DNA from: Chthoniobacterales bacterium | GTDB taxonomy: Bacteria; Verrucomicrobiota; Verrucomicrobiia; Chthoniobacterales; Chthoniobacteraceae | Direction of reading: 5' to 3' | Length of the DNA: 64,000 bases | Assembly (NCBI GenBank): GCA_038207335.1 | Contig: JBBQZX010000006.1 | Coordinates: forward strand, 1-64,000 | In this document: piece after piece, positions 1 to 64,000 of the stretch | Layout: every line of letters starts with the position of its first letter | Numbering within the stretch: the first letter of the stretch is position 1 | Notes under the pieces: generated by a model | Told to the model about the DNA's origin: nothing | Database searches by the model: none | The model's input: the letters and a program-made list of their open reading frames with translations, nothing else | Program-made: the position numbers and the translations under genes

Positions 1-312
1 GTGCGGCGCGGGATGGAGGAGGCGCCCGGGGCGCAGGTGATCGTGTTTCACCAGGTGGAGGTGGATGGGAGGCTGCGGCTGGAGTCGGCTGCGGGGAATA
101 TGCACGCGTATCAATTCGACACGGCGCAGTTTGTGATTCGGCGGGAATTCGTCGAGGAGCGGGTGGGAGCGGGTGCGGTGCCGCCGATGGCGGAGGTGTG
201 GCCGGGGGTGCCGCTGAACGATTGGAATTTCATCCGCCCCTTTTGGGAGTCGGCCCCGGAGGCATTTCATTTCGTCCCAGAGGTGGGGGCATTTTACAAT
301 GCGCTACGCTGA
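1..312 (+). CDS. Partial CDS (5' truncated), probable glycosyltransferase C-terminus
   Basis: Open frame from the window start ending ...DTAQFVIRR...DWNFI...AFYNALR; same strand and codon style as the downstream GT-like gene. Confidence 0.45.
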   Translation: MRRGMEEAPGAQVIVFHQVEVDGRLRLESAAGNMHAYQFDTAQFVIRREFVEERVGAGAVPPMAEVWPGVPLNDWNFIRPFWESAPEAFHFVPEVGAFYNALR

Positions 313-330
313 AGCTGGAGAAGCTGCCCG

Positions 331-1251
331 ATGATCGAGGTGCGAATCGTGACCGGGTGCCGGGAGACGTATCGGGCGGGGATGGGGCTGCCGCCGGCAG
401 AGGTGCCGGTGTATCTGGAGGCGACGGTGCGCTCGATTTTACAGAGCGACATCCCGCGGGAGATGGTGACGGTGCACGTGGACTCGCTCGGGATGAACCG
501 GGTGACGGGTGCGGGGGAACGGGAGCTGACGATCGTGGAGGCGCGCTATGGGTTGGAGGGGCGGGACATGGATGTGACGGAGCGGGTGCGGGAGGGGGTG
601 AAAGGGAACGCGGTTTTTCTCTGCGCTGGGAATGGGATGGCGGGAGGCGATCCGGCTCCGGGGGCGGTGAAACGGCTGGCGGTGCGGTTTGCGCTGGATG
701 GGGTGGAGGAGCGGTTCGAGCTGGTGGAAAATCACGTCTGCGAGCTGAGCGGGCGGGCGGATCCGTTGGGGCGGGATTTCACGGCGGCGCTGCGGAGGAT
801 CGCGATGGAGGAGAAGATCGCGATTTTCACCTCGACGGGCGGTGGGCTGAATACTCATCTGCCGGAGGTGCTGCGGCATCCGCCGCGCGCGGAGTATCTG
901 CTGGTGCTGGAGGATGATGTGGAGGTGGATGCGGATATTTTCGCGGAGACGCGGCGGTGGCTGGCGGAGGATGTGCCGGGGCTGCGATTCGGCTCGCTCT
1001 ACAATGTCTTTGGCGGGCGGACGACGGTGCAGGCGGGGGAGTTTTACAGCGCGCAGGCGCTGGTGCTGAGGAGCGATGTGGTGCCGGAGCTCCTGTGCGG
1101 GGTGGAGCATTACGATCGTGTGCCGGGGGCTCAGCCGGGGTGGATGGATATCATACTGAGCAGGATCGCGGGGAATGCGCTGGGGGCGGCGATTGATGTG
1201 CATCCACGGTCGCTGGTGCGGCACATCGGGGTGGTGAGCAAGTGGAAGTGA
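331..1251 (+). CDS. GT-A glycosyltransferase (MGAT4/GT54-like motifs) with an inserted lectin-like/DUF3395-like module
   Basis: Motifs YLEATVRSIL, YLLVLEDDV and PRSLVRHIGVVS; internal segment IVEARYG..DVTERV..GDPAPGAVKRLAVRF. Confidence 0.6.
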   Translation: MIEVRIVTGCRETYRAGMGLPPAEVPVYLEATVRSILQSDIPREMVTVHVDSLGMNRVTGAGERELTIVEARYGLEGRDMDVTERVREGVKGNAVFLCAGNGMAGGDPAPGAVKRLAVRFALDGVEERFELVENHVCELSGRADPLGRDFTAALRRIAMEEKIAIFTSTGGGLNTHLPEVLRHPPRAEYLLVLEDDVEVDADIFAETRRWLAEDVPGLRFGSLYNVFGGRTTVQAGEFYSAQALVLRSDVVPELLCGVEHYDRVPGAQPGWMDIILSRIAGNALGAAIDVHPRSLVRHIGVVSKWK

Positions 1252-1277
1252 GGGGGAGCGTCGGCTCGCTGGCGCAG

Positions 1278-3545
1278 TTAGGCTGGGGACAGTTGGCCGG
1301 ATTTGCAGGCGTTGACGCGGACTGCGCATGCTTTGTAAGAGGGCTGGCGCGAGTAGGGGTCGAATGCCGGGAAGGTGAGCTGGTTTACAGTCGCGTAGTG
1401 CATCGGCAAGAAAACGTGGCCGGGTTGCACGGTATTCGTGACGAACGCGGTCGCGGTGATTTTTCCGCGGCGCGATGCGATCGTGATTGCGGCATTTGGC
1501 GCGATTCCGAGCCTTTGCGCGTCGTCGGGGTTAATTTCTAGATAGATGCTCTCGGGGTAAAGTTTTCGCAACACGTCGGATTTCCCAGTTCGTGTTTGCG
1601 TGTGCCATTGCGAGGAAGTCCCGCGCCCGGTCAGCAGGAAAAGCGGAAACTCCGCATCGGTCGGCTCGGGATTCGCGCGCGGCATTTCGAAGACAAATTT
1701 CGCCCGTCCATCCGCATGGAAAAATCGCCCATCTTCAAAAAGGCGCCGCTCGGTGGCTGGGACTTCGACGTTCGATGTTCGATGTTCGATGTTCGACGTT
1801 TTCTCCCTCTTCTCCGGCCACGGCCACTGCACGCCGCCGCACTCGTCGATCATCCGGTAGTCCTCGATCCCGCCGATGTCGCACGGCTGTCCGCGCGAGA
1901 GGCGTTTCATGATTTGAAAGACCGCCTCGGGCGACGACCACTCGCGGAACATCTCCCCGCAGCCCCAGTACTGCGCGACCAATTTGAAGATATTGAAGTC
2001 GGACAGCGCCTGCCCGGGAGCGCGTGAGATGCGCTTCACAAGTCCATGCCGGCGCTCGGAATTGATCAGCGTGCCCTCCTTTTCGCCCCAGCCGGCACCA
2101 GGCAAAACGAGGTCCGCGCGCAAAGCCGTTTCGGTCGTCGAGTACATGTCCTGAACGACGAGGAAATGGAGCTTCGAGAGGAGGTCATTGAAGCCGCTCT
2201 GGTGGATCCACGAGTGCGAAGAATTCGTTGCGATGACCCACAGGCCCTTGATCTTCCCGCTGCCGATGTCCTCGACGATCTGGTCGTAAGCCCGGCTGTT
2301 TTGCTGCGGGATCGCCGCGGGGTTGATCCGCAGTTCGCGGGCGACGTGGGCGCGGTGCTCGGCATTGAGAAAATCGTAGCCGCCCATGAGGCCCGTGACG
2401 TTTGCAAAGAGCCGTGAACCCATCGCGTTGCACTGCCCGGTGATGGAATTGGCGCCAGTGCCTGGCCGCCCGATATTGCCGGTCATCAACGCGAGATTGA
2501 TGACCGCCTGTGCCGTGCGAGTGCTCTCGTGGCCTTGATTCACGCCCATCGTCCACCAGAACGAAACGCGTTTTCCGTCCGCGATCGTCTGCGCCAAATG
2601 CCACAGCCGATCGACGCTGATCCCGCTCGCGGCGCTAACCATGTCGGGCGTGAATTGCGCGACGAACTCCGCGAATTCGTCGAACCCACTGGTGTGCGAA
2701 TCGATGAAATTGCGGTCGATCCAGTGGCTCGCGTTGAGGATGTTCGCGAGACCGTAGAGCAGCACGAGGTCGCTCTTCGGCGCAATGGCGTAGTGCTGCG
2801 TCGCGGCCATCGCGGTCTCGGTGGCGCGCGGGTCGATCACGATGATCTCGGGATTGTGCCGGTTCTTCAGCACCCGCTGCCACATGATCGGATGGGCGAT
2901 GCAGAGATTCGAGCCGATGAAAACGAGCACGTCCGACTCCTCGAAATCCGCGTAGGTGAACGGCGGTGCGTCGAAGCCGAATGACTGCTTGTAGGCCACC
3001 GCGGAGGTGGCCATGCACTGCCGCGTGTTGCTGTCGCAATGGACGAAGCCCATGCCGAATTTGAAAAGCGCGCCGAGAAACGCCATTTCTTCGGTGACGA
3101 TTTGCCCGGTGCTGAGAAAAGCCACCGACTCTGGCCCATGCTCGCGTTTGATCTCCTTGAATCGCTCGCAAAACAGCACGAGCGCGCGCTCCCAATCGAT
3201 CGGCTCGAGCTCGCCGGTGCGCTCATTTCGCAGCAGCGGAGTCGTCGCGCGATCCGGCGCGTGCAGCGGTGTGAGCGCCTCCCAGCCCTTTGGGCAAGCC
3301 ATTCCGAGGTTCACGGGGTAGTGCGTGTCGGCACTGAGATTGATCGCCTTGCCGTCCTTCAGATGCGCGTTCAGCCCACAGCCGGTGGAGCAGTATCCGC
3401 ACACGATCGTCGTCGTGTCGTCGGGTGTCAGGCGCGCGGGGATTTTGCCGAGCCCGAAGTCTCCCGGATGCAGCACCAAGTCTTCGGTCTGAGGCCCGTC
3501 CCACTGCCGCACGAGTCCGCTGATCTTCTCCACCATCGTTTTCAT
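1278..3545 (-). CDS. nasA: Assimilatory nitrate reductase catalytic subunit (Mo-bisPGD, NasA/NarB type)
   Basis: CGYCSTGC...CPKG [4Fe-4S] motif, [19 protein letters not shown]-terminal molydop-binding domain ending [14 protein letters not shown]; no Tat signal; SD AGGAGGT at 3552-3558; nitrate gene context. Confidence 0.9.
1763..1800. repeat. Tandem heptamer repeat (GTTCGAY x~5) inside nasA
   Basis: cttcgac gttcgat gttcgat gttcgat gttcgac gtt; encodes [12 protein letters not shown] on the minus strand. Confidence 0.85.
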
Positions 3546-3570
3546 AAAATTACCTCCTCAGTTTTCGGCG

Positions 3571-3646
3571 CGCGCGAAGACGCAAAGGCGCAAGGGAATG
3601 GAAACCAAACCAAGCGCGCAGCCTTGCCCCCTTGCGTCGTCGCGCG
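3571..3646. repeat. Intergenic imperfect inverted repeat (REP-like hairpin)
   Basis: cgcgcgaagacgcaaagg (3571-3588) pairs with ccttgcgtcgtcgcgcg (3630-3646). Confidence 0.5.
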
Positions 3647-3651
3647 GGCAT

Positions 3652-5322
3652 TCAAGCGGCAAATCCTCCCGGCATTCGCGGTGCCACGACCGCGGTGAAA
3701 AAACTGTAGCGCTCGATGATCCGGGCCGCTGTTGAGAGCGCTAGCGCCAGGGTGGCCGCGAGCGCGGCTGCAAGTCCAGAGCCCGCGGCGACGCAGGCGA
3801 AGGCCGCAAACGCTGTTAGTGAAAGCATCGCGGAGCAATCGAGGAGCGAGCGAAGTAATCGCCGCATCGCAAGTGCGGAGCGGTGCGCGGGGTCGTCGTC
3901 GTCGTCGAGGGAGGTGCGAAATTTGCGTGCCTCCCATCCGTTGAGACCGAGCTGAAGCAAGCCGCACGCAGCCGCCAGGATGCGTGTGGAGAGGTTGGCG
4001 GAGTGCGGGATCGAGACCCAAGCGAGGACGCAAGCGCAGCCGCTCGCGCCGAGCAGGAACGTCGTGCCGAAGAATTTCGGGAGCGTGAGTTCCTTCGTCC
4101 AAAATGGGCGGTGCGTGTCGATGTAGATCATCGCGGAGCAGGCGACGCCGATGAGGCCGAGCAACGCGGTGACAACCGCCAGCGGCGCGGCGAACGAAGC
4201 CGGAGACGCGAGCTTTTCCACCCAAGTCAGCACAGGCCACCAGCCCGAGATCGGATCCCACACGGTCGCGAGCGTGCATGCGCCCGCTGCCGCCGCGAAG
4301 ACACTGAACGCCAAAATCTCGCGACTCATCCACGAAGTCCGCAGCCCGAGGAAGAACCGCCACGCGCCGAGCGGCTTGCCGAGATGCAGCACGCTGACGC
4401 CGAGCCCGGCATTCAGGATCGCGAAGCCGGCGACCGCGAGCGGCGCTTTCATTGCGTTAAAAATCGCGGCGGATCCGAATGCGAAAACGGCGAGTGCGAT
4501 GAAAAGCCCGGCGGACATTTGTGTGAGAACGAGCATGAGGATGAGCGGCCAGTGCGCGTGCTCGAGGCGCAGCGCGTGGGCGTCGCTGGCGCGCGTGTTT
4601 TTGGGCACGGATTTACGCGTCGTGTAGCGCGTGGTCGGGATCGTGTAGGCGGAGGAAAATGTGTCCGGCAGCAGGCGATCGGCGGGCACGGTGCTCGCGG
4701 CGAATTCGGCTTTGTTGACGACGCGGATTGTGATCGCGCCGTTCGGGCAGGCCTGCACGCACGCGGGCGCTTCATTTGCCGCGAGGCGGCTGTGGCACAT
4801 GTCGCATTTCCTCACGATGCCGCGCGCCTTGGAGTATTTCGGCACGTCGTATGGGCATTTCAACACGCAGTATTGGCAGCCGATGCATTGGTCATCGAGA
4901 TGCCGCACGATGCCGGTGGCGTCGTCCTTTTCGTAGGCCGCGACGGGGCAACCATTCAGGCATGCGGGATCGACGCAGTGATGGCACGCGGAGGTTGTCG
5001 TTTGCTGATAGGGCGCGCTGCGATCACCGCCGTGGATGAAGCCGACATTCCGCCACGTTTCGTCCTCGTCGAGGCCATTGAGCGAGTGGCACGCGGAGAC
5101 GCACGCCTTGCATCCGGTGCAGGCGTCGAGATCGACGCCGAACGCGTATTGCTCGCCGGTGCGCGGCTTCTCGAGCGGAAGGAGTTCGCGGTAGTAGCGG
5201 GCCTGCGCGGGCAGTTCGCCGCCCGCGTGTTTTCGGGAAAAGCGCGCGACGGCTGTGAGTTCCTGTTGCTCGGCGAGCAGCTCGTCGATCAGCGTGCGCG
5301 GCGTTTCCGGGGCAGCGGTCAT
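3652..5322 (-). CDS. Fusion of a DmsB/NrfC-type 4x[4Fe-4S] domain and a DmsC-type membrane anchor
   Basis: [48 protein letters not shown]; then [28 protein letters not shown] and about 8 hydrophobic helices. Confidence 0.85.
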
Positions 5323-5352
5323 GCGTGATTCCGGGCAGCGCGCTCTCTCATC

Positions 5353-7149
5353 TCAATACACGTCCCGTTGGTAGCGCTTCCCGGCTTTCAGCTTTGAGAC
5401 GTATTCCACGGCCGCTTCGCTGGTGAGGCCGCCGCACTTCTGCGCGACGGTGTGCAGCGCGGCGTCCACGTCTTTCGCCATGCGGCTCGCGTCGCCGCAG
5501 ACGTAGAAGTGCGCGCCGTCCTGCAGCCATTTCCACAGCTCCGGGCCCTGCTCGATCATCCGATTCTGGACGTAGATTTTCTCCGCTTGGTCGCGCGAAA
5601 ATGCGAGGTCGAGACGTGCGAGATGTTTGTCCGCGACCCAGCCTTCGAGCTGCTCGCGGTAGAGGAAATCGGTCGCGCGTTTTTGGTCGCCGAAGAAGAG
5701 CCAGTTGCCCCCGGTAGCGCCTGTCGCGCGCCGCTCGTGCAGGAATGCGCGGAATGGCGCGATGCCGGTTCCGGGCCCGACCATGATGATCGGCGTCTCG
5801 CCAGCGGCGGGCAGGCGGAAGCTGTGCGAGGTCTGCACGAAGACCGGCACGGAGCCGTTTGCGCGGTCTGCGAGAAAGGTCGAGCAGACGCCTTTTCGCG
5901 CGCGTCCGAATGCGTCGTAGCGCACCGCGGCGACCGTGAGATGCACCTGCTCCGGGTGCGCCTTGAGGCTGGAGGAGATCGAGTAAAGTCGCGGCTGCAG
6001 CTTCTTCAGCGAGCCCACGAACTCGACCGGCGAAATTTTCGCGGAGGCAAAATCGACGAGCACATCGACGGTCTCGCGGCCCCACAAATAATGCTTCAGG
6101 GCCTCGCGCGCCGCGGGATCGAGCAGGTCTCGGAGCGTGCGATCGGCGCTGCGCTTCGCGACGAGTTGCAGCAACGGCGCGGGGACTTTCGTGATTTCGT
6201 AGTGCCGCTCCAGTGCGATGCGGAGGGGGATTTCACCTCCGTCGGGAGCGGGTGCGGCTTCTTCGCCGTCGCAGTTCAGCGCGTGCAAAATCTCGTCGAT
6301 GAGCGCGGGGCAATTCGTGGGAATCACGCCGAGCGCGTCGCCGGCTTCGTAGCTGAGGCCGGAGCCCGCGAGTGAAATCTCGAAGTGACGCGTCTCTTTT
6401 GCGGAGCCGTCGCCGGTGAGTTTCAGATTCGTGAGCAGCTTCGCGTGGAATGGGTTTTTCCGCGAATGTGCGCCGGATTCCACGGGCGCGGGTTCGATCA
6501 CCTCGACCGCTGGGGCGGCCGACGGGAGTGCGGCAGGTGCGCTCGCATCGAGCACGCTGAAGACCCCGTCGTGCCAGCGTTGATACGCGGCCTCGTAGTC
6601 CACGTTGCAATCCGCGCGCTCGAAAATCCGCTTCGCGCCCAGCGCTTCGAGCCTCGCGTCGAACTGCTTTGAGCACTCGCAGAACTTCTCATAGTTCGTG
6701 TCGCCGAGCCCGCACACGGCGAACTGCAACTGCTCGAGCCGCGGCGCGCCGGGCGCAAAAAGCGCGGCGTGAAACGCCTTCGCATTCTCGGGCGGATCGC
6801 CTTCGCCAAACGTGCTCGTGACGATGAGCGCATATTTTTCATCGCCGAGCGATGCGGGCGAAATCTTATCGAGCCCGATTGCCTTCGACTCGAAGCCGCG
6901 CTTCACCGCGGCCTTCGCGATGCGCTTGGCGAGCGCTTCGCTGTTGCCGCTTTCGGAGCCAAAATAGACGTTCACCTTCAACCGCACGGGCGTGGGAAGC
7001 GGCTCTGCCACAGTGTTTGCTGGCAGCCCTCCCGCGAAGACGCCGGCGAGGAATCCATTCAGCCACGCGCGTTGCGACGGTGAAAATGGCGCGTTGTCCG
7101 GGATGAATGGAACGAGCGCTACGGGAGCGGGAGCGGTGGACGTGGTCAT
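5353..7149 (-). CDS. CysJ-like diflavin (FMN/FAD) NADPH oxidoreductase
   Basis: Flavodoxin GSESGNS..STFGEGDPP, RLYSISSS, GVCSTFL, MVGPGTGIAPFRAF, YQRDVY end. Start placed at MTTSTAP (7149), an ATGA overlap with the nirA stop. Confidence 0.9.
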   Translation of the reverse strand: MTTSTAPAPVALVPFIPDNAPFSPSQRAWLNGFLAGVFAGGLPANTVAEPLPTPVRLKVNVYFGSESGNSEALAKRIAKAAVKRGFESKAIGLDKISPASLGDEKYALIVTSTFGEGDPPENAKAFHAALFAPGAPRLEQLQFAVCGLGDTNYEKFCECSKQFDARLEALGAKRIFERADCNVDYEAAYQRWHDGVFSVLDASAPAALPSAAPAVEVIEPAPVESGAHSRKNPFHAKLLTNLKLTGDGSAKETRHFEISLAGSGLSYEAGDALGVIPTNCPALIDEILHALNCDGEEAAPAPDGGEIPLRIALERHYEITKVPAPLLQLVAKRSADRTLRDLLDPAAREALKHYLWGRETVDVLVDFASAKISPVEFVGSLKKLQPRLYSISSSLKAHPEQVHLTVAAVRYDAFGRARKGVCSTFLADRANGSVPVFVQTSHSFRLPAAGETPIIMVGPGTGIAPFRAFLHERRATGATGGNWLFFGDQKRATDFLYREQLEGWVADKHLARLDLAFSRDQAEKIYVQNRMIEQGPELWKWLQDGAHFYVCGDASRMAKDVDAALHTVAQKCGGLTSEAAVEYVSKLKAGKRYQRDVY

Positions 7150-8939
7150 TCTGCGAACATCTCCTGGAGCGTCTTGACGCTGTGCCGCGCGGTGAATTGC
7201 ACGAACGTCTCCTGCTTGTCCGTACGCCGCGCGACATACGTTTTCAGCACTTTTTCCAACAGTGGCGGCAGCTCGGTGAATGGGATGCCGTGGAAAACCT
7301 CGCGCCCCATCGCCTGCCCGCCGACGCATTGCCCGCCGAGCAGGACGTGGTATCCCTCGACCTGCTCGCCGCTGCTGGAAACTTTGGCCCCGAGGAGGCC
7401 GATGTCGCCAATGTAGTGCTGCGCGCACGAGTGCGGGCAGCCGGTGAGGTGGATATTGATCGGCTGATCGAGCGTCAGCTTTTTCTCTAAATAGCGCGTG
7501 AGCTCGACGCCGTGGCCTTTCGTATTTGTGGAAGACCATTTGCAGCCGAGCGTGCCCGTGCAGGCCACCACTCCACCCGCGATGCTCGTCGCTTCGTGAT
7601 GAAGCCCCATCTTCACGAGGTTCTTTTTCACGGTCTCGACGAAGGCGTCTGGCACGTCCGGGATGATGAGATTTTGCCAGACCGTGAGGCGCATCGTGCC
7701 GGTGCCGTAGTTCTGCGCCACGTCCGCAATGCGGCGCATTTGCTTGGTCTTCAGCATACCGACGGGGATCACTGCGCCGATGTAATTGCGCTGCGGCTGC
7801 TTCTGCTTGAAGACGCCGATGTGGCCGTGCGCGATCGGCGGATGCGCCTGCTCGCAATCCTCGAGCGCGAGCGGCACGAGCGGAAAGGCGAGCATCTTCT
7901 CGACCTCCCCCATGAATTTTTCCGTGCCCCATTTGTCGATGAGATACTTGAGACGCGCCTTCTTGCGGTTCGTGCGATCGCCGTGCTCGTTGAAGACTCG
8001 AATGATCGCCGCGCCAACCGCCACGCAGTCGCCGGGCTTCACAACGATCCCGACATCTTTCGCAAACTGCTCGTGCCCGGTGATGCCCGCGAGCTGCACG
8101 CGGAAGTAGATGCCGGGTTCGACGCTTTTGCCGACCGGCACGCGCACGGCGACGAAGCCGATGTCATTGGTATCCGCGACCGTGCCGATCGAGCCGCCGC
8201 CGTCGAAGCTTACGTTGAACTTGCGCGGGATGCCGTAGAGGTCACGGTTGTTCAGGATGTAATAGTGCAGGCCTTTGGCCATCGGGCGCGTGTCGATCAG
8301 CTCGGACGGGTCGATGCCAGCCGTCGGCGAGGCGGTGATATTGCGCACGTTATCGACGCCTGAGCCGCGCGAGGTGAGCCCGAGTTCTTGCAGCTTGGTG
8401 AGCACCTTCACCATGTTCTTTGGCTGAATGTCGCGCACTTGGATGTTTGCGCGCGTCGTGATTTGTGCGTGTCCGCCGCCCCATTCGTCCGCGATGTCCG
8501 CGATTCCGATGAGCTGCGCGGAACTGACTTCGCCGGCCGGCAGTCGAAGCCGCAGCATCATGGAATTCTGCGCGGGCGCGACATAGAAAAGCCCGTGGAA
8601 GCGGAATAGGAACGTCAGCTTTTTGTCGGGGAATTTATTCTCCGCCGCGTGGGTCATCAGCTCGTCCCAGGTGTCGAGCCCGTTGCGCTCCATCTTCCAG
8701 ATTTCCTGCTCGCACAGATCGCCGAGCGGAGTGCCGAAGAGCGTTTGCTCTCCAGCCTCCGCTTGCGGCTCGGCGACATTCATCAGCCCCGACGCGGGCG
8801 TGCTTGTGATCTGACCACTCGGCAGATGGCCGACGAACGGCACCGAGGTCCGGCAAGTCACTCCGGCTAGGTATCCCTGGAGATACTGCTTCTGTTCGGG
8901 GCTAAAGGAAGGATCGGCAAGAAGTGCGTCGGCGTTCAT
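7146..8939 (-). CDS. nirA: Siroheme nitrite reductase (NirA family)
   Basis: ITTRANIQ, SGVDNVRNI, PRKFNVS; CTGTLGC and GCPHSC siroheme/[4Fe-4S] ligands. Confidence 0.9.
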   Translation of the reverse strand: MNADALLADPSFSPEQKQYLQGYLAGVTCRTSVPFVGHLPSGQITSTPASGLMNVAEPQAEAGEQTLFGTPLGDLCEQEIWKMERNGLDTWDELMTHAAENKFPDKKLTFLFRFHGLFYVAPAQNSMMLRLRLPAGEVSSAQLIGIADIADEWGGGHAQITTRANIQVRDIQPKNMVKVLTKLQELGLTSRGSGVDNVRNITASPTAGIDPSELIDTRPMAKGLHYYILNNRDLYGIPRKFNVSFDGGGSIGTVADTNDIGFVAVRVPVGKSVEPGIYFRVQLAGITGHEQFAKDVGIVVKPGDCVAVGAAIIRVFNEHGDRTNRKKARLKYLIDKWGTEKFMGEVEKMLAFPLVPLALEDCEQAHPPIAHGHIGVFKQKQPQRNYIGAVIPVGMLKTKQMRRIADVAQNYGTGTMRLTVWQNLIIPDVPDAFVETVKKNLVKMGLHHEATSIAGGVVACTGTLGCKWSSTNTKGHGVELTRYLEKKLTLDQPINIHLTGCPHSCAQHYIGDIGLLGAKVSSSGEQVEGYHVLLGGQCVGGQAMGREVFHGIPFTELPPLLEKVLKTYVARRTDKQETFVQFTARHSVKTLQEMFAE

Positions 8940-8961
8940 GAGTGAGTGGAGTTGGTTTGAG

Positions 8962-9807
8962 TTAGACAGCGGGCTCGCCGAGCGCGGCGGCCATGGCGGG
9001 TTGAGTAACGGCGGCGGGTGTCTTCGGTCCGTGCGTCAGGTAGAGCGCGAGACCTGTGAAAAGGAACCCGCCCACGATGTTTCCGAGCGTCACCGGGATT
9101 TGATTCCACAGCCACCAGTCGGAGAAGGTCACCTTTGCGCCGAGCAACATGCCCGTCGGAATGACGAACATATTCACGATGGAATGCTCGAAGCCCTGCG
9201 CGAAGAAGATGAAGATCGGAATCCAGGCGCCGACGATCTTTCCCACGGTAGAGCTGGAGGTCATTCCCATGACTACGCCGAGACACACCATCCAATTGCA
9301 AAGGATGGCTTTGACGAACACGGTGAACATCCCGGCTGCGCCGAACTTCGCGTAGCCGATGGTCTTGGCCTGCGCGATGGCGACGAGCTTTGCCGCGATT
9401 CCGGTCGTGTCGGCGGTGTGGCCCATCATGGTGAGCGACACGTAGAGCAGCAGCCCGTAGAAGACGCTGCCGAGCAGGTTGCCGAGCAAGACCCAGCCGA
9501 GGTTTGCGGTCATTGTGCCAAAGCCGAGCTTTCCCTCGCGCCATGCCAGCGGAAGGAGCGCAAAGCTTCCAGTCGCCAGCTCCAACCCCAGCAGGACAAT
9601 CATTACGAAGCCAACCGGGAAGATGAGCGCGCCCACGAGCGGCACATTCGTCTGAGTCGCGCCCATGATGGCGAGGCTCGTGGCATAGCCCAGCAGCGCC
9701 CCGGAAAGGAAGCCGCGAATGAGCAGGTCTTTGACGCCTAGCGCGCCCTTGGTCGCGCCGGCATTGATCATCGTCGTAACGACGTCGGCAGGTTTTACGT
9801 AGTCCAT
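8962..9807 (-). CDS. Formate/nitrite transporter (FNT) family channel, probable nitrite channel
   Basis: GLELATG, AILCNWMVCL, FEHSIVNM, VTLGNIVGG. Confidence 0.9.
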   Translation of the reverse strand: MDYVKPADVVTTMINAGATKGALGVKDLLIRGFLSGALLGYATSLAIMGATQTNVPLVGALIFPVGFVMIVLLGLELATGSFALLPLAWREGKLGFGTMTANLGWVLLGNLLGSVFYGLLLYVSLTMMGHTADTTGIAAKLVAIAQAKTIGYAKFGAAGMFTVFVKAILCNWMVCLGVVMGMTSSSTVGKIVGAWIPIFIFFAQGFEHSIVNMFVIPTGMLLGAKVTFSDWWLWNQIPVTLGNIVGGFLFTGLALYLTHGPKTPAAVTQPAMAAALGEPAV

Positions 9808-9837
9808 AGTTGCAGGTCTTTTAGTTGGTATTTCGTA

Positions 9838-11286
9838 TTAGAAATTCAGCGTCGCCATGACGTATCCGAAGTCCGCGCCGTCGTGCTGCCCGGTCTCTTG
9901 CAGGTAGTCACCCGCGAAGAAGTGACTGTAGCCTGCCTGGAAGCTCAGTTGCTTCACTGGCGTGTAAGTCACGGTGAAGTCCAGTTCCGCGCCGACGTAG
10001 CTGCTTGCGTTGCGGGCAGCGGCGTTGAGCGGGCGGACGGTCGTCACACCATTCGCACGATACCAACTGTCCTCAGTGGTCGCGAGGAAGAATGCGTGGC
10101 CGTCGAGTTGCGCGGTGACTTTGCTGCACGGCGACACGCGGAGGCTGAGTTCCGGGTTGTGGATATTCTGCCATGAGAAGAGATCCATGTAGCCGTAGAA
10201 CTTGTGGTTCGTCGGGAACAGATTCTGGAACGTCTGGATGTCATTATCAGTCGCGTCTTCGTCGCCGCTGGCGAAGTTGTATTCGGCGAAGATTCGCGGC
10301 TTCCATGGCGTATTGAGGAAGTTGTAGCCAAGTCCCGCGTGAATGGCGAAAGCCGTCAAATCGAGGCCCCGCACCTGGCCGGTTTGAAAGGCAAACTCGC
10401 CCTCGTATTCAAACCCATGCAGCTTCTTGGGATCGGCTTTGATCCGCGTTCCGAGTGTGATGAAGTCCGTTCGTTTTCCCGTCACGCCATTGGACGGGGC
10501 AGGTGAAGTGATCGCTGGCGTCGTTGGAAGAGCGTTCTGCTGGTCGAGCACGAGCGCATACACGTCGGTGCTCTGAAAATCCAACACGCTGGTGCTAAAA
10601 TAGACGCCGCTGAGGACCTGCTCGCGATGGGTCTCGGAGCCGTTGAAGAGGTCGGACTGATTGTAGGAATCGCGATAGATGTTCACCACCGTCGAGGTGA
10701 AGGCATCGATCGAGTACTTCGGCTGTTGGAAGTGAATCTTTACTGCATCGAAAGTGCGGCTGAAGTTGTTCCAATCGAATCCGCCGACGAGCCGCTCATC
10801 GCCGTAGCTCAGGATTTGTCGGCCTGCGGTAACGTTCAACCACTTCGGGCCGATCTGGATGTAGCCCTGCCGGAGGTCGAAGGTGTCATCGCCTTCCGCT
10901 CCAAACGCGCCGGGGATATTGGGTCGGTCGGAGTCGATCTCGCGAGAGTCCTGGCCTTGGGCGTAGATTTTCAGCCAGTCGGTGGGCTTAATCGCGACGC
11001 CGATGCGGAAGCGCTGGAGCAGGTATGCGTCGTCGGTCTGCGAGTGGATGCTGTCGGCGAAGTCGAAGTTGTTGTCGCGTACTTCGAAGCGCAGGCGCTC
11101 CTGCACGTCGAAGCAGATTTTTCCGTCCAGGAAACACAGGGGGTTGCTTTCCGGCGCGGGTGCGATAACGAGTTTGTCGCCGGCTGATTTCGCATCTGTT
11201 CCGCCAAAAGCGGAAATGAAACTGCTGGTTAGGAGCGCTGCCGCAAGCAGCGCTCCGCTTTTTTTGTCGTGGTGTCGTTTGATCAT
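9838..11286 (-). CDS. Outer-membrane beta-barrel of the alginate export (AlgE-like) family
   Basis: Signal peptide after MIKRHHDKK; GRQILSYGDERLVG, FQNLFPTNHKFYGYMD; C-terminal Phe. Confidence 0.8.
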   Translation of the reverse strand: MIKRHHDKKSGALLAAALLTSSFISAFGGTDAKSAGDKLVIAPAPESNPLCFLDGKICFDVQERLRFEVRDNNFDFADSIHSQTDDAYLLQRFRIGVAIKPTDWLKIYAQGQDSREIDSDRPNIPGAFGAEGDDTFDLRQGYIQIGPKWLNVTAGRQILSYGDERLVGGFDWNNFSRTFDAVKIHFQQPKYSIDAFTSTVVNIYRDSYNQSDLFNGSETHREQVLSGVYFSTSVLDFQSTDVYALVLDQQNALPTTPAITSPAPSNGVTGKRTDFITLGTRIKADPKKLHGFEYEGEFAFQTGQVRGLDLTAFAIHAGLGYNFLNTPWKPRIFAEYNFASGDEDATDNDIQTFQNLFPTNHKFYGYMDLFSWQNIHNPELSLRVSPCSKVTAQLDGHAFFLATTEDSWYRANGVTTVRPLNAAARNASSYVGAELDFTVTYTPVKQLSFQAGYSHFFAGDYLQETGQHDGADFGYVMATLNF

Positions 11287-11363
11287 GTTGAGGTGCCTGT
11301 CGTTGGTGTGGAGATGCTCCTCCGTTTTGGTTGGGTTGGGTTTCCGATTCGCGGGCATGCAGA

Positions 11364-12227
11364 TCAGAGGTGCGCTGCGGGGACTTTTTCGCTGGAAGAT
11401 TTGGACGGCTTCGGCGGGGGCGCGGCGGGAGATTCGGCGACCTGCTGACGCTTGTGCGCGTGCACTTCGAGGAACTCGATGAGGTGCTCGCGGAGTCGGT
11501 AGTAGTCAGGGTGCTCCATGACGGCCTTGCGATCGCGGGGGCGCGGAAAGTTTACCTCGAGGATGTCGCCGACCTCGGCGGCCGGGCCGTTGGTCATCAT
11601 TACGATTCGGTCGCTGAGAAAGAGGGCCTCATCGACGTCGTGAGTCACCATGAGCGCGGTCTTTTGGTCGCGACTCCAGAGCTCTATGAGCACTTGTTGC
11701 AGCTCGAAGCGAGTAAGCGAATCGAGCATTCCGAAGGGCTCGTCGAGCAGCAGCATCTTCGGCGAAAGTGCGAATGCTCGCGCGATGCCGACTCGCTGCC
11801 TCATGCCTTGCGAAAGCTCGCCGGGCATCCGCTCGAAGGAATCGGAGAGACCTACGACCGAGAGGTAGTATTCCGCGATTTCGCGCCGTTCAGCCTTGCT
11901 TGCGGTGTAAAAGACCTGGTTCACGCCGAGCATGACATTTTCAAAAGCCGAGAGCCAGGGGAGCAGGCTCGGAGATTGAAAGACGACCCCGCGATCGGGG
12001 CCGGGGCCTGTGACTTCCTTGCCAGCCAGGATCACTCCGCCGGAGGTGATGCTATTGAGCCCGGCCACCATCGAAAGGACGGTGGATTTTCCACAGCCCG
12101 AGTGGCCGATGAGTGTGATGAACTCACCCTTTTTCACCTTCAGGTCGAAGTCCTTGACGATGATCGCAGGGCCGCGCGGGGTGTCGTAGCTCTTTGTGAG
12201 CTGGGATATGTCTAGGAAGTGACTCAT
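11364..12227 (-). CDS. nrtD: Nitrate ABC transporter ATP-binding subunit
   Basis: [40 protein letters not shown]. Confidence 0.85.
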
Positions 12228-13138
12228 GCGTCCACCTCCACGGATTCTCGCTTCACTTCACCACGCCGGGTCGGTCGCCGTCCGCCGAAGAGCGGGCGCG
12301 GATGCGTCAGGTCTTCGGGCTCGATCGCTGGCAGGCTGAGCTTGCGCGAGACTTGCACGCGCTTCTTGCCGCCGGCTCCCAGCAGGTATCCTATCACGTC
12401 ACGCCGGATGGCTTTGAATCGGTCGTCGTGATTTAGCCCCTTGCGGTCGCGCGGGCGCTCGATATCGACCTTTACCGATGGCCCGAGCGTGGCGTTCGGA
12501 CCGGCGCTCAGCGGGATGATTCGGTCGGCCATGAGGATGCCTTCGTCCACGTCATTTGTGATGAGTACTACCGTGCGCTTGTCCTGCTCCCAGATGCGCA
12601 CGATCTCGTCTTGAAGCGTCGCCCGGGTGAGTGCGTCGAGCGCGCCGAGCGGTTCGTCGAGCAGGAGGATTTGGGGCTCCATCGCTAGCGCGCGGGCCAC
12701 GGAGACGCGCTGCCTCATGCCGCCGGAGAGTTCGCCTGGTTTCTTGTCGCGAGCCGGTGTGAGACTTACCATTGCGATGTATTTCTCTGTGTGCGCGCGG
12801 CGCTTGTCGGCGGACCAGTTTGGAAAGATTCGATCGGTCGCGAGCGCGATGTTTTCATAAACGCTGAGCCAGGGGAGCAGCGCGTAATTTTGAAAGACCA
12901 AGCCACGATCCGGGCCGGGCTCGGTGATCTCCAACCCATTCAGCGTGACGTTGCCCGTGTCGGCGCGGATGAGTCCCGCGATGAGGGAGATGAGTGTCGT
13001 CTTGCCCGCGCCGGAGTACCCGACGATGGCCACGAACTCGCCCTTCTCGATCTCGAGATTGATGTCGTGCAGGACATCCATCCTGCGACCGCTGGGGCCG
13101 AATCCTTTGCTGACGTTGTGCAGATTAAGGAAGGCCAT
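12224..13138 (-). CDS. nrtC: Nitrate ABC transporter ATP-binding subunit
   Basis: [30 protein letters not shown]. Confidence 0.85.
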
Positions 13139-14158
13139 TTAGTGAATCGTGGCGGTCTTGTCGTAGCTCACGAGCTTCTGGAAGGTGATCATCACGCGAT
13201 CGAGCAGGAAGCCGATGCCGCCGATGGTGAAGACCGCGACCATGATCTGCGCGAGGGTCTGGCTGCTGCCGTTTTGGAACATGTCCCAGACGAATTTTCC
13301 GAGACCGGGATTCTGCGCGAGCATTTCGGCGGCGATGAGCACCATCCAGCCGACACCCAGCGAGAGGCGCAGGCCGGTGAAAATGAGCGGCATCGCGGAT
13401 GGGATGACGATTTTGAAAATCTGAGTCAGCCAGCCGAGCTTCAGAACTTTGGCGACATTGAGGTAGTCCTTGTCGATCGAAGCGACACCCAGGGCCGTGT
13501 TGATGAGCGTCGGCCAGAGCGAGCAAAGCGCTACGGTGATGGCCGAGCTGAGGAAAGACTTCTCGAAGAACGGCTCGGTCGGATTGTAGAGCGCGCTGAC
13601 CATGATCATCACGATCGGCAGCCACGCCAGCGGCGAGACGGGCTTGAAGATTTGGATGAAAGGATTTACCGCCGCGAAGAAGCCGCGGCTGAGTCCGCAA
13701 ACGATGCCGACTGGAACGGCAATCAGTGAGGCAATGACGAAGCCGGCGAAGACGGTCTTCAGACTCGTGAGGATTTGATCGAGATAGGTCGGCGGGCCGG
13801 AGTATTTGCGGTTCGGGTAGGTACGATCAGGGAATTTCGCGAGATACTTCGCCTTTTTTGCTCCTTCTTCTTTGTAGAACTCCACGGCCTTTGCGCGCTG
13901 CTCCCAGTGGTCTTTCCACATCTCTCCGGCCTGATGCCATACCGCGATGGGACCCGGGATTGAGCCGAAGCTCACCTTCACATTCGCAGCCACGAGCCCC
14001 CAGGCGAGGAGGAAGATCGAGAAGGCCACGACGGGCGCTCCAATGAGGGTCGCGATCTTTTGGAGTTGTTCCTTCGGGTTGTCGCCGGAAGCGATGCGAA
14101 AGAACGGCGAGAACCAGGTGAGGCCCGCGTTGTCGAAGGCGTTGGCGAGTTGTCTCAT
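13139..14158 (-). CDS. nrtB: Nitrate ABC transporter permease
   Basis: [39 protein letters not shown]. Confidence 0.9.
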
Positions 14159-14161
14159 AGG

Positions 14162-15502
14162 TTAGTCTTTGAGTCCGACTTTCAGGCTCTTGAGGTAGGC
14201 ATTTGGCGTGTGGCCATCGTAGGTCACGCCATCGATGAAGTTCTTGTCCGCGGGCTTGAAGCCATCTGTCTTAGGCACTTCAGCAGCGGTGACTTGCTTC
14301 TCGGCAATCAAGGCGTTCGCGGCTTTGAGGTAGATGTCCGGCCGGTAGATTTCCTTCGCTGTTTTCAGGTACCATTCATCGGTCTTGGTCTCTCCAATCT
14401 GGCCCCAGCGGCGCATCTGAGTGAGGAACCAGACGCAATCGCTGAAGTAAGGATAGCTGGCGTAGTAGCGATAGAAGACGTTGAAGTCCGGCATCTCGCG
14501 CTTGTCTCCCTTCTCGTATTCGAAGGTGCCCGTCATGCTGTTTGCGATGACCGCGTAGTCGGCGCCGACGTATTCGGGTTTGGAGAGTATCTCGCACGCC
14601 TTCTTGCGGTTCGCCGGGGTCGCATCGAGCCATTTGCTGGCGCGGATGAGCGCCTTCACGACTGCGACGTGGGTGTTCGGGTTCTTCTTGTCCCACTCGG
14701 CGGTGACTCCGAAGACTTTCTCCGGGTTGTTCTTCCAGATCTCCAGGTCGGTGACGACCGGCACACCAATGCCTTTGAAGACTGCTTGTTGATTCCACGG
14801 CTCACCGACGCAGTAGCCCTGGATCGTTCCCTGCGCGAGCGTCGAGGGCATCTGCGGCGGTGGAGTGACGGAGAGCAGCACGTCGGCGTCCGTTGTGCCC
14901 GTCGTGTCTCCGCCGGTGTAGTAGCCGGGGCTTATGCCTGCCGCGGCGAGCCAGTAGCGGAGGTAGTAGTTATGAGTCGAGACCGGGAAGACCATTCCGA
15001 ACTTCAGCGGCGTGCCCTTGTCTTTGTAGCTCTGCACGATCGACTTGAGCGGCGTGGCCGAGATGGGATGCGGCGGCTTTGCCTGTGCCAGCGCTGGATC
15101 GGCGGCTTTCATCTGCGCCCAGATGTCATTGGAGACGGTGATGCCGTTGCCGTTGAGATCCATGCTGAAAGCCGTGATGACTTGCGCCTTCGTCCCGACT
15201 CCGATGCTGGCACCGATGGGCTGGCCGGCCAGCATGTGTGCGCCGTCGAGTTCGCCGCTGATGACACGGTCGAGAAGGATCTTCCAGTTCGCCTGCGCCT
15301 CGACTGTTACAAAGAGACCTTCGTCCTCGAAGTAGCCGAGTTCTTTCGCGATGACGAGCGGCGCGCAGTCGGTGAGCTTGATGAAGCCGAACTTGAGCTC
15401 GTCTTTTTCCAGCTTCGGGGCGGCGTGGCTCGTGGTGGTGGTGAAGAGGATTGCGAGAAGTGTCGCGGTAAAGTGACGGCGGGTGAGATGGTATTTTTTC
15501 AT
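14162..15502 (-). CDS. nrtA: Nitrate ABC transporter substrate-binding protein (NrtA/CmpA family)
   Basis: Signal peptide; [37 protein letters not shown]. Confidence 0.9.
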
Positions 15503-16539
15503 GAAGTCAGAAGAGCGTCCGGGAGGAGTTCAGCGGCTTGCTTGAAGATGTCCGCGCGAAAGCAGTCGCGGGCGCGGGGAAGGGGATCGGCGATAATGCC
15601 GTTGGCGCGGAGTCCTTCGATGAGCCAGTGCGCTTGATTGGCGGATGGTTCGTTGGCTTTGCCGCCGGCGAAGACGTGCATCGCGAGTTGCTCTTCGATG
15701 CGCCCATTTCCGTAGTCGAAGGAGCCGGCCATGCTCATGCGGAGCGTGTTGGCGGATGCGCCGACGTATCTTGAGCGGGCGAGCGTCTCGATGACTTGTT
15801 CGCGGTTTTCCGGAGCTTCGCAAAAGCGGCAGGCTTCGAGCAGTGCTGCGATGAGTGCGAGATGTTCTCCTTCAAAGGACTCTGAAAAGTCGCGGCGCAC
15901 CATGAGGACCTTCTCCATGTGGCCGGGCGCGAGGTCCGCGCTCGTGGCCACGCACCAACCGGTCTTCGCGGCGACGGCCACGGAGTTCCACGGCTCGCCG
16001 ACGCAGTATCCATCGAGGTGCCCGGCTTTCAGGTTGCGGTGCATTTGTGTGGGCGGCACGACCACGATGCGCACGTCGCTGCAGGGCTCGATCTCGTGCG
16101 AACTGAGCCAGGTGCGGAGAAGGATGTTGTGCGACGAAAAGGGGTGGACCACCCCGAAGGTGAACTTCCGCCGCCCCCTGGCGATCTCCCGCCGGAGCGT
16201 GGCCCCATCGCGCACGCCGTCGCGCCACAGCGATTGCGCAAGCGTGATCGCATTCCCGTGGAGGCTCAGCACGAGCCCCGTCAGGCACTCCGCCTGCATC
16301 GACCCGAGCCCGAATGTGGCGGAAGCGAGCAGCCCGGCGGGTGCCTGCGCGGCCTCCAGCTCTCCGTAGATGACCTTGTCGCGGATACTGGCCCAGCCGA
16401 TCTCGCGGTGCAGCTCGACTTCGAGGCCGTGCGCGTGAAAAAGCCCGAGTTCCTCCGCCATGACGAGCGGTGCGGAGTCCGTTAGCGCCACGAAACCTAG
16501 GCGGAGCGGGCTTTTGCGGGTGTGTGTCGTTTTGAGCAT
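15499..16539 (-). CDS. Cytoplasmic NrtA-like nitrate sensor (NasS-like)
   Basis: [37 protein letters not shown]; no signal peptide. Start placed at MLKTTH. Confidence 0.75.
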
Positions 16540-16573
16540 CGAGTGGCTGAATCCTGCGATGCCAAACCCATTT

Positions 16574-16589
16574 AGCTGCCGCGGTGCCA
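16574..16589 (-). promoter_or_regulatory. Putative sigma54 (-24/-12) promoter for the nitrate operon
   Basis: Minus strand TGGCACCGCGGCAGCT has exact GG-N10-GC spacing, 35 bp upstream of the NasS-like start. Confidence 0.55.
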
Positions 16590-16638
16590 CGCCGCCCCGG
16601 ATGCACTTAGAAATAACTTTCGACTTTTCGATTGGAAT

Positions 16639-16659
16639 GATGAATGAAATTCATTCATG
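16639..16659. promoter_or_regulatory. Palindrome overlapping the LysR start, candidate LysR operator
   Basis: ATGAATGAA-A-TTCATTCAT perfect dyad in the divergent intergenic region. Confidence 0.5.
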
Positions 16660-17562
16660 TCCGATCCACTAGACAGCAGACAGCTCCGAGCCTTCTCGAT
16701 CCTCGCGCGCACGGGCAGTTTCACCCAGACCGCGAACGAACTTCACCTGAGCCAGTCGGCGATCAGCCACTCCATGAAGGCACTGGAGAGCGATATTGGC
16801 TGTCGGCTTTTGGACAGGCTGGGCAAAACGGCAGTGCTCACGCAGGCGGGCGAGCAGCTTCTCGTTCATGCGGAGAAGATCCTCGAGGAGATGACGGTCG
16901 CCCGGGCGGAGTTGGGGCATCTTGGCAAGTGGGGCAGCAGCCGCCTCCGCATCGGTGCCAGCACCACGGCCTGCCAATACATTCTCCCAACCGTCCTGCG
17001 CGAGTTCAAGGAGAGCTTCCCCGGCTGCGTCATCTCCATCACCCCCGGCGACACCCCGGCGAACATTGACGTCCTCCGCGCCCACCAGATCGACCTCGCC
17101 GTGAATCTCGAGCCCCGCCGCGAGGAACTGCTCGAGTTCCGCCCGCTCTTCACCGACGAACTGCAATTCGTCCTTTCACCCCTCCACCCCTGGGCGAAAG
17201 CCGGCCGCGTCAGCCGCGACGAAATCGCGCGTCAGCACTACATCCTCTACGGCAAGACCAGCTACACCTTCGACCTCATCGAAGACTACTTCCGCAGAGA
17301 CCAGATAGTCTTGCATAGTCAGCTCGACATGGGGAATATGGAAGCAATCAAGGAACTCGTGAAGCTCGGCCACGGCATCAGCATTCTCGCCCCATGGACT
17401 CTTCATAAAGAGGTGAAGGAAGGCTCCCTCGTCACCCTCCCTCTCGGCAAGCGCAAGCTCAAGCGCCGCTGGGGCGTGCTCCACTGGCGCGGCCGCCGGC
17501 TCAGCCTCGCCGAGGAGACCTTCATCGGCCTTTGCGAAAGTGTCGGCGAGAGCCTCGGTTGA
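16657..17562 (+). CDS. LysR-family transcriptional regulator
   Basis: GSFTQTANELHLSQSAISHSMKALE HTH; LTQAGE; RLRIGASTT; NMEAIKELVKLGHGISIL. Confidence 0.95.
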   Translation: MSDPLDSRQLRAFSILARTGSFTQTANELHLSQSAISHSMKALESDIGCRLLDRLGKTAVLTQAGEQLLVHAEKILEEMTVARAELGHLGKWGSSRLRIGASTTACQYILPTVLREFKESFPGCVISITPGDTPANIDVLRAHQIDLAVNLEPRREELLEFRPLFTDELQFVLSPLHPWAKAGRVSRDEIARQHYILYGKTSYTFDLIEDYFRRDQIVLHSQLDMGNMEAIKELVKLGHGISILAPWTLHKEVKEGSLVTLPLGKRKLKRRWGVLHWRGRRLSLAEETFIGLCESVGESLG

Positions 17563-17619
17563 TCACCCATTCCCGGCCTCGTGAAAATCGCACCTCTCCA
17601 GAGCCACACCTCGGCCGGC

Positions 17620-18225
17620 ATGTTCCTCCCCGTCTTTCTCCTTACCTGTCCCGAGCGCGAAGCCGCCTGTGCCGACACCCTCGCCGCGTGGGCTCGCACC
17701 GACTGGGGCAACACGCCACCCGAGGTTTATTGCAACCCCGACGCCGATCCCCAACCCGCCGTCCGCATCATGCGCGGCATGGCCACCCTCCTCCGGCGCG
17801 GCATCGACACCGGCGCCCCGCACTTCCTCATCATCGAGGACGATTGCGACTTCCACCCCCGCCTCCTCGCCCTTGTCCGTGCGTGGCCACCCCTCCGAAG
17901 CGGCACCCTCCACTTCGGCAGCCTCTACGACCCCGGCGTTCCATTCCTCAGCGTCCACCCCGCCGCGCACATTACCGTCGCGCACCCGCGCGATGCCTTT
18001 GGCTCCCAAGCCCGCATCTACTCCCATCGCTGCGCCGAGCATATTCTCCACCGCCTGCATGCGCCCGGCATCCGCCACGACCTCCAGTGCGCGCACCTCG
18101 CCGACGATCTCGGCCCGCTCTACTACCACCGCCCCAGCCTCGTCCAACACCGCCCCGTCCCCAGCACATGGAACGGCCCCGCGCACAGCGCCGACAGCTT
18201 CGACCCCGAGTGGGAAGGGGAGTGA
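17620..18225 (+). CDS. Small GT-A glycosyltransferase, paralog of 331-1251
   Basis: FLIIEDDCDF, HFGSLY, FGSQARIY, RPSLVQH..STW. Confidence 0.6.
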   Translation: MFLPVFLLTCPEREAACADTLAAWARTDWGNTPPEVYCNPDADPQPAVRIMRGMATLLRRGIDTGAPHFLIIEDDCDFHPRLLALVRAWPPLRSGTLHFGSLYDPGVPFLSVHPAAHITVAHPRDAFGSQARIYSHRCAEHILHRLHAPGIRHDLQCAHLADDLGPLYYHRPSLVQHRPVPSTWNGPAHSADSFDPEWEGE

Positions 18226-19059
18226 AAAATCACACGTCTCTGGCTTCGCGAAGGTGCGGGAGTGAGATTAGCCATTGGCTAAAGAGCAACCTATTGGCCC
18301 TGCCTGAGCCGAGTCGTCGCATCAGATAGAGCGATTCTCCTAACAGATGAAGCGCCATACCCCGTCGGCTAATTTCACTAGCTCCCTCTCGACCGTGCTT
18401 TGAAAGCTGGACGCCCACGGAAGATTTGCCCGTGGTATCCCCTTTCAAAAGGATGCTAGAATGGGTGACCGGAATCGGGCTCTTTGATTCAGAGGCTATT
18501 TGTAATTTAGAATGTGATGTCGTTTTATGCAAAATCGTTAAGTCTTTGATATTGTGTTTCTTGCCATAATTTCCATCTTGTTGCGCGCGCATGCATAAAA
18601 ATCCCGCCCCCTTAACGCAAGCAGCACGAAGCCGCCTTTCACGTAACCACATCGTGCATCTACGTCGGCTAGCGCCCCACACTCAGCCTAGCCAACTCGC
18701 CGTAGGCATTTGCCTTGCGTGAGGAGGCTTCGACCAAATGCTGCGAGACCTATACGCGCATGAGAAGCGCCCACATAGACGGATGAGAGCTCAGACTTCG
18801 CGGCGCGAAGACGATGGTAGCACGCGACAGCGTCGGAGTCGGAATTTACCCGCAGAGCCGGCGCCAGGATGACGGCCCCGTTCGGCATTGCGTGGCGACG
18901 GCATCTTCAATGCGCTGGACGAACTCGAGGATGCCGAAGACATCGACTTTATCGGTCTTGGCGCGGGGTGAGCCGGGCGCGCTGGAAGTCTTTGATGGCG
19001 CGCGGTGCCGACCATGACCTCCACGCGTTCGGCGCGGTGCGCGCGGGGCGCATGAATTC

Positions 19060-19200
19060 GAGACGAAGGGTATGCACTCCGTAGGAAAACGCGAGTTCGT
19101 GACAGACTGCCGGATCCCTGCTCGGTGCGAACCACACGGTCGGTTTACAGCGTGATGAGGCGCGCGGTCGTGTTCATCCGGGTGGGAACGAGCAATGATC
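19060..19200 (-). pseudogene. pyk: Pyruvate kinase C-terminal relic
   Basis: LLVPTRMNTTARLITL / KPTVWFAPSRDPAVCHELAFSYGVH across a frameshift; resembles the PK_C domain. Confidence 0.5.
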
Positions 19201-19276
19201 ATGGCTTTCGTTGCTCATGCCGGGCCGGGATTGGGGAGATTTCAGGGCAAAGTAAGGAGATGACTTTCCGTAGCTG

Positions 19277-20290
19277 TCATGAGGCCCATTTGGGTGCGGT
19301 GGCATCGCTCGATTCGCCGAGGCCCTGCGAGTCTGGGATGCGCGCGAGGGCGAGGTCTTCGGGGAGGACGTAGAGCTTCTCCAGCACTCGATCGAGGAGT
19401 TCGAATTCCTGACGCAACGCGGCGTGCCGCACGGCGGGCAGGGTGTTGGAGAGATTCACGATCATCGCGCGCAGCCGCCGCGCGATCTGCACATTCGACG
19501 CGCCGTAATGACGAATCTCGACGAAGGCGAGGGCGCTGCCGTGGAGCAGGAAAAGGGGTTCGCCTTCGCCGACGAAATCGCCCACCTGCGGTCCCAATTC
19601 GATGACGACGCGCGATCTTTTCGCCTCCTCGATGAGACCCCGCACATCCACCGCGAGGATGATGGCGGATCTGCCGCGGTGCATGATTTTCAGGTCCACC
19701 GGGCCCGCGTTCTGCGGCGTCACCGCGTCACCGATCGTTTTCGTGACTTTGTCGGGATAGAAAGATTCGATCACCCGAAGCCCATCGTCGCCGACGTGCT
19801 TCACGAGGCTCACCGGGCGCAGCAGCCGCGCGGCGTAGTCGATGAGAAAGAGGAATGCGGCGAGGCAGATGAGCCCGAGGAAGCCGATGATGCACAGGGA
19901 AAGCTGCGGGACGGTGCCCTCGATGTGATTGATTGCGCGCACGGAGAAGAGGAGCGTGAAGACAAACAAGGCGACCGTGTAACGGATGACGTTGTCGCGC
20001 AGCAGCAGCGTCGCGATGATGCGCGGCGTGTACTGGCCGCTGGCGACCTGGATGGCCACCAGCAGCGAGCCAAAGGTGAAGACGACGAACGAAAGGCTGA
20101 GTGTGATGACGGTGTTCGAGAGCGCCCTGGCTCCTTCCACTCCGAGCTCGAACCCGGCCCAAGCCGTCCGCGCCTCGATCAACTCGACTATGGCCCTGAA
20201 CGCCCGCTCGGCCACGCCGGCCAGAACCGGAATAATCCAGAGCGACGAGCGCAGGTAGCTCCGGACTTTGTAGCGCTGCGTCCAACTCAT
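19277..20290 (-). pseudogene. DUF2254 membrane protein with a probable internal deletion
   Basis: QVASGQYTPRII, PQVGDFV..GEPLF joined directly to AFVEIRHYGA. The family's QD..F..RQLVDIA.KALSP..NDPTTA block is absent. Confidence 0.65.
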
Positions 20291-20406
20291 CCTCGTAGCT
20301 CGATCGCTGCGCCAATCGGAATGACTTTCATGTGGGTGATTGATGAAAACGAACCACGGAGGAGCGCTTTACCGCCGATCAAATCCTTCTTACCTCGCGC
20401 TGCCTA

Positions 20407-20422
20407 TCGGACCTTGGTCCTA
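20407..20422. promoter_or_regulatory. GGAC-N4-GTCC palindromic operator, copy 1
   Basis: TCGGACCTTGGTCCTA upstream of the DUF2254 gene. Confidence 0.6.
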
Positions 20423-20487
20423 CGCAGCTATGTTTGCGTCGTTTCCGGTAGGAAAGGCTTGCCTTTGCCGAGGGCCGCGAGTCGCGG

Positions 20488-20800
20488 ACGTTACGCGCGA
20501 TCTCAGCGAGGGCTTCTTTCGTGAGGAAGGCCTGGTGTGCGGTGATGAGGACGTTTGGAAAAGTGAGCAGGCGGGCGAGTTCGTCGTCGTGGAGGAGTTG
20601 GCCGGAGAGGTCCTCGAAGAAGACGCATTCCTCGTCCTCCTACACGTCGAGCGCGACGCCGCCGACCCGGCGGATTTCCGCAGACACCGCCACCGTCGCG
20701 CAAGCAGAGTGCATCTTCGTCAATGACCACGCCGATCGCCTCTGCCTCGAAGCGCTCGCGAAACTCGGCGTGAAACACGTCGTGCTGCGCTCTCGCCGCG
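20488..20800. pseudogene. ldhA: D-lactate dehydrogenase relic in two oppositely oriented pieces
   Basis: Minus 20670-20488: [55 protein letters not shown]. Plus 20675-20800: AECIFVNDHADRLCLEALAKLGVKHVVLR. Confidence 0.8.
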
Positions 20801-20807
20801 GCACCAA

Positions 20808-20823
20808 TAGGACCTTGGTCCGA
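20808..20823. promoter_or_regulatory. GGAC-N4-GTCC palindromic operator, copy 2
   Basis: TAGGACCTTGGTCCGA followed by TAGCTCGCGC. Confidence 0.6.
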
Positions 20824-20933
20824 TAGCTCGCGCCGCCCCCGCTGCTTCATTTTGTCCGCCGAAAGCCCCACCAAGCCATGAGCACGACACACGCTTTCGA
20901 CCTCACCACCCACGGCCTCATCCGCTCTCCGTC

Positions 20934-21476
20934 ATGATCGACGTCCGTCATTATTCCGCGCGCGAAACGCTTCGCGGCGGACTCGAGATTTTGATCCGAT
21001 CGCTGCGACCGGACGACTTGGATCGGATGGCCGAGGCCTTCGGGAAACTGGACCCGGAAACCATCGCCTTGCGCTTTTTTGGCGCCAAAGCCGGTTTGAC
21101 AGAGGCGGACCGGAGTCTGATTCGCAATTTGGATTTCGAGACCCGCGTGGTCCTCGTGGCCACCCTCATCGCGTCAGGGCGCGAAATCGTGATCGGGCCC
21201 GGCAGCTACGCCCGCGCGGGACTCGATGCCGCCGAGATCGCCTTCACGGTGGAGGAGGACTATCATGGCCGGGGCATCGCCCGCCGAATCCTCCATCATC
21301 TCGGGATGATCGCGCGGGATCAAGGCATCGCCCGCTTCGAGGCGGAAGTGCTTCCCCGCAATAAGGCCATGCTCCGGGTCTTCAAATCGAGCGGCCTGCC
21401 TATGGCTTCGCACTTGGATGATGGCACGGTCCGTGTGACGCTTAAACTGGGCGCGGGCACGGCTCAGGAGAATTAA
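20934..21476 (+). CDS. GNAT-family N-acetyltransferase (Pat/acyl-CoA synthetase GNAT-like)
   Basis: IRSLRPDD..LRFF, AEIAFTVEEDYHGRGIA, AEVLPRNKAMLRVF. Confidence 0.85.
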   Translation: MIDVRHYSARETLRGGLEILIRSLRPDDLDRMAEAFGKLDPETIALRFFGAKAGLTEADRSLIRNLDFETRVVLVATLIASGREIVIGPGSYARAGLDAAEIAFTVEEDYHGRGIARRILHHLGMIARDQGIARFEAEVLPRNKAMLRVFKSSGLPMASHLDDGTVRVTLKLGAGTAQEN

Positions 21477-21502
21477 ACCGCCGCCCGTGATCTACTGCAC
21501 GC

Positions 21503-23344
21503 GTGAATCCGCAACTGCTGCTCGTCCTCGGCCTGCTCGGCGCGTGCATCGCGCTTTTCATCGCCAATAGGCCGCGGATGGATGTGGTCGCGTTGCTGGC
21601 TCTGGTCGCGCTTCCGCTCTGCGGCGTGCTCACGGTGCCGGAGGCACTCGCGGGATTCAGCGATCCGAGTGTCGTGCTCATCGCGGCGCTTTTCATCGTC
21701 GGCGAAGGACTCGTCCGGACGGGGCTCGCGGTGCAGATGGGCGACTTCCTGCTGCGCCACGCCGCTGGCAGTGAAGGGCGGCTGATCGCCATGCTGATGC
21801 TTGCGGTCTCGGCGCTGGGGGCGGTCATGAGTTCGACCGGCGTCGTCGCGATCTTCATCCCCGTGGTGCTGCTCGTGGCCGAGCGGCAGAAGCTCGCGCC
21901 GGGGCGCTTGATGATGCCGTTGAGTTTCGCCGGATTGATCGGCGGGATGCTCACGCTCGTCGGCACGCCGCCGAATCTTGTGGCGAACAGCGCGCTCGAA
22001 CACGCGGGCTTTGCGGGATTCGGGTTCTTCGATTTCACGCCTTTCGGCGCCGTCATTCTCGCCGCGGGCATCGGCTACATGCTCATCGCGCGCCGGTGGC
22101 TGAACCGCGGCGCGGACCGGGAACCAGAGGCTCGCACGCGCCGCCGGATGATCGATTTCGTGCGCGAATACGAGCTCACTGGTCGCGAGCATCGCGTCCG
22201 TGTGCGCGAAGATTCGCGAGTCCTCGGGCAGACCTTGCAGTAACTCGGAGAGCGGCGGCGCAGCGGAGCGGATGTCGTCGCCATCAAGCGCTGGACCGGG
22301 CGGCACCGTGAGTTGATCGAGCCGCGCGCCGACTTGGTCCTGCGCGCGCGCGCGACGTGCTGCTCGTCGATGCCGCGGCGCCCGATGATCCCGAGCTCCT
22401 GCAGGCGCTGGCCGAGTTAAAACTTGAAGCGCTGCCGCAGAGTGGAGCCCATTTTACCGACCTATCACGCGATCTTGGCATGGCGGAAGTGCTGTTGCCA
22501 CCGGATTCCGAACTCGTCGGCCAGAGCGTCCTCAAGGTCGGTTTTCACAGAAAATACAGGCTGAACGTCATCGGCCTGCGCCGCGGGCGCAAGACGGTGG
22601 CGACCGGCGTCTCCGAGGAAAAGCTGCGCCCCGGGGACACGCTGCTGGTCATGGGCCGCTGGAAAAACATCCGCGAATTGAACAAGCAGAAGCGCGACTT
22701 CCTCGTGCTCAGCCTGCCCGCGGAGATCGATCAGGTCGCACCCGCACATAGCCGCGCGCCTTTTGCGCACGGCATCCTCGCCGTCATGGTCACGCTCATG
22801 GTCACCGGCTGGGTGCCAAATGTGCTCGCCGCGCTCATTGCCTGCCTGCTGCTGGGCCTCACGCGCTGCCTCACGCTCGAGAGCCCCTACAAAATCCATC
22901 CAATGGCCGAGCCTCATCCTCATCGTGGGAATGATGCCATTCTCCACCGCGCTGCAAAAGACCGGCGGCGTGGAACTCGCCGCGCAGGGCCTGCTCGATG
23001 TCTTCGGCCAGGCCGAGCCGCGCCTGCTGCTCGCGGCGCTCTTCGTCGTCACCGCGCTCATCAGTCTGTTTGTCTCGAACACCGCCACGGCCGTGCTCGT
23101 GGCGCCCCTCGCGCTCACCGTCGCCAAGGACCTCAATCTGTCGCCGTATCCGTTTGTGATGACCGTCGCGCTCGCCGCGTCCGCCGCCTTCATGACGCCG
23201 AACTTATCGCCGGTGAACACGCTGGTCCTCGTCCCGGGCAAATACCGCTTCGGCGACTTCGTGCGCATCGGCGTGCCGTTCACAATCATCGTCCTGCTCC
23301 TCACGGTGCTGCTCGTGCCGTGGCTGCTCCCGCTCAAGCCTTGA
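21503..23344 (+). pseudogene. SLC13/CitMHS permease with TrkA-C domains, disrupted
   Basis: GGMLTLVGTPPNLV and [20 protein letters not shown]. Premature TAA at 22241-22243; frameshifts near 22350 (GC run) and ~22895. Confidence 0.85.
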
Positions 23345-23444
23345 GGCAACGGCGGACTCACCGGGCAAACCCGGTTTCGGATGTCCTTCATGCTCTGTTC
23401 AGAATTCATTCCTGCGATTGCGCCGAAACCTCAATCGCCCTTCA

Positions 23445-23460
23445 TTGGACCCTGATCCGA
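23445..23460. promoter_or_regulatory. GGAC-N4-GTCC-like operator, copy 3 (degenerate)
   Basis: TTGGACCCTGATCCGA followed by TAGCTCGCGC, the same tail as copy 2. Confidence 0.5.
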
Positions 23461-23514
23461 TAGCTCGCGCAGCCGTGCGTGATTCAATCATTGCCGCTCA
23501 ATACCTTGCCAACT

Positions 23515-23797
23515 ATGAGCACGACATCCGCATCGTTTGACCTCAGCCAGCACGGCCTCACCGTCACCGAAATTCATCAGAATCTTTCGCCAGGTTCTTC
23601 GGCGGACCGTTCCTCGTCTGGCATCCGAGCAAATATGCCGAACTGCTCGCCGAGAAGATGACGAAGTACAACGCGCGCGTCTGGCTCGTGAATACCGGCT
23701 GGGGCGGTGGCGGCCCCGGCGTCGGCAAGCGTATCAGCCTCAAAAATACGCGCGCCATCATCGACGCCATCCACGACGGCTCGCTCGCCAAATCGGA
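23515..23797 (+). pseudogene. pckA: PEP carboxykinase (ATP) relic, N-terminus joined to a C-terminal piece
   Basis: MSTTSASFDLSQHGLTVTEIHQNLSP then FGGPFLVWHPSKYAELLAEKM..VWLVNTGWGGG..GKRISLKNTRAIIDAIHDGSL. Confidence 0.8.
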
Positions 23798-24079
23798 ACG
23801 GTCCGCGTGAGCGTGCGCGACCACGGCAGCGGCATCCCGAACGAAGCACGCGAGCGGCTTTTCGAGCAATTCTTCACCACCAAAAAACAAGGCCTGGGCA
23901 TGGGCCTCGCGATCGTGCGCTCCATCATCGAGGCCCATGGCGGCAGGATCGAGGTGGACAACGCCGAGGGTGGAGGCGCGGGATTTTACTTGGATCTGCC
24001 AGCGAGCGCAGAGGCCCATCTTGGCGAGCCATCTTCCGATGGCTCCAAAGCTGTCGAAGGCCAGCCTGCCCCGGGCTAG
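23797..24079 (+). pseudogene. Histidine kinase HATPase_c C-terminal relic (FixL-like)
   Basis: VSVRDHGSGIP..LFEQFFTTKKQGLGMGLAIVRSIIEAHGGRI; no H-box or N-terminus. Confidence 0.75.
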
Positions 24080-24092
24080 GACCAAGGTCGTA
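24077..24092. promoter_or_regulatory. GGAC-N4-GTCC-like operator, copy 4
   Basis: TAGGACCAAGGTCGTA about 45 bp upstream of the PLD start. Confidence 0.55.
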
Positions 24093-24137
24093 TATCGCAA
24101 ACCGGCACACTTCAGCAGCCTGAATCCCGCATCACTC

Positions 24138-25694
24138 ATGTCCTCAAATCACCAACGCTCGATCCAATGCGCCGCTGTTTCGTTGGCGATGCTTTCACTA
24201 ACTGCATGTGGCGGGCTGCCGAAGGGCGGTGAGCGCACCGCTTCGACCGCGCTGAAGGATACCGGACACACGGCGCTGGCGGCGATCGTGCGGCACAAGG
24301 TCTCCGCGCACCCGGGACAGTCCGGCCTCCATGAACTTCCGATCGGAGCAGGGGCTCTGGCGGCGCGGCTGGCGCTGGCGGATGCGGCGCAGCGCAGCCT
24401 CGATGTGCAGTATTTCATCTGGAACAAAGACGAGGCCGGCAAGGTCCTGCTCGAGCGGCTGTTCCGCGCCGCGGATCGCGGGGTGCGCGTGCGTCTGCTG
24501 CTCGACGATCTCGGCACGATGCCTTCCGACAAGGTGCTGCTCGCCATCGACAGTCATCCGAACATCGAGGTGCGGATGTTCAATCCCGTGGCCCTGCGTT
24601 CGCCCCGGTTGCTCGGCATGGTCGTGGACTTCGGACGCATCAATAAGCGGATGCACAACAAGTCCTTCACGGCGGATGGGCAGGTCTCGATCGTGGGCGG
24701 GCGCAACATCGGCGACGAGTATTTCGACGCGAACGCGAAGATGAATTTTGCCGATCTCGACGTGGTAGTCATCGGGCCGGTGGTGAAGGAGGTGTCGGAC
24801 GAATTCGACCTCTATTGGAATAACCAGTCGGCGATTCCAATCGCCGCGCTGGCGAAACAAAACACGACGCCCGAGCAGTTCGCCACGATGCGGGCGGCGC
24901 TCATCGCGCACCATGACACCACGAAGGCTACGGCCTACGCGCAGAGCCTGCGCGACAGTGAATTTGCCCGGCAGATTAGGAGTCGGAACGTTCCCTTCCA
25001 CTGGGGAAAGGCCACGATCGTGAACGACCATCCGGACAAGGTGGCCACCTCCGCCAACAAGACGGAGACGCATCTGGCCCCGCAGTTGCGCGAGCTCGCC
25101 GACAAAACGAAACGCGAGCTGTTCCTTATCTCGCCTTACTTCGTGCCTGGAAAGCAGGGCGTCGAATTCCTGGCGGGCGTGGAGCAGCGCGGCGTCCGGG
25201 TGGTCGTGATCACTAATTCGCTCGCTTCCACGGACGGGGTGCCGGTCCATTCCAAATACCAGCTCTACCGCAAGCCGCTGATCGAAGCCGGGATCGAACT
25301 CTACGAGATCAAACCGACCGCCGGTGCCCAACTCAAGCGGCGCTTTCGCGAACCTGCCGGATCGAGCACCGGGGGCTTGCATGCGAAGACGTTCGCCCTC
25401 GATCGCCGGATTGGTTTCATCGGTTCCTACAACCTCGATCCGCGGTCGAGCAAACTGAACACGGAGATGGGTGTGCTCTACGACTGTCCGCCGCTGGCCA
25501 GCCGACTGCCCGAGCAGATCGAACGCAAACTCCCACAGAACGCGTATCGCGTGGAACTCGACCACAATCGCCTCGTCTGGGTGACGCACGAGGGTGGCAA
25601 GGAAGTGCGCTATACTTCCGCGCCGGAGGCCGGTGCGATGAAGAAAATCAAATCGACGATAATCAGTTGGCTGCCGATCGAGTGGCTGCTTTGA
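24138..25694 (+). CDS. clsC: Phospholipase D family lipoprotein / cardiolipin synthase ClsC-like
   Basis: Lipobox LTAC; two HKD motifs (RMHNKSFTAD..GGRNIGDEYF; LHAKTFALD..GSYNLDPRS..NTE). Confidence 0.85.
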   Translation: MSSNHQRSIQCAAVSLAMLSLTACGGLPKGGERTASTALKDTGHTALAAIVRHKVSAHPGQSGLHELPIGAGALAARLALADAAQRSLDVQYFIWNKDEAGKVLLERLFRAADRGVRVRLLLDDLGTMPSDKVLLAIDSHPNIEVRMFNPVALRSPRLLGMVVDFGRINKRMHNKSFTADGQVSIVGGRNIGDEYFDANAKMNFADLDVVVIGPVVKEVSDEFDLYWNNQSAIPIAALAKQNTTPEQFATMRAALIAHHDTTKATAYAQSLRDSEFARQIRSRNVPFHWGKATIVNDHPDKVATSANKTETHLAPQLRELADKTKRELFLISPYFVPGKQGVEFLAGVEQRGVRVVVITNSLASTDGVPVHSKYQLYRKPLIEAGIELYEIKPTAGAQLKRRFREPAGSSTGGLHAKTFALDRRIGFIGSYNLDPRSSKLNTEMGVLYDCPPLASRLPEQIERKLPQNAYRVELDHNRLVWVTHEGGKEVRYTSAPEAGAMKKIKSTIISWLPIEWLL

Positions 25695-25704
25695 TCATTC
25701 AGCC

Positions 25705-26064
25705 ATGCGCCAGTTTTTTGCGTCGCTCTTCGTCTTGCTGCTCGTCGCTCCGATCGCGCTGGCGCTTGATCCGCAGACAGAAGCGGAAATCGATGAGCTG
25801 ATTACGTACGTCCAGAAATCCGGCCTGCGCTTCATTCGCAACGGCTCGGAGCATTCCGCGGCTGAGGGGGCGGAGCTTCTGCGCGTGAAACTTGGGAATG
25901 CCGGTAATGGCGTGAAATCCACCGACGACTTCATCACCGGAATCGCCACCCAGACTTATATCTTCCACAAACCCTACCTGGTAAAATTTGCGGATGGCCA
26001 CACCCAACCGACCGGCAACTGGCTGCGAGCGCACTTGGAGGAAATGCGCAAGAACAAGCGGTGA
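25705..26064 (+). CDS. DUF5329 (YfeK-like) exported protein
   Basis: Signal peptide; EIDELI..FIRNGSEH..DDFI..KPYLVK..WL. Confidence 0.75.
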   Translation: MRQFFASLFVLLLVAPIALALDPQTEAEIDELITYVQKSGLRFIRNGSEHSAAEGAELLRVKLGNAGNGVKSTDDFITGIATQTYIFHKPYLVKFADGHTQPTGNWLRAHLEEMRKNKR

Positions 26065-26270
26065 ACATTGGTTCGCTGGTTCGGCGGGTCGCCGTTGCCG
26101 ATTGCGCGCTCGTCATGCTGTGTGGTTGCGCCAGTCACCGACATTCCGTCCCCAGACCCGGGACGTCTCAGCCGCAACCGCGCATGAGTTGCGCGCGATG
26201 ACTTTCAACCTTCGCGTCGGCACGATTCTCGACGGGTACAATATCTGGGACAAGCGACGCGACCTTGACG
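26061..26270 (+). pseudogene. Endonuclease/exonuclease/phosphatase family N-terminal relic
   Basis: Lipoprotein-like leader, then LRAMTFNLRVG..NIWDKRRD, then truncated. Confidence 0.5.
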
Positions 26271-26469
26271 TGCAGCCCGTCCGAAATCGCGGGCGACATG
26301 CCCTGCGTCGCCACCGGCACCCCACCCGAAATCTAGAACGCGAGGCGTATGCCGCCGGAGATGGAGTAGACCTCTCGTAATTCGTCCGGCCGAGTTTGCC
26401 GTCGTAGTAGAGGTAGGTCGCGCAGCGTTCGCTGCATTGGATGGCGACGCCGACGCCGAGCGGCCGGCG

Positions 26470-26710
26470 CATGGGTGGTCACATCTCCCTGCAAGACTAG
26501 ATTCGTCGTGCCGATCACACTGCCGTTTGTCATGTCCAGAGAAGACACTCCAAGTGGGCGGAACCCCTATCGTCCGTGCCACCGTTCACGGTCAAGGCAC
26601 CGATGATTTCCTCGAAGAAGATGAACTTTCCGTTGCTGTTCACCGTAACTTCCACGGTGTTGGCAATTCGATCTGGGTTCAACAACTGCAGCACTGCGCT
26701 GTCGCCGCGA
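26470..26710 (-). pseudogene. Fragment of an autotransporter-repeat/surface protein
   Basis: GDSAVLQLLNPDRIANTVEVTVNSNG..EIIGALTVNGG and TNGSVIGTTNLVLQGDVT, in different frames. Confidence 0.35.
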
Positions 26711-26837
26711 CGCGACCGCGCAGTCGGGCGGGACCAAAGACAGCGACCCGGAGAGTCCGCGCAAACTGGCGAACGAGGTGCCCTAGAAAAAGCGCCGGTG
26801 ATTTGAATCGCCGTGAGCCCATGGCGTCATCATCTGC

Positions 26838-27616
26838 TCAGCGTCGGTAGTGCCGGATGACGACGAACTGGGAGTAGAGAATCCAAGCCAGCATCAGCGT
26901 CGAGAGCAGCGCCAGCAGGTTGAAGACGAACAGCACCCGCGATTTGCGCGCGTCCATCCGGACCTGCAACGCTGCGATGTCCGCCTGCACCCCCTGAACG
27001 CTGGCCTGCACCTCGCCCAGCCGGGTCTCGATGCGATGCGTGAGCCCGTTGAGCGTGGCGACGGTCTCAGCAGGCATGTCGGTCGTTTGCGCCATTACCA
27101 TCGCCCGCAGCGTGCCGCGCAGTTGCGTCGTGTCCGCGGACAGCCCTTCGAGCCGGTTAAAGGTCTCGTCCAGTGCCGCCAGCCGCGGAGCACGGTCGGC
27201 CATCATCGGCAACGAGTTCACCAAGCTCACCGCGTTGCCGATGGTTCTCGCCGCATCCCGCACCGGAGCCAGCACCTGCTGCATCTGCGCGATGCGTGGA
27301 GCCAGACTCGTCTCCAAGCGCTCGTTCAGCGCGCTGAGCACGGGGCTGTTTGCCACCGCTCGTGCGCCGACGGCGGTATGGTCTCGGCGGCCTGCCGCAC
27401 TTCGGTCCGGCTCGTCGCGATGAGGTCGTCCACCCGCGTCACTCCTGTATCGACCACCCCGACGGCAGTCTCGACCAGGCCAAATCCCTTCAGCGCAATC
27501 TCGGCCGCCTTGCGATCGATCAACCACACGCCGAAGATGCCGAACAGGCTCAGCCCGATGAACAGTCCGGCAACGGTGACGGCGGCAGAGCGGGCTGTCT
27601 TCTCAAGAATTGGCAT
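26838..27616 (-). pseudogene. Membrane-anchored coiled-coil hypothetical protein, frameshifted near 27370
   Basis: The N-terminal TM ORF (27616-27326) and the C-terminal ORF (ending in a TM helix at 26838) are in different frames. Confidence 0.55.
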
Positions 27617-27718
27617 GCTGGTTGGTGGACCGGGCAGGCGATAGCGATTCGGAAAGTGGGAATTTCATCGAGTGATGGAGGTTTGAGGAATCGTGCGACG
27701 CGGTTGCGCCGGTAACAA

Positions 27719-27734
27719 TAGGACCTTAGTCCGA
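27719..27734. promoter_or_regulatory. GGAC-N4-GTCC palindromic operator, copy 5
   Basis: TAGGACCTTAGTCCGA about 100 bp upstream of the 27616 start. Confidence 0.6.
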
Positions 27735-27756
27735 AAGTGAAGCGTTGCCGCGCCGT

Positions 27757-28240
27757 TCACTTGTCCGGAAGCAGATTACCGGGGAGTTCGAGCAAACCTT
27801 TCAGAACTCTTTCGGCTGCTTCCTCTTCCGCCTCTTGCCTGTCGGCTCTCTTCGCGATTTTGCTGATCAGATGAAAGCGGGGGAAACTCTTGAGCATCCA
27901 CTTCACGTCATCCACCGGGCCTTTGCCTTTGAATTCCAGCAGCCAGGTGAGCACGACCGTGACGAGTCCCGGGAGTTTTCGCAGTCTCCCCGTCGCGGTG
28001 ATGTCGGTGTATTCGCGGGCAGATCGATGGTCCCGCCCGCTTCGACGCGCACCTGCTCGCTGACGAGTTTCATGTCGTCAAGAAACAGGGTGCTGCCCGA
28101 AATTCGATAATTCACGCTCATCGTGGAGGGCTCATTCTTCTGAAATTGCGGGACCATTTTATCGAAGACGACATGCAGCGGGCCGAGAATCGGCATGCGA
28201 CCAAACTCCGCCTCGCGGATGCTCAGCGTGCCTGAACCGG
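27757..28240 (-). pseudogene. C-terminal relic of an AsmA-like protein
   Basis: GSGTLSIREAEFGRMPILGPL..EAGGTIDL then (frameshift) WLLEFKGKGPVDDVKW. Confidence 0.45.
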
Positions 28241-28311
28241 CGGAGGTAGAGCAGCGGCCGCTCGCCAGCCTCAGGCGCTGGAGGTCGTCGGTTCGAGTCC
28301 GGCTCCAGCCA
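28239..28311 (+). tRNA. Degenerate tRNA (tRNA-Met-like scaffold, anticodon now CAG), probable pseudogene
   Basis: D stem GAGC/GCTC, anticodon stem CCAGC/GCTGG with loop CTCAGGC, variable AGGTC, T arm GTCGG-TTCGAGT-CCGGC. Acceptor stem imperfect; no CCA. Confidence 0.65.
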
Positions 28312-28354
28312 CATTTCGCCGTCAAGGCGCATCGGAATGGCTGCGCCCAAGCCG

Positions 28355-30793
28355 CTACCTTGCCGCCACGGATGCCGACTCGCCCGCGACCGTGATCTGA
28401 TGACCTGTCCGCTCCACATTGCCCGCATCGTCGCGGGCGGATGCGGCAATCTTTCCGCCTAGCGGGGTATCGAGCGTGATTTTCCAATCCGTGACGCCCG
28501 CGACCGATGACACGATCTCAGCGGCCTGGCCGTTGACTGTGACCGCGACGACCGCGCCGTCGTCATGCGAAATGCCGGTGACGATCACTTTGCCACCGAG
28601 CATTCGCGCGTGCGTAATCATCGTCGTCGGCGCGAGGTCGTCCACCGGATCGAGGAGCTTTGGAAATTCGACGGCACCGACTTCGGCGATCATGGATTCG
28701 TCACCCGTCAGCGGCGGCTCCTTTCGCCACGCGGTTCCGTCGCCCATGAGGTCGGCGCACGCCGTGCTCGCCACCTTCGCAGTGCGGCCGGGGCCGAAGA
28801 AATCGTGGAGATAGACGGGCACGCCGCGCTCGGTGATGGACGGCTCACGCGTGCCGCCGCCCCGGTTAACGAGTGCGCGTCGCGCGTCGTTTTCCGAGCC
28901 GATTCGACGCACGTTCCGGAAGTGACTTTCGGCCTGGCCGCCCGGGTTATTGTCGCTGATCTGGATCAACGGAACGTGCGAGTCGAGAGGACATTTTTCA
29001 AAGGTGAGGCCGTCCACGGTGAGCCGGCCGAATTGCGTGCTCGCATCGTCCATGCCGCGATTGAATGGCTCGCTTGTTGTCGCGGCGATGGTGAGGTCGC
29101 GATAGACGTGATTTTCCAATGCGGGCCGGTAAATGCCATAGGTCGCGTGGTCGATGCTCACGTGCTCGAGCAGCATGTTCGGCACTTGCGGACGCAGGCC
29201 GTAGTGGACCTGCCAGATCTTCGCGTCGCGAACAATATGCGGATGTCGGGTGTCGGGCGCGGTGCGGTCGATCTCCGAAAATTCGGATGCCTTCCTCACC
29301 TGGTCGCCGCGCTGATTGTTGCCGGCGAAAACCATCCCATAAACCCCCTCGGTGTGCGCCTCATTCGCCTCGAACCGATAAAAAGGGAGCGTGCGGATAT
29401 CGACTTTCTCATCGCCCCCGCCGGGCGTGCGCACGGAGAGATGGCTGTCAAACCTGCGGGTGCTCTGGCTGTCATATCGAAAGCCGTACTCATCGTTCTC
29501 GCACGACACATTTCGCGTCAGCGAATTGCGCCCGTTCGCCCACCAAAATGCCGCGCCTTCATTCGGATCAAAGCCGAGCACCTGCTTCGGAAGCGCCTTC
29601 CCCCGGACCGCCTGCACACCGAGATTCCGGTCGAGGAGATTGAATTCCTCCGTGCCGTCTTCCATGAAAAAGCCGTGGCCCACACTGCGATAGCCGACGC
29701 AATCGCGCACCAAGAGGTACTGGCTGCCGTGGATCGTGACCCAGCGATTACGGCTGTCCACGATCGCCGCGCCGATGACGCCGCTCCCTCGCATGGTGTC
29801 TTCGACGAGGTGAAAATGAATCGGATATCGGCCCAAGACGCCCTCTTTCCCGAGATGCGCAAAGCGCGCATAGCTGATGCCGCCGCGGCTGAACTGATGA
29901 TAGAGGGTGTGTCCGCGAACGCCGTCGGGATCGGCACTCTCGACGATCACGTTCCTCGAAAGATTCGCGATCTCGCTACGGAATTCTCCGTGACCAAAAT
30001 GCTCATTCGCGAGCGGGCGATCGAGTGTGACCATCGTGCCGTCGATCTTCGTGACGACGCGCTCCTCCGTCTGCGGCCCCGGCGGCGGCTTCGCCTCACC
30101 CTTACTGTAAAGGTGCAAATTCTCCTCGTGGATCGAACCCGTGACGATCACCTCATCGCCCACGCGCCAGCCGGTGACCGCTTCTTTAAGCGTGACCGTC
30201 GCGTCGCCCGGCATGGCGTCCGCACCGAGCTTCACCCAGGTCCGATTCATCGGCGCGCCGTGAAAATCCATCCGCGCCGAGCACGCGCTGATCGCCGGCG
30301 CGTCGTCCTTGTTCATTCCCTCGAGAAAATGCAGGCGAATGCGCGCAGTGACTTCCGCCGGGATCGGCTCGTCGAGCGTGCCGACCTCCAGAGCCGGCAT
30401 GACCGTGGATGGGAGCGCATTGGGTTCACCGGCCTCGTTCACTTCGTGGAGATCGCACCGGAAACCGCTCTCAGAGCAGCGCTCGCTGTTCTGCACCTTC
30501 AACAGGCCGACGTTCAGCGTCGTATCGCGATCGCGCGCAAAGCGCAATTCACCGGCAACCTGAACAAGACGAATCACCGCATCGCTGGCGACATCATAAC
30601 CGACCCGCGTCTGTGCGCTGACCAGAACGCGCTCGCCCTGCGCCGGAACACGCGCCGGCTCCCAGGTCTTCGGATCAGACCACGCCCCGCTGCGGACCGA
30701 TTTCACGTCAAAACTCAACGCCGCCGGCTCCGCGCGCAGAGTGAATCCTGAGGCGAGGAGCACCAACAAGGGGCCAAGAATTCTTATGGTCAC
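28355..30793 (-). CDS. Secreted G8-domain protein with parallel beta-helix repeats (CEMIP/TMEM2-like)
   Basis: Signal peptide; SVRSGAWSDPKTW, GWRVGDEVIVT, ANLSRNVIVES, LGRYPIHFH, NRWVTIHGS, GHGFFMEDG. Confidence 0.85.
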   Translation of the reverse strand: MTIRILGPLLVLLASGFTLRAEPAALSFDVKSVRSGAWSDPKTWEPARVPAQGERVLVSAQTRVGYDVASDAVIRLVQVAGELRFARDRDTTLNVGLLKVQNSERCSESGFRCDLHEVNEAGEPNALPSTVMPALEVGTLDEPIPAEVTARIRLHFLEGMNKDDAPAISACSARMDFHGAPMNRTWVKLGADAMPGDATVTLKEAVTGWRVGDEVIVTGSIHEENLHLYSKGEAKPPPGPQTEERVVTKIDGTMVTLDRPLANEHFGHGEFRSEIANLSRNVIVESADPDGVRGHTLYHQFSRGGISYARFAHLGKEGVLGRYPIHFHLVEDTMRGSGVIGAAIVDSRNRWVTIHGSQYLLVRDCVGYRSVGHGFFMEDGTEEFNLLDRNLGVQAVRGKALPKQVLGFDPNEGAAFWWANGRNSLTRNVSCENDEYGFRYDSQSTRRFDSHLSVRTPGGGDEKVDIRTLPFYRFEANEAHTEGVYGMVFAGNNQRGDQVRKASEFSEIDRTAPDTRHPHIVRDAKIWQVHYGLRPQVPNMLLEHVSIDHATYGIYRPALENHVYRDLTIAATTSEPFNRGMDDASTQFGRLTVDGLTFEKCPLDSHVPLIQISDNNPGGQAESHFRNVRRIGSENDARRALVNRGGGTREPSITERGVPVYLHDFFGPGRTAKVASTACADLMGDGTAWRKEPPLTGDESMIAEVGAVEFPKLLDPVDDLAPTTMITHARMLGGKVIVTGISHDDGAVVAVTVNGQAAEIVSSVAGVTDWKITLDTPLGGKIAASARDDAGNVERTGHQITVAGESASVAAR

Positions 30794-30953
30794 GAAAGTG
30801 CGGGGTTGTTTGGAACAAGCGGCTGAACGAGCGCTCCTCACATGCAATCACTTCCCGGTCAGATTCGTTAGCGGCGAAATGCGACTCGTCACGAGTAGCA
30901 TGGGCGCGGACTCCGCTTCGACATCTCGCCGCGTTTGACGCGGGACGGCAAGC

Positions 30954-31530
30954 ATGCCGAAAGCCACCGCCGTATTCGATGCCGACGACAACCGTTCGAG
31001 CGCGGCGTTGGCGCGCATCAATGGGAAGATGCTGGCGCTGCAATCGCGCATCGCGAAGTTCGCCGCGGCTTTCATCGCAGTGAAGGCGGTTTCCGGCACG
31101 GTCACTGGGGGATTCGATCACTTCCGGCAGGTGCTCGATCTCGGTGACTCGCTTAGCGATTTGTCGCCGAATACTGGCGTGGCCGTGGACGATCTGGTCG
31201 TCCTGCTGCAGGAGTTTGCCAATGCGGGAAAATCAGCGGAGGACATCGCGCCGGTCTTCGGCAAGATGGCGAAGACGCTGCAAAATGATTCCGCTGGAGA
31301 CACAGTCGCCAAGCTCGGGCTCAAGCTTGAGGAGCTGAAGAAGAAGACTCCAGTCGAGCAGTTTCGCACGCTCGGTGACGCGATCAATTCGGTCCGCGAC
31401 CCCTCACAGAAGGCCGCCGCTTCCCATGAAGGTCTTTGGGTGCAGCGGCGCGGAACTGCTGACGCTGTTTTCCTCCGATGGATTCGGCTTGGCGGCGACG
31501 GAAGTCGGCGCTCAGGCGCAGTTGCTCGCC
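30954..31530 (+). pseudogene. Phage tail tape-measure protein relic
   Basis: LSDLSPNTGVAVDDL..LGLKLEELKKKTPVEQFRTLGDAINSVRDPSQKAAA then (frameshift) MKVFGCSGAELLTLF. Confidence 0.65.
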
Positions 31531-31736
31531 CGCGAGACTTACATCGACCTGCTGCTCTCCACGAAAAGTTCGTCGAGGAAGCCCGCAGCGAACGGAGCGC
31601 GATTTCGTCGAAGCGTCGTGATAGCAACAACTCGCTCGTGACCCTGTGCGTTGCACGACTGGCTGAAGGAAAACTCGCGCGAAGCAGAACCGGAGGAGCG
31701 GCGCCAGAGCCGAAAATAGCGCGAGCAGGACACGTT

Positions 31737-32590
31737 TTATTTCCAGTCGTCGGTGCGGAGCGGGAAGCAGGCAAGCCGTCGCGACCATAGAGGCTACAGG
31801 GCCATGGGAAATCGCCTTCCCCCCAGCGGGCCCGCCAATCCTCGATCATCGCTGGAAATAGCACACCATATCTGACGTGGTGCCCGGCATTGGATTCGCC
31901 CTGATACCACATGACCCCTTTGATCGCATAGGGAATGAGCGGATTGATCATGGCATTGAACAACGTCGAGGGGTGCTTTCTTTGCCGGATGGGTTGGGCC
32001 GCCCTCCACCCTCCTTGGGTTTTTCCGGCTCCGGTTGGCCGGCGGCCAGGGCGGCTTTGGCGGCAGCTTCCCAGTTTTCAGTGCGGCCTGATCTGGCTCC
32101 CAGACTTCTGCAGACCACTTCCGCCTGGCCGCGACGTGGTGCGCCCAGATCACGGGATACCTGGCTTTTTGCTCATCGCTCTGCGATTGAACCTGCTTCG
32201 CGTAATCGGCGAGAGTAGGGTAGTATTCCAAGGCCGCCAGACTGGTCCACGCCTGAGCGGATGTGCGTCCTCAATAGCTCCCGATGAGGCCCACGGGGTT
32301 GCCGCTGATTTCCCGGATCCGCTGGCCGAACAGATAACCAACGGCTGAGAACCCGTTCCAGGTGCCCGCATTCGCCGTCTTGCTCCAGTGGCCGGTCGAG
32401 GTGTCCCAGACCAATTCCTTCGGCACCCTCATCGTGTCATCCAGCGGCGTCAGTGAGGCCGTTTTGGTGAGGCAAAAAACGCGGAGTTCTGGGTCGTTCA
32501 ACTCCTCGGTTTTTTTGATATTTAGCACCCCAAACTCCATGTTCGACTGGCCGGCACAGAGCCACACTTCGCCTACCAGCATGCTCTCAT
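31737..32590 (-). pseudogene. Sialate O-acetylesterase (SASA) relic
   Basis: LVGEVWLCAGQSNMEF, FSAVGYLFG, FNAMINPLIPYAIKGVMWYQGESN, GLPA..PLRTDDW, spread over several frames with deletions. Confidence 0.8.
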
Positions 32591-32670
32591 TGGTGGGTCA
32601 AAATCGAAAGTTCTCAATTCCCAAGCCTCGCGCCATATGCACCGATGCTCGAACTCCGCTGGTAGAGCAC

Positions 32671-34833
32671 ATGCAACCCATGTTTCCGCTTCGCATTTTC
32701 CTATTTGCGCTGATTTTCATCAGTGGCTTCGCGAGCGCGGAGGAACCGCTGCTCACTCGCTGCGTGGATGTTCAGGCGCTCCCACGGGAGGAGGCGGCGC
32801 GTGGCTTGCCGGTCGCGGTGCGCGGCGTGGTGACGCTCACTTTCGCGGGCCCGCGCAACAGCTTCGTCGTCGATGACGGACGCGGAGTTTTCGTCGCACT
32901 CTCGGAAGCCGATGAGGCGTCGCAGCATGCCACGGATACCGGTGGGCGGGATCGTTTTGAAGTTGGCACCGTCGTGGATATTCGCGGCGTGACCGGGCGC
33001 GGGAGATTCGCGGCTGTGATCGTTCCGCATGAAATCAAGGCCGTGGGAACCGCGCCGCTGCCGCCGTTCCGACCGATGAGTGTGTCGGCTACGCGGAATG
33101 GAAACATGGATTGCCAAGGCATCGAACTTGCCGGGGTCGTGCAGCGCAGCGTGCCAAAGGATCCCAAAGTTCCAGGCACGGCGAATCAGCTCGAAGTCGT
33201 CGCGCAGGACGGGCGTTTCATCGTGGTCCTCCGGGACGACGGTGGGATGGATGTGAATGCGCTGGTGGATGCGGAGGTGCGGGTACGTGGCGTGGCGACG
33301 ACGATTTTCAACCCGCGCGGCGAGTCGATGGGCATCCGACTCCAGGTGCAATCGATGGACTCGATCGTGGTGACGCGGCCCGCGCCAAGCGATCCATTCG
33401 ATGCTCCGCGGACCACGACGCGGACGCTCTTTCCTTTCTCGCTCAAGTCGGTGAATTTGCACCGGCAGCGACTCGCCGGCACGGTCACGCTGAGCCGCCC
33501 GGGTAAATTTTTTTACGTTGTGGAAGATGGACGTGCTGTCAGGGTGAATACCAACTCGCCGGATCGGCTGCTGCCTGGACAGCGAGTAGAGGCGTCGGGG
33601 TTTGTCGAGTTGGTGCGCTATTTCGCGGAGGTGCGCGACGCTGTTTTTCGTCCGCTCGCGGTCGAGTCGCCGCCGGCCCCTCTGCGTACGACAGCGGCGG
33701 AAATCCTGGCTGCGGTTACGCGAAATTCCCTGGCTGATTCCGATGTGCTCGATGGCCGTCTGGTGCAGCTCCGCGGACGATTGTTGAAAGTCGATGTCGG
33801 CAGCGGAACGGATCACCGGCTGGTGGTCGATTGCGGCGGGCGTGCGGTGCTGGCGCTAATGGATGGCGCGGTGCCGACGACGGAGTTGGAGCAAGTGGCG
33901 CCCGGCAGCGAGATCGACGTGACGGGAATCGCGGTTCTCGATCTCGGCGCGAACTGGCCGACGTTGATCTATTCGGAGACGCGCGATTTTCAACTACTGC
34001 TGCGCGACGCTACCGATGTGAAGGTGATCGCAGCGCCGTCGTGGTGGACGCCGAAGCGGCTCTGGGTCTTGATCGGCGGGGTGGTGGCGCTGCTCGCGAT
34101 CGTGCTCGCGTGGAATTCGCTGCTACGACGCCGGGTCTCGCAGCGGAGCGCGCAACTCGCAGCCGAGATGCAGGCGAGGACAGCGGATGAGATCGAGTTC
34201 AACGCGACGCAGCGCGAGCGGACGCGCATGGCGGCGGACCTGCACGATACGTTGGAACAGGCGCTCACGGGTCTCGCGTTTCAGCTCGATGCGACGCGGC
34301 GATTTGCGCCGCCGCTAGGCGAGCGCGGTACGCAGCATTTTGAGCTGAGTCGGCAGCTCCTCGCGAGCAGCCGCGAGGATTTGCGGCGTTCGCTGTGGAA
34401 TCTGCGCGTGCAGGGGCTGGAGGGCCGCACATTCAGCGAGGCGCTGCGCGTGACGGCGGAGCGCTCGGCGGCGGGGCGCGATGCGGAGATCGTGGTGGAG
34501 GAAATCGGCGGGCCGAAATCGGTGCCGGAATTCACCGCCGGGCATCTGCTGCTGCTCGCGCAGGAGGCGATCACGAATGCGCTGAAGCACGCACGGGCGA
34601 AGCGGATCGGCGTGCGGGTGGCCTACGAAAACGGGCAGGTTTCGATGACGATCGAGGATGATGGCGAGGGCTTCGACACGGCGAAATCGCCGGGGCTCGC
34701 GGACGGGCATTTCGGCTTGCAAGGAATGCGCGAACGCGTCGATCGGCTCGACGGGACGATCGAGATTGAAAGCGCGCCGGGGCGGGGGACGCGGATTGTT
34801 GTGCGGGTGCCTTCGCCTGCCGCAGTCGGCTAA
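32671..34833 (+). CDS. Membrane sensor histidine kinase (HisKA_3) with a repeated periplasmic domain
   Basis: Signal peptide; repeated V.V.GVVT modules; PSWWT + TM; ERTRMAADLHDTLEQ, QEAITNALKHA, DDGEGF, GHFGLQGMRER. Confidence 0.9.
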   Translation: MQPMFPLRIFLFALIFISGFASAEEPLLTRCVDVQALPREEAARGLPVAVRGVVTLTFAGPRNSFVVDDGRGVFVALSEADEASQHATDTGGRDRFEVGTVVDIRGVTGRGRFAAVIVPHEIKAVGTAPLPPFRPMSVSATRNGNMDCQGIELAGVVQRSVPKDPKVPGTANQLEVVAQDGRFIVVLRDDGGMDVNALVDAEVRVRGVATTIFNPRGESMGIRLQVQSMDSIVVTRPAPSDPFDAPRTTTRTLFPFSLKSVNLHRQRLAGTVTLSRPGKFFYVVEDGRAVRVNTNSPDRLLPGQRVEASGFVELVRYFAEVRDAVFRPLAVESPPAPLRTTAAEILAAVTRNSLADSDVLDGRLVQLRGRLLKVDVGSGTDHRLVVDCGGRAVLALMDGAVPTTELEQVAPGSEIDVTGIAVLDLGANWPTLIYSETRDFQLLLRDATDVKVIAAPSWWTPKRLWVLIGGVVALLAIVLAWNSLLRRRVSQRSAQLAAEMQARTADEIEFNATQRERTRMAADLHDTLEQALTGLAFQLDATRRFAPPLGERGTQHFELSRQLLASSREDLRRSLWNLRVQGLEGRTFSEALRVTAERSAAGRDAEIVVEEIGGPKSVPEFTAGHLLLLAQEAITNALKHARAKRIGVRVAYENGQVSMTIEDDGEGFDTAKSPGLADGHFGLQGMRERVDRLDGTIEIESAPGRGTRIVVRVPSPAAVG

Positions 34834-35486
34834 ATTTCCACCCGCAGCAGGCCGCGCTCGAAGCCGCGGGCGACGGCTTCGGTCCGGTCGGCGGCTTCGA
34901 GTTTTGAGAGCAGCATCTTGACGTGAAATTTCGCGGTGTTTTCGCTCAGGCCGAGCGCGGTGCCGATGTCGCGATTCGTCATTCCGCGGCGCAGGAGATC
35001 GAGCACCTCGAGTTCGCGCGGGCTGAATGCGCGGCGGGCCGGGCGCGCGGCGAGTTGCTTGCGAATGCTGTCTGGCAGATAGCTGCCGTCCGTCGCGATG
35101 GCGTGGATCGCGGCGATGAGTTCGGCGGGCTCCGCTGTTTTCACGAGGTATCCGGCGGCGCCCGCATCGAGCGCGGCGACGATGTCCTCCTCGAGATCGG
35201 AGGTCGTGAGCATCAGCACGCAGGCGGTTGGAAATTCCCCGCGAATTTGCTTCAGCGCAGCGAGCCCCCCGACGCGAGGCATCCGCAGATCGAGCAGCGT
35301 CACATCCGGCAGATGCTCGCGATAAAGCTCGAGCGCGCTCTCGCCGCCGGTGCCTTGCGCGACGACTTTCAAATTCTCCTGTCCGTCGAGCACGGCCACG
35401 AAGCCCATGCGGACCACCGCGTGATCGTCGATGAGCAAAAGTCGGATCGTCCGTCTCTGCGGGGGGTTGCGAGGCATGGCGAGCAC
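34830..35486 (-). CDS. NarL/FixJ-family response regulator
   Basis: LIDDHAVVRMG, DVTLLDLRMP, FSPRELEVL..GMTNRDIG..SENTAKFHV. Confidence 0.95.
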   Translation of the reverse strand: MLAMPRNPPQRRTIRLLLIDDHAVVRMGFVAVLDGQENLKVVAQGTGGESALELYREHLPDVTLLDLRMPRVGGLAALKQIRGEFPTACVLMLTTSDLEEDIVAALDAGAAGYLVKTAEPAELIAAIHAIATDGSYLPDSIRKQLAARPARRAFSPRELEVLDLLRRGMTNRDIGTALGLSENTAKFHVKMLLSKLEAADRTEAVARGFERGLLRVEI

Positions 35487-35545
35487 GCTCTTTCATCGCC
35501 CGCGCTGTGGCAATTTCGCAATGGCCGCGCGCGTGTCCGGTCGGG

Positions 35546-35612
35546 CTACCCGGTCGGGTAGCTGTGTCGTGATAGCACCGCGTAGAGATGCCGCGCCTAC
35601 CTGTTTGGGTAG
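35546..35612. promoter_or_regulatory. Two 16-bp CTACC-N6-GGTAG palindromes (NarL-type 7-2-7 boxes)
   Basis: CTACCCGGTCGGGTAG (35546-35561) and CTACCTGTTTGGGTAG (35597-35612). Confidence 0.6.
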
Positions 35613-35718
35613 TTCCTCCGGGCAGTAGTCGCGTGGTCGCGAAGGCAGCAAAGTCGGCCCTCTCGCAACTGTCCAATTCCACCTGCACTGCAAGCCGCAG
35701 CAATCCCAGCCCTCCAAA

Positions 35719-38112
35719 ATGATCACACCACTCCAGACACGCATCGCTATTCCCGTTCTCTCATTCGGCATCCTCTTCGGAGCAGCATCCAGGATCGTCG
35801 CAGCGACATCGAGCTTCACCCCGATCACCTACGGGACCTACGATTATCAAACGGGCGGATTCTGGGATAACGGTGTGCCAAATGCCATCGACGACAGCGC
35901 GATCTTCAGCAAGAACATCGGCTCCGACACCGGCACGCAGGGATTTGTTTTCGTGAATTTGAACGGTCCAGTGACGCTCGGAAATCTCACGCTTGGCGAC
36001 ACGAATACGACGACTGGAAATGGCAACGGGTTCTACCAAATCCAAAATGGCACGGGTGGTTCGCTGACTTTCGCCGCCACGGCAGGCAACGCGACGCTGC
36101 AAAAAACCGTGTCCAGTGGGACGGAGGACATCGTCTCCGCGACCGTGTCGCTCACCAGCACGCTCGCGGCGGATGTGCGGCAGGGAAATATCCGCATCGA
36201 CGGGGCGATCAGCGGCGCGGGCGGAATCATTCGCGCCGATGTCGGGACGAGCACTGCCGTCAACGGCGGCACGTTGAAACTCACCAACAACAACAATTCC
36301 TACACCGGCAGCACCGTGGTCGAGCATGGCATCGTGCAGGCGTTCTTGACCGGCGATATTCTCGCCGGCTCGAACAGCGTCCTGGGCAACTCGAGCACGC
36401 CCATCGTGGTCGGCACTGCTGTGACGATCGGACTCTCAAATACGACGACACAACTGACCTTCAGCGCGGCCGCGGGTCTCGACTCGACGAACTTCACGGT
36501 GAGCCGCGACTTTGATTTCTCGCAGGCGGGCTCAGCTATCGGGACTTCGCAGATCAACTTCGGCGGTGACGGCGCCGGCGGCTTGAACACGAACACGTTC
36601 ACGCTTTCCGGGACGCTGACGACGGGCGTCCGGCAGCTCGTGCTCATCGCGCAGCGCGCGGGCCAGACGGTCAATGTCACTGGCGCGATCAACAGCGGCA
36701 CCGGGAGCATCCGTCTCGGCTCATTTCCGCTGGATCCGAATGTGGACGGGCACGGCAACGGCAACGTGCGTCTCAGCAATGTGGCGCGTACCTACACCGG
36801 CCAGACGCAGATCGTGAGCGGGTCCCTCATCGTGGATGGCGTGGTGCCGCTGACGGGGCCGAGCCCGGTCGGCACCGGAGTCGTCGAGGCGACTCAGGGG
36901 ACGGGTGGAAACATCGTCGGCGGCGCGAATTTCGCGGGCACCGTCGCGGCCTCACGGGATACTTCGCCGGACACGGTGCGCGGCTTTTTCCTAGAAAGTG
37001 CGGGTAGCAGTTACGCGCGGACATTCGTGCCCGGCAACGGGACGAGCGCCGTCCCGGCGACGGGCGGATATGGCACCGCGGTCAGCGTCATCAATGGCTT
37101 CCAAGTCGGCGGCCTGAACACCACGGGACTCACCACTTTCAGCGGCGCGATCACGCCGGGGAATCCGGCGGTTGGCAACTCCGCCACCAATCCCATCTCG
37201 GTCGCGGTCAATCTCGCGCTCCAGTCCGGCGGCGCCGGCGGGACCACCCTTTTCAGTGGCAACATCGTGGACGGCACGACGGTGACCGACACCGTCACGC
37301 GTGTGACCGTCAATGGACTCCGCAACCACCCGAATCTCGACGGTGTCAACAACACGACCGGCAACACGGGCCCCGACGGCGTCCCTGACATCGCCTTCGC
37401 CGGCGATCTCGGTGCGAATGCGATCATCCCCAGCACGCTGAAAACCGGCACGGTCGTCGTGGGGGGGGCGAACACCTGGGACGGCACCACCGAGGTGCTC
37501 GCCGGGAGATTTCTCGTGAGTGGTAGCATCGCTGGAAATACTTCGACCGTCGCCAGCGGGGCCACACTCGGCGGACGCGGGACGATCAATGCTGGCATCG
37601 CAGCATCCACGCTGCAAGTCGCCGGCACGCTCGCGCCGGGCGGCCGCATCGACCCGATCACGCCGAGCAATGGCGCGATCTCCGACCCCGGCGTACTCAC
37701 GAGCAACAAGCAGGTGAATTTTCTCGCGGGCTCGACACTTTCGCTCGAGCTCAACGGCACCGCGGGCGGGCTGAACTACGATGTGCTGGTCGTCGGGAGC
37801 GGTGCGGGGATCAGCATCACAGGCAACAGCACAGTCGCGCTCGCGCTCGGATACACTCCTGTGAACGGCGACTTTTTCACCGTCATCGACAACCAAAGCG
37901 CGAATCCGATCGCGGGTGTCTTTGGGAATCTCGCCGAGGGCGGCACCATCACGGCGACCTTCAACGCGGCGAGCTACACATTCCAGGCGACCTATCACGG
38001 TGGCACGGGCAATGACCTCGTGCTCACCGCAATTCCGGAGCCGGGCGTCGCGATTTCGCTCCTCGGCGGGCTCGGGGCACTCCTCGGCTTGCGCCGCCGC
38101 CGAAGCGCGTAA
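35719..38112 (+). CDS. PEP-CTERM surface protein with autotransporter-associated beta-strand repeats
   Basis: GTLKLTNNNNSYTGSTVV, GANTWDGTTEVLAG, YHGGTGNDLVLTAIPEPG + TM + RRRR. Confidence 0.9.
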   Translation: MITPLQTRIAIPVLSFGILFGAASRIVAATSSFTPITYGTYDYQTGGFWDNGVPNAIDDSAIFSKNIGSDTGTQGFVFVNLNGPVTLGNLTLGDTNTTTGNGNGFYQIQNGTGGSLTFAATAGNATLQKTVSSGTEDIVSATVSLTSTLAADVRQGNIRIDGAISGAGGIIRADVGTSTAVNGGTLKLTNNNNSYTGSTVVEHGIVQAFLTGDILAGSNSVLGNSSTPIVVGTAVTIGLSNTTTQLTFSAAAGLDSTNFTVSRDFDFSQAGSAIGTSQINFGGDGAGGLNTNTFTLSGTLTTGVRQLVLIAQRAGQTVNVTGAINSGTGSIRLGSFPLDPNVDGHGNGNVRLSNVARTYTGQTQIVSGSLIVDGVVPLTGPSPVGTGVVEATQGTGGNIVGGANFAGTVAASRDTSPDTVRGFFLESAGSSYARTFVPGNGTSAVPATGGYGTAVSVINGFQVGGLNTTGLTTFSGAITPGNPAVGNSATNPISVAVNLALQSGGAGGTTLFSGNIVDGTTVTDTVTRVTVNGLRNHPNLDGVNNTTGNTGPDGVPDIAFAGDLGANAIIPSTLKTGTVVVGGANTWDGTTEVLAGRFLVSGSIAGNTSTVASGATLGGRGTINAGIAASTLQVAGTLAPGGRIDPITPSNGAISDPGVLTSNKQVNFLAGSTLSLELNGTAGGLNYDVLVVGSGAGISITGNSTVALALGYTPVNGDFFTVIDNQSANPIAGVFGNLAEGGTITATFNAASYTFQATYHGGTGNDLVLTAIPEPGVAISLLGGLGALLGLRRRRSA

Positions 38113-38157
38113 AGCCGCGACATATACACGAATGCGCGGGCTGCGCACACTCGGCCG

Positions 38158-40111
38158 ATGAGCTTCTCGACCTGCCTGCGGCTTGCCGCGTTTGCGTTTG
38201 CGTTTCCGAGCGCGGCGTTCGCAGCGAATGTGCTGGCGCTCGATTTCAATTCCGATCCGCCGGCGATGGCGGGCTACGGCGTTCCGGCTTCGGCGATCGC
38301 GACGAGTGCGATCGCGGCGGAGGGTACGATCGACACATTTCGCGGCGAGCCCTCGGCGGCGGCGGTGCTGAAAGTGGATGCAGGCGCGGCGAAAAAGACG
38401 TGGAGCGCGGGGCTTCGGACGCCGCTGCTCGCGGTCGAAAATGCGGAGACGGTCCTGGCTAAACTCACGCTCGCATTTGACCTCCAAGCCAGCCAGTCGC
38501 TGCCGGTGCGCCTACGCATTGCGTCCTTCGATGCGAAGCGTAAGCGGACCGGCGGCTTGGAGAAATGGGTCTATCCTCCGGTCGCTGGATCGTTTTTCCG
38601 GCACTCGACCGACCTCTCGGAAATGAGCGCGTGGAATGGGAAATTCGATCCCGCTGCGAAGTTCGTGCAGCTCTCGTGGGAGATCGGAAGTGCCGCGCCG
38701 CAGCCGTGGCCAAAGGCTGATGGGCACTTGATCCGTGTGGATAATGTCAGCCTTTCCGTACCGAGTTTTTACGTCTCCGAGAGCGGCTCCGACAAAGCCG
38801 ACGGGCGCGCCGAGGCGACCGCTTTCCAGACGATCAAAAAGGGAGTCGCCGGAGCACAGGCGGGCGACACCGTGATCGTGATGGATGGCGTCTATCCGCT
38901 CGCGGGCGGCATCAGCATCACGACGACGGGCACGCCGACAAAGTGGATCACGCTCAAGCGCGCGCCGGGCGCAAACCCGCGGCTCGAGTTCGCAGGCTGG
39001 TCGGGATTCACGCTTAAAAAGGGCGCGGCTTTTATAGAAATCAACGGGCTCGAAATCGTCGGGAATGCCCGCAACGTCACCGTCAAGGAGGCCACCGAAA
39101 ACGGCCACGCGGAAAAGCCGGACGGCAAGTTCAACGGCACCGCAATCTCCATCGAGGGCAAGACAATCGACGCCGGTGGAAAGACCGTGAAAGACGAAAA
39201 AGAGTTCCGTGACCGCCCGGATCGCCCGCATCACATCCGCATTGTCGGCTGCAATATCCACGATGCGTGCGGCGCGGGTGTCGCGGCGATGATCGCCGAT
39301 TACGTCACGATCGAGGGCAACACCGTGAGCGATTGCGCGGCGAGATCCCGCTACGCGCACAGCGGGATCACGCTTTATTGGGCATGGAATTTCGACGCCT
39401 CCACCGGGCACCGAAATTTCATCCTTAACAACGTCGCTGCGCGCAATCGCACGATGGTCGCGTGGCTGCCGGGCTGGGAATCCGATCCCGCGAAAGCAAA
39501 CCTCTCCGATGGGAATGGCATCATCATTGACGACTTCATCCAGCACCAGCCCGGCAGCCCCGGCGAGCCGAACGCCGGGCGCACACTCGTGCAGAACAAC
39601 CTCTCGCATCATAGCGGCGGCGGCGGCATCCACATCTTCGCGAGCGATCACGTCGATGTGGTCAACAACACCGCCTTCGCCAATTCCCAGACCGCGAACC
39701 TCGACTACGGCGAGATCGACACGAGCTGGTCAAAAGACTGCCGCGTCCTCAACAACATCGCCATCGCAAGCCCCGGCAAAACCGTCCACCGCAACCGCAA
39801 CCGCGAATTCAAACTCGAGTTCGAGCAACGTCTGGGAGGCGAACGTCCTCTTCGCCGACGGCGTGAAAAAGGTCATCGATTTCAGCGAGCGAGACATCTG
39901 GGCCGATCCGCTCCTCATCGCGCCCGCGCCCGACGCGCCGCCCGCGTCCTTTGCCCTCCAGTCAGGCAGTCCTGCGCACGGCATCGGCATCGCGAGTCCG
40001 CTCGTCTGTGGCCTCGACCTTTTCGGCGCACAGCGCTCACCCGCGGGAAAGATCGACAGCGGCGCGATCCAGACATCCGCGATCCCAGCGAAACGCAAAC
40101 GCTCGCCCTGA
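38158..40111 (+). CDS. Secreted right-handed beta-helix protein (DUF1565-like), frameshift near 39820
   Basis: FYVSESGSD..AFQTIKKG..AGDTVIVMDGVY, SDGNGIIIDDF. The C-terminus WADPLL..FALQSGSPA..IDSGA lies in another frame ending at 40111. Confidence 0.75.
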
Positions 40112-40319
40112 TGTCAGTTTGCCGGGAACTGTAGGGCAGGCTTCTGGCAGGGACCGGACACATCGCTTACACTTTCGCTGCAGGGACGGCGGGCGCTGTG
40201 TTGGGCGGCGCGGGGCACACCCTCCACTTCATTTTTGGCGGCCGCCGTCAGCGCGCTATGCCTCCTGCAGCCCCTCGATCCCGCCCGTCTTCCAGCGCCC
40301 TCGTCACTTGCACGCACAC

Positions 40320-40429
40320 GTCCGGTTGATCCGCCACCGCTCGCAAATCACCTTCACGTTCTCGCTCCCAACCTCAAGTTCCTGCGCCAGTTTCACCTTC
40401 TCTTTCAATGTCAGCTTTTTGTTCGTCAT
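40320..40429 (-). pseudogene. Short HTH fragment, transposase-like
   Basis: MTNKKLTLKEKVKLAQELEVGSENVKVICERWRINRT; lower GC. Confidence 0.35.
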
Positions 40430-40492
40430 CTACACCGCGCCACCACTCCAAACCAAAAAGTGCAAGCGATGTGTCCGGTTCAGGTCATTGAG

Positions 40493-40805
40493 TCACCGAC
40501 GATGTAAAGCTCATCCGGCAAACCCTGACGAAGACGCCCAGCGAACAAAAAGCCGACATCGAGGCTGCCGGGCATTTACCGATCAGGAGCTACAACTAGA
40601 CAGACTTTGTCCGCAATCTTGTCGCCATCGAAGTGCAGTTGGGAAAGTATGCCTTCATCGCCTACGACCCCTTCGTGAAACACCTCGGGTTTTATATCTA
40701 GGACGAGATCGATGTTGGGATCGAGATTTTGCCCGTGAAGGCGATGCAACAGCAGGTGTCTTCGGGGATCGCTTACTACGAGCGAGAGCTCGACAACGTG
40801 ATTGA
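40493..40805 (+). pseudogene. BglII/BstYI-family type II restriction endonuclease relic
   Basis: SYN*TDFVRNLVAIEVQLGKYAFIAYDPFVKHLGFYI*DEIDVGIEILPVKAMQQQVSSGIAYYE, with two in-frame TAG stops. Confidence 0.75.
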
Positions 40806-40823
40806 CACGGTCGCGGCCTCCCT

Positions 40824-41330
40824 TCAGTCCCGCTCGTGATTCTCGGCGTTGACGCGTGAAGCGTTCGGAGTTCGCGACGGCGCGATTTTCGGCTGCTGCT
40901 GCCACAAGGGGGAGAGCCAGCACAGTGCGCAGTCGAGGATGAGAAGAATATAGAGGCCCCAGAAGGGCTCGAACACGAAGCGGAACCGGGGCTTCACATT
41001 TGCCGTCAGCGAGATCGTGAAAAGCAGCGCGATGAGCGTGAGGCTGAGCGCGAAGTGCAGCTTTTGCATCGACCCGCGTCGCATGGCGACGAACCCCATG
41101 CCGGTCCATGCGACGATGTAAAACCACGCGACTCCGGGGACATGCCGCTTCCCGATCACAAGGTACGCGAGCCGCGGCTGGAGCATGGAATGCCAGCGGT
41201 CGTTGAACTTCGCAAACCAGTCGAGCCGCTCGGGATGCTCGTGAGAGTGCACCCAGGCGTCGATTTCCTCCGCGGAGAGCTCGGTAAAGTCGTCGTTCGT
41301 CGGGACGGTGGCGGTGTAGCGGAACTTCAG
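40824..41330 (-). pseudogene. C-terminal fragment of a polytopic membrane protein (ArnT/GT-C-like)
   Basis: Hydrophobic helices ending TANVKPRFRFVFEPFW; no N-terminus. Confidence 0.4.
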
Positions 41331-41815
41331 CCCCGCAAGCTCGAGCGCGGCGTGACCCGATTTCTCCCTCTGATCAAAACGACGTGGCGCGCCTCGAGCA
41401 GTTTCAGGATAAGCATTTCGATCCGACCTACTATCCCCGCGCTTTCGAGCATCGTTACGTCCGTGCTGTCGCGGAGCGAAAATCGACGACCATTCCGCTG
41501 TCGTTCGGCTTTCCAAAACGTGGCTCGATCCCGCCGCCGGAGAAGTTCAAGACGATGCTCTCGCCGCGTCCGGATTCGTGGCCGGTGCGCGCGATGCAGG
41601 CGTGGCACCGCGCTTACGAAGCCGCTGCGACGCTCGTGCAATTTCCAAGACCCAAAAGACCGCGCTCTGCTCGCGATCTCGCACGCACGCCCCTCTTTCC
41701 TTGGCTGCTGGCTGGTCACCGGGCTCGTGCTCTCTTTCGCGACGCGCTATCGTCGCGCGCTCGGCGCGCGGCGAATGGAATCCTTCCAAGTCACACCTGT
41801 TGTGCCGAGGTGAAC

Positions 41816-42568
41816 TCACTTTTGAAAGCGGCGGCGGTAGGCGCGCGGGGTCATGCCGGTGGCTCCGCGAAAGCATCGCGTGAAGTGGCTTTGGTCGGTG
41901 AAGCCTGTCTCGTCGGCGATATCGGCCAGCGTGCGTGCGGTTCCGCTCAGAAGGCTGCGCGCGGCTTGGACGCGCACGGTCCGCAGGTAGCTCGTCGGCG
42001 TCATGCGGAGGAGGTGCTGGAAACGGCGGTTGAAGTGAGTGGTGGACAGCCCGGCGAGTTCGGCCATGCCGGCCATCGACACGCTCCCCGCGAAGTGCAC
42101 CTCAATGTGGCGGATGACTGGGAGCAATTCGCGAAAGTGCCGCTCCTGCTCGGCGGGGCGCTCGATGCGATACATGGCCCCGGCGATGCCGAGCACTTTT
42201 CCGCCCGCATCGAGCAGCGGCACCTTGGTCGAAACATACCAGCGCGGCAGGCGATCGGCGTGGAAGACCAGCCACATCTGCCCGGGAATGCTCCGACGCG
42301 AGGACATCACGCGGCGATCCTCGGCCATGTAGGCCGCGGCCATCGCGGGCGGGTGAAAGTCGCGATCGTCGCGCCCGAGCATCTCAGACTCAGTGGACAA
42401 GCCGTGTGCGGCAACGGACGCGGGATTCACGCGCACGTAGCGGCTGTGCGTGTCTTTCGCGTAGAAGGCGACCTCGGGCAGGGAGTCGAAGAGCGCCATC
42501 ACGGTGGCTGCGGCAGGGCACCGCTGGAAGAAGGCGTCTTGAAAAGCGCGCGGGGAGGGAGTGAGCAT
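41816..42568 (-). CDS. AraC-family regulator with an N-terminal PAS domain
   Basis: LFDSLPEVAFYAKD..STKVPLLD; HTH with GFTDQSHFTRCF..GMTPRAYR. Confidence 0.9.
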   Translation of the reverse strand: MLTPSPRAFQDAFFQRCPAAATVMALFDSLPEVAFYAKDTHSRYVRVNPASVAAHGLSTESEMLGRDDRDFHPPAMAAAYMAEDRRVMSSRRSIPGQMWLVFHADRLPRWYVSTKVPLLDAGGKVLGIAGAMYRIERPAEQERHFRELLPVIRHIEVHFAGSVSMAGMAELAGLSTTHFNRRFQHLLRMTPTSYLRTVRVQAARSLLSGTARTLADIADETGFTDQSHFTRCFRGATGMTPRAYRRRFQK

Positions 42569-42640
42569 GGTCAGGGCATACCAAAATTTCTTGGACGGAT
42601 TCAATACATTGGCCTTCAGCAGCGTTAGACTTCGTTTCGT

Positions 42641-45175
42641 ATGACGCATTTCCGCGCACTGCCGCTCTTTCTCCTCGGCCTCTCCGGCATGTCGGCCGCA
42701 GCGCAGACGCCCGTGTCCTTCAACCGCGAGGTGCGGCCGATTCTTTCGGACCGGTGCTACTCCTGCCACGGTTCGGATGCGAGCCATCGCAAGGCGGATC
42801 GTCGTCTCGACACGCCCGAGGGCGCGCTCGCGAAGCTCGATGGGATCAAGGCGGTGGTGCCGGGGAAGCCGGAGGAAAGCGACGCGATCGAGCGCATTTT
42901 CAGCGACGATGCGGATGAGAAGATGCCGCCGCCGAAGTCGAACAAGACGCTGACGGCGGCGGAGAAGGAGACGCTGCGGCGGTGGGTCGTGGAGGGGGCG
43001 AAGTTCGAGCCGCATTGGGCTTTCGTCGCGCCGGTGCGACCGGAGGTGCCGGCGGGTGAAAGTGCGATCGACATTTTCGCAGAGAAGACGCTCGCGGCAA
43101 ATGGGCTCGGCTTTGCGCCGGAGGCGGAGAAGGGGACGCTGCTGCGGCGCGTAACGCTCGACCTGACGGGCCTGCCGCCCACGCTGGAGGAGATCGAGAG
43201 CTTTGAAAAAGACGCGGCCGCGGATGCCTACGAGCGCGCGGTGGATCGGCTGCTGGCTTCGCAGCGATACGGCGAACGCATGGCGATGGACTGGCTCGAC
43301 GCAACGCGTTACGCGGATACGAACGGCTACCAGGGCGACGCTTATCGGATGAACTGGCCGTGGCGGGATTGGGTGGTGAAGGCGTTCAACGACAACATGG
43401 CGTTCGACCGGTTCACGATCGAGCAACTAGCCGGGGATCTTTTGCCAGAGCCGACTCAGCCGCAAATGATCGCGACCGCTTTCAACCGAAATCACACGCT
43501 GAATGCGGAGGGCGGGACCGTCCCGGAGGAGAATCGCGTGAAGAATGTCTTCGATCGCGTGGAGACGACGAGCGGGGTCTTTCTCGGGCTCACGATGCAG
43601 TGCTGCCAGTGCCACGATCATAAGTTCGATCCGTTGAAGCAGAGCGATTATTACTCGATGTTCGCGCTGTTCAATCAGCTCAGTGAGCCGGGCGGCGTGG
43701 ACAAGCGGTTCGGGAAGAAGGATTACAGCGACGATTACGACAAGCTCTACGCGATTGAGTCGCCCTACCTCGCGGTGCCGACGGAGGAGAAGGCCGCGGA
43801 GCTGCAAGCGGCGACGGAAGCGACGAAGAAGGCGAACGCCGATTTTTACGCGAAGAAGGATGAGTTCACGCCGGCGTTTGTGAAATGGGTGGAGGAAATG
43901 CGCGCGGACACGTCGCTGATCGAGGCGCGGCTGACGGATGAATTCGACCGCCGCGCGGTGTCGTCCGCAAAGCTCGACAATCTTTACGACGGCAACACGC
44001 AGCGGCTGCTCGCGGCGTTTTTCACGATCGACGGGCACCCCGAATGGGCGGCGCTGAAGACCGCGATCGACGTGGCGAAGCGCGCCGAGGATCGCGTGCA
44101 GGAGAGCATCCCGCTCGTCATGGTGATGCGCGACGACAAGCCGCGAGAGACGCACATCCTGCAGCGCGGAAACTACGAAACGCCGGGCGAAAAAGTGCTG
44201 CCGAATGTGCCCGCTTTTCTCCCCCCACTGCCTGCGGGCGTGAAGGCGGATCGTCTCGCGCTGGCGAAATGGCTCGTCGCGCCGGAGCAGCCGCTGATGC
44301 CGCGAGTGACTGTGAATCGGCTCTGGCAGATGTTCTTCGGGCTGGGGCTGGTGAAGACGCCGAGCGATTTCGGGATGCAGGGCGCGCTGCCGTCGCACCC
44401 GGAATTGCTCGACTGGCTCGCCGTGGAATTCCGGGAGAGCGGCTGGGATGTGAAGCATCTCGTGAGGCTCATCGTGACGAGCCGTGCGTATCGGCAGTCT
44501 GCGGCGGTGACGCCCGAGTTGCTCGCCAAAGACCCGGAAAATGCGCTGCTCTCGCGAGGTCCGCGCTTCCGTATCGACTCGCGTTTTCTGCGTGATCAGG
44601 CGCTAGCGCTGGCGGGGTTGCTCGTGGAGAAGCGCGGCGGATTTCCAGTGATGCCGTATCAGCCGCCGGGCATATGGGAGGACATTAGCTTCGGCAAGAA
44701 CCGGTATTTTCAAGGCCACGGAGAAGACCTGTATCGCCGGAGCCTCTACACGTTTTGGAGGCGTAGCGCTGCGCCCGCGGATTTCTTCGACACGCCCGCA
44801 CGTCAGGTTTGCGCCTTAAAGCCGCAACGCACGAACACGCCGCTGCAAGCACTCACGACGCTGAACGACACGACCTACGTGGAGGCTGCGCGCGTCTGGG
44901 CCGAGCGCATTTCCGCGCTGCCCGGAGACGAGGCAAAGCTGCGCGAACTCGTGCGCGCAGCGACGGCGCGTGTTCCAGATGAGCGCGAACTTTCGTCGCT
45001 CGAAGCCACGCTCGCAAAAGCTCGGGCGCACTTTTCCCAAGACAAATCCGCCGCGGAGAAACTCGCCGCGACCGGCGAATCCGAACACGCCGCGAAGATC
45101 GATCCGGTCGAAGAAGCCGCGTGGGCGACCATCTGCCTGCTGGTCCTGAACCTCGACGAAACGCTGACCCGATGA
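42641..45175 (+). CDS. PSCyt1/PSCyt2/PSD1 (DUF1549/DUF1553) planctomycete cytochrome c protein
   Basis: FNREVRPILSDRCYSCHG, HWAF, YGERMA..WLD..RYADTNG, CCQCHDHKFDP, PSHPELLDWLA, TNTPLQAL. Confidence 0.95.
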   Translation: MTHFRALPLFLLGLSGMSAAAQTPVSFNREVRPILSDRCYSCHGSDASHRKADRRLDTPEGALAKLDGIKAVVPGKPEESDAIERIFSDDADEKMPPPKSNKTLTAAEKETLRRWVVEGAKFEPHWAFVAPVRPEVPAGESAIDIFAEKTLAANGLGFAPEAEKGTLLRRVTLDLTGLPPTLEEIESFEKDAAADAYERAVDRLLASQRYGERMAMDWLDATRYADTNGYQGDAYRMNWPWRDWVVKAFNDNMAFDRFTIEQLAGDLLPEPTQPQMIATAFNRNHTLNAEGGTVPEENRVKNVFDRVETTSGVFLGLTMQCCQCHDHKFDPLKQSDYYSMFALFNQLSEPGGVDKRFGKKDYSDDYDKLYAIESPYLAVPTEEKAAELQAATEATKKANADFYAKKDEFTPAFVKWVEEMRADTSLIEARLTDEFDRRAVSSAKLDNLYDGNTQRLLAAFFTIDGHPEWAALKTAIDVAKRAEDRVQESIPLVMVMRDDKPRETHILQRGNYETPGEKVLPNVPAFLPPLPAGVKADRLALAKWLVAPEQPLMPRVTVNRLWQMFFGLGLVKTPSDFGMQGALPSHPELLDWLAVEFRESGWDVKHLVRLIVTSRAYRQSAAVTPELLAKDPENALLSRGPRFRIDSRFLRDQALALAGLLVEKRGGFPVMPYQPPGIWEDISFGKNRYFQGHGEDLYRRSLYTFWRRSAAPADFFDTPARQVCALKPQRTNTPLQALTTLNDTTYVEAARVWAERISALPGDEAKLRELVRAATARVPDERELSSLEATLAKARAHFSQDKSAAEKLAATGESEHAAKIDPVEEAAWATICLLVLNLDETLTR

Positions 45176-45278
45176 GCGCGCGCCTGCTCGAAGGGGGTCA
45201 CGATCTGCGAAGTTCCTCCGGGAGGAATATCTGGCTTTCGCTCGAACCGCTCGGCTCAACCCAATTTCCACCGCAACT

Positions 45279-46721
45279 ATGAACCCGCTTCTCGAACACG
45301 CGAACCTCCTCACTCGCCGCCGCTTTCTCACCACGACGGCGCTTACGCTCGGCTGGCCAGCGCTTCACTCACTGCTCGGCGCCGAGAGCAAGGCGCCGCT
45401 TGGCTTGCCGGGGCTGCCGCATTTTGCGCCGAAGGCGAAGCGCGTGATCTACATGATGCAGACGGGCGGGCCGTCGCACGTCGATCTTTTCGACGACAAG
45501 CCGGAGCTGAGCAAAATGCGCGGTCAGGACATCCCGGAGAGCGTGCTCGGCGGCTTGCGGCTCACGACGATGACGGCGGGGCAGAAGGCGAAGCCGTGCC
45601 TCCCGGCGGCCTTTGGCGGGAGCCCGCGCGGGCAGTGTGGAATGTGGGTGAGCGACCTGCTGCCCCACACCGCTAGCATCGCCGATGACCTCACCTTTAT
45701 CCGCTCGATGCACGGCGAGCAGATCAATCACGCGCCCGCGGTGACGCACATGTTGTGCGGACACAATCTGCCGGGACGGCCGAGCATTGGCGCGTGGCTC
45801 ACGTATGGGCTCGGCTCGGAGGCGGAAAATCTGCCGGGTTTTGTCGTGATGACTTCGCGAGATCAGGAGGCGAGCTGCGGGCAGTTTTTCTACGACTTCT
45901 ATTGGAGTTCGGGCTTTCTGCCGGGGAAATTTCAGGGCGTCCCATTTCGCGGGGCAGGGGATCCGGTGCTTTATCTCTCGAATCCGGACGGCATGGATCG
46001 CGAGCTGCGGCGCACGATGCTCGATGGGCTCGCGGAGATGAATCACTTCGCGCACGAGCGCGTGGGCGACCCGGAAATCAACACGCGAATTTCGCAGTAC
46101 GAGATGGGATTCAAGATGCAGGCGAGCGTGCCGGAGCTGACCGACCTCTCGAGCGAACCGCAGAGCGTGCTCGACCTCTACGGGCCCGATGTGAAACGCA
46201 AAGGCAGCTTCGCGTACAACTGCCTCATGGCGCGCCGACTTGCCGAGCGCGGCGTGAGGTACGTGCAGCTTTTGCACGCGGGATGGGATCAGCATGGGAA
46301 TCTGCCGACGCAACTGCCGATCCAGTGCCGCGACACGGATCAGGCGAGCGCGGCGCTGGTGCAGGATTTAAAGGCGCGCGGTATGCTCGACGACACTCTC
46401 GTGATTTGGGGCGGCGAATTCGGCCGCACGCCATTCGTGCAGGGCGACATCAGCAACCCGAAAGCGCACGGGCGCGATCATCATCCGCGCGCTTTCACGG
46501 TGTGGCTCGCGGGCGGCGGTGTGAAGCGCGGCTGCGTCTATGGCAGCAGCGACGAGTTCGCTTTTCACGCTGTAGAAAATCCGGTGCATGTCCACGACCT
46601 GCAGGCCACGCTGCTGCATCTGTGCGGGATCAATCACGAGCGATTCACGTACAAATTTCAGGGTCGTGATTTTCGCCTAACCGACGTGCATGGAGACGTG
46701 GTGAAGGGCGTGCTCGCGTAG
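45279..46721 (+). CDS. DUF1501 domain protein (Tat-exported)
   Basis: TRRRFL Tat motif; [40 protein letters not shown]. Confidence 0.95.
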
Positions 46722-46773
46722 ATACTTTGGGAAACTCGTTACGCTGGAACTCGTCCGCCTCGACCATTGCATT

Positions 46774-47730
46774 TTGAAATACCTGCCAATTTCTTTCGCT
46801 GCCTTGGCGTTGCTCTCTCTTCCCGCTGTCGCCGAGACGCCAACTGAGTCCGTTACGTCCACTCCCGGCCTTGTCGCGTTTTGGACGTTTGCGGAGGCGG
46901 GGGGCCAGCCGCGTGTCTCTACTGGCACGGCGACAAAACATCCGCTCAAGGAGGTCGGCGGAGAGATTGCACGCGTGGAAGGCGGACCGTACTCCGGCTT
47001 CGCTGCCGAGTTGGATGGAAAACACTATTTCACCATTCCTTATGCCGAGACGGCCGACCTGAATATCTCCGGGCCGGAGGCGCAGATTTCGATGTTTGCC
47101 GTCGTCCGCATCGTGAATCTCAAGCAAAGCCGGACGATCGCGGGCATGTGGAGCGAGGGGAAAGGAGCGAACGACGACTCCGGCACGCGGCAGTATGCGA
47201 TGCTGATGAATATGCCGACCTATGGCGGTGCGAACAAACTCGTGCCGCACATCAGCAGCGAAGGCGGTGTGACGCGGCGAGCGGATGGGAGTGCATTTCC
47301 GTGGTGCGCGGACTATGGCGTCTCTGCGCAGGAAGTGCCGACGGAGCAGTGGTGTTCGCTGGCTTTCACATACGATGGGAAGTTTATCCGTGCCTATGTG
47401 AATGGCGTCGCGGAAGCGCCCGCTTTCGATCCTGTGAGACTGAATCGCAACGACCGTTATTTCCTTACCGAAGGCCCCGGTGGTGGCTCCCGCGGCTTGA
47501 ATCCTTATTTTCACGGGCGTGGTATTTTCAAATACGACCCCGCAAGGCATGCGGACACGAAGCCCGGCGGCGGCAGTAACTTTACCGTCGGTGCGCGGTA
47601 CGCAGTGGGTAAAATGCTCGGTGAGGCGACGATCGGAAAGTTCGGCGGCCTCGCGGTATGGAATCGCGCCCTCACCGATGCCGAAATCACAACGCTGCAC
47701 GGCGCGGTGAAGGTCGATCAGTTCAAATAG
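46774..47730 (+). CDS. Secreted LamG/ConA-like jellyroll protein
   Basis: Signal peptide; [35 protein letters not shown]. Confidence 0.75.
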
Positions 47731-47748
47731 CTGGCTTCAGCAATCAAT

Positions 47749-47773
47749 CGCCACGAACGACTGGCGCTTTTTT
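47749..47773 (+). terminator. Possible weak intrinsic terminator
   Basis: cgcca-N8-tggcg followed by c-tttttt after the LamG gene. Confidence 0.3.
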
Positions 47774-47828
47774 GGTAACGACACCGAGTCCACTTTTCGT
47801 CGATGCGGTTCGATGTGCGAGACACGCC

Positions 47829-48905
47829 CTAGTGAATACTCGCGGACGATTGGACTTCGACGGCGGTATGGAAGCCGTCGGCGATGACGGTGGCGGCCAT
47901 GTTTTCGTTCGTCACGGCGATTACGTCGAGGAGAACGCTGGGGACTTTTATTTTGCCGTTGTCGATTTCGGATTTGGCGATGATGGGACGGCGTCGGGCG
48001 AGTTGGACGGCGAGGTCCGCGGCTTGGGTGGCGAGGCGGCTGAGCGGCTTGTAAATGGTCATCGCCTGCGTGCCGGCCATGATTCGCTGGCAGGCAGCGA
48101 GTTCGGCATCCTGGCCGGTGACGAGGATCTTGCCGGCAAGCCCTTCCTCGGTGAGCGCCTGGATCGCGCCGCCGGCGGTGCCGTCATTTGAGGCGAGGAT
48201 CGCGTCGAAGGGCGGCGCGTTTTGCGCGCCGGCTTTTGTCAGCGCGGCGTTGGCGATCTTCTTGGCGTTCTCGGGCTTCCAATCTTCCGCCCAGTCCTCA
48301 TGCACGATTTCGATTGCGCCGCTTCTGATCAGCGGGTCGAGAACGCGGTCCTGGCCTTCCTTGAAAAGCGCGGCGTTGTTGTCTGTCTTCGAGCCGTAGA
48401 TGCGGACGAGGCGCTTCGTCCCTCCGCCCGCCGCGGTGAACTTGTCCGCGAGAAATTGCGCCTGCAGCTCCCCGACCTTCACGTTGTCGAAGGTCATGTA
48501 AATATCGAGGTCGCAGCCGGTGATGAGGCGGTCGTAGGCGAGCACGGGAATGCCAGCATCGTGCGCGAGGGCGACGGCTTTTGCCATTGCCGCGCCGTTG
48601 TGCGGGATGATGACGAGCGCATCGACGCCGCTGGTGATAAGTGCCTGCACGTCGCCGATTTGGCGAGCGTCGTCGCTGTTTGCGGAATTCACCTGCACGT
48701 CAGCGCCGAGTTCTTTCGAGCGCGCGACGAACATGTCGCGATCGCCCTGCCAGCGCTCTTCTTTCAATGTATCCATCGACAGCCCGATGAGCGGACGCTG
48801 GCGCGCAGTGGCCACCGCGCCGGTGCCGCTGCGGCGCGAGAGGGCGAGGCCGATGAGGATGCTGAGAAGGAGGGAGACGATGACGAGCGAGAGGCGGAGC
48901 TTCAT
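47829..48905 (-). CDS. xylF: D-xylose-type sugar ABC substrate-binding protein
   Basis: LKEERWQGD, LAYDRLI, TFDNVKVG, DNNA, ASNDGTAGG, TGQDAEL, TIYKP. Confidence 0.8.
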   Translation of the reverse strand: MKLRLSLVIVSLLLSILIGLALSRRSGTGAVATARQRPLIGLSMDTLKEERWQGDRDMFVARSKELGADVQVNSANSDDARQIGDVQALITSGVDALVIIPHNGAAMAKAVALAHDAGIPVLAYDRLITGCDLDIYMTFDNVKVGELQAQFLADKFTAAGGGTKRLVRIYGSKTDNNAALFKEGQDRVLDPLIRSGAIEIVHEDWAEDWKPENAKKIANAALTKAGAQNAPPFDAILASNDGTAGGAIQALTEEGLAGKILVTGQDAELAACQRIMAGTQAMTIYKPLSRLATQAADLAVQLARRRPIIAKSEIDNGKIKVPSVLLDVIAVTNENMAATVIADGFHTAVEVQSSASIH

Positions 48906-48955
48906 GGGGGAGCCGGGGATTTATCGGCTGGCGCGGGACGGTGCAAACTCTGTGG

Positions 48956-50152
48956 CTACAGCACGCTTTGATAGATCGCTTCGAGTGTGCGGGCTTGCGC
49001 GTGGAGGTCGAATTTTCCCGCCACGGCGCGCGCGGCGGCGGCGCTCATGTGGGCGAAGCGCGGTGCGTCGGCAGCGAGTTCGAGCATCGCGTCAGCGAGC
49101 GCGGCGTGGTCGCGCTCGGCGACGAGGAGACCGCTGATGTCGTGCTCGACCGCCTCGGCGATGCCGCCGTGCGTGGTGGCGAGAATCGCGAGCCCGCTGG
49201 CCATCGCTTCGAGCATGGAATTTGGCACGCCCTCCTGATCGCCATCGGGCCCGAGTTCGCTCGGGTGGAGGAAAAGATGAGACTCAGCGAAAAGCGCGCG
49301 CAGCTTTTCCTGTGGCAAAAAGCCGGTGAAGAAGACCGCATCGCCAATGCCGAGCTCCGCCGCGAGCGTTCGGAGATCCTCTGCCAGCGGACCTTCGCCG
49401 GCGATGGTGAAAGTCGCGCGCGGATGCAATCGTGCGAATTTGGCGAATGCACGCAGGCTCGTCTTGATCCCCTTTTTCTCGATGAGCCGGCAAGCCTGCA
49501 CGCACCGCCAACCGCCGTCGGCGGGTGCCTGTCTCATGCGAAAGGTGACGCTATCGAGCGGGATGCCGGTGCGGTGCAGCCGGATTTTTCCCGGATCGCA
49601 GCCAAGCGCGATGAGCCGTGTGCGGATCGATTCGGAGCGGACGAGGAGCAGTTTCGCGAGCGCGAACATCCGCTGCGTGAGCGCGAGATGCGCGGGGTGA
49701 TTGAGGTCGACTTGCGCGTCCGCACCGTGAAAGGAAACGACGATGGGAAGGTCCGAGATTTCGAGAAGCGGCAGCAAATGGACGCCGATGTGGCCGAAGT
49801 AAATGTGGATGACGCGCGCCTCCGCGGCGTGCATCGCGGCGAGGATGCGGCGCGCTTCGCCGCGGTAGATCGTGATTGGCCGCCCGAGGATTTGTTTTTG
49901 CCAAATGCGCCGGAGCGGGTGTGTGCGCGGCTTTGGAATGACGATGACATCGTCGAATGGAAACTCCGCGGCTCGCTCGCGTTTTTGTGCGAAAACGACG
50001 GGCCGGAATTCGCGCAGCGCCCGGAGCTGGCGGTAGATGTGGAGCATTTCGGGTTTGAGAAAGGTGACCACGTAAGCGGCGATCACCGCTCGCGGAGGCT
50101 GATGTTCGCTTGATTCGCTGAGTTTCAATGTGGGGGATGCGTCCGGCTTCAC
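48956..50152 (-). CDS. GT4 glycosyltransferase (WcaL-like)
   Basis: SFHGAD, RLIEKKG, DQEGVPNSMLEAMASG, THGGIAEAV. Confidence 0.9.
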   Translation of the reverse strand: MKPDASPTLKLSESSEHQPPRAVIAAYVVTFLKPEMLHIYRQLRALREFRPVVFAQKRERAAEFPFDDVIVIPKPRTHPLRRIWQKQILGRPITIYRGEARRILAAMHAAEARVIHIYFGHIGVHLLPLLEISDLPIVVSFHGADAQVDLNHPAHLALTQRMFALAKLLLVRSESIRTRLIALGCDPGKIRLHRTGIPLDSVTFRMRQAPADGGWRCVQACRLIEKKGIKTSLRAFAKFARLHPRATFTIAGEGPLAEDLRTLAAELGIGDAVFFTGFLPQEKLRALFAESHLFLHPSELGPDGDQEGVPNSMLEAMASGLAILATTHGGIAEAVEHDISGLLVAERDHAALADAMLELAADAPRFAHMSAAAARAVAGKFDLHAQARTLEAIYQSVL

Positions 50153-50198
50153 TTCATCGCTCGAATGTCGAGCGGCGCGACTCTATGTTGCGCCGGAC

Positions 50199-50486
50199 AT
50201 GCGACGGGAACTCCAAATTTTAAATGAACTAGGACTGCACGCGCGACCGGCGTCGGAGTTCGTGCGCGCTGTGCGGCAGTTCAAATCCGAGGTGCGGATT
50301 TGCAAAGACGAGGGCTTTTTCTCCGCCGCGAGCATCCTGGAAGTGCTCAGCGCGAACCTAGACTGCGGCGCGCAGATCGTGATCGAGGCGGAGGGGCCGG
50401 ACGCGTGCGAGGCGCTCGACCGGCTCGAGCAACTGCTGCGCGATTTCCGCACGCAGGAGGAGACGGAGCGTGGCTCGGCTTCGTGA
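50199..50486 (+). CDS. ptsH: HPr phosphocarrier protein
   Basis: GLHARPAS (His15) and SAASILEVL (Ser46 region). Confidence 0.9.
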   Translation: MRRELQILNELGLHARPASEFVRAVRQFKSEVRICKDEGFFSAASILEVLSANLDCGAQIVIEAEGPDACEALDRLEQLLRDFRTQEETERGSAS

Positions 50487-50522
50487 TTGTGACTTGCCGC
50501 GCGGCTTCCTACCGTCCGCGGC

Positions 50523-51497
50523 GTGAGCGATTTTCTCGATCAGGCACGGCGCGTCCTCGCGCTGGAAATTGGTGAGTTGCAGCGTCTTGAAGCGCGGCTC
50601 GACGGTTCATTTTCGCATGCCATCGAGCTGCTGCTCGCGTGCGTGGCCGCGCGGGGAAAGATTGTGGTTTGCGGCGTGGGGAAGTCCGGGCACATCGGCG
50701 AGAAAATCGCGGCGACACTGACCAGCACGGGATCCCCGGCCGTCGTACTTCACTCGCTGAATGCGCTCCACGGCGATCTCGGCGTGGTCGCGGATGGGGA
50801 CGCGGTGCTCGCGCTCAGCTACAGTGGCGAGACGGATGAACTCGTGAATATCCTTCCGGCGCTCGCGCGCTTCGACGTGAAAATCGTGTCGATGACGGGC
50901 AATCCGAAGTCCTTCGTGGCGATGAACAGTGACGTGCATCTTGATGTGAACGTGGCGCAGGAGGCGTGCCCGCTGAACCTCGCGCCGACCTCGAGCACGA
51001 CGGCAATGCTGGTGCTCGGCGATGCGCTGGCGATGGTGCTGCTGGAGGCGCGTGGATTTACGAAAGACGACTTCGCGCGTTACCACCCGAGCGGAAAACT
51101 CGGCCGCACGCTGCTGCTGAAAGTCCGCCAGATCATGCGCGGCGCGGAGCAGATGGCGCTCGTGAATCCGTCGATGCGCGTGCGCGAGGTGTTGCGCGAA
51201 ATGAATCGCTGCCGCGCGGGCGCGGCCGTGGCGGTGGATGAGAGCGGCGCGCTCGCGGGGATCTTCACGCATGGAGATTTCGCGCGGCATTTCGAGACAA
51301 CGCCGGGAATCGGCGAGATGGCGGTCGAGCCATTTCTCACGTTGCGGCCGATCACGATCGGAGCGGAAAAGCTGGCGGCAGAAGTGCTGCACATTTTGGA
51401 AAAGCACCGCATCGACGACCTCGTAGTGCTCGATGAAAACAGCCGCCCAATCGGCGTCGTGGACTCGCAGGACCTCGCGAGATTTAAGCTGCTCTAA
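50523..51497 (+). CDS. kdsD: Arabinose-5-phosphate isomerase (KpsF/GutQ, SIS + CBS)
   Basis: GVGKSGHIG.KIAATLTSTG, HGDLG, EACPLNLAPTSSTT, HPSGKLG. Confidence 0.92.
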   Translation: MSDFLDQARRVLALEIGELQRLEARLDGSFSHAIELLLACVAARGKIVVCGVGKSGHIGEKIAATLTSTGSPAVVLHSLNALHGDLGVVADGDAVLALSYSGETDELVNILPALARFDVKIVSMTGNPKSFVAMNSDVHLDVNVAQEACPLNLAPTSSTTAMLVLGDALAMVLLEARGFTKDDFARYHPSGKLGRTLLLKVRQIMRGAEQMALVNPSMRVREVLREMNRCRAGAAVAVDESGALAGIFTHGDFARHFETTPGIGEMAVEPFLTLRPITIGAEKLAAEVLHILEKHRIDDLVVLDENSRPIGVVDSQDLARFKLL

Positions 51498-51727
51498 CTC
51501 TGCTCGAGGTGCGCGAGCGCTTTGTCATAGCTGCAGCGCGAGAGGTAGTGCGCGAGTTGCGGATCGACTGGAGCGGGGAGTGCCGCTTGCAAACGAACGA
51601 TTTCTTCGGACGCGTTTTTTAGCCGATCGAAATGAGCCGCCGGGTCGCTGGCATATGCCTCGCGGTCGGCGATGACTTCGAGCCGCGTGCGCAGGGCGTC
51701 GGCAAGTTCGCGGTGAATGGGTGACAT
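51494..51727 (-). CDS. Small hypothetical protein
   Basis: MSPIHRELADALRTRL..DPQLAHYLSRCSYDKALAHLE; coding-like composition. Confidence 0.6.
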   Translation of the reverse strand: MSPIHRELADALRTRLEVIADREAYASDPAAHFDRLKNASEEIVRLQAALPAPVDPQLAHYLSRCSYDKALAHLEQS

Positions 51728-51813
51728 GCGGCCGATACTTCGGCGACGGAGATTCGGCTGTCGAATGAGTTCTGCATTGCGACGCCGCGACTTTTCACCC
51801 ACAACGCTGCCAA

Positions 51814-52230
51814 ATGGCGGGCGCGCAAAAATCGATCTTGGTCGTGGATGACGACGTGCTGATCCTGCGTCTGGTGCGCGAGTCGCTGACCGTGATGATG
51901 GACTGCGAGGTGGAGACGACGCCGAGTCCGGAGTATGCGTTCGAGCGGATTTTAAAGCGGCACTACGACCTGTTGATCGTCGATTTTTCGCTCCCGAGAA
52001 TCGATGGCGCCATGCTTTACCTGCTTGTTTCGAAGCTCTTCGCGATCCACCCGCCGGAGGGGCGGCCGTTGCCGCCGCTGCTCCTGATTTCCGGTCACGC
52101 CACAGAGCCTCGCGCGCAGGCACTGCTGCGGGAGCCGGGTGTGCGCGGGCTCGTGGCGAAGCCCTTCACGATCGAGCTGTTGCTCGACCGGGTCAGCGAG
52201 GCACTCCGTCTCGGCGAATCCGCGAGTTAG
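51814..52230 (+). CDS. Single-domain response regulator
   Basis: ILVVDDD, LLIVDFSLPRIDG, ISGH, AKPF. Confidence 0.85.
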   Translation: MAGAQKSILVVDDDVLILRLVRESLTVMMDCEVETTPSPEYAFERILKRHYDLLIVDFSLPRIDGAMLYLLVSKLFAIHPPEGRPLPPLLLISGHATEPRAQALLREPGVRGLVAKPFTIELLLDRVSEALRLGESAS

Positions 52231-52655
52231 CGCTTTTTGGACTTCGGAGCCGTGCCGCGCTCGGAAGCGATTTGGCGCTCGGCTTCGATCCAGTCCTGAC
52301 TTTCGTCGCCCGCCCGGCCTTCTGCCCGGCGTTTTTCCGAGATGAAATAGGCGCGCATCGCGATGTCGCTGGTAGAAATCGCCGCGACGGTTGCGCCATC
52401 GGAGGAGGGAAATTGGCCATCCGGCTTGGCCGCTGCGCGCGTCTTTATCGGAGTCGCGGGCTCGGCGGCTTTGGTCGCTGTTGGCTTGGCTGGCGGCGTC
52501 ATCGGCGAGGGCGCTTGAGGCACCTCGGCCTTGCGCTGAGGTAAGGGAGTGGCGGCCTTTGGGGCGGCTGGTTTGGGTGCGACGGCCGGCTTGCTGGTGG
52601 ACGCGTTTGCTGGTGCGGGGGCGGCAGCTTTTGGAGTGACGTTCTTTTTAGGCAT
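52227..52655 (-). CDS. DUF2934 domain protein with a Pro/Ala/Lys-rich N-terminus
   Basis: IAMRAYFISEKR..GDESQDWIEAERQI. Confidence 0.8.
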   Translation of the reverse strand: MPKKNVTPKAAAPAPANASTSKPAVAPKPAAPKAATPLPQRKAEVPQAPSPMTPPAKPTATKAAEPATPIKTRAAAKPDGQFPSSDGATVAAISTSDIAMRAYFISEKRRAEGRAGDESQDWIEAERQIASERGTAPKSKKR

Positions 52656-52861
52656 AATTTCTCTTTTCTAACGAATCTGCGAATGCCCTGGAGGAACGCC
52701 GGTCGCCCAGCAGGAACGGCGGGGAGAATTGCAGATCGAAACGAGGCCGTAAACTCCAAACGTGGGCTCGTCCACACTGATCCCAGCATCGGGGAAGTGC
52801 CCGTCGGTCCGCGCTTGACCGCCGCGCGCGGCAATTTAATTTTGCGGAAGTTCTTTGTTTT

Positions 52862-53005
52862 TCATGCCGAACGCCCGCGCCGATGCGCGAGCGACGGGGG
52901 ACCCAAACACTTTTCCGCGCAAGCGGGAAATCGGGGCGTGCGGTGCCTGCGGGCACCGGGAGCACTTGGTGGCTCCAGCCCGACAGCTAACCTCGCAGGC
53001 CCACA
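52862..53005 (+). ncRNA. c-di-AMP (ydaO/yuaA) riboswitch
   Basis: GCCGAA...ACGGGGGACCC...GGGGCG...CCCGACAGCTAACCTCGCAGGC match the family's conserved blocks; directly upstream of kup. Confidence 0.8.
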
Positions 53006-53092
53006 CCGAGTGCAAGGAAACGGCTCCTTTTTCTCACGAAAAAGCGCGCGTCCCCAGACTCCGAAGGACGCAGCCAGACCGCGCCGCCGCAT

Positions 53093-55027
53093 GTGGCTCG
53101 GTCGCCGACAAACATCACACTGAATACTACCGCACCCGCGCCGGCGCATCCCGCCGCCGCTTCCACGCCGGCTCACGCGAACCGGCCCGGCCTCCTCATC
53201 CTCTCACTCGCCGCGCTCGGCGTCGTCTTTGGCGACATCGGCACGAGTCCGCTCTACGCCATGCGGGAGTGCTTCAATGGCCCGCACGGCATGGCGCCGA
53301 CACACGCCAATATCTTTGGCGTCCTGTCGCTCATTTTCTGGGCGCTCATTGTCGTCATTTCGGTGAAATATCTCGTCTTCATCCTGCGCGCGGACAATCG
53401 CGGGGAAGGCGGCATCCTCGCGCTCTCCGCGCTTGCTGGGCGCGTGAAGCCGAGCCACTGGCTCGCGATGTGCGGACTCTTCGGCGCGGCGCTGTTGTAC
53501 TCCGACGGCATGATCACGCCGGCCATCACCGTGCTCGGCGCGGTCGAGGGTCTCGAGATCGCCACGCCGCGCCTCCAGCCATTCGTGCAGCCGATCACCA
53601 TCGTCATTCTCATCGGCATCTTCCTCGTGCAAAGCCGTGGCACGGCGAAAATCGGCGCTCTTTTCGGGCCGGTCACGCTGCTGTGGTTCATCGTCATCAG
53701 TGCTCTCGGCATCGTGGAAATCGCGCACACTCCGGCGATCCTCGGCGCGCTCAGCCCGCATCACGCGGTCGCCTTTTTCCTCCATCACGGCTGGTCCGGC
53801 TTCCTGGTGCTCGGCGCGGTTTTCCTCGTCGTCACCGGAGGGGAGGCGCTTTACGCCGACATCGGCCACTTCGGCATCCGCCCCATCCGGCTCGTCTGGT
53901 TTTCGCTCGTGCTGCCGTCGCTCGTGCTGAATTACCTCGGCCAGGGCGCACTTCTCTTGCGCAATCCCGCGGCGACCGAAAACCCGTTCTACGCCCTCGC
54001 GCCGTCGTGGGCGCTCTACCCGGTCGTCGGCCTCGCCGCGTGCGCCGCAGTCATCGCGTCGCAGGCGCTCATCACCGGCGCATTTTCGCTCACGATGCAG
54101 GCCGTGCAGATGGGCTACAGCCCGCGCCTCACGATCCGCCACACCTCCGCGAGCACGATGGGCCAAATCTACCTGCCGCTCGTGAATTGGGCGCTCATGT
54201 TCTCCTGCATCGCGCTCGTCCTCGCCTTCAAATCCTCCAGCAATCTCGCCGCCGCGTACGGCGTGTCGATCACGAGCACCATGCTCATCACGACCATGCT
54301 CTTCTACGTCGTCGCCCGCTGGCAGTGGAAATGGCACCCGCTCGCCGCGGCCGCGGTCACCGCTGGATTCCTCTTCATCGACATCGCATTTCTCTTTTCA
54401 AATCTCGCGAAAATCCTGCACGGCGGCTGGTTCCCGCTGCTCGTGGCTGCGGTTATCTTCGCGCTCTTCTGCACCTGGCAGCGCGGCCGTGAGGCGCTCG
54501 CTGCGCGGATGAAAAAGCAGGCGCTTCCCCTTGCCGATCTCCTCGCCGATCTCCGCGACCACTCTCCGCACCGCGTGCGCGGCACCGCGTTTTTCATGTC
54601 GGGAAATCCCAACGGCACCCCTGTCGCGCTGCTGCACAATCTCAAGCACAACCAAGTCCTCCACGAGCGCGTCGTCATCCTTTGCGTCCGCACCGACGAG
54701 TCGCCGCACGTCCCGCTCGCCGACCGTGTGAGCATCGACTGCCTCGACCTCGGCTTCTGGCGCATGACGTTGCGATTCGGCTTCATGGACGAGCCCGACG
54801 TGCCCGCCTCGCTCGAGCATATCTCGTGTCCCGAGTTCGCATTCGAGCCGATGAAAAGCAGCTTCTTCCTCGGGCGCGAAACCATCCTCGCCTCGCACAA
54901 GCGCGGCCTCTGGAGCTGGCGCGAAACGCTGTTCGCGTGGATGTCGCAAAATGCACGCGACGCCACTTCCTTCTTCCGTCTCCCTCCAAATCGCGTCGTC
55001 GAGCTCGGCTCGCGAGTCGTGATCTAA
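53093..55027 (+). CDS. kup: KUP/HAK/KT potassium uptake protein
   Basis: GVVFGDIGTSPLYA, ADNRGEGG, TGGEALYAD.GHFG, GQIYLP, RFGFMD. Confidence 0.95.
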   Translation: MARSPTNITLNTTAPAPAHPAAASTPAHANRPGLLILSLAALGVVFGDIGTSPLYAMRECFNGPHGMAPTHANIFGVLSLIFWALIVVISVKYLVFILRADNRGEGGILALSALAGRVKPSHWLAMCGLFGAALLYSDGMITPAITVLGAVEGLEIATPRLQPFVQPITIVILIGIFLVQSRGTAKIGALFGPVTLLWFIVISALGIVEIAHTPAILGALSPHHAVAFFLHHGWSGFLVLGAVFLVVTGGEALYADIGHFGIRPIRLVWFSLVLPSLVLNYLGQGALLLRNPAATENPFYALAPSWALYPVVGLAACAAVIASQALITGAFSLTMQAVQMGYSPRLTIRHTSASTMGQIYLPLVNWALMFSCIALVLAFKSSSNLAAAYGVSITSTMLITTMLFYVVARWQWKWHPLAAAAVTAGFLFIDIAFLFSNLAKILHGGWFPLLVAAVIFALFCTWQRGREALAARMKKQALPLADLLADLRDHSPHRVRGTAFFMSGNPNGTPVALLHNLKHNQVLHERVVILCVRTDESPHVPLADRVSIDCLDLGFWRMTLRFGFMDEPDVPASLEHISCPEFAFEPMKSSFFLGRETILASHKRGLWSWRETLFAWMSQNARDATSFFRLPPNRVVELGSRVVI

Positions 55028-55159
55028 GTGAAGATCGCGAAGCGGGACATTCCTTGAAGCCTGCTAAGTTTTCACGGGGCTCGCGATTTTGGTACGCACT
55101 CGTATCATTGCGCCCGCTTCGCGACTCGCCGATGTTCGCGGGGTTCACGTTTTTGCTTC

Positions 55160-56254
55160 ATGAAAAAATTTGCGGTCATCTTCCTCCTCCTCGCTCTCGC
55201 CGGCGGTGGGTATTGGTATTTTAAAAAGGACCAGCTGGCGGTTGGGAAAATGGGCGCTCCAACCTCTGCGGCTCAGCTTGTGGCAAAGGCGGAGAAGCGA
55301 GACATCGATTTCACCGTCGAGATCAGCGGCGATGTGACGCCTGCGTTTCAGCTTGAGGTAAAGGCGGAGGTCGGCGGGAAATTGAAGGCGCTGCACGTCG
55401 AGCCGGGCGCGGTCGTGAAAGAAGGGGATGTGCTCGCGGAAATCGACGACCGCGATCTTCTCACGGAGCGGGACAATGCGCTCACCGAGATCGACGGCGC
55501 GAAGCTGTCGTTGGACAAGGACAAGCGCAATTTTGACCGCGGCAGGGAGCTCTTCGATGCGAAGCTCATCAGCCGTGAGGTCTTCGACAACTTGGGATCG
55601 GCGGCCGCCATCGCGGAAAACACGCTGACCAAAGCGCAGCGCAAATTGCAGATCGTGGACGACAAGCTTTTGAAGACCAAAGTCCTAGCGCCGAATGGCG
55701 GGACGGTGCTGACGGTTCCAGTGATCGAGGGTCAGGTGGTGATCGCCGCCGCGAGCGTGAATAGCGGCACGACGCTGATGACTTTGGCGAATCTGACGAA
55801 GCTGCTCGTCGCGACGCATATCAACCAGGTCGATGTCGCGCGGCTCGAGCTCAATCAGCCTGTGAAGCTGCGCGCCGAGTCACTGAAGGATGCCGATCTT
55901 CAAGCGAGAATTTCCTTCATCGCGCCGATCGCGACGGTGAAAAACGCGGTGAAGGGCTTTGAGGTGCAGGCGCTCATCGAGAAGTCTGATCCGCGTCTGC
56001 GTCCCGGCATGACGGTAAATATTTCCGTCCCGATCGCGCGTGCCGACAACGCGGTATCCGTCCCGATTTCCGCGGTCTTCAAAGGCGAGGGGAGAACGAA
56101 AGTCGTTTATGTCCGCAACGGCGAGGCGACCGAAAAACGCGAGGTGAAAATAGGCGTCACGAATATCGACTACGCGCAAATCCTGAACGGCCTCGCCGAG
56201 GGTGAAGACGTGTTGCTGGTGGAGCCGGATCGCACCCCGGCAAAGAAATCGTGA
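55160..56254 (+). CDS. MacA-like membrane fusion protein
   Basis: N-terminal TM; VKAEVGG..VKEGDVLA, APNGGTV, LRPGMT, VPISAV. Confidence 0.9.
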   Translation: MKKFAVIFLLLALAGGGYWYFKKDQLAVGKMGAPTSAAQLVAKAEKRDIDFTVEISGDVTPAFQLEVKAEVGGKLKALHVEPGAVVKEGDVLAEIDDRDLLTERDNALTEIDGAKLSLDKDKRNFDRGRELFDAKLISREVFDNLGSAAAIAENTLTKAQRKLQIVDDKLLKTKVLAPNGGTVLTVPVIEGQVVIAAASVNSGTTLMTLANLTKLLVATHINQVDVARLELNQPVKLRAESLKDADLQARISFIAPIATVKNAVKGFEVQALIEKSDPRLRPGMTVNISVPIARADNAVSVPISAVFKGEGRTKVVYVRNGEATEKREVKIGVTNIDYAQILNGLAEGEDVLLVEPDRTPAKKS

Positions 56255-56266
56255 GGCGCTAGCACG

Positions 56267-56962
56267 ATGGCGCTCATCGAGCTTAAAAACGTCGTCAAGC
56301 GGTACCGCGTCGGCGAACAGGAAATTCTAGCACTCGACGGGATTGATCTCGAGATCGCGCAGGGCGAATACGCGTCGATCATCGGGCCAAGCGGCAGTGG
56401 AAAATCGACTCTCATGCACCTGCTTGGCTGTCTCGATACGCCGACCTCCGGCACCATGCATATCGACGGCGTGGACGTGAGCCGGGCGGGCTCGAACAAG
56501 CTCAGTGAGATGCGGAACCAGAAGATCGGGTTCGTGTTCCAGTCATTCAATTTGCTCGGCAAATTCACCGTCCTGCAAAACGTCGAACTGCCGATGATCT
56601 ACGCTGGTGTTAGCGCAAAGGAGCGCCGCGAACGGGCACTCGACGCCATTGAGCGAGTCGGCCTCACGAACCGCGTCAAGAACACACCGCTCCAGCTCAG
56701 TGGCGGGCAGATGCAGCGCGTCGCGATTGCCCGCGCACTCGTGAACCGCCCGCGCATCGTTTTTGCCGACGAACCAACCGGCAACCTCGACTCGAAAACC
56801 GGCGCCACGATCCTCGAGCTTTTCCGTGAAATTAGCGAGCAAGGCAGCACGATCGTCCTCGTCACGCACGACAGCAAAATCGCCGCGCAGACTCCTAGGC
56901 GCATCGAGATTAAAGACGGGAAGATAGTGACCGAGTCGGCAGAAATGGAGGTCACGGCATGA
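56267..56962 (+). CDS. ABC ATP-binding protein (MacB/LolD-type)
   Basis: [43 protein letters not shown]. Confidence 0.95.
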
Positions 56963-58290
56963 ACCTCTGGCTCGGTCTTCTCATCGGGATCAAAGAAATT
57001 TGGGCGCATAAATTTCGCAGCTTCCTCACGATGCTCGGGGTCATCCTCGGCGTCGCGTCGCTGCTGAGCATGTTCGCTTTGACGGCTGGAATCGCGAAGG
57101 GGATGCGCGAGTACATGCAGCAAATCGGCGGCATTGAGCGCGTCGGGATCATCACGCAGGATGTGCCACAGGATCAGGAGGGATTCTCCGAAATCTCGCA
57201 GGGACGCACGGTCGCGGATGCGGAGGCGATCGCCACCTGCTGGCCGGCAGTGTCGTACGTCACGCCGGTTTCCGAGCTCGGCACGGCGGCGCTCACGCGC
57301 GGAAACCAGACTTTTCGCACAAGCGTCGCCGGGGGCTGGCCGGACTACGTGCCGATCAACAAGCACGAGATCGCACATGGGCGGAACATCACTTTTCTCG
57401 ACGTGGAGCAGGCACGGCACGTCTGCGTGATCGGCAATCTCACGACGCAAAAACTGTGGCCCGAGAAAAAGGATTTCGACCCCGTCGGCGAGACAATCTC
57501 GATCAATGGCAGCCCGTTCGTCGTCGTCGGGCAGTTCACATTTTACGAGCGCGAGGAGGACAAGCGGCGGCGCGAACTCGGCCTGAACAGCGCGCCGTCG
57601 AAAAGCGGTCGCTCGCGCGGCAAGGGCTGGTCGCCCTTCGAGCGCAAGAACAGCACCGTGCTCATCCCGATCACCACGATGTTCTACGATTTCAAAAGCA
57701 CGACGATGGTCGGCAAAGAGGACGGCGGGCCGAATTACAAACTAGACCAACTCTCCTTCCAAGTCGCCAACACCGACAAGATCGAGGAGACGCTCGAGCG
57801 CGTGCACGACGCCGTGAGCGTGACACACCGCGGCATTGAGGATTTCGGCTTCGACACGCGGCAGGAATGGGCCGACGCGATCGAGCAAAACATCCGCAAC
57901 ACGCGCATGAGCGGCGGCATCATCGCGGGCATCTCGCTGCTCGTCGGCGGCTTCGGCATCTCGAATATCTTGCTGGCGTCGATCTCGGAGCGCATCCGCG
58001 AGATCGGAGTCCGGCGCGCTGTCGGGGCGAAAGGGCGCGACATCTTCGTGCAAATCATCGTCGAGAGCGCCGTGATCGGCTTCATCGGCGGAGTGCTCGG
58101 GCTCTTCGCAAGCTTTGGCGTCATGCAGATTCTCGTATCCATTTCGCCGGCGGAAAACGCGCCCATCGTCGAGCTCTCGAGCGTGCTCGTGAGCTTTAGC
58201 TTTGCACTCATCATCGGCGTCGTAAGCGGCCTCTACCCCGCGTGGAAAGCCAGCCACCTCGACCCGATCGAAGCGCTGCGCTACGGGTAG
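56959..58290 (+). CDS. MacB/FtsX-type ABC permease
   Basis: [44 protein letters not shown]. Confidence 0.92.
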
Positions 58291-58420
58291 CGCTCGCGAG
58301 GAACGGAAAAAGGAAGCCGCTGCGCATGCCGCCGGTTGCGATTTTTTGCTGAAGTCGTAGGCTCGCAACACACTCCCCACTCGCGACTTCGCAACCGCAA
58401 GTCGCTCCCCCTCCACGCCA

Positions 58421-61400
58421 ATGTTTCCCAAACGCCTCCCGCTTGCCATCGTCGGCCTTTTCCTTGCGCTCGTCACTGCGGCGCTCGCCGCTCCGACGGT
58501 TGTAACGATCAATCCCGCGCCCGGGACAGTCAGTTCGCTGACTCAAATCGGCGTGACATTTAGCGAAGCCGTCGCGGGCGTCGATGCGAACGACCTCCTC
58601 ATCAACAATGAGGCGGCGTTCGGTCTCACCGGTTCGGGTGCGGGGCCTTACACGTTCACCTTCACGCAGCCGCTCCCCGGCGCGGTGAATATCACATGGG
58701 ATTTCGACCACGGCATCAGCGGGATCGGAACGGGTGCATTTATCCGAAATACGTGGAGCTACACGCTGCTCGACACGCTGCCGCCGACGATCGCTCAGGT
58801 TAAAACGTCGGTCGCGGGTCAGGAGCAGTTGGCGATCGCGCCGCTGCCAGGCTCGGTCGTCGGTGTGCTAACAAGCGTGGAAGTGACATTCAGCGAACCG
58901 GTCGTGGGCGTGGATGCTGGGGATTTGAAAGTGAATGGTGCGGCGACTGCGACGGCGCTCTCCGGGAGCGGTGCGGGGCCGTATGTATTCACGATCCCGC
59001 AACCGGCGACGGGCGCGGTCACTTTTTCGTGGACGACGGGGCACGGGATCACGGATGTCTCGCCGGCGGCAAATGAGTTCGCGGGCGGTTCATGGAGTTT
59101 GACCGTGAACGCGGGCGGCGCTGGCGCGCTGACGATCAACGAATTTCTCGCGGCAAATGCGACGAGCATCGCCGACGAGAATGGCGATCAGAATGACTGG
59201 ATCGAAATTTACAATCCGGGCGCGTCGGCAGTGAACCTCGCGGGCTGGAGTTTGACAACCGATCCCGACCAGCCGGCGGGATGGATTTTCCCAAGCAGGA
59301 CCATCGCAGCCGGCGGCTACCTCGTAGTTTTCGCGTCGGCCAAAGACCGAAAGCCGGCGAGCGGGAATCTGCACGCGAACTTCAAACTGAACGAAACCGG
59401 CGGCTACCTCGCACTGATGTCGCCAGATTCTCCGCGCGCGGTCGCGACGAAATTCGACCCATATCCCGTCCAGCGCTACGACTTCAGCTACGGTCCGCAG
59501 ACCGGTGGGGCGCTTCGATATTTCGCGCGTCCGCTGCCCGTGACGAACTCCGACACGCGACCCGGCACGGCCAATGGCACGAGCGCGCTCACTGGCGTAA
59601 CGCCGAAGCCCGCCGTCTCGACCGCGCGCGGTTTTTTCAAGGATCCCTTTTCCCTCCTCCTGAGCTGCACGGACTCGGCGGCGACGATCCGCTACACGCT
59701 CGACGGCAGCGACGTGACTCTCACGAGCCCGACTTACTCCGCGCCTCTGGCGATCAGCGCAACCACCCTGCTGCGCATCGCGGCGTTCGGCGCGAACGCG
59801 ATCCCTAGCGCGACGGTGACGCACAGTTACTTGTTCCTCGACAAGGTTTTCGATCAAACGAGCCCGCCGTACGACAATCCGGCTCGGTCCGACGACAACT
59901 CGAATCCGCAACCGCCGAGCGTCGGCGGCGTCCCGTTACCGGTCGCGTGGGGGACCAACGGGGCAATGACTTTCCCGGCGGTGCAAATCACGAATCTCAA
60001 CAACAATCAGGTGCCAGCGGACTACGGGATGGACCCGGAGATTTACTCTGACGCGACGAAGTACGATGACACCGGCGCAGTGAACAACGCGACGGGGAAA
60101 ACGAACATGGAACGGATTAAGCAGGGGCTTCGCGACCTGCCGATGATCTCGGTCGTTTTGAAATCCGACGACATGTGGGGACCAGCCGGGATGTATTCGA
60201 ATTCGACGGTGAAAGGCTCGCAATTCGAGAAAGCGTGTTCGATCGAAATGGTGCTCCCGGACGGCTCGACGGCGTTCGCGACGACGTGCGGGATTCGCAT
60301 TCACGGGAATTCGAGCCGCAATCCGCAGAATGACGCAAAGCACGGCTTCAATCTGAATTTCAAAGGCGACTACGGTTCCGCGAGCCTCGACTACCAGCTC
60401 TTCCCGGACTCGCCGGCGAAGAAGCTCGACGACTTGGTTTTGCGCGGGGATTACAACTCAAGCTGGCTTCACTGGGACGGAACCACTGGGATCAATGGCC
60501 AGCGGATTCGCGCGAATCGGCTGCGGGACGCGTACTGCAAAGACACCTTCCGCGCGATGAGCGGGCTCGCGAGCCACAACCGCTACGTCAACCTTTTCAT
60601 CAACGGGGTTTATTGGGGAACCTACGACCCGACGGAGAAGGAATCCGACTCCTTTGCCGCCAACTATCTCGGCGGCGACAAAAGCGATTACGACGTTTAC
60701 GAGCAGGGTCTTTTGAAGGCCGGCACGACGACGGCTTACACCGCGATGACGTCGATCGCGTCGCCGATCGACAACACGAAATACGAGCTGATGAAGCAGT
60801 ATCTCGATATTCCGGAGTTCGTTGATTACATGCTGTTCCACTTCTGGACCGGGCATCAGGACTGGGGCGACGATCCGAGCAAGAATTGGTACGCAGTGCG
60901 AAACCGAACGAAAAATGGGACCTTCAAATACCTGCCTTGGGACCAAGAAAATCTGCTGTGGGATCCGGCGGTGGACCGTACGGGCGTCCCATCTCCGCCG
61001 TCTGGGTTGCATCCAAAACTCGTGACGAATGCGCAGTACCAGCTTGATTTCGCCGACCGCGTGCATCGCCATCTCGTCGCGCTCGACGGCGCACTGCAGC
61101 CGGTGGCGAGCACCGCGCGTTTTAATAAATGGAAGTCCGTGTTGACCAATGCGATCGCGGGCGAATCGGCGCGGTGGGGCGATTACCGACGTGACGTGCA
61201 TCAGTACAGCTCCGCGACCTACCCGCTCTACACTTGGAATGGCCACTGGATCGCGGAATGCAATCGCCTCACGAGCACTTACTTCCCCGTTCGCACGACC
61301 AACGTCCTCGCGCAGCTCCGCGCTCGCTCGCTCTACCCCACGCTCAATGCCGTGCAATATGCGAATAACGCGAACGGCACCGTGCTCGCGAGCCAACGCG

Positions 61401-64000
61401 TGACGGCTGGATTTCTACTGAAAATGCAGCTCACCACGCCTACACCGAGCGGCACCACGAGCGCGGGCACGATCTATTTTACGACCGACAGCAGCGACCC
61501 GCGCGTGACTTACACCGGCGCGGTGGCGACCCCGGCGAATGGTGGCACCGCGCAGATTTACACTGCGCCACGGACGATCAATGCTACGACGATTTTCAAA
61601 TCGCGGGCGCTCAACGGCGCGGTTTGGAGCGCGCTGAACGAAGCGACTTTCACCGTCGGCTCGACCGCCTCCGCGGTGCGCATCACGGAGATCATGTACA
61701 ATCCGAGCGTCGCGAATGGCGGAACGTCGGCGGAATTCATCGAACTCCAAAATACGGGCACGACTCCGGCGGATCTCAGCGGCTGGTCGATGGCGGGCGT
61801 CGATTTCATCTTTCCGGTCGGCTTCACGCTCGGTGCCGGGAGCCGCATCGTGCTGGCGAATAGCAACGCGCCTGCGACTTTCGCGACGCAATATCTAGGC
61901 GTTGCCGTCGCTGGATATTTCGGCAGCTCGCTGAGCAACAGCGGCGAGCGGCTCGCGCTGTTGGATGCCACTGGCGCTGCGGTCGTCGCGGTGAATTACA
62001 GCGCCACCGGCGGCTGGCCGGCGCGCGCAAACGGGCAGGGTTATTCGCTCGAAATCATCGATTCGAACGGCAATCCCGACGACCCCGCTAACTGGCAGGC
62101 GAGCGCGGTGGAGAAAGGCACGCCGGGCCAGGAGAACAGCACGCCAGTCACTGCGGGAGTCGAGTTCAGCGAGGTCATGGCAGAGAACGCGAGCGTCCCC
62201 GTGGCAGGTGTCGTCGCAGACTACGTCGAGCTGCGAAATTCGACGGGTGCGGCGATTTCGCTCGCGGGTTGGAGCCTGAGTAACGACGGGAATCCGCAGA
62301 AATTTGTCTTTCCCGCCGGCACAAGCGTCGCGCCGAATGGATACATCTCGGTGCTCTGCGACACGGGCAGCGGCGGCGCCCTTTTGCACGCGGGCTTTAC
62401 GCTTAATGGCGGGCCGGCAGGCGACAAAGTGCAACTCTACAACGCCAGTGGCGCGCGCGTGGACGGCGTGAGCTGGGGAAATCAAATCGCTGACCTAACG
62501 ATCGGGAAAGTGAGCGGTGCGTGGGTCCTCTCGACGCCTACCCCGGGCGCGGCGAACACGGCTGCGGCGACCGCTTCGGCAACTGGAAATCTCGTCGTGA
62601 ACGAGTGGCTGGCGAATCCGAATCCTGGCAGCGTGAGCTGGCTCGAAATCTATAACAAAAGCGCCACGGCGCCGGTTGCGTTGAAGGGATTGTATGTCCA
62701 GACGAGCGCGCAGCTTTTCCAGATCACGACGCTCGCGTTCGTTCCGGCGAATGGCTGGCTCCAGCTTTTCTCCGACGAACTTCCCGGCGTGAATCACGTC
62801 GATTTCACGCTCCCCGCGAGCGGCACGACGCTGTCGCTGCTGGACTCCGTGGGCGCTTCGCTTGATTCCGTCACATTCGGCGCGCAAGCGCAGGGCGTCT
62901 CGCAGGGGCGAAATCCCGACGGCTCCGCGACCATCGTGACTTTCACCGGCAGCCCGAGTCCTGGCGCGGCGAACTACGTCTCTAACTGGACCGGACCCGT
63001 GCTCAACGAAGCGCTAGCGATCAATGTGGCGAGTGCGCTTTCGCCCGGGGGTACTCACGCGACATGGCTGGAAATCTACAATCCGACTGCGAGCAGCTTC
63101 CCGCTAGGCGGTATGAAGCTCGGAGTGGTAAACGACTTTTCGTCCGCTTGGACGATTCCTGCGGGGACTAGCGTCGCCGCAGGCTCTTACCTCGTGATTT
63201 GGTGCGACGCCTCGCAGCCTCCGAGCACGATCGCTGGCCCCGACCTAAACACGGGCGTTCCGCTCTCCGGAACGAGTGGCGGTGCGTATTTGTTCACTTC
63301 GAACGGCCAACTGGTGAACCAAGTCGAGTGGGGTTTTCAAATCACCGACCGCTCGATCGGGCTCGATGCTGGGACGTGGAAACTGCTCGCGACCCCGACT
63401 CTCGGCACCGCGAACTCCGCGGCCGGGGCGCTAGGCGCGGTGACGAATCTACGGATCAACGAATGGATGGCAGCACCGAGCAGCGGCACGGATTGGTTCG
63501 AGCTCTACAACCTCGCGACGAGTCCCGTGGCGATGGATGGACTCTATCTTTCCGACGATCCGAGCGAACTCGGGCGGACGAAATTCAAAGTGCCGCAACT
63601 GAGTTTCATCGCCGCGAACGGCTGGGTGCGGTGGCGGGCTGACAGCACCCCGGAACTCGGGCGCAACCACGTCAATTTCAGCCTCGATTCCAACGCCGAG
63701 ACGATCCGCATCTCAAACAATGACGCCGCTTTCACGGCGATCGACATCGTGACTTTCGGGCTGCAAACCACCGGCGTCAGCCAGGGGCGCATCCCGGATG
63801 GGGCGGCGAATATCGTCTTCATGCCAGGGTCGCCGACGCCCGCCGCGAAAAACGTGCTGCTGCCTGCTCCGACATTCAGCGCGCATCCGGCGGGGCAGAC
63901 GCTGTCGCAGGGGACGAATGTGACATTCACCGCAGCCGCGAGCGGATCGGCACCGCTGACGCTCCAATGGAAATTCAACGGCGCGGATATTTCTGGCGCG
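58421..64000 (+). CDS. Giant secreted protein (>1860 aa, 3' truncated): Ig-like + multiple lamin-tail domains + CotH kinase + Fn3-associated domains
   Basis: ATG 58421 MFPKRLPLAIVGLFLALVTAALA; the last codons of the window are in the same frame; absent from the ORF track, consistent with no stop. INEFLAAN..DWIEIYN, RIHGNSSR, YVNLFINGVYWG, DWGDD..KNWY, LPWDQE, ITEIMYNP. Confidence 0.85.
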   Translation, partial: MFPKRLPLAIVGLFLALVTAALAAPTVVTINPAPGTVSSLTQIGVTFSEAVAGVDANDLLINNEAAFGLTGSGAGPYTFTFTQPLPGAVNITWDFDHGISGIGTGAFIRNTWSYTLLDTLPPTIAQVKTSVAGQEQLAIAPLPGSVVGVLTSVEVTFSEPVVGVDAGDLKVNGAATATALSGSGAGPYVFTIPQPATGAVTFSWTTGHGITDVSPAANEFAGGSWSLTVNAGGAGALTINEFLAANATSIADENGDQNDWIEIYNPGASAVNLAGWSLTTDPDQPAGWIFPSRTIAAGGYLVVFASAKDRKPASGNLHANFKLNETGGYLALMSPDSPRAVATKFDPYPVQRYDFSYGPQTGGALRYFARPLPVTNSDTRPGTANGTSALTGVTPKPAVSTARGFFKDPFSLLLSCTDSAATIRYTLDGSDVTLTSPTYSAPLAISATTLLRIAAFGANAIPSATVTHSYLFLDKVFDQTSPPYDNPARSDDNSNPQPPSVGGVPLPVAWGTNGAMTFPAVQITNLNNNQVPADYGMDPEIYSDATKYDDTGAVNNATGKTNMERIKQGLRDLPMISVVLKSDDMWGPAGMYSNSTVKGSQFEKACSIEMVLPDGSTAFATTCGIRIHGNSSRNPQNDAKHGFNLNFKGDYGSASLDYQLFPDSPAKKLDDLVLRGDYNSSWLHWDGTTGINGQRIRANRLRDAYCKDTFRAMSGLASHNRYVNLFINGVYWGTYDPTEKESDSFAANYLGGDKSDYDVYEQGLLKAGTTTAYTAMTSIASPIDNTKYELMKQYLDIPEFVDYMLFHFWTGHQDWGDDPSKNWYAVRNRTKNGTFKYLPWDQENLLWDPAVDRTGVPSPPSGLHPKLVTNAQYQLDFADRVHRHLVALDGALQPVASTARFNKWKSVLTNAIAGESARWGDYRRDVHQYSSATYPLYTWNGHWIAECNRLTSTYFPVRTTNVLAQLRARSLYPTLNAVQYANNANGTVLASQRVTAGFLLKMQLTTPTPSGTTSAGTIYFTTDSSDPRVTYTGAVATPANGGTAQIYTAPRTINATTIFKSRALNGAVWSALNEATFTVGSTASAVRITEIMYNPSVANGGTSAEFIELQNTGTTPADLSGWSMAGVDFIFPVGFTLGAGSRIVLANSNAPATFATQYLGVAVAGYFGSSLSNSGERLALLDATGAAVVAVNYSATGGWPARANGQGYSLEIIDSNGNPDDPANWQASAVEKGTPGQENSTPVTAGVEFSEVMAENASVPVAGVVADYVELRNSTGAAISLAGWSLSNDGNPQKFVFPAGTSVAPNGYISVLCDTGSGGALLHAGFTLNGGPAGDKVQLYNASGARVDGVSWGNQIADLTIGKVSGAWVLSTPTPGAANTAAATASATGNLVVNEWLANPNPGSVSWLEIYNKSATAPVALKGLYVQTSAQLFQITTLAFVPANGWLQLFSDELPGVNHVDFTLPASGTTLSLLDSVGASLDSVTFGAQAQGVSQGRNPDGSATIVTFTGSPSPGAANYVSNWTGPVLNEALAINVASALSPGGTHATWLEIYNPTASSFPLGGMKLGVVNDFSSAWTIPAGTSVAAGSYLVIWCDASQPPSTIAGPDLNTGVPLSGTSGGAYLFTSNGQLVNQVEWGFQITDRSIGLDAGTWKLLATPTLGTANSAAGALGAVTNLRINEWMAAPSSGTDWFELYNLATSPVAMDGLYLSDDPSELGRTKFKVPQLSFIAANGWVRWRADSTPELGRNHVNFSLDSNAETIRISNNDAAFTAIDIVTFGLQTTGVSQGRIPDGAANIVFMPGSPTPAAKNVLLPAPTFSAHPAGQTLSQGTNVTFTAAASGSAPLTLQWKFNGADISGA

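Follow-up and report, generated by a model that had tools for sequence, protein, structure and literature searches.

The window analysed here is a stretch of 64,000 nucleotides from a Chthoniobacterales bacterium, close to whose start a gene cluster related to nitrate utilization is located. The following genes were assigned.

1278..3545, reverse strand: Mo-bisPGD catalytic subunit of the Nas/Nap clade, 755 aa (Pfam, structure relative, tree)
3652..5322, reverse strand: DmsB-DmsC-type fusion, 556 aa in a single reading frame (Pfam, structure model)
5353..7149, reverse strand: CysJ-like NADPH diflavin reductase, 598 aa (Pfam/NCBIfam, locus comparison)
7146..8939, reverse strand: NirA-family sirohaem nitrite reductase, 597 aa (NF007126, 835 bits; cut-off 523)
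8962..9807, reverse strand: formate/nitrite transporter, FNT (Pfam)
9838..11358, reverse strand: Alginate_exp-family outer-membrane protein (porin), recurrent in such clusters (Pfam, locus comparison)
11364..15502, reverse strand: NrtABCD-type ABC transporter with binding protein, permease and two ATPases, the ATPases named from sequence
15499..16590, reverse strand: another NMT1_2-family protein (NrtA/NasS-like), with which the cluster begins (Pfam)
16657..17562, forward strand: divergent regulator, recurring at the same position (locus comparison), which we take to be of the LysR type from its sequence pattern

The first-pass annotation had placed the Mo gene in an assimilation operon, and the NirA-family reductase, the FNT protein and the NrtABCD-type transporter are indeed encoded upstream on the same strand. 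Also as described there, a fusion of a 4x[4Fe-4S] domain to a DmsC-type anchor precedes the Mo gene; it is encoded in one frame that ends 106 bp upstream. The Mo gene is preceded by a GAGGAGG ribosome site, and a promoter and terminator scan of positions 1000-17700 yielded none above shuffles (2 vs. 2.9; 23 vs. 16.7 ± 4.4). The genome encodes two futalosine-pathway menaquinone genes, NuoD and two ACIII-like clusters, while NarG is absent from it. Its other Mo enzyme (G000 C6:107865-110489), for which no family match exceeded the cut-off, was rejected as a partner, since it carries a Tat-like SRRSFL motif and no adjoining FeS or anchor gene was listed.

Three features were located in the Mo subunit.

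3423..3515, reverse strand: clade-specific N-terminal extension, residues 11-41 (alignment, complex model)
3294..3401, reverse strand: FS0 [4Fe-4S] motif C49-x2-C52-x3-C56...C84 (Pfam, alignment)
3012..3017, reverse strand: Mo-ligand Cys177 with Met178 next to it, as in nitrate reductases (active-site comparison)

The Pfam domains are arranged in the order Molybdop_Fe4S4 (residues 48-88), Molybdopterin (99-525) and Molydop_binding (635-741). Nothing was found C-terminal of the latter in the Pfam scan, neither a [2Fe-2S] nor a flavin electron-input domain, and residues 1-60 contain no twin-arginine motif, in agreement with the Tat-less Nas-type subunit without C-terminal [2Fe-2S] domain seen in the first pass. 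A Tat-like motif ahead of the Mo core was present in 0/67 loci. All four cysteines of FS0 are invariant (75 rows), as are G17, T20, G33 and P36 of the extension. The active site is of the nitrate type (Cys177-Met178, Gln371), with the motifs NTRQCM and TGQCN, compared to NPRLCM and TGQPN in NapA and RxCH and RGQNN in formate dehydrogenases (Fdh). The closest solved relative is NapA of D. desulfuricans (2jio, E 1e-108). In a phylogeny of the kind suggested by the first-pass annotation, a 34-row tree without the characterised NarB of cyanobacteria or NasC of B. subtilis, the fusion-adjacent Mo subunits formed one branch (99/99) within the Nas/Nap group, with the NapA rows branching separately and two Fdh rows apart; the subunit is placed among the Nas/Nap nitrate reductases, whose active-site residues it retains.

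Identity as formate dehydrogenase or DMSO reductase was rejected from the active-site residues and the tree; in particular, the active site lacks the Cys/Sec-His and the Arg expected of an FdhF-type formate dehydrogenase. Nap membership was rejected because the absence of a Tat signal argues against a periplasmic location and the NapA rows form another branch. Nar membership was rejected because the Mo subunit does not belong to the NarG clade (29 bits with TIGR01580; cut-off 1084) and the anchor is not of the dihaem NarI type. DmsABC proper would need a Tat-exported DmsA-clade subunit, which is missing, and the anchor is predicted not to face the periplasm. The Mo subunit shares with Nas enzymes a Cys-ligated nitrate-type pocket of the Nas/Nap clade, the lack of a Tat signal and a cluster for nitrate uptake and sirohaem-dependent nitrite reduction. 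Its scores with the curated Nas models, which are lineage-specific, are below their cut-offs (NF047855, 402 vs. 1100; NF041323, 438 vs. 1000).

In the fusion, four features were located.

5149..5295, reverse strand: conserved N-terminal extension, residues 10-58 (alignment, complex model)
4723..5151, reverse strand: 4x[4Fe-4S] domain, residues 58-200, with 16 Cys in four groups (alignment)
4318..4386, reverse strand: predicted quinol site His313, Ser330 and Glu335 (alignment to E. coli DmsC)
3694..4554, reverse strand: 8-helix DmsC/NrfD-type anchor, residues 257-543, predicted N-in/C-in (prediction, structure model)

Pfam assigned Fer4 domains to residues 58-200 and DmsC to residues 257-440 (E 6e-15). 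The complete set of 16 cysteines is present in 127/128 homologue rows, and the FeS domain is 36% identical to E. coli DmsB. His313, Ser330 and Glu335 align to His65, Ser82 and Glu87 of E. coli DmsC and are invariant in 128/128 homologues; mutational support for DmsC His65 and Glu87 is cited in PMC8076601. The TM8 arginine (R538) is kept in 126/128 rows, whereas the window copy departs from the majority at the position of DmsC Glu267, with Arg534 in place of the Glu found in 98/128 rows. Together with a 4x[4Fe-4S] subunit and an 8-helix cofactor-less anchor, the His/Ser/Glu quinone site and the TM8 Arg are the features of complex iron-sulfur molybdoenzymes (CISM) with an NrfD/DmsC-type anchor, such as DmsABC, PsrABC and SoeABC, and the fusion has all of them. 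The AlphaFold2 model (pLDDT 93.9) was matched by Foldseek to PsrB/NrfC-type and PsrC/ActC-type chains. The origin of the anchor is not discriminated by the HMM scores, which are about equal (SoeC-like 78 bits, DmsC 72). In a second fusion lineage, grouped as a sister with a support of 84/58 only, the spacing of the quinol-site residues is identical in 119/120 relatives. Among the best relatives listed, 120/120 have Fer4 and DmsC matches on one chain, and with so many relatives an artefact of a single genome or assembly is excluded. At E<=1e-30, 790 cluster representatives (50% identity) match the fusion, not all of them confirmed as full fusions, and in the plasmid collection no record spans 80% of it.

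The sum of Lys and Arg in the anchor is higher on the N-terminal side than on the other side in 128/128 rows (mean 14.9 vs. 2.0). A SoeC-like control showed the same bias (17 vs. 0) and E. coli DmsC the opposite one (3 vs. 7), while a Tat-like motif was found in 0/128 fusions. From this charge bias, the FeS domain is predicted to face the cytoplasm, in line with the first-pass topology, and the anchor to be inverted relative to DmsC.

The complex of Mo subunit and fusion was modelled with a score of 0.89, compared to 0.00 for the best of three controls; the mark applied is reached by 116/157 solved and 2/215 mismatched pairs, our own alignments lying outside the calibration of the tool. Between runs, 92% or more of the contacts coincide, and the partner pLDDT is at least 87. 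In the predicted interface, the FS0 loop (82-88) touches the first cluster (72-81) of the fusion, and the clade-specific N-terminal extensions of both proteins are included. The high score may result from resemblance to solved pairs of the PsrAB/FdhAB/ArrAB type.

A full or near-full match to the fusion was found in 29/301 Verrucomicrobiota genomes, and a Mo subunit of at least 54% identity in 29/29 of these, so the two genes are inherited together. The module is carried by about a tenth of the sampled genomes in two abundant phyla (29/301 and 20/201, one further match being a different system); the pair is also present in Planctomycetota, Myxococcota and Poribacteria, and thus co-occurs across phyla. 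Cultured carriers include Adhaeretor mobilis, Rubritalea profundi, Cerasicoccus frondis, Luteolibacter spp., Verrucomicrobium sp. and Sorangium spp. The Mo gene lies directly downstream of the fusion in 26/27, 66/75 (GTDB) and 18/20 evaluable loci. In the other nine GTDB loci, including L126, L135 (2.5 kb gap), L152 and L162, it does not; in 5/5 unlinked loci tested, a set outside which these four fall, it was found elsewhere in the genome. The nitrite reductase and transporter genes around the pair differ between loci. At least one gene for a nitrite reductase or a nitrate transporter was identified in 115/128 loci, ten of the other 13 being short contigs. Genomes with a Nas fused to an NADH domain (G035, G080 and G268) have no fusion match; strict mutual exclusion with self-sufficient Nas was rejected, since L091 has the pair and a second Nas, so that only a trend is left. 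G071 encodes a Mo subunit of the sister branch (L060, 53%) without extension and without adjoining fusion. Two Sorangium genomes each hold further Nas-like paralogues, and a case for the pair as the sole nitrate reductase of nitrate-grown Sorangium could not be made.

Taken together, the pair is probably a menaquinol:nitrate oxidoreductase that faces the cytoplasm and serves assimilation. The domain composition, the residues of the active and quinol sites, the lack of export signals and the joint inheritance of the genes are observed; fold, topology and complex are model-based predictions, and we infer quinol as donor, the direction of electron flow and the assimilatory role. The computational checks suggested in the first pass all favour its quinol-fed, membrane-bound reading. 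Electrons would pass from the respiratory quinone pool via the anchor and the FeS wire to the Mo subunit and to nitrate for growth, and the nitrite formed would be reduced by NirA with electrons from the CysJ-like NADPH flavoprotein, or by NirBD in other phyla. Menaquinone has a potential of about -75 mV. Reduction of nitrate by menaquinol would be strongly downhill, given a nitrate/nitrite potential of +433 mV (PMC10100899). An enzyme with both sites facing the cytoplasm would be electroneutral; electrons entering via complex I would still pump protons before they reach nitrate, an option that is closed to a Nas fed by NADH.

The CysJ-like flavoprotein encoded directly upstream of the fusion, an obvious rival electron donor, had been omitted from the first-pass annotation. 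The complex might form and yet receive NAD(P)H electrons via this protein, NirBD or ferredoxin, with the anchor as a tether or a valve for surplus electrons to the quinone pool. Flavoprotein donors are established for Nas (Flp, PMC4724949; NasBG, PMC6618116; NasN, PMC7816997), a similar FeS protein is paired with an FAD oxidoreductase in the near Cetobacterium branch, and a soluble source of reductant, CysJ-like or NirBD, is available to every locus, either encoded within it or within reach; such a source feeds the nitrate reductase in Paracoccus (PMC6618116). We nevertheless regard this as unlikely: the CysJ-like gene co-occurs with NirA in 58/58 loci, never without it, and is absent from 30/30 NirB loci, which keep the pair. 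The CysJ-like protein and NirA have a common N-terminal motif absent from fusion and Mo subunit, which suggests that it is the donor of NirA; as a constant donor of the pair it is not supported, since it tracks NirA and not the fusion. A plain tether would not need the invariance of His313, Ser330 and Glu335 or the conserved spacing in the second lineage.

The pair might instead be a quinol:nitrate oxidoreductase with a mainly dissimilatory role, as electron sink or in low-oxygen respiration, and assimilation as secondary use. Respiratory CISM enzymes are built in this way (PMC8076601), NarK-type transporters are encoded in 53/128 loci, NarG is missing from the genome and the second fusion lineage adjoins nifH in G071. 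A dissimilatory main role is unlikely in view of NirA or NirB in the cluster and of the NrtA-type ABC binding protein in 41/128 loci, typical of nitrate scavenging for growth. It is very improbable that the nitrate context is incidental and that the Mo subunit acts on a different compound (formate, DMSO or a sulfur oxyanion), even though the best NCBIfam score of the Mo subunit is that of Fdh-alpha (451 bits, then NasA_Halo with 438, all below cut-off) and databases label the fusion as formate dehydrogenase iron-sulfur subunit or DMSO reductase anchor, given Cys-Met and Gln where Fdh has Cys/Sec-His and Arg, the tree position and the nitrate-related genes in most loci.

As a quinol-fed assimilatory enzyme, the pair can be compared with several known systems. 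NarI is a dihaem cytochrome b, whereas the membrane part of the anchor has a single invariant His (128-row alignment); NarG is of an unrelated clade, but NarGHI likewise reduces nitrate at the cytoplasmic side with quinol and is able to supply growth nitrogen, an assimilatory use reported for Mycobacterium tuberculosis (PMC7816997, citing Malm 2009). With NasA, NasC, NarB and NasN the pair shares a cytoplasmic Cys-ligated Mo-bisPGD subunit with FS0 and no export signal, encoded together with a nitrate transporter and a sirohaem-dependent nitrite reductase. The donors named for these in PMC6618116, PMC4724949 and PMC7816997 are NADH flavoproteins, ferredoxin and fused diflavin domains, while the constant partner here is the 4x[4Fe-4S]-DmsC fusion; according to a family-wide phylogeny, no member of the NasA/NapA/FdhH clade has canonical four-cluster or anchor subunits (PMC7331816). 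SoeABC of Allochromatium vinosum and Aquifex aeolicus also consists of a Mo subunit, a 4x[4Fe-4S] subunit and a DmsC-type anchor of eight helices with His65/Ser82/Glu87, for which an inverted orientation towards the cytoplasm has been proposed (PMC8076601), and the charge bias of the SoeC-like control is that of the fusion; this sulfite:quinone oxidoreductase differs in catalytic clade, substrate, reverse electron flow and unfused B and C subunits. E. coli DmsABC resembles the pair in DmsB and in the quinol residues of DmsC, but DmsAB is Tat-exported and periplasm-facing, the charge bias is opposite and the catalytic clade another. The Cetobacterium locus L167 (clostridial/fusobacterial-type), with L060 the nearest non-fusion branch (100/100), encodes a homologous 16-Cys FeS partner (34% identical) as a free protein followed by an FAD oxidoreductase, without membrane anchor; its annotation is generic only, and it would be a cytoplasmic nitrate reductase. 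ForCE of Bacillus subtilis is a menaquinone-linked molybdoenzyme of the Fdh/Nas clade in the cytoplasm, but oxidizes formate and has a DUF1641 partner without transmembrane helices (PMC8808070).

The first-pass statement that the system fits none of the Nas, Nar and Nap types holds for the subunit composition, whereas quinol-fed assimilation as such (M. tuberculosis NarGHI) and an inward-facing DmsC-type anchor as such (SoeABC) are not new. No description of a Nas-clade Mo subunit paired with a DmsBC fusion was found in a literature search of limited depth that covered few subscription papers. Such fusions may be present, unremarked, among the 793 ‘DmsC’ and 239 ‘SoeC’ sequences in PMC8076601. 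Tentatively, the pair might represent a fourth class of prokaryotic nitrate reductase by architecture, in which a Nas-clade subunit and a DmsBC fusion of inverted orientation, encoded by two genes, form a quinol:nitrate oxidoreductase facing the cytoplasm. This enzyme would be the main assimilation route in much of Verrucomicrobiota, Planctomycetota and Myxococcota, conserve energy via complex I and possibly also via the NrfD-type anchor, and now be counted as DMSO reductase or formate dehydrogenase in metagenomes. In an Arctic metagenome, ‘dmsBC’ DMSO reduction was partly assigned to Opitutales (PMC11790911); these calls may represent the Nas-linked fusion. The annotation of ‘dmsBC’ in metagenomes may need correcting: a Cerasicoccus genome with the fusion has a Nas-type subunit as its only Molybdopterin match (E<=1e-15).

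Classically, quinol is the donor of respiratory nitrate reductases, whereas assimilatory ones draw on NAD(P)H or ferredoxin. If the proposed function is true, the module would break this donor split and the no-partner rule of PMC7331816 in about a tenth of the sampled genomes of two phyla, and the energy balance of cells growing on nitrate would have to be revised. It would also add a second case to the inverted anchors of the DmsC type and, with two genes only, be a convenient system for asking whether such anchors move protons.

The gene pair on which the first-pass annotation had based a candidate quinol-fed assimilatory nitrate reductase was recovered on the minus strand, with Pfam domains that match the claim. 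The annotation had named Mo subunit phylogeny, co-occurrence, complex modelling and FeS domain topology as checks.

1278..3545, minus strand: Mo subunit, 755 aa, three Pfam domains as in Mo-bisPGD catalytic subunits
3652..5322, minus strand: fusion protein, 556 aa, Fer4 domains with 16 Cys followed by Pfam DmsC

Both ORFs are separated by 106 bp, and the Mo subunit ends only 14 residues past its last Pfam domain. Encoded 5' of the fusion on the minus strand are a CysJ-like diflavin reductase, a NirA-family nitrite reductase, an FNT channel, an Alginate_exp porin, an NrtABCD-type transporter and a second NrtA-like protein. The genome (5.17 Mb, 94.7% complete; window at C6:1-64000) has Chthoniobacteraceae as closest named relatives. 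Convergent with the Mo gene lies a 306-aa ORF (331-1251), glycosyltransferase-like in its C-terminal half (LEDD motif), for which a Pfam and NCBIfam search gave no match. An SLC13/TrkA-C-like transporter (21473-23344) appears in the ORF list in three frames (21503-22243, from 22357, and 22763-23344), possibly a frameshifted gene. Beyond the window (G000, C6:107865-110489), an 875-aa molybdoenzyme with a Tat-like motif is encoded, which was over the cut-off for no NCBIfam family and next to which an FeS/anchor gene was not seen.

The fusion was aligned with its relatives (128 full-length sequences out of 269), and the resulting AlphaFold2 model (mean pLDDT 93.9) contained eight long C-terminal helices. 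By Foldseek, the N-terminal part resembles FdnH, ArrB and PsrB, and the C-terminal part, with weaker matches, ActC and PsrC. All 16 cysteines are kept in 127/128 rows. Quinone-site residues of E. coli DmsC listed in the accessible part of PMC8076601 are Ser62, His65, Ser82, Glu87 and Arg271, which align (K-12 sequence) with Ser310, His313, Ser330, Glu335 and Arg538 of the fusion. His313, Ser330 and Glu335 occur in all 128 fusions, Arg538 in 126 and Ser310 in 88. Residue 534 is Arg in the window and Glu in 98/128 rows.

For the anchor, eight helix spans were set by us from the family hydropathy profile and K+R counted per side. The N-terminal side was higher in 128/128 fusions (mean 14.9 vs 2.0); periplasm-facing E. 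coli DmsC gave 3 vs 7, and an Azospirillum protein adjoining xsc, which we take to be SoeC-like, gave 17 vs 0. No Tat-like motif was detected within residues 1-50 of the 128 fusions or N-terminal to the Mo core in 67 loci; at most 30 codons lie between the fusion stop and Mo residue 11 in 58 of these 67. Because of the K+R bias and the missing Tat-like motifs, the FeS domain, the quinol site and the Mo subunit are all predicted on the cytoplasmic side.

Modelled together, Mo residues 1-748 and fusion residues 5-250 scored 0.89 (best control 0.00), with a contact agreement between runs of at least 92% and a partner pLDDT of at least 87; the mark applied is reached by 116/157 solved complexes and 2/215 mismatched pairs. 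The tightest modelled contacts connect the loop (82-88) of FS0, the [4Fe-4S] cluster of the Mo subunit, to the first cluster motif of the fusion (72-81), and both N-terminal extensions specific to the clade (Mo 13-39, fusion 10-43) are part of the interface. The model supports binding of the Mo subunit to the fusion, although the pass may reflect likeness, since like complexes are already solved.

In the window's phylum, 29 of the 301 genomes, the own one among the 29, have a full or near-full fusion match, and all 29 have the Mo subunit at ≥54% identity; two more genomes carried contig-edge Mo-gene fragments alone, without a fusion match. Since kin are not independent, neither these counts nor the ones below amount to a statistical test. 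The pair also occurs in further phyla. A GTDB scan (13 of 64 parts; E≤1e-3, thus including unfused FeS proteins) yielded 590 stretches with a relative, the best 80 of which belong to Verrucomicrobiota, Planctomycetota, Myxococcota and Poribacteria, a few record labels being discordant. Of 201 genomes of Adhaeretor's phylum, 21 matched, one of them (L217) with a different system. The Mo gene directly follows the fusion in 26/27, 66/75 and 18/20 evaluable loci of three sets that share a few loci (6 loci ended too early). Five unlinked cases searched genome-wide all carry the Mo gene elsewhere (57-62% identity), with no panel nitrogen genes close by. In Luteolibacter-like genomes (L138, L141, L142, L145 and L146), NirA still adjoins the fusion and the Mo gene has moved far off.

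A more distant fusion (35-39%) was found in genome G071 and five planctomycete genomes, with relatives named from Pontiella, Omnitrophota, Latescibacteria and Hydrogenedentota. Its Mo subunit reads GNTTLCM, NirA or NirB plus NarK adjoin, and the His-Ser-Glu spacing is kept in 119/120 relatives; its placement as sister of lineage 1, the window-type pair, is weakly supported (84/58). One G071 cluster (L060-L061, C1:425000-460000) combines two Nas-type subunits, this second fusion, NrtABCD, NarK, a truncated NirB-like flavoprotein and a multihaem cytochrome, directly followed by nifH and further nitrogenase-like genes.

As electron donor to the nitrate reductase, the CysJ-like flavoprotein was weighed against the fusion. 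The 128 loci contain NirA (76), NirB (30), NrtA-type (41) and NarK-type (53) genes; a full CysJ-like gene occurs in 58, every one with NirA, and in 0/30 NirB loci. Additionally, CysJ-like protein and NirA (window genes 5353-8939) have in common an N-terminal motif, FSPxQxxxLxG[FY], likely a docking helix, which fusion and Mo subunit are without. Because it tracks NirA and shares its motif, the CysJ-like flavoprotein goes with nitrite reduction; the fusion accompanies the nitrate reductase. No fusion match was obtained in three genomes whose Nas has a fused NirB-like NADH domain. The Cetobacterium locus encodes a Mo subunit, a 135-aa FeS protein with 16 Cys (34% identical to the FeS domain of the fusion) and an FAD oxidoreductase; the FeS wire is as in the fusion, but the input differs, as a swap between soluble and quinone input would look. 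Two loci count against a strict rule: L091 carries two Nas types, and L060 a sister-branch Mo subunit without extension and without adjoining fusion. For the window pair, a soluble donor instead of quinol is regarded as unlikely. Seven loci have only a flavodoxin-sized CysJ-like version adjoining NirA. A possible regulator, which we take to be a PP2C-phosphatase/kinase fusion, adjoins NarK at L121:6080-7846 and in 23 further loci.

Present in the own genome are two menaquinone proteins of the futalosine pathway, NuoD and two ACIII-like clusters (names assigned by sequence); NarG and NirB over the cut-off were not found in it. Menaquinol would be oxidised at the inward-facing anchor, and electrons would pass via the four clusters of the fusion and FS0 to Mo. 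Nitrate imported by NrtABCD would be converted to nitrite by the Mo subunit and reduced further by NirA with NADPH via the CysJ-like protein. We consider this whole route probable; the annotated membrane-bound, cytoplasm-facing, quinol-fed enzyme is favoured by the predicted anchor orientation and the invariant His-Ser-Glu set. A mainly dissimilatory role is rather improbable.

The Mo subunit remained below the cut-off of all curated models, with Fdh-alpha (451 bits), NasA_Halo (438) and NasC (402) close together. Among solved structures, D. desulfuricans NapA is its best relative (E 1e-108), NTRQCM/TGQCN in the window aligning with NPRLCM/TGQPN; in a formate dehydrogenase, His follows the ligand and RGQNN is read. 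N-T-R-Q-C-M is present in the window and all 35 lineage-1 panel rows (fusion-linked or same-clade). In a maximum-likelihood tree (34 rows, rooted on two Fdh rows), ten lineage-1 subunits form one branch (99/99), joined by L060 and the Cetobacterium enzyme at 100/100, among nitrate-type enzymes and separate from NapA, proteobacterial, Bacteroidota-type and NasN-type rows. A quickly built tree, with 43 of the 62 rows, gives the same picture. Reference rows are plasmid-borne or E. coli genes, cyanobacterial NarB and B. subtilis NasC being left out; two are presumably from S. meliloti and P. denitrificans, labels assigned by us as the source records are without annotation there. A substrate other than nitrate is very improbable. 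Inside the Mo gene (1764-1800), the 7-bp tandem repeat TTCGATG (5.3 copies) encodes in frame a variable loop (pLDDT <50 at residues 582-590). L068:8281-13332, L069 and L238 encode another Mo enzyme type (YNGRLCM/GQGNGQ), outside Nas/Nap in the tree; genes for a free FeS protein, a Rieske protein and an MFS transporter come next.

As a general rule, quinol feeds Nar and NADH feeds Nas (accessible part of PMC6618116), and flavoprotein and NasN variants of Nas donors appear in the accessible parts of PMC4724949 and PMC7816997. The Nas/Nap/FdhH clade is said to be without four-cluster and anchor partners (PMC7331816). The combination of a Nas-clade subunit with an FeS/DmsC fusion was not found described in open-licence literature, nor is the pair mentioned in the accessible parts of PMC10100899, PMC10609526 and PMC12769810. 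Each element has precedent: assimilatory NarGHI in M. tuberculosis (PMC7816997), inverted SoeC (PMC8076601) and menaquinone-linked ForCE (PMC8808070), as far as these sources are accessible, and, in Flammeovirga, a Tat-type Nap alongside FeS and NrfD genes. The module is set apart from Nar, Nap and DmsABC, and in subunit make-up it agrees with none of the annotated Nas, Nar and Nap types. It would work like a quinol oxidoreductase of the CISM class (Mo subunit, four-cluster subunit and NrfD/DmsC-type anchor), with a catalytic subunit that places it in Nas.
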